Below are positions 1 through 20,643 of a DNA stretch of 20,643 nucleotides, one piece after another. Position 1 is the first letter of the stretch, and each line of letters begins with the position of its first letter. Source of the DNA: Spirochaetota bacterium. GTDB taxonomy: Bacteria > Spirochaetota > UBA4802 > UBA5550. The stretch covers positions 1-20,643 of the forward strand of contig JBNKTL010000063.1 of the NCBI GenBank assembly GCA_050298055.1, in the 5' to 3' direction. Under the pieces are notes generated by a model. The model saw only the letters and a program-made list of their open reading frames with translations. It had not been told where the DNA came from and searched no databases. A program made the position numbers and the translations under genes.

Positions 1-167
1 TGCCGCTCGGAACCTTTGCGTTTATCAATCAAATCTGACTTTTTCCAGCGCTGTATTGTCCGGACACTGATCCCGAGAAACTTGCTGATGCTCGATAACC
101 GTGCCCCGTTATCCTGAGCTTTTGCTGCTTCCTGGAGGATTGTTCTCTTGGTATCCATATCAATCAT
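1..167 (-). CDS. IS3-family transposase OrfB, N-terminal fragment (partial, runs off window)
   Basis: Manual translation from ATG at 167, overlapping the orfA TGA: MIDMDTKRTILQEAAKAQDNGARLSSISKFLGISVRTIQRWKKSDLIDKRKGSER. It is in the -1 frame relative to orfA and carries an HTH-like 'LGISVRTIQRW'. Confidence 0.75.
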   Translation of the reverse strand, partial: MIDMDTKRTILQEAAKAQDNGARLSSISKFLGISVRTIQRWKKSDLIDKRKGSER

Positions 168-646
168 GCATCCTCGTCGGGAAATAATATCTCCAGTTTT
201 TTTTTCAGGGCCAGTAGTGCTGTTACTTCTGCAAGCGCCTTATCTTTCTTTTCAAGTTCCTTTGCCAGGGCCTTTATCTGTTTTCGTGCCTTCTGGAGCT
301 CCTGTTTTGATATCGGGGCAGAAACTCCTTTAAGGGCATCCTCTATCTCTTTCTTCCAGATGGTTAAGTGAGCTGAATGAAGGCCATTACGCCGAAGCCA
401 CTCTCCTTCTTCTTCCGGGGATAAACCTGCAACTGTAAGCAGAGCCTCTTGTTTTTCCAGGAGAGTCCATTCTTCCGGTGTGCGCTTATAATCAGACATT
501 TCTACATCCTCTTTCAATTGGTTTAACCAGTTATGCAATGTCTGCTGAGAAATGCCAGTATCTTCTGACAATTTTTTAATTGATGGTGGGTTTGGTTGCA
601 GTAATTTTCTTACTGTACTTCGTTTAAATCCTTGTGTATATCTCAT
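164..646 (-). CDS. IS3-family transposase OrfA (HTH)
   Basis: 160 aa, HTH segment 'SIKKLSEDTGISQQTLHNW', C-terminal coiled coil 'KELEKKDKALAEVTALLALKKK', AGGAGG RBS. Confidence 0.85.
   Translation of the reverse strand: MRYTQGFKRSTVRKLLQPNPPSIKKLSEDTGISQQTLHNWLNQLKEDVEMSDYKRTPEEWTLLEKQEALLTVAGLSPEEEGEWLRRNGLHSAHLTIWKKEIEDALKGVSAPISKQELQKARKQIKALAKELEKKDKALAEVTALLALKKKLEILFPDEDA
197..205 (-). promoter_or_regulatory. putative -1 programmed frameshift site (A9) fusing OrfA and OrfB
   Basis: CTG AAA AAA AAA CTG near the end of orfA. The -1 frame is open from here into orfB. Confidence 0.65.
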
Positions 647-687
647 TTTTACCTCCTAATGGAGGCGACATCTTTCCTGACAATAGG

Positions 688-715
688 GGAACTTGGAACT
701 TGGAACCAGAAACTT
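688..715 (+). repeat. short tandem heptamer repeat (GGAACTT, GGAACTT, GGAACCA, GAAACTT)
   Basis: Read directly between the IS end and the stop codon of the cereblon-like gene. Confidence 0.6.
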
Positions 716-718
716 CCC

Positions 719-1159
719 TCACGAAACAATCAAATTCTCAAGAATAAGCCCATAGAAACCGCTGTGGGATGCCTTGTAGCGCCAGCCCAGGTGGCTCCTG
801 CATTTGGAGCAGAGGGCGTAGCTCCACCTGTATCCCGGGAACCAGGTATACTGGACAGTGGGGATCCCGGTCTCATAACAGCCGTCCGCCGAGGAAAAAC
901 AGCCGATGGAATATTCTACCCCCGCGGGGTTCACAAAGGTGTGCCTGTGGTGGCCCTGGACATTGATCTTTGTCTCATAGGGGGTTATGGAATGCCTGCA
1001 GACCTTGCAGAGGAAGAACTTTTTCTCATCCTCGTCTTTCTCCTTCTCATCGCTGTCAACCGCGAGCTCCGCGTCAAAACCGGGGGTCTTTTTAAAAAAA
1101 ACGGTCTGTCCCCTCTTCAGATGAAAACCGGGGAATATGTCGGGATAGCAGATCTCCAT
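719..1159 (-). CDS. cereblon-family (CULT / thalidomide-binding domain, Yippee-like fold) zinc protein
   Basis: CKVC...HTFVNPAG...YTWFPGYRWSYALCSKCRSHLGWRY gives two CxxC motifs plus the tri-Trp pocket. Start moved from 1423 to ATG 1159 because the upstream extension translates intergenic repeats and a promoter lies just upstream of 1159. Confidence 0.85.
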   Translation of the reverse strand: MEICYPDIFPGFHLKRGQTVFFKKTPGFDAELAVDSDEKEKDEDEKKFFLCKVCRHSITPYETKINVQGHHRHTFVNPAGVEYSIGCFSSADGCYETGIPTVQYTWFPGYRWSYALCSKCRSHLGWRYKASHSGFYGLILENLIVS

Positions 1160-1165
1160 GAATTC

Positions 1166-1194
1166 AAGATAACAGGAGATTCCCAAGCTGTCAA
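1166..1194 (-). promoter_or_regulatory. sigma70-type promoter of the cereblon-like gene
   Basis: TTGACA (1194-1189), 17-bp spacer ending in TGT, TATCTT (1171-1166), then 6 nt to the ATG. Confidence 0.65.
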
Positions 1195-1335
1195 TCATAT
1201 CATTATGAAATTTTGAGAAGATTTTATTACCGTGAAGAACACGAAGAATGATAATTGAACCACAAAGGCGCAAAGGGCGCAAAGTTTTTTTATCAACCAC
1301 AACTTCCTTATTCCCCGACCTCCGGAGCCCCCCAT

Positions 1336-1381
1336 CCCCTGAGGGGGCGTAAGATTCAACTCTCTTATGCCCCCTCAGGGG
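1336..1381. repeat. GC-rich intergenic palindrome (REP-like hairpin)
   Basis: CCCCTGAGGGGGCGTAAGA (1336-1354) and TCTTATGCCCCCTCAGGGG (1363-1381) are 18/19 complementary around an 8-nt loop. Confidence 0.75.
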
Positions 1382-1442
1382 GTTAGGGGGTCTTCCGTTG
1401 TGGAGAACCAATTCTTTCTTCACGGATCAACAGGCTTTGTTA

Positions 1443-1471
1443 TTGACAGGAGGTTTATTCTATATTAAAAT
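1443..1471 (+). promoter_or_regulatory. sigma70-type promoter of the epimerase gene
   Basis: TTGACA (1443-1448), 17 bp, TAAAAT (1466-1471). Confidence 0.65.
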
Positions 1472-1518
1472 AAATAATAGTCTTCTGCTATAGAATTATC
1501 CATTTTTGTGAGGTCGCA

Positions 1519-2466
1519 ATGAACATACTGATTACCGGGGGCGCGGGTTTTATCGGGAGCAACGCCGCCCGTTATTTCGCGGAGAAGGGGCACCGGGTTA
1601 CCGTTCTGGACAACCTCCTCTCCGGGTATTATGAAAACATATCCGACCTTGCGGAAGAAAAAAAAATCAGCTACTACCGGGACGATATCCGTAATACCGA
1701 AATCGTGAAGAAGATCGTCACCGGACAGGGGATCGATACCTGTATCAATTACGCGGCGCTCATATCCGTGGCGGAATCAACGGAAAAACCGGAACTCACC
1801 GAGGAGATAAATGTGGGGGGGATCATAAACCTCCTGAAAGTCTGCGGTGAGAACAGGATAAAGACCTTCGTTCACGCCTCATCGGCGGCCGTTTACGGTG
1901 ACAGTGAAGTCCTGCCCAAAGAGGAGGATATGCTGCCCGAGCCGAAATCACCCTACGCGGTTTCCAAACTGGCCGGCGAATACTACAACCGCTACTTCGC
2001 GGGAATCCACGGTTTCACGGCCATAAACTGCAGGTTCTTCAATGTTTTCGGTCCCCGGCAGGACCCCGGGTCCCAGTACGCCGCAGCCATACCCATATTT
2101 ATCCGGAGGGCGCTCACGGAAAAGGATATTACCATATTCGGTGACGGTGAGCAGGTAAGGGATTTCATCTACGTGGAAGACCTTGTTTCTGCCATCGCTT
2201 ACCTCATGGAGAACAGCACCCGGTTCCCGTCGGGTTCGGTCTTTAACCTGGGGTACGGGGAGTACATCTCTATCAATGAACTGGTAAAAAAGATCCTTGC
2301 CGCCACCGGTTCCGGATCAAAGGTGGTTTATGATGACCCGCGGCCGGGCGACATTAAGCTCTCATACGCCTCCGTTAAAAAACTTCTGGGCCTGGGGTGG
2401 AAGAAAACCACCGGTTTTGAGAAGGGGCTTGAAAAAACCCTGGAGTGGTTCGGGACCTTGGTTTAA
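1519..2466 (+). CDS. NAD-dependent nucleotide-sugar 4-epimerase (GalE/WbpP/PelX-like)
   Basis: TGGAGFIG Rossmann motif, SSAAVYG, YAVSK catalytic motif, 'RFFNVFGPRQDP..YAAAIP', 'FGDGEQVRDFIYV'. GAGG RBS. Confidence 0.9.
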   Translation: MNILITGGAGFIGSNAARYFAEKGHRVTVLDNLLSGYYENISDLAEEKKISYYRDDIRNTEIVKKIVTGQGIDTCINYAALISVAESTEKPELTEEINVGGIINLLKVCGENRIKTFVHASSAAVYGDSEVLPKEEDMLPEPKSPYAVSKLAGEYYNRYFAGIHGFTAINCRFFNVFGPRQDPGSQYAAAIPIFIRRALTEKDITIFGDGEQVRDFIYVEDLVSAIAYLMENSTRFPSGSVFNLGYGEYISINELVKKILAATGSGSKVVYDDPRPGDIKLSYASVKKLLGLGWKKTTGFEKGLEKTLEWFGTLV

Positions 2467-2534
2467 AATTAATACTTGCAAAAATCCAAGAAGAAAAATG
2501 GAATACCCATTAATTTAATTCAGGCAGAACTGCA

Positions 2535-3422
2535 ATGACCCAGGACAAATTCGGTGCAATAAAAGAAATTCCCATTATGCCGCAGGTGGCCACCAGGATA
2601 CTCCAGATGCAGGAGGACAACCTGGAGATCAGCTTCAAGGAGCTGGAGAATATCGTCCTCCTGGACCCCGCCCTCACAGCCAAGATCCTTAAAGTCGCCA
2701 ATTCGGCCCTCTACGCCCGGCAGAGGGAGATAACCAATCTGCAGCAGGCAATTTCCCTCCTGGGATTCAAGACCATTAAAAGCCTGGTCCTCCTGGTATG
2801 CGCCTCCAACATGTATGGAAAGCCGGGGAAAAAATCGGGAGTGAAGTTCAATGTATCCGAATCCAAATCGTCCGAGGTTGTTATGTGGAAGCACCTGGTC
2901 CTCACGGCATTTGTTTCACGATACCTTGCCACACGGCTCAACGCGGAGGATATAAAGGAGAACATCTTTATCGCGGGACTCCTTCACGATATCGGAAGGA
3001 TCGTTTACATAATGAACGAACCGGGTAAATACGATGAATTTTTGAAGATCTTGAGCAATGAACCCGATGTTGATGTCATCGCCGTGGAAGAAAAAATATT
3101 CGGCGCCCACCACGGAGAAGTGGGCAAAATGGTGTTTCAGAAGTGGAACTTCCCCGATGAATTTATCCATACCATAGCTCAGCACCACTCCATGCACGTT
3201 GACTCGCCCCACAGGAAGATGGTGGAGATCGTGGGACTGGCAAACCTCTACGCGCGGATACTCAACCGGGAGCCCTTCTCGGAGCAGGACAGGCAGCTGA
3301 AAGAAGCCTTCGCGAAATCACTCTCGGTGACAGATGACATTGATGAATACATCAACAGCAGCTTCATGAAAGACATCGAAGAGGACGAGCTCTATCTCAT
3401 GTGTTCATCCCTGGGGAAATAA
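2535..3422 (+). CDS. HDOD domain protein
   Basis: 'IPIMPQVA', 'DPALTAKILKVANSALY', 'AISLLG', 'AGLLHDIGR', 'EEKIFGAHHGEVG...WNFP...IAQHH'. Confidence 0.9.
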   Translation: MTQDKFGAIKEIPIMPQVATRILQMQEDNLEISFKELENIVLLDPALTAKILKVANSALYARQREITNLQQAISLLGFKTIKSLVLLVCASNMYGKPGKKSGVKFNVSESKSSEVVMWKHLVLTAFVSRYLATRLNAEDIKENIFIAGLLHDIGRIVYIMNEPGKYDEFLKILSNEPDVDVIAVEEKIFGAHHGEVGKMVFQKWNFPDEFIHTIAQHHSMHVDSPHRKMVEIVGLANLYARILNREPFSEQDRQLKEAFAKSLSVTDDIDEYINSSFMKDIEEDELYLMCSSLGK

Positions 3423-3469
3423 AGTTTTCTTATCCCCCTTTTTACACATCTTTTCAACGCCTAATTCTT

Positions 3470-4843
3470 TTATCGCCTGTTAAAGACAATGTAATCAATC
3501 AGGGGGACTTTTTTTATGAGGACAACTCCCGTGTAGAGGGACGAGAGAAGGGCCCCCAGCAGGTAACTGAGCCCCGGCAGTTTCACCCCCAGGGAGAGGA
3601 AGAGAATTGTCAGGAGCACGCTCCCCCCCAGGTAGATCACCGTTGAGACCACCGCCTCAACCCTGAATTCCAGGTAGAGCAGGTATATCTGTGTTGTCAG
3701 GGAAATCATATGAAAAAACACGGCGGTAAAAAGAACATTTACCACAAGGGTATCCACGCTGCCGTAACCCATAAAGGCGAGAAACTTTTCCGTGTTAAGA
3801 AGGAGCCCCACGGTCCAGACACCCTGAAAGAGGACCAGCTGTCCCAGGCCCCGCTTCAGGCTCCCGATCATCTCCCTTTTATTATAATCTATCCTTTCAA
3901 GATTGTCCGAGAGGATGTTCTTCATAAAGGTAAAGTACGCGGTGTGAAAAACCGGTTCGCTTATCACCAGGAAGTAAACCAGTCCCGGGATCATGGACAT
4001 GAACGCCAGGAAGACGGGAATGTCATAGACGATGAAGTACCTGTAGAGGGTCCCCTCAATCTTCTCGCCCACTGCTATCCAGTAGATGATCTTGTCCGCC
4101 CATATGGCCGCGTTGAAGAAAGTCCCCAGGGCAAAGAGGTAACTGAACTTCTTAAAGTATTTAAGCATATCACGGTTGATGCCCGGCTTCTTTACGGGAT
4201 AGGACTTGAGGGAGATGGTAATGAGAAGAACAACAATGAGAAACTGTCCCAGCCCGTAGCCCAGGACCGCCCCCGCGACACCATACTCTCCCCCGAAAAA
4301 GGCGACCCCTGAAACGGACCCCGCCACACCGGCGAGATAGGCAAAGAATATTTTGTTGTACTCTTTCAAAAGGCTCACATAGACCAGCATGACCCAGATG
4401 ATATTGGCGGTCACGAAGAGGAACCCCAGGGAACAGACGTAGAGGTTGGGATATTTTAACATGCTGAAATCATTGAACAGGAAAAAAAGAAGAGAGACGG
4501 CCGTTGAGACCAGGACAACAATTCCTATTGCGGTAAGGAGCGCGGTGGGAATGGACTCCTTCTCCTCAATGTAGAGCATATCGGCAATATACCGGGAAAA
4601 AACATAGTGCACTCCCCCGAAGAGGACCAGGGAAAAGGCGTAGACATAGACGATGGATACCGTAAAAAGCGCCGGGTTTTCCGATATGGCAACATGGGCA
4701 TATTTCTGGATGAAGTAGATACTGAGAACAGAGAGTATCCAGGGCCCCGCCACAATGACCGCGCCGAGAAAAAAAACCTTGAAGAGGGAGCTTACCGTCC
4801 CCTTGTGGAGTATCCTGTAGAGTTCAAATCCTATACCGGCCAT
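3470..4843 (-). CDS. pelG: Pel polysaccharide transporter PelG (MOP-superfamily membrane protein)
   Basis: Hallmark N-terminus MAGIGFEL, 'AGPW', 'SRYIADMLY', 'IWADK', 'YDIPVFLA', about 12 hydrophobic segments, downstream of pelF. Confidence 0.93.
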   Translation of the reverse strand: MAGIGFELYRILHKGTVSSLFKVFFLGAVIVAGPWILSVLSIYFIQKYAHVAISENPALFTVSIVYVYAFSLVLFGGVHYVFSRYIADMLYIEEKESIPTALLTAIGIVVLVSTAVSLLFFLFNDFSMLKYPNLYVCSLGFLFVTANIIWVMLVYVSLLKEYNKIFFAYLAGVAGSVSGVAFFGGEYGVAGAVLGYGLGQFLIVVLLITISLKSYPVKKPGINRDMLKYFKKFSYLFALGTFFNAAIWADKIIYWIAVGEKIEGTLYRYFIVYDIPVFLAFMSMIPGLVYFLVISEPVFHTAYFTFMKNILSDNLERIDYNKREMIGSLKRGLGQLVLFQGVWTVGLLLNTEKFLAFMGYGSVDTLVVNVLFTAVFFHMISLTTQIYLLYLEFRVEAVVSTVIYLGGSVLLTILFLSLGVKLPGLSYLLGALLSSLYTGVVLIKKVPLIDYIVFNRR

Positions 4844-4852
4844 ATTATTCCC

Positions 4853-6253
4853 TTATTCCGCCCCATGGATATATTTATTATAAAGATCCGAATAGGTCCT
4901 GATCAGGTCTTTCTTGTTATAGTATTTCAGGACCTTGTCGCGGTTCTTCCTCACAAGCTTCTCATGGTATTCCCTGTTCCGGGAGAGTTCGAGTATCCCC
5001 CGGGCAAGCTTTTCCGAGTCCTTGGGGTCTGCCAGGAGCGTCTCATCATAATCGAGCATCTCGGGGACATTCCCCACGCGGGTTGAGACCACCGGTATTC
5101 CCGCGGCATAGGCCTCAAGGATAACAAGGGGCTGCGCCTCCCTGATGCTGGAGAGTACCATGACATCAAGAAACGAGTAATACTCCCTGACGTCGGCCCT
5201 CCCGGTGAAGATAACGCGCTCCTCCAGCTTAAAGTTGGCTACCAGCTGCGAGCACTCCTCCATGTAGTTTTCATCCTCATCCTGGGGCCCGATGATATAG
5301 AACTTTACCCTCTCCATCTCTTCCCACACGATCCTGGCGGCAATGATGAAGTTCTTAACGTCCTTTATGGGGACAACCCTTCCCACAAAGCCAACGGAAA
5401 AGTCTTCCTTCTTCTCCTGTTTCAGGTCAAGGAACCTGTCAATGTCGATCCCGTTGGGAATGACCATGGTCTTTTCACGGGCCGCTCCCTGTGAAATCTG
5501 TATGTTCCTGTTGTGTTCAAAAAGCGATATTGTCAGGTCGGAGTAATCATATGTTATCCTGCTCAGGTCGTTAAATATATTTATCCAGAGGTCACGCTGG
5601 TAGCCCTTTACCCAGGTGGCCCGCTTGATGTCGATCTCTCTCTCCTTGTTGTAGAGCCCGTGTTCCGTGAGGATGACCGGTTTCTTACGGACGATCTTTG
5701 CCACGGCCGCGGAGAGCCCCGCGTACCCGGTTGAGATGGTATGATAGAGGTCCGCCTCCGGTATCTCCCACGTGAGGATTTTGAAGAGGTATTCATGGGA
5801 CGCTATCCAGGACCAGTAGTAGTCGGAAAAGGGGTAAAGGGGATTGTGGAGGTTCCCGTAGTGACCGGCCATCTTCCAGCTCTCCCTGTGCCCGATAAGT
5901 TTCTCATGGGAATACCTGTTCGCCTGCATCTGTTCGACAATCCACCGGAAGTTTTCGAAATCCGCCTTCATGAAGTTTTCATGTACCGGTTTTATCTTTT
6001 CAAAAAATTCCCGGTCAACGTTATTTTTTGTGTTATGCGATGGTCCGGTGAGAAAACGGTCAACAAGGCCGATAACATTGTCCGGGAACCTGTACTTGAC
6101 TTCGTTCTCCTCTCCCGCGGATATTGCGTAGAGAATAAAATCGAAATCGGAACACCCTGAAATAATATCCTGCACCCAGGCTGAGACGCCCCCTGTTATA
6201 TAGGGGTACGAACCCTCGGTAATAATGCATATCTTCTTCCGGGGACCTGCCAT
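4853..6253 (-). CDS. pelF: GT4 glycosyltransferase PelF
   Basis: 'EGSYPYITGGVSAW', 'HTISTGYAG', 'LTEHGLY..ER', 'GRVVPIKDVK', 'SIREAQPLVILEA'. ATG at 6253 preferred over TTG at 6268. Confidence 0.93.
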   Translation of the reverse strand: MAGPRKKICIITEGSYPYITGGVSAWVQDIISGCSDFDFILYAISAGEENEVKYRFPDNVIGLVDRFLTGPSHNTKNNVDREFFEKIKPVHENFMKADFENFRWIVEQMQANRYSHEKLIGHRESWKMAGHYGNLHNPLYPFSDYYWSWIASHEYLFKILTWEIPEADLYHTISTGYAGLSAAVAKIVRKKPVILTEHGLYNKEREIDIKRATWVKGYQRDLWINIFNDLSRITYDYSDLTISLFEHNRNIQISQGAAREKTMVIPNGIDIDRFLDLKQEKKEDFSVGFVGRVVPIKDVKNFIIAARIVWEEMERVKFYIIGPQDEDENYMEECSQLVANFKLEERVIFTGRADVREYYSFLDVMVLSSIREAQPLVILEAYAAGIPVVSTRVGNVPEMLDYDETLLADPKDSEKLARGILELSRNREYHEKLVRKNRDKVLKYYNKKDLIRTYSDLYNKYIHGAE

Positions 6254-6260
6254 TATCTTT

Positions 6261-7106
6261 TCACACAATCCACTGGTATACCATCATTTCTGTTGATTCA
6301 TCCATCCCCTCCAGCATCTCTCCGTGCCGGTCAAAGAGGTCCTTTATCTTTTCATACTCACCGGAATAGAAGTAGCACTCGGCGATCATCATCAGGGACT
6401 CCCTGTCGCTGCCATCCTCGGTAAAAAGATACCGGAAAATCCTCAGCGCCTTGTTATACTCTCCCAGCAGCATATAGACCTCACCGATGGGCCTCAGGAT
6501 ACGGGGATTGCCGCTGTTTAGCCTGTTCGCCTTTTCAAAATAGTCCAGCGACTCCTGCAGGTAGAAGTTCCTGATCAGGGCCTGTCCCTCCAGGAGCCTC
6601 ACAAACCTCAGGTAGAGTATTCCCAGGTTGTAGAGGAGCACCTCTTCCACACCCTTCCCATGGGCGAGCTTCTCCTTGAGATTCTGGATCTTCTGAATGT
6701 AGCTGTTCTCGATGGTATTCAGGCCCTCGGCGGCATAGAGGGCGATTTCCGGGTTGGGGTCTTTGATCATGTTCCGGAGTATTTTTACGGAATGGGGCGT
6801 CGGCCTGAGAGAAAGCTTCTGCTGGGAAAAGAGCCGGGTGACCTCGTCCAGGTCCTGTGCTTCGTCAACAAGGGGACGGAGTGATGTGGCCATCTCGATA
6901 TAGAATTCAATCCCGATAAGCCCCTCCGAAAATGCCTTCCTGAGCCCCCGCTGGGTCTTGGGCATATAGGTCTCCTTCTTCTCTGCTCTCCTGTAAAAAT
7001 CGAAGGGATCATCATGGGAGAAAAGGCTCTCCCCGGAAGCCTTATCATCTCCGGGGACCTCCTCACCTGTTCTGAACGCGCCGAAAATTTTTTCCCTGTA
7101 ACCCAT
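6261..7106 (-). CDS. pelE: PelE-like HEAT/TPR protein
   Basis: Lies between pelD and pelF. 'ILRNMIKDPNPEIALYAAEGLNTIE' HEAT-like motif followed by TPRs. No N-terminal TM helices are visible. Confidence 0.7.
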   Translation of the reverse strand: MGYREKIFGAFRTGEEVPGDDKASGESLFSHDDPFDFYRRAEKKETYMPKTQRGLRKAFSEGLIGIEFYIEMATSLRPLVDEAQDLDEVTRLFSQQKLSLRPTPHSVKILRNMIKDPNPEIALYAAEGLNTIENSYIQKIQNLKEKLAHGKGVEEVLLYNLGILYLRFVRLLEGQALIRNFYLQESLDYFEKANRLNSGNPRILRPIGEVYMLLGEYNKALRIFRYLFTEDGSDRESLMMIAECYFYSGEYEKIKDLFDRHGEMLEGMDESTEMMVYQWIV

Positions 7107-7111
7107 GGAAC

Positions 7112-8569
7112 CTATATCTTCTGCATCTCCAGCAGGTTCTCCGCAAGCATGATAAGATCATCCGCTGAATTGTGGTTTTCCCTGAGGCTGCTGTAGCCCA
7201 GGATTATCTCGGGAACGACAGCCTCTTCCTTAAGGGAATATTTGTTTGCCCCGTGCTTTTCCAGCAGGGAGAGACAGAACATGGCGGCGCCGTCATAGTC
7301 CATGCTGGGAAGAATTATCGCGAACTGGAAGGTCTCCTTGTACTGGAAGTTAATGGCGTGCCCCTGTGAGACCTTGACGACCATATCGGAAATCTCCCTA
7401 ATCAATGAGAGAACATCCTTATCCGAATACCTTTCAAGGAGTTCAGTTGCATTATTCAGCTCCACCAGGACAAGTGAAAGGGGCAGATTTGTATTGCGCG
7501 CGGTCTTAAACTCCTCGGAAAGAACAACAAACATCTCGTTGATTGACTGAAGCCGTGTAACCGGGTGGACCTCACCCTCCTTGGTAAGCTTCCCGAACCT
7601 GATGGCGTTCCCCACCATGGGGGCTGCAAGGTCGGATATCATGACAATGAGCTGCTCGGAATAGAGATTGTATTTCACAAAGGGCATCTCCTCGATATTG
7701 ATGACTCCCCATACCCTGTTCTCTATGGTAACCGGGACCGTGATGAGACTCTGCTTGTTGTCCAGCTCCTTCAGGTTGGCATACTTGTGGAGCATTTTAA
7801 CAGAGAAGAGCGCGTTGTTCCGGGCAACCCATCCGATAAGGTTGTCCTTGTCGGAAATTGTGTTTCCTTCGTTTTTCTCCGGGCCGCTCCAGCCGTGTGA
7901 GGAGAGCAGCCCCAGTTCATGCTGCTCCCTCCGGTATTCCCAGAGTGAGCATTTCCCTGCCCCGGAAAACTTGATCACGGCCTCCACTATATTCTCATAG
8001 ATGCTCTCCAGGTCCAGTGAGTTCAGGGTCACCAGGGTTGAATAAAGAGAGATAAGTGAATTCTGCTGCCCCAGTATCCTGTCCTGGTACTCTTCATTCA
8101 CAAGGACCACGGATTTCAGTTCGCTCTCCAGCCTGCTGTTCTCCTTTTCAAGGAGCTTTCTTTCAGACTTGAGCTTTGCCACATTCACACCCAGTGAATC
8201 GCGTATCTCACCAAGTACCATGGACACGATTATTCCCGTGAAGAGAAACTCCATTAATGCCCCGTACCCGATTCCGGAAAAAAAAGCGGTAAATGAACCG
8301 GCAGGAGAACCGGAACTCCCGGGTATAAGAGAAAAAAGCAAAACAATCATAAATCCTGAAATTGTGAGCAGGAGGGAGAAGATTCCCGAAATCTTCCCAT
8401 AATATGAAGCAAAGAATATGATAATAAAGAGGTAGGGATTATACCTGCTTCCCAGGAACCCCGTATCACCCGGATAATAAAAGAGATTAATCACAGCCAC
8501 AACCGCCACTGCGATAATTATCTCCAGGGGATGGACCCGTTTAAAAAATTCCGCTGTTTTTGCTACCAT
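7112..8569 (-). CDS. pelD: PelD-like protein (N-terminal TMs, coiled coil, GAF, degenerate GGDEF)
   Basis: About 4 hydrophobic segments with 'YNPY...ASYYG', GAF ('LIGWVA...VPV...VWGVINIEEMPF'), GGDEF-like tail ('HPVTRL', 'PLSLVLVEL', 'FAIILP'). First gene of the pelDEFG run. Confidence 0.8.
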   Translation of the reverse strand: MVAKTAEFFKRVHPLEIIIAVAVVAVINLFYYPGDTGFLGSRYNPYLFIIIFFASYYGKISGIFSLLLTISGFMIVLLFSLIPGSSGSPAGSFTAFFSGIGYGALMEFLFTGIIVSMVLGEIRDSLGVNVAKLKSERKLLEKENSRLESELKSVVLVNEEYQDRILGQQNSLISLYSTLVTLNSLDLESIYENIVEAVIKFSGAGKCSLWEYRREQHELGLLSSHGWSGPEKNEGNTISDKDNLIGWVARNNALFSVKMLHKYANLKELDNKQSLITVPVTIENRVWGVINIEEMPFVKYNLYSEQLIVMISDLAAPMVGNAIRFGKLTKEGEVHPVTRLQSINEMFVVLSEEFKTARNTNLPLSLVLVELNNATELLERYSDKDVLSLIREISDMVVKVSQGHAINFQYKETFQFAIILPSMDYDGAAMFCLSLLEKHGANKYSLKEEAVVPEIILGYSSLRENHNSADDLIMLAENLLEMQKI

Positions 8570-8880
8570 TACTCTGAGCCAAACCTGTCTGAACCGCTTA
8601 AATAGCTTTTTTTCTAAATTTTTTCTTTATTAATAATGATTAAAATATTATATTTAACGCATTATACGCATAACACTATTTTATATATCGGAATTATCTC
8701 TTTATATATAAAATCTGTTATTACTTAGTTATATGAATAAAATTATGTACTTTCAAAAAATATCAACAATATCCAGGGACGGGGGATATACCAGGTATCT
8801 TTTTTTGTTAAAGATGATCATTCTTATGCATAGCTGAGCAATAACTCAAATCTCTTATTTATACTATATGAGGATTATTT
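8570..8880. promoter_or_regulatory. AT-rich divergent promoter region between pelD and the export/deacetylase operon
   Basis: Very AT-rich 311-bp gap between head-to-head genes. GAGGA RBS precedes 8881. Individual promoter boxes were not resolved. Confidence 0.55.
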
Positions 8881-10011
8881 ATGAAAGGAAAAAATACCAT
8901 CCTAGTTATTTCAGCCCTCTTCATTACAATAATAATACCGGGGTGCAAACAGATAATCCCCACCGGGAGCGGTACGGACGTATTGCTCTACAAGGCCCGT
9001 AAGAACATCACTATGGCTGAATCCATTGAAGACAGGAAAAGGAGAGAATTTCTCCTGGAGACCGCACTGGACCAGCTCAAACAGGCGGAATCCGGTGAAA
9101 AACAGAGAAAGGAAAAAGCGAAATTTGACGGGATCAATTCAGGGTACGCCCTCTACTATTACGCCATCGGTGATTACAGCCGCGCCGAAGAGTATTCCGC
9201 CCGCGCCCTGAAGGAGAACAGCAGAGACCCCTATAACAGGGTCATGGATTACAGGATAAAACTCAAGACCAAGGGGAAGAAATACGCCCGTGAAGCCGTT
9301 AAGGAACTGTCACAGATTGTGGCGAAAAACCCGGATATGCCCATGGCCGCCATAACCCTGGGCGACGCGTACTACTACCTGGTTGAATATAAGCAGGCGC
9401 GGGAATACTACAGGAGGGTGCTCCTCCTTGGCAGGGAGTTCCAGGTGTCCGCGGCGGACAGGATCGAGATCCTCAATGAAATCGAGAGGATCAAACTGAA
9501 CCCGAAAAAATACCAGAGCCTCATCTTTTCCCGGGGAGTCAAACGGGGAGAAATTGCCAGTCTCCTCTACAGCGTTTTCGGGATACAGAGAATGTTCAGG
9601 ATGAAAAAGGAGCTTCCCGGGGCATTCACGGACCTTACAAGCGTAACCGCTCTTGTTTACGCCGACTCAATAAAAGGACTTCGAAAAAACGGTTTCTTCT
9701 CATATATAACGGGAAAGAACTTTGAACCGCTTAAGGTCGTCAGCCGGGGAGAAATGGCAAAGATCGTTGAAGACTATATTGTCCTCTCAACGGGAAATAT
9801 CGATTTCAGGACCCGGTATGGGAAAAGTTCCGCCTCGCCCATAAAAGACGTGAAAAGTTCCCATGTTTATTACAACGCCATAAGAATCGCGCTGCAGTAC
9901 GGTATCATGAACCTCACCCTGAGCGGATTGATGCAGCCTGAAGATCCCATGGAAGGACTGAACACTCTGCTCATCATCAAAAGGATGACAGGAAGAAAAT
10001 CTTACCGGTAA
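8881..10011 (+). CDS. putative lipoprotein with TPR repeats and C-terminal SLH-like (S-layer homology) repeats
   Basis: Signal MKGKNTILVISALFITIIIPG-C (lipobox-like). TPRs such as 'LGDAYYYLVEYKQAREYYRRVL'. SLH-like 'VKRGEIASLL', 'FEPLKVVSRGEMAKIV', 'DVKSSHVYYNAI..A...GIM'. Confidence 0.7.
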   Translation: MKGKNTILVISALFITIIIPGCKQIIPTGSGTDVLLYKARKNITMAESIEDRKRREFLLETALDQLKQAESGEKQRKEKAKFDGINSGYALYYYAIGDYSRAEEYSARALKENSRDPYNRVMDYRIKLKTKGKKYAREAVKELSQIVAKNPDMPMAAITLGDAYYYLVEYKQAREYYRRVLLLGREFQVSAADRIEILNEIERIKLNPKKYQSLIFSRGVKRGEIASLLYSVFGIQRMFRMKKELPGAFTDLTSVTALVYADSIKGLRKNGFFSYITGKNFEPLKVVSRGEMAKIVEDYIVLSTGNIDFRTRYGKSSASPIKDVKSSHVYYNAIRIALQYGIMNLTLSGLMQPEDPMEGLNTLLIIKRMTGRKSYR

Positions 10012-10029
10012 AAGGATACAGGAGCATAT

Positions 10030-13000
10030 ATGAAACAGTCAGGAAAAAAAATCGTTACGGCAATTATAACATTCGCGTTTATACTGCCCTTTTATTTCTC
10101 TTCGGGGCAGGAGACAGGGAAGAGAAAAACCGAAAAAAAGACGGGTCCCGCGTCACAGGGGAAAAAAATTCCCTACAAAAACTATATCTGGATAGAGGGT
10201 GAAGACGCCGTAAGCACGAACTTCGCAAAAGAAAAGACATATAACTTTTTCTGCAGCAACAGGTACGCGCTCCAGCTCTCCAAAGACGCGGACCCGAAGT
10301 CAGACAAGGGTTACTTTGCCAGCTATATTTTTCACGTCCCCCGGTCAAAATCCTACGACTTCTGGATGGGATGTTCACCTCCCGGTTCAACCAGGACAGA
10401 CCGGCCGGGCTATGCCTCGCCCATTGAATGGAAAATCGACGACGGAAAGTTCAAGACCGCTTCATCTGAAAACACCTTCGTCAAGGAGTACTATGCTCCC
10501 GGAGGGTTCTACTGGGTAAAGGTATCAACCGGGAAACTGGGAACGGGGAAGCATACCCTCACCTTCAGGGTAAAACAGAAGAGAACAAGCGGCTGGGACT
10601 ACTACTTCTATATCGACGCCATACTTTTTCTTCCCACATACTCCGGGGAGCTGATTTCCCTCATGAAATTTCCCGGGACCGCGCCGGGAAACTTCACCAC
10701 CGGGGGAAAGGGGATCAGGTTCAGGAAGGCCGAAGAGTACAGGAAACTGATCAAGAGGGACATTAATTACAGGGAAAATATCTTTAACCTTCTGCAGGTC
10801 TACGGATGGCTTTACGAAAACAACAAGGCGGTGGACCAGTGCCGGGAATACCTCAAGGGGAATCCCCGGGACATCGAGATAAGAATACTCCTTGCAAGCA
10901 ACCTTGCCTGGGGAGGAAGACTGGATGAAGCCATAAAGGAATATAAAACAATCGTATCAATCGATAAGAAGAACATAACCGCCCGGAAGCTCATGGCTGT
11001 TCTCGCGGGATGGAACAACAGGTACGATGAAGCAATAAAGAACTATGAGGAGATTATAAGAATCGATCCCCTTAATGTTGACGCGTACATCTCACTTGCG
11101 ACCCAGCTCTCCTGGAAGGGTGAGGTCAACAGGGCAATAGCGGTCTTTCAGAAGGCGGAAACAATTGCCCCGGACAATATCGAAGTGCTCTATGCCCTGG
11201 GTGATAACTACAACTGGGGCGGAAAAACATATGACGCCATACGGCAGTTTAAAAAGATCATCTCTCTTGATGAAAAGGAGATAAATGCCTATAAGAAACT
11301 GGCGCAGATCTATCTGGACGCGGGACAGGCAAAAAACGCCAATGACATAATGGAAGAGGCCGTACAGATCAGGAGGATATACCCGGAACTCTCCGCTTTT
11401 TCACTGGACTTAAAGGGAGAACAGGAGAAACAGAAAAAGGCCGCCATCAATGAATATCTGAGAGCCCTGGAGAAGGACCCTGAAGACCTGGAGGCCAGGA
11501 AGAACCTCATTGATAACTACCGCTGGAACAGGATCTACACGAAAGCCATTGAGGAATTCACCAATCTCCTCAACATAAAAATACTGAAAAACATCGATTC
11601 AACGGGAGGAAAAATCGGCACACTTGAAATAGAGACCCTCAAACTCAGTCTCATGAAACCGCTGGTAGAATCACTGAACAGGGAGATAAAATCACTTAAC
11701 AACAGGTATGCTGATATTCCGGAAAACATAAAAAAAGGGAAAGCCCTGTCGGGCGATTTCACCACAGCTGTAATTGATTCTGATTACAGAAAGATACGCA
11801 GTATTGCGGCCAGGACCGACCTGGTCGAAAAGACCCTCACCGCGTACAGTGATGTCCTGAGCTACTATAACAGGGACATCCAGGGGTACCTGACGCAGAA
11901 AAACGCGTTGAAATGGGAGATTGACAGGGAACGGCTTCTGGAACAGGCCAGAAACTCGGAAAAGAACATGAAAGGTGATTTTCGGCCAAAAAAGGTAATC
12001 GGAATGCTTGAGCTTTTTTACGGAAGCAGTTCGGGGGCCGCTTCATCCCTGGGAACAGTCTACGGGAAAGATCCTATGAGGGCCTTCCCCCAGTATCCCC
12101 TCTCCCTGGTCTATTCGGAAAAATACGGTGAAGCAGAACTTCTCATTAACAAAATGATACAGAGCAATAAACTTAAAAAGACAACCCGGGACAGGCTCAG
12201 GACCATAGTGACACTTCTCGCAAACCTGAGGAAAGAGAAGGGAGGGACCCCTCCCCCGTCAGGGGACAGAAACAAAACAGCACTGGGAACGGCCCGGCTC
12301 TCCATCGAAACCGCGAAAAGACTGGATGAGCTTTCAGAGGAACAGGGAGAAAAATTGAAATCGGGGAAAAAATCGATCAGGTACCTCTATGAAAAAGGGG
12401 TCCTTGAGCAGGAGAATGATAATGTTCCGGTCTATAAGGAGATCGGAGAGTTCTATCTCAATACAAACAGGATATTCCCTGCCCTGGATTACTATGATAA
12501 TATTCTGCAGGTTCAGCCCCTGAATGTTGACATAAACTTTAAGATAGGAAACCTCAGGGGGGTATCGGGATACTGGAAAACAGCCATGGGCAACTTCGAG
12601 ATCTGCATCAACAACCAGGTCGACAACGCCCTGGCAAGGAAAGAGCACTATGAGCTGCAGAAAGAGTATTCGCCCTCCCTGGAGAGTATAACCAGGTACT
12701 ACAGCGAATCTGCCGTTACCCGGATATCCGAGAACCTGAACGGGGTCTATCCCCTCACCGACTGGTTTACCCTCAAGGGGGGATACGGGCTTGTGCGGAT
12801 CGATGAACAGGGGGGCCAGTCACAGTCAGGGCAGACCTACCCGGGAATAAAAACCGGGGCCGTCATGCACCACCTGGGAAAAGTCGAAACTGAGTTCAGG
12901 ATTATCCCCCTCTCAACAACTGTCTTTCTCAGCGGAACAGGTAACTACTATACGGGTGAAGTTGATTTTGAGCAGTATGACACCTACGATTCAAAGATCA

Positions 13001-15042
13001 GCTACTCCACATTTAACTACGGTGGGGGGATAAAGCTCTCTCCCCTCTTTAAAATAATGTCACTGCGGGCCGAGTACCAGCGTGAAGATATATCAGACCT
13101 GACGCAATCGTTGAGGCTCACAAGACGGGACGAAATAACCTCAAATACCATAAGCGCATCAATGGATATATCCCCCGGTGAACTGGACTTTCCCCTGAGT
13201 GACAGGTTTTTCCTCTTTGACAGCATCAGGTACAGGATGCTCTCCGATTCAAACACACGGGTATCCAGCTACAACGAACTGACCTACAGGCTGCTCCGGT
13301 TCACCGAATCCGACATGAAACTCGATCTCTCGGGGGTCTACTCCTATGAATCAAGCGGATTCACCGAATATGACACGAGCCTTGTAACGGATATGCCCTA
13401 CGTCCCTTACTGGGTCCCCGAGAGCCTCGCCACATACGGGGGAGGGATCCGATGGCTCCATACAATTGAAAATATCATGAAAGGAAAATTCCAGTATATC
13501 CTCGCATTCCAGTATACCCTTGACACCGAGGGAAATACAAATATGAATCCCGGCATAAAACTGAATTACAGAGGCGATCATGTATCGGCAAGTCTCTCGT
13601 ATCTCTATTCATACTCAAAAATTGATCCGACCACGGCAAACCCGGACCCGGACCCCTTCATCTCACATGATATCACCTTCGGCATAAAGGGAAAGTTCTT
13701 TACGGTCTATACCCCAACGGGAAGGGGTGAAGAACCTATCAACATTATCAGCGCAAACCCGAAGTTTATAACAGCCGATAACGACGGGAAAGACGACTTC
13801 ACCACCATAACGATGACCGCCTTCGATGAAACAGGTATCAACAGCTGGCGCCTGGATATCACAGATACAAAGGGGAAAACCGTAAACACAATTGCCCGCA
13901 AAGGCGCGCCCCCGGCAACACTGAAGTGGGACGGCACAGACAAGACCAATATCCTCCTCCCCGCAGGAGACTATCTCTGCAGGCTGACAATAGTAAACAG
14001 CGCCGGTAAAAAGGACATTTCAAAGAGCGAGAGGATATTCCTCTCCCGGAAGAAAAGAGCGGTCACCCTTGAAAAATCGTACACGGAATTCTCACCCAAC
14101 AAAGACGGCATCAGGGACACCATCAGCTTTGGAATAAACGCCTCCGACAAGGACGCCGTTGAAAGCTGGAAACTGAGTTTAAAAGACGCAAAGAGAAAAC
14201 AGGGAAGGCCCCTCAGGGAGATCACGGGCTTTGAATTCCTGCCCTATGATGTGCAGTGGGACGGGAAAAACAGCAGGGGTGAATTCCCCGGGGACGGGAC
14301 GTACACTGCCTCAATTAGCATCAGGTACAAGGACAGGAAATCAATACAGTCACCGGCAGTTGAAGTGGTAATCACCACGGGAATAACCGTGGGGATAAAG
14401 GCAAACAGGCTTTCCTTTACACCGGAGAAAAACAGCATTGTTATCACGCCGCGATCTTCCAAAGCTGAGGTGGAATCGTGGAAACTGATGATCCATTCAA
14501 CGGACAAACGGCTCGTTAAGCTCATGAGCGGCAGCGGGAAAATACCCGGTAAAATAGGATGGAACGGCACCGATGACAAAAACAGGGCCATCGGTTACAA
14601 CATGCCCCTCCTTATCTCCATGGAAGTTGCAGACAGGGCGGGAAACAGGGGCAAATCCGACAGCCGGGAAGTATGGGCCGATTTTCTGATAACCCGGACC
14701 GGGGGTAAAACAAAGATCATCCTCTTTGACCAGGAAATGCTGCACAAAACAAAGAGCGCTTCGTTCAAGGCAGAAGCGGAAAAAATTATCCGGCAGCTTG
14801 TAACAGCAATTAAAAAGCAGGGACGAATAAGAGAACTGCATATTATATCACATACAAACTCCGATGGTTCCGAAAAGAACAACCTTGCCCTGTCTCAAAA
14901 AAGGGCGGTAAACCTCGGGGAGAGGCTGAAAAGCCAATTTGCAGGTGTTTCAATTAAAACCACCGGGATGGGCGAATCGGCCCCCTATAAAAAGGGAGAT
15001 TCCAACAAGTGGGATATACGCTATGAAATCGAAATCAACTAA
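10030..15042 (+). CDS. large secreted TPR + putative beta-barrel + FlgD-Ig-like repeats + OmpA-like protein; candidate PelB/PgaA-like export porin
   Basis: Signal peptide, N-terminal beta-rich domain, many TPRs ('LASNLAWGGRLDEAIKEY'), Tyr/Gly/Ser-rich alternating strands at about aa 880-1225, repeated 'SW.L.I...WDG' modules with 'FSPNKDGIRD', and a C-terminal 'HTNSDGSEKNNLALSQKRA...GMGESAP' OmpA-like motif. Confidence 0.7.
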   Translation: MKQSGKKIVTAIITFAFILPFYFSSGQETGKRKTEKKTGPASQGKKIPYKNYIWIEGEDAVSTNFAKEKTYNFFCSNRYALQLSKDADPKSDKGYFASYIFHVPRSKSYDFWMGCSPPGSTRTDRPGYASPIEWKIDDGKFKTASSENTFVKEYYAPGGFYWVKVSTGKLGTGKHTLTFRVKQKRTSGWDYYFYIDAILFLPTYSGELISLMKFPGTAPGNFTTGGKGIRFRKAEEYRKLIKRDINYRENIFNLLQVYGWLYENNKAVDQCREYLKGNPRDIEIRILLASNLAWGGRLDEAIKEYKTIVSIDKKNITARKLMAVLAGWNNRYDEAIKNYEEIIRIDPLNVDAYISLATQLSWKGEVNRAIAVFQKAETIAPDNIEVLYALGDNYNWGGKTYDAIRQFKKIISLDEKEINAYKKLAQIYLDAGQAKNANDIMEEAVQIRRIYPELSAFSLDLKGEQEKQKKAAINEYLRALEKDPEDLEARKNLIDNYRWNRIYTKAIEEFTNLLNIKILKNIDSTGGKIGTLEIETLKLSLMKPLVESLNREIKSLNNRYADIPENIKKGKALSGDFTTAVIDSDYRKIRSIAARTDLVEKTLTAYSDVLSYYNRDIQGYLTQKNALKWEIDRERLLEQARNSEKNMKGDFRPKKVIGMLELFYGSSSGAASSLGTVYGKDPMRAFPQYPLSLVYSEKYGEAELLINKMIQSNKLKKTTRDRLRTIVTLLANLRKEKGGTPPPSGDRNKTALGTARLSIETAKRLDELSEEQGEKLKSGKKSIRYLYEKGVLEQENDNVPVYKEIGEFYLNTNRIFPALDYYDNILQVQPLNVDINFKIGNLRGVSGYWKTAMGNFEICINNQVDNALARKEHYELQKEYSPSLESITRYYSESAVTRISENLNGVYPLTDWFTLKGGYGLVRIDEQGGQSQSGQTYPGIKTGAVMHHLGKVETEFRIIPLSTTVFLSGTGNYYTGEVDFEQYDTYDSKISYSTFNYGGGIKLSPLFKIMSLRAEYQREDISDLTQSLRLTRRDEITSNTISASMDISPGELDFPLSDRFFLFDSIRYRMLSDSNTRVSSYNELTYRLLRFTESDMKLDLSGVYSYESSGFTEYDTSLVTDMPYVPYWVPESLATYGGGIRWLHTIENIMKGKFQYILAFQYTLDTEGNTNMNPGIKLNYRGDHVSASLSYLYSYSKIDPTTANPDPDPFISHDITFGIKGKFFTVYTPTGRGEEPINIISANPKFITADNDGKDDFTTITMTAFDETGINSWRLDITDTKGKTVNTIARKGAPPATLKWDGTDKTNILLPAGDYLCRLTIVNSAGKKDISKSERIFLSRKKRAVTLEKSYTEFSPNKDGIRDTISFGINASDKDAVESWKLSLKDAKRKQGRPLREITGFEFLPYDVQWDGKNSRGEFPGDGTYTASISIRYKDRKSIQSPAVEVVITTGITVGIKANRLSFTPEKNSIVITPRSSKAEVESWKLMIHSTDKRLVKLMSGSGKIPGKIGWNGTDDKNRAIGYNMPLLISMEVADRAGNRGKSDSREVWADFLITRTGGKTKIILFDQEMLHKTKSASFKAEAEKIIRQLVTAIKKQGRIRELHIISHTNSDGSEKNNLALSQKRAVNLGERLKSQFAGVSIKTTGMGESAPYKKGDSNKWDIRYEIEIN

Positions 15043-17587
15043 AAAAGAGACCTGCGGGAAAACAGCATTAGTTCTTTTTGCGTTTTTCCTCTTTCAGCCG
15101 GCGCTGTTCAGCGCGCCGCAATACGGGAAAACAATTCTCGGGATATACCGGTCATCGGACGGCTATAAAACCGCTGACAACCCCATTGCATGGTATTTTA
15201 AGAACACAATTGATAAAACAGGCTTAAAAATAACATATCACGATTTTGACAGCGGGATACCGGACAGAGACTCCCTGGGAGATGTCCGCGCCATAATAAC
15301 CTGGCATAACAGCGGTGTGGTTCAAAGCAAAGAGAAGGCAAAAGAATATATAAAATTCCTGGATGACGCGGTGACATCCGGGATAAAACTTGTTATCATA
15401 AATTCCTTCGGGGCCTACGGATACAGAGAAGACGGAAAGGAGAAGTGGGACCTCAACGCTTATTACGCCCCCCTTTTCCGGAAAATGGGATTCCGGTTCG
15501 CGGGATACTGGACTAATGACCCCGGTAAACTTAAGATCATCAAGCTGGACAAATCCGTGGCCCAGTTTAAAGGGAAACAGGATGTGAGGAGAGCGCGGCA
15601 CTACCAGCAGATCATCCCCGTGAGAAAAGATGTGAGGTCTTACCTGGTGGTAAAAAGGACCGACGGGGCCAAAGGTCTCGGGGACGGGCTCTCATCCCTG
15701 ATACTCACATCGAAGAACGGCGGTTTTGCCCTTGAACAGTATGTTATCAGCAAAAACACCTTTATGCTCAATCCCGAAAAGTTTCTCCGGAACTCGCTCT
15801 TTTACGATGACGGGTACCAGGACGTGGGAGTCATCATGGGAAAAACAAAAAAAAGGGCTTTTATCGAGAACAACCTGAAATACGCGTTCAGGTACGCGAA
15901 GATTAAATACAGGAATGTCGATGTTGATGCGCTGAAGGGGATGGTGGGTGAAGACCTCAAACCCTTTGAAGCCATTGTCATTGTTGCCGACAACCTGGAC
16001 AATATCCCCCTCAGGATCATTAAGGACTATACTGAAAACGGCGGGAATGTCATATTTCTTAAGTTCGCTGATATGAGTAACGACTATAAGAAGTTCCTGG
16101 GCATAAAATCCTATGGCGGCAGTATCGATTACTTCACCGGGGGTTTCTCCCTGGATAAGGATTTTTTCTTCAACGCTTACCCGGTGACCTGTAAGGCAAT
16201 GGACCTCAATGTAAGAAGGGCTGACCTCAGGGACGCGAAGGTTATCGGGACCCTATTAGACAGGAGGAAAAAGAACTCCTACCCCGTCCTCTGGGAACGG
16301 AGAGCGGGAAAGGGGAAGGTCCTCTACTGGAACACCGATATGCTCACCAGCAGCAAGAGTTTCCGCGGGACCGAAGTCCAGAGTATCCACTATATCTCCT
16401 CAAACTTTGTCACCGGGCTTGCCAATATTGCCATGATGATGGTAGATGATTTTCCCGCCCCCTGGTGGAACATCTACTACAAACAGTACAGGATAGATTA
16501 CTATACTAAAAAAATGAACAGCGCAAACACAGCAGAGGAGAGAGAAAAATACAGCGCGTTTATCAAAAACCTGAAAAGATACAAAAAAGTCTCCGATACG
16601 AATTTTATTAAAGATGTCTGGGTCAGGGACCTGCTGGCCCTGCAGAAGAAGCTGGGCTTTAAATATACCACCTACCTTATCTTTAACTATAATAAGGACA
16701 CGGGATATAAAAACAGCAGCTATAACTACGAGATAAAGGACTTCTACCTGGCCAGGGGAGGGATGACCGTAAAGATGGGAGAACTTGCCCTGGAAAAGGG
16801 CTGGGAACTGGGGTTCCACGGATTTAACCATATGTCTCTCACCCTGACCCGGCCAAAAGACTACGACTCAACCCCCTGGCCGGACAAAGAGTCAATGCTC
16901 AAGGCCCTGAACAGGTCGAGAAGGGAGTGGGAGAAGATCTATACCCCGGTCATGCTCCCCTTTTCCTATGTTGCTCCCCACAATATTATCGATAAAACAG
17001 GGACAGAGGCCCTGGGTGAAGCATTTCCCTCAATCCAGGTCCTCTCAACACTCTACGTGAGCTCCCAGGGTGAGAGGGAGCAGGAATTTGAGTTTACAGA
17101 GGACAGGAGGTTCCTGCAGATCCCCCGGATGTCATCGGGATACGCAATGCAAGATACCGACAGCTACCTCCTCTTCGACGTACTCCACAACTTCGGGGTG
17201 ATCAGCCACTTTATCCACCCCGACGACGTTTTTGACGAGCACCGTTCATTCGGATACCACGGCTGGGACTGGATGAAGAAACAGTTCAGCAACCAGTTTA
17301 TGACAATTGAAAAGTACTACCCCTGGGTCCGCTGGATGACCGTAAAGGACGCCTACTCCGAATTTCTCTTTTATAACAATACCGGGATGAACGTCATAAG
17401 AGACGGGGATAAAATAACCGTTTTGACATCGGACGGCTCCAGCCGTGACTTCTTCTTTAGAATGAGCCTCGCCCGGGGAAGAAAACCGGGAAAGATAACA
17501 GGTTGTAAACTGGTCAGTTTCAACAGGAAGAGCGGGGACGCTGTTTTCAAGACCAGCAGCTACCGGTGTGAGATCGAGGTGCGGTAA
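15023..17587 (+). CDS. PelA-type/DUF2194 polysaccharide deacetylase (CE4-like), secreted
   Basis: Start moved to ATG 15023 (signal-like MKSKSTKK...ALVLFAFFLFQPALFS-A). Motifs 'MVDDFPAP', 'ELGFHGFNH', 'YVAPHN', 'PRMSSGY', 'ISHFIHPDD'. Pel context. Confidence 0.75.
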   Translation: MKSKSTKKETCGKTALVLFAFFLFQPALFSAPQYGKTILGIYRSSDGYKTADNPIAWYFKNTIDKTGLKITYHDFDSGIPDRDSLGDVRAIITWHNSGVVQSKEKAKEYIKFLDDAVTSGIKLVIINSFGAYGYREDGKEKWDLNAYYAPLFRKMGFRFAGYWTNDPGKLKIIKLDKSVAQFKGKQDVRRARHYQQIIPVRKDVRSYLVVKRTDGAKGLGDGLSSLILTSKNGGFALEQYVISKNTFMLNPEKFLRNSLFYDDGYQDVGVIMGKTKKRAFIENNLKYAFRYAKIKYRNVDVDALKGMVGEDLKPFEAIVIVADNLDNIPLRIIKDYTENGGNVIFLKFADMSNDYKKFLGIKSYGGSIDYFTGGFSLDKDFFFNAYPVTCKAMDLNVRRADLRDAKVIGTLLDRRKKNSYPVLWERRAGKGKVLYWNTDMLTSSKSFRGTEVQSIHYISSNFVTGLANIAMMMVDDFPAPWWNIYYKQYRIDYYTKKMNSANTAEEREKYSAFIKNLKRYKKVSDTNFIKDVWVRDLLALQKKLGFKYTTYLIFNYNKDTGYKNSSYNYEIKDFYLARGGMTVKMGELALEKGWELGFHGFNHMSLTLTRPKDYDSTPWPDKESMLKALNRSRREWEKIYTPVMLPFSYVAPHNIIDKTGTEALGEAFPSIQVLSTLYVSSQGEREQEFEFTEDRRFLQIPRMSSGYAMQDTDSYLLFDVLHNFGVISHFIHPDDVFDEHRSFGYHGWDWMKKQFSNQFMTIEKYYPWVRWMTVKDAYSEFLFYNNTGMNVIRDGDKITVLTSDGSSRDFFFRMSLARGRKPGKITGCKLVSFNRKSGDAVFKTSSYRCEIEVR

Positions 17588-17588
17588 G

Positions 17589-17620
17589 AAAAAGAGACCC
17601 GGGGCCAGGGGCCTCTTTTT
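17589..17620 (+). terminator. intrinsic (possibly bidirectional) terminator
   Basis: AAAAAGAGACCC-N8-GGGCCTCTTTTT immediately after the deacetylase stop codon. Confidence 0.6.
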
Positions 17621-17655
17621 GACCATTCGTACATTCAAAACTCCATTCTTTTTTC

Positions 17656-17704
17656 TTGACTCCATATGAAACCAGCATTATCATGACCATATAAATATGA
17701 CCAT
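17656..17704 (+). promoter_or_regulatory. toxin-antitoxin promoter with two ATGACCAT operator-like boxes
   Basis: TTGACT (17656-61), 17 bp, TATCAT (17679-84). Near-palindromic ATGACCAT at 17683-90 and 17697-704. Confidence 0.65.
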
Positions 17705-17719
17705 TTTGAGGTGATAACT

Positions 17720-17947
17720 ATGCAGATGTCAGCGGCAGAATTTAAAGCAAAGTGTTTAAAGATAATGGACCGGGTCAATATCTATCATGAAGAAGTCGTT
17801 ATTACCAAACATGGGAAACCTGTTGCTAAATTAATACCTTATTCATTAAAACCGGGAAAATCATTATTCGGGTACATGAAAGATTCTGTTCATATTAATG
17901 ATGATATCATAAAACCGATTGATGAAAACTGGGAAGCCGAGAAATAA
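17720..17947 (+). CDS. Phd/YefM-family antitoxin
   Basis: 'SAAEFKAKCLKIMDRV....EEVVITKHGKPVAKLIP'. ATG 17720 follows a GAGGTG RBS (the ORF track uses GTG 17711). Confidence 0.9.
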   Translation: MQMSAAEFKAKCLKIMDRVNIYHEEVVITKHGKPVAKLIPYSLKPGKSLFGYMKDSVHINDDIIKPIDENWEAEK

Positions 17948-17950
17948 AAA

Positions 17951-18373
17951 ATGATCGTACTGGATACACATATATTGATCTGGTTAATCAACGGAGATGA
18001 AAGAATCAGAAAATCGGGCTTTTTGACTCACATTAATAAAGCAATTAAAGATAGTTCAATTGTCATTCCCGCTATTTGCATGTGGGAAATTGCAATGCTT
18101 GCTTCAAAAAAACGCATCTCATTGTCTGAAAACACGTTAGATTGGATAAAGAATGTAACTTCAGCTCCAGGTGTGAGTATTCACCCGCTTTCTCCCGAAA
18201 TTGCCTATGAGAGTACAATATTGCCCGGGGATTTTCATGGTGATCCTGCTGACAGGATGATCATTGCCACTGCGAGAATTCTTAACGCGACATTATTTAC
18301 ATTTGATAAATATATCATCAAATATGGTGAAAATGGGTTCGTGAAGATTAAAAAAACCAGACAAAACAGGTAG
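17951..18373 (+). CDS. vapC: VapC / PIN-domain toxin
   Basis: 'IVLDTHILIW', 'ICMWEIAML', 'FHGDPADRMIIATA', 'TFD' contain the conserved acidic PIN residues. Starts 3 nt after the antitoxin. Confidence 0.9.
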   Translation: MIVLDTHILIWLINGDERIRKSGFLTHINKAIKDSSIVIPAICMWEIAMLASKKRISLSENTLDWIKNVTSAPGVSIHPLSPEIAYESTILPGDFHGDPADRMIIATARILNATLFTFDKYIIKYGENGFVKIKKTRQNR

Positions 18374-18564
18374 TGAAAACGGCAGACGCCTGCCGAAGGG
18401 GTTGTTGCATGACACCCCCCTCAACCTCCCCCGCGTGCTCCCGGAAAGGCTCTATCTGCGGATCGGTAGATCCCCGCAGGCAAGAACCTGTGTACCCGGC
18501 CAGACTTTGATATTTGAACAAAATTCCTCGTTACCGGCCAGGCAGAAATATAACTGCTTAATTA

Positions 18565-19662
18565 TTACAGGGGGCTTTTAACCTTTACCAACCCGGATTT
18601 TGCTACCTTTGTATAAATAGTTGTAGTACTGATATTTTTGTGCCCCAGGAGGTTCTGGATATAGCGGATCGAAATCCCGTTTTCCATAAGGTGAGTGGCA
18701 AAGCAGTGCCGCAAATCATGGGGTGTCAGATGCAGAGAGAGCCCGGCCTTCTTCACGGCGTTTTCAAGGACCTTCTGGACTGTCCTTCCTGATATATGCT
18801 TTTGCGACCCTGGTTCCGAGTAGTGGACCGGTGTGAAGATAAAATCCTTCGCACTTTTTCCCAGCATACAGAACCTGAGACCCTCCTCCAGGGACCGGGA
18901 AAAGATGGTGATCCTGTCTTTACGCCCTTTCCCTCCGCGTACATGTATTGTAAGGCTTTCAAGATCAAGATCGGATATCCTGAGACTAACAAGCTCTGAA
19001 AGCCGGAGTCCTGACGCATAGAGGAGACCGATCATGGTCCTGTGCCGGGTGTTGCTTATGGAGTCCAGGATTTTCATGATCTGGTTCCGCGTTGCCACCG
19101 ACGGAAGATGACGGGGGCTTTTCATCCCTTCCAGAAAGGAGAGGTCCAGGGTACGGCGAAGGACCCGGGAAAAATAGAGTTTCAGGGATGAACGGCATAT
19201 TCGGACAAGTGAAGGTGAGAGCCCCCGGTCATCAATGAGTTCCAGAAAAAACTTCCGGGCATCGGCCGCGGTAATGCAGTCAATGGGTTTGCCGGTATTG
19301 GAGAGACACCATTTATTGGCCCGGCCTAATGCTCCCATATATGCCTTTATGGTCCGGGGAGAATAGCGTTTAAGTACCATGACTTCCCTGAATTCCCCTG
19401 AACGGGGAGGAGACCCGGCCCCCTGTATTGGTTGTGGACCAGCTTGAGGCCCTTTCTGAAAATGCCCCTCCAGCTTTGTAAACACATAACGAGGAACACC
19501 CAGATCCTGTAAAAAGTATTTTTTTATAGCCCTGAAATCATTCACGGTGATTGTACTGGAGTATTCTTTGAAAAAATCCTCAATATCTTTGTTTGATATA
19601 TACTTCGGATCACCTTTATAGCCGTATTCCTTCAGAAGCATATCCAGCATCCGGTTTGACAT
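18565..19662 (-). CDS. integron-integrase-like tyrosine recombinase (SAM-like N-domain + catalytic domain), lacking the IntI-specific insertion
   Basis: Catalytic R220 (LLYASGLR), K245 (GGKGRKDR), H315/R318 (HDLRH), H341 (LLGH), Y350. 'YSPRTIKAY' N-domain and IntI-like C-terminus 'VKSPL'. GGGAGG RBS upstream of 19662. Divergent from the cassette array. Confidence 0.88.
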   Translation of the reverse strand: MSNRMLDMLLKEYGYKGDPKYISNKDIEDFFKEYSSTITVNDFRAIKKYFLQDLGVPRYVFTKLEGHFQKGPQAGPQPIQGAGSPPRSGEFREVMVLKRYSPRTIKAYMGALGRANKWCLSNTGKPIDCITAADARKFFLELIDDRGLSPSLVRICRSSLKLYFSRVLRRTLDLSFLEGMKSPRHLPSVATRNQIMKILDSISNTRHRTMIGLLYASGLRLSELVSLRISDLDLESLTIHVRGGKGRKDRITIFSRSLEEGLRFCMLGKSAKDFIFTPVHYSEPGSQKHISGRTVQKVLENAVKKAGLSLHLTPHDLRHCFATHLMENGISIRYIQNLLGHKNISTTTIYTKVAKSGLVKVKSPL

Positions 19663-19811
19663 AAATTTTACCTCCCTATCTGTAATAACAACTGCATAAT
19701 AAAATGCATCTACATGTTAATACGAACGGGAGTCGCATATCATAAAATTTTTTTTGTTAAAATGTATTTTTTTCTTCACATATCATGAGGTTTATAGGAG
19801 TATATCGCAAT

Positions 19812-19831
19812 TCAGATAAGTATAGTTTATC
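19812..19831 (+). other. putative attI-like recombination site (crossover G/TT at 19825/19826)
   Basis: Identity with the third cassette begins exactly at G19825 (GTTTATC) and no attC body lies upstream. The site is 163 nt from the integrase start and reads AGATAA-GTATA-GTTTATCT, similar to a simple site. Confidence 0.55.
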
Positions 19832-20194
19832 TCAATAAATTCAATCTATTATTCTGATCAAGAACTATTATACTCCGCATAAACAAGAAAAAGAAATAAA
19901 GAGTTATATAAAAATTTTGGTTTTTAGTGTTAGACAATGCCTTATCAATTGATATAGTCATTATCAGCTCATTGAAGTTGATTAAAAAAGAGTTATAATA
20001 TTTTTTCCACGCATTTGAATTTACTGCGATAAACTAAGCTTAACCGCTTGCGCTCCTCGGCGCAAAAGGCCGCGCCTGCGGTGCTCGGCCTGCGGCACAT
20101 TGCCCATTGTTGCTTTCTAAAAACTTGTTGCAAAATGAACTGGTTCCTTTTAAGTACATTATGGAATCATGGCAACGTCGGCTAAGCTTTGACG
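19826..20194 (+). mobile_element. gene-less integron-like cassette A (369 bp)
   Basis: Begins (G)TTTATC and its attC starts with the complementary GATAAAC. About 200 bp of AT-rich body, no ORF of 60 aa or more. Confidence 0.75.
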
Positions 20195-20200
20195 TTATGT
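20028..20200 (+). repeat. attC-like site 1 (173 nt)
   Basis: GATAAAC-T-AAGCTTAACCG ... CGGCTAAGCTT-TGAC-GTTATGT. AAC/GTT ends, terminal inverted arms, homologous to site 2. Confidence 0.8.
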
Positions 20201-20567
20201 GTCATAAATTCAACCAATTATACTAAGCAAGAATAATTATAGTCCGCATGAACAAGAAAAAGAAATAAAGAGTTATAATATTTTAGTTTTGAGTGTTAAA
20301 TAATGCTTTAGCAACTAATGTGGTCATTATCCGCTAATTGAAGTTGATTATAAAAAGAGTTATAAGAGTTATTATAATTTTTTGCACGCATTTGAATTTA
20401 CGACACATAACTAAGCTTAGCCGCTCCGCTCCTCGGTCGAAGACTCCCTGCGGTGCTCGGCCTTCGGCATATTGCCCATTGTTGCTTTCTAAAATTATTG
20501 TTGCAAAATAAATCCAGCTCTTTTAAAAACATTTAAGAATCCTGGCAACATCGGCTAAGCTTTAACG
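20195..20567 (+). mobile_element. gene-less integron-like cassette B (373 bp), diverged paralogue of A
   Basis: Begins (G)TTATGT and its attC starts with the complementary ACATAAC. The body aligns with cassette A along its length. Confidence 0.75.
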
Positions 20568-20573
20568 TTTATC
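20405..20573 (+). repeat. attC-like site 2 (169 nt)
   Basis: ACATAAC-T-AAGCTTAGCCG ... CGGCTAAGCTT-TAAC-GTTTATC, with perfect 11-bp inverted arms. Confidence 0.8.
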
Positions 20574-20643
20574 TCAATAAATTCAATCTATTATTCTGAT
20601 CAAGAACTATTATACTCCGCATAAACAAGAAAAAGAAATAAAG
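20568..20643 (+). mobile_element. third cassette, partial; identical to the start of cassette A
   Basis: 20567-20643 equals 19825-19901 over all 77 nt. Confidence 0.75.

Follow-up and report, generated by a model that had tools for sequence, protein, structure and literature searches.

A probable integron-like cassette platform in Spirochaetota headed by a tyrosine recombinase without the I2 insertion

The stretch of DNA analysed here (the window; 20,643 nt) is the whole of contig C63 of a Spirochaetota genome, G000, a 4.7-Mb assembly of 98% completeness, and the nearest named homologues of its proteins belong to Spirochaetota, Leptospirales and Leptospiraceae. Its left end carries a transposase fragment (164-646), followed by a polysaccharide-synthesis-like block (1519-17587) with an epimerase, a glycosyltransferase-like ORF recognized by eye and a DUF2194 protein, which is unrelated to the cassette array at the other end. 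That end holds a 365-aa tyrosine recombinase gene on the reverse strand (18565-19662; Pfam PF00589 and PF13495), an attI-like GTT site from which the gene diverges, and cassettes ending in AAC…GTT hairpins. This is the integron geometry that a sequence-only reading of the window had described, and it holds, with the recombinase facing away from the GTT site and the AAC…GTT-bounded cassettes lying behind. A Phd/YefM antitoxin and PIN toxin pair (17711-18373) sits just downstream of the recombinase and outside the array; no cassette ends were found on that side, and the toxin-antitoxin genes there run the opposite way.

The catalytic residues of the recombinase are intact, as that reading had stated, with R220, K245, H315, R318, H341 and Y350 invariant and H319 nearly so across 74 aligned sequences, and the protein does end in the IntI-like tail KSPL. 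Integron integrases carry a specific insertion of ~35 aa, the I2 domain. Exactly 23 residues separate KGRKDR from FIF in the window protein (18844-18912, reverse strand), the count originally given, where IntI proteins are ~30 residues longer in alignments. A phmmer match to VchIntIA (2a3v) breaks at query positions 262/287 and chain positions 177/239, corresponding to 37 residues fewer, and alignment with IntI1, IntI2 and IntI3 leaves a 30-residue gap plus ~6 more, a shortening of ~36 residues where I2 lies. The TIGR02249 score is 193 bits, below the cut-off of 265, and an insertion-region profile that we built from 18 canonical IntIs, partly from the loci under comparison, and ran against 134 sequences placed 26/26 canonical sequences at 84-123 bits and all others at ≤2.7, with no match in the window protein. 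These comparisons agree on the proposed absence of the IntI insertion, and the protein does not score as a normal IntI. It also falls short of the XerC and XerD families (178 and 155 bits; cut-offs 335 and 330), and the Xer-like proteins of G000 itself fall elsewhere in the tree. The AlphaFold model (pLDDT 85) has VchIntIA 2a3v as its top Foldseek match and predicts an extra N-terminal four-helix domain (residues 1-68; 19459-19662, reverse strand) followed by a flexible linker. This helical domain is kept among close relatives of the window recombinase; its language-model neighbours include phage-integrase SAM-like domains, which we take as a lead only, and it has no profile match to the N-terminal domains of canonical IntIs or of the co-oriented clade described below. 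Its derivation as a duplicate of the core-binding domain was considered and is not supported.

The attI-like site (19806-19835, forward strand) comprises a left box, TTCAGATAAG, a 4-nt spacer and a crossover-type G/TT at 19825-19827. Its GTT, at 19825, is 163 nt from the recombinase start codon, and in close relatives a CAGAYA..AGTT pattern recurs at 98-163 nt from the start codon, so that the sequence pattern is that expected of an attI site with a GTT insertion point beside the integrase. Between the start codon and this site lies an R-box-like motif, GTTAATACGAAC (19716-19727, forward strand), a candidate accessory or autoregulatory binding site, whose ACGAA/TTCGT core occurs within the first 170 nt upstream in 11/13 close loci. 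A second attI-side copy, matching window 19681-19801 at 84% and without a recombinase, is present on a 572-nt contig of the same genome (C157:304-423), and another variant, joined to a relative of cassette 1, was seen in sequencing run X4.

Cassette 1 (19825-20193, 369 nt) and its relative cassette 2 (20194-20566, 373 nt, recognized by end pairing and alignment) lie on the forward strand, are ORF-less and are ~80% alike (305/383 columns), while the 77 nt at the start of cassette 3 (20567-20643, forward strand) are identical to the start of cassette 1 and run to the contig end, which falls inside a collapsed repeat. In each window cassette the 20 nt after GTT pair with the 20 nt before its own AAC (shuffle control 0.0 here), and in cassette 1 A11 stands opposite C-11 within the 20 complementary nucleotides. 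The attC-like sites, for which the bottom strand is the presumed substrate, are site 1 (20024-20204, reverse strand; AAC 20032-20034, GTT 20194-20196) and site 2 (20401-20577, reverse strand; AAC 20409-20411, GTT 20567-20569), the latter called from its bottom-strand fold and the site model; both have an AAC-to-GTT length of 161-165 nt. Compared with shuffles, the bottom-strand folds reach z -3.1 for site 1 and z -1.8, weak alone, for site 2. Two features count against an integron-like reading, namely the near-equal folding of the two strands of linear site 1 (top -32.0, bottom -33.4) and a mismatch at position 8 of the cassette 1 end pairing. The same type of site bounds coding cassettes on three other contigs of G000 (C15, C107 and C5). 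A sigma-70-like match in cassette 1 (19972-19999, forward strand; 10/12 matches) faces the downstream cassettes and is a candidate promoter only, as the scan was at chance level with 4 sites found and 4.2 expected. Several AAGAGTTATA repeats within 19825-20566 are similar both to the attI core and to a -10 box. Recurring ORF-less cassettes, often repeated within arrays, were seen at window 19825-20566 and at two other loci (L122 and L206).

In an assembly of run X1, possibly the source sample, the recombinase contig has a depth of 12, the cassette 1 piece 49 and the cassette 2 piece 76. Cassette depth at several times that of the flank fits a longer array collapsed by the assembler, depth not being equal to copy number. 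No clean excision joint was found in contigs assembled from the sequencing runs.

Among 60 related genomes surveyed, 13 encode a close full-length homologue (E below 1e-77). An attI-like GTT and a first cassette with self-complementary ends are present in all 10 loci, the window included, that have at least 670 nt upstream (seven by the detector, one by a separate site analysis and two by eye); four others reach a contig edge within 243 nt. Cargo varies among these relatives, including a methyltransferase, AbiTii, GNAT, flavodoxin and YoaP, and G010, a single-contig genome, has at least seven cassettes with unrelated cargo. In a second clade of 345-380 aa, the array lies downstream of the stop codon, in the same orientation as the recombinase (co-oriented). 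A model of the insertion-less type of site finds 42 sites in G011 and, among those listed, most extend over ~100 kb behind the recombinase gene. Downstream arrays also accompany homologues in another family of the phylum (several sites in 4/7 loci, any in five) and a homologue on a Rufibacter plasmid has a similar downstream array. Not every family member heads an array, which counts against the integron-like reading: no such sites were found in 4/4 searched loci of short homologues ahead of IS91-type transposases, no arrays were found at G039 or at the one 376-aa protein searched, and two 376-aa family members head none.

The association was also counted over 61 genomes, many of them drafts, with kin that are not independent and many sites belonging to the training set of the model. 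At least three sites occur in 33/44 genomes with an insertion-less recombinase versus 2/17 without; with any site as the measure the contrast is 36/44 versus 8/17, and these eight genomes with sites, like the 8/44 without, count against the association. Together with the layout at all close loci with enough flank, the count of three or more sites bears out the link between homologues and arrays that had been proposed. Across 92 cassettes, the longest ORF follows the array direction in 67, is reversed in six and is absent in 19.

Canonical attC sites measure 57-141 bp and have a 7-8 bp R box and an extrahelical G in the L box. Our comparison covered 92 distinct sites at 29 insertion-less loci and 89 sites at 16 canonical loci, all automatic calls with an end pairing score of at least 7, some of the kept calls being misplaced and kin again not independent. 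Excluded were siteless loci (including class 1-3 plasmid loci), L212, three loci with IS91-type recombinases beside canonical-looking sites (L197, L029 and L047), and calls that looked like chance (L188, L194 upstream, L199 downstream and L208 upstream). In canonical cassettes, end pairing extends to position 8 and is at background beyond it, whereas insertion-less ends pair to ~19 except at position 11, where an end C stands opposite a start A in 85/92 sites, a feature that is not imposed by the detector. On the bottom strand this is a G·T wobble and on the top strand a C·A mismatch; the top-strand wobble was found in 0/92 sites. A C/A majority at position 11 characterizes 25/29 insertion-less loci and 0/16 canonical ones. 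Pairing at positions 12-19 is confined to the ends of the same cassette (61-91% between own ends versus 24-46% between neighbouring cassettes), while position 8, a fixed C:G, and position 11 are kept between neighbouring cassettes and are therefore present in linear sites, 30/31 of which have the T·G and whose inner stem shows compensatory changes. Since pairing joins the start of a cassette to the end of that same cassette rather than to the end of a neighbouring one, the crossover can be placed at G/TT.

The inner stem differs as well, with an offset of +2 to +4 in 89/92 insertion-less sites versus -1 to +1 in 83/89 canonical sites. The spacer on the cleaved arm is 2-4 nt longer, the inner stem has 9 bp (with an extra base in some related sites), the loop is CG-A-CG / CG-NNN-CG, and a CGACG-type motif follows the inner stem on the cleaved arm in 76/92 sites versus 9/89 canonical ones. 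Insertion-less sites thus depart from canonical attC geometry, although they are likewise imperfect AAC…GTT hairpins with a favoured bottom strand; that strand folds better in 78/92 insertion-less and 71/89 canonical sites, and in 84/92 circular forms. The ~19-bp outer stem, position-11 wobble and shifted inner stem uphold the suggestion of a different site code. Two RNA models, both self-built and partly from the loci compared, separate the two types of site. The canonical-site covariance model finds a held-out site on contig C43 of G000, nothing in the window and a single match (E 0.8) over seven insertion-less loci, while the insertion-less model built without G000 scores window sites 2 and 1 at 64 and 61 bits and finds none in 11 canonical loci. 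The prediction that standard detectors would miss the system is in line with these results in so far as our own proxies for the IntI insertion and for canonical attC both miss it. Counting against a clean separation, the canonical array at L199 (G111) mixes ordinary sites with ~200-nt sites; in the latter, end pairing reaches 14-20 bp, at four called sites, but the position-11 mark is absent.

Canonical IntI is present in 34/301 genomes of a sample of the phylum, and such loci served as controls. G000 itself has a canonical intI on contig C43 (963-2192; locus L168) that scores above the TIGR02249 cut-off, has an in-frame TGA inside the insertion and is accompanied by canonical sites in its array; two more canonical-type sites lie on contig C41 near 23650-24380. 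G056 has both kinds of recombinase. No canonical IntI was found in G010, G011, G024 or G027, yet the single-contig genomes G010 and G011 hold 12 and 42 insertion-less sites. IS91-type recombinase genes lie among canonical-looking attC sites at L029 (downstream), L197 and L047, as if inserted into canonical arrays. In quick trees with SH-aLRT support only, canonical IntIs form one clade (100) and the clade of the window recombinase (93-97) falls outside it, along with the Bacteroidota, IS91-linked and co-oriented groups; support for joining canonical IntIs to the window's clade is only 87, and the base of the tree is weakly resolved. Being outside the IntI clade and without I2, the window recombinase heads a system that would work like an integron but fails the defining test for IntI. 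The co-oriented insertion-less clade (L122/L123, L089 in G011 and others) has a HARP-like N-terminal domain, below the Pfam cut-off. By hhalign (98%) this domain corresponds to the extension at the N terminus of canonical spirochaete IntIs, and many of these IntIs are co-oriented too.

Canonical integrons (IntI1, IntI2, IntI3, VchIntIA and sedentary chromosomal ones) share with the window the divergent layout, AAC…GTT site, G/TT crossover, co-oriented cassettes and C-terminal tail, but differ in possessing I2 and in having an outer stem of 8 bp rather than ~19. Insertion-less recombinases have been met before near attC sites; Cury et al. (2016) report 21 and, in the text available, conclude that they are not IntI, and Smyshlyaev et al. 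(2021) describe the insertion as incompletely conserved in an integron-like subgroup. The accessible part of the IntegronFinder 2 paper gives one complete integron in Bacteroidetes proper, and that of a preprint on archaeal integrons gives the insertion as present in all archaeal IntIs. The closest published layout is rAID-1 (Ross et al., bioRxiv 10.1101/471110), described in 226/423 Bacteroidales genomes as an XerD-family recombinase with co-oriented genes and integron-reminiscent repeats, and defined in the portion consulted by a recombinase >44% identical to the B. fragilis reference, at least two co-directional low-GC downstream genes and immunity cargo, with neither attI/attC anatomy nor a mechanism described in that portion. 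As described there, the genes of rAID-1 are found downstream of their recombinase and mostly serve immunity, whereas the window array is upstream and divergent, with ORF-less cassettes. A Parabacteroides locus that by layout is an apparent rAID-1 representative has an insertion-less, co-oriented recombinase; used as a stand-in for the B. fragilis reference, this protein is 34% identical to the window recombinase and falls in another clade, and its sites are ~45 nt long with an ATT core and no match to the insertion-less site model. The novelty implied by the sequence-only reading therefore stands in part: an Xer-family recombinase heading integron-like repeats has been published from one distant clade, while the literature search turned up neither the divergent form of spirochaetes nor its site anatomy or strand mark. 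It also returned no paper on I2-less integrons in Spirochaetota, a weak absence, as it missed rAID-1 too.

The reverse-orientation integrons of Treponema (PMC3607928, PMC6557892) belong to the same phylum and have ORF-less cassettes, and the sister clade shares their co-oriented layout and a related N-terminal domain. The co-oriented canonical IntIs in our sample, which fit the Treponema description as far as the available text of these papers goes, have the insertion and canonical sites, unlike the window. The Treponema ORF-less cassettes are described as promoter cassettes. A precedent for an I2-less recombinase acting on a folded single strand that mimics double-stranded DNA is given by XerC/D with CTX phage, an IMEX (PMC4792948, PMC7790495, in the sections available). 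The phage uses host Xer at dif and is without an enzyme of its own, an attI or an array. The IS91-linked recombinases of ~280 aa belong to the same insertion-less family as the window protein but are without the extra N-terminal domain and are followed by a transposase.

Judged from its sequence, the window array is conserved and built for cassette exchange with its own site code. The locus is probably an integron-like platform for cassettes that is operated by an I2-less tyrosine recombinase, a reading based on the 10/10 close loci, the arrays in G010 and G011 without canonical IntI, and the strand-specific site rule. In integrons, the direction of genes away from attI follows from bottom-strand recombination, according to the part of the source available (PMC5027507). 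Because the attI-like site and the cassette sites share only GTT, a second homologous exchange would be unlikely, and we infer a single exchange on the folded bottom strand. The folded bottom strand of a site would undergo one exchange at AA/C with double-stranded attI, after which the junction would be resolved by replication, as in integrons and by analogy with XerC and CTX phage DNA. The long outer stem might make a circular cassette resemble a double-stranded Xer-type binding arm, and because this duplex-like arm would be complete only in the circular cassette, integration would be favoured. The wobble and asymmetric loops may set the choice of strand in place of the extrahelical bases recognized by I2, and the ORF-less cassettes beside attI could be amplified spacer or promoter cassettes. 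Against this reading we count the report, from the available part of the source, that I2 deletion kills IntI1 and that I2 is held to block a lethal second exchange (PMC7790495).

The same platform could run with a helper in place of I2, which could be a XerC/D subunit of the host, some other protein or the recombinase's own extra domain at the N terminus. The conserved helical domain of close relatives, and the sub-threshold HARP-like domain found at its place in the co-oriented clade, would suit this idea, which is nonetheless unlikely in that the two clades share the site rule despite unrelated N-terminal domains, and canonical IntIs of the co-oriented kind have I2 in addition to the HARP-like extension. 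Improbable to a greater degree is that the sites act as double-stranded DNA in an ordinary two-exchange route, with the hairpins serving RNA structure or cassette birth. The catalytic domain does resemble Xer and archaeal XerA, users of double-stranded DNA, but GTT alone is common to attI and the sites beside the crossover, too little for a second exchange, and the fixed mismatch is a wobble on one, non-coding, strand only and joins bases hundreds of nucleotides apart. We would rate marginally lower still the idea that a canonical IntI serves the arrays in trans, or left them behind, with the neighbouring recombinase incidental. It draws on the canonical intI of C43 and on the coexistence of both kinds in G056, whereas the spacing between recombinase and attI-like site is fixed in either orientation, the sites sort with recombinase type, the C43 gene is broken by the in-frame stop inside its insertion, and none of G010, G011, G024 and G027 has such a gene. 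We give hardly any credence to the window repeats being a loop made in assembly, or members of a repeat family that does not recombine. Although the last 77 nt of the contig are identical to part of cassette 1 and the units are 80% alike, an independent read assembly puts both units at several times flank depth, the same site bounds the coding cassettes elsewhere in G000 and occurs in 44/61 related genomes, and no Rfam family matched the window or two related loci.

On the preferred reading, an integron-like platform without I2, the system would be a second route of cassette swapping that is probably missed by standard integron finders. More tentatively, and with the balance of our opinion leaning against it, the insertion-less family may be a living pre-I2 integron, with canonical IntIs a single branch in which I2 and a new site code were acquired later, and the two codes orthogonal and able to run together in one cell. 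If so, it would supply the intermediates said to be lacking in integrase evolution, none being known according to the part available of a 2020 paper (PMC7790495). Detection tools use I2 to define integron integrases, and I2 is also credited with having allowed single-strand recombination; an intact I2-less enzyme that has an attI of its own and sites with a strict, strand-specific code would make the latter claim testable by standard assays. Large cassette arrays, such as that of ~100 kb in G011, have likely gone uncounted in Spirochaetota and Bacteroidota, where integrons are reported to be limited or rare, and a recombinase with an orthogonal structure code could serve as a tool.

In G010, G011 and G024, some insertion-less sites lie at a great distance from the recombinase, either isolated or in small CALIN-like clusters. 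In G027, a prophage-like region that starts with an integrase gene (L108:3750-4900) splits the first site just after AAC, and the sites resume ~11 kb on. Phage records gave only distant matches. Plasmids of Acinetobacter (many) and of Klebsiella and Aeromonas (some) encode a shorter relative of the Bacteroidota-type recombinase, ~52% identical over 70% of the query and named TnpF in one record.
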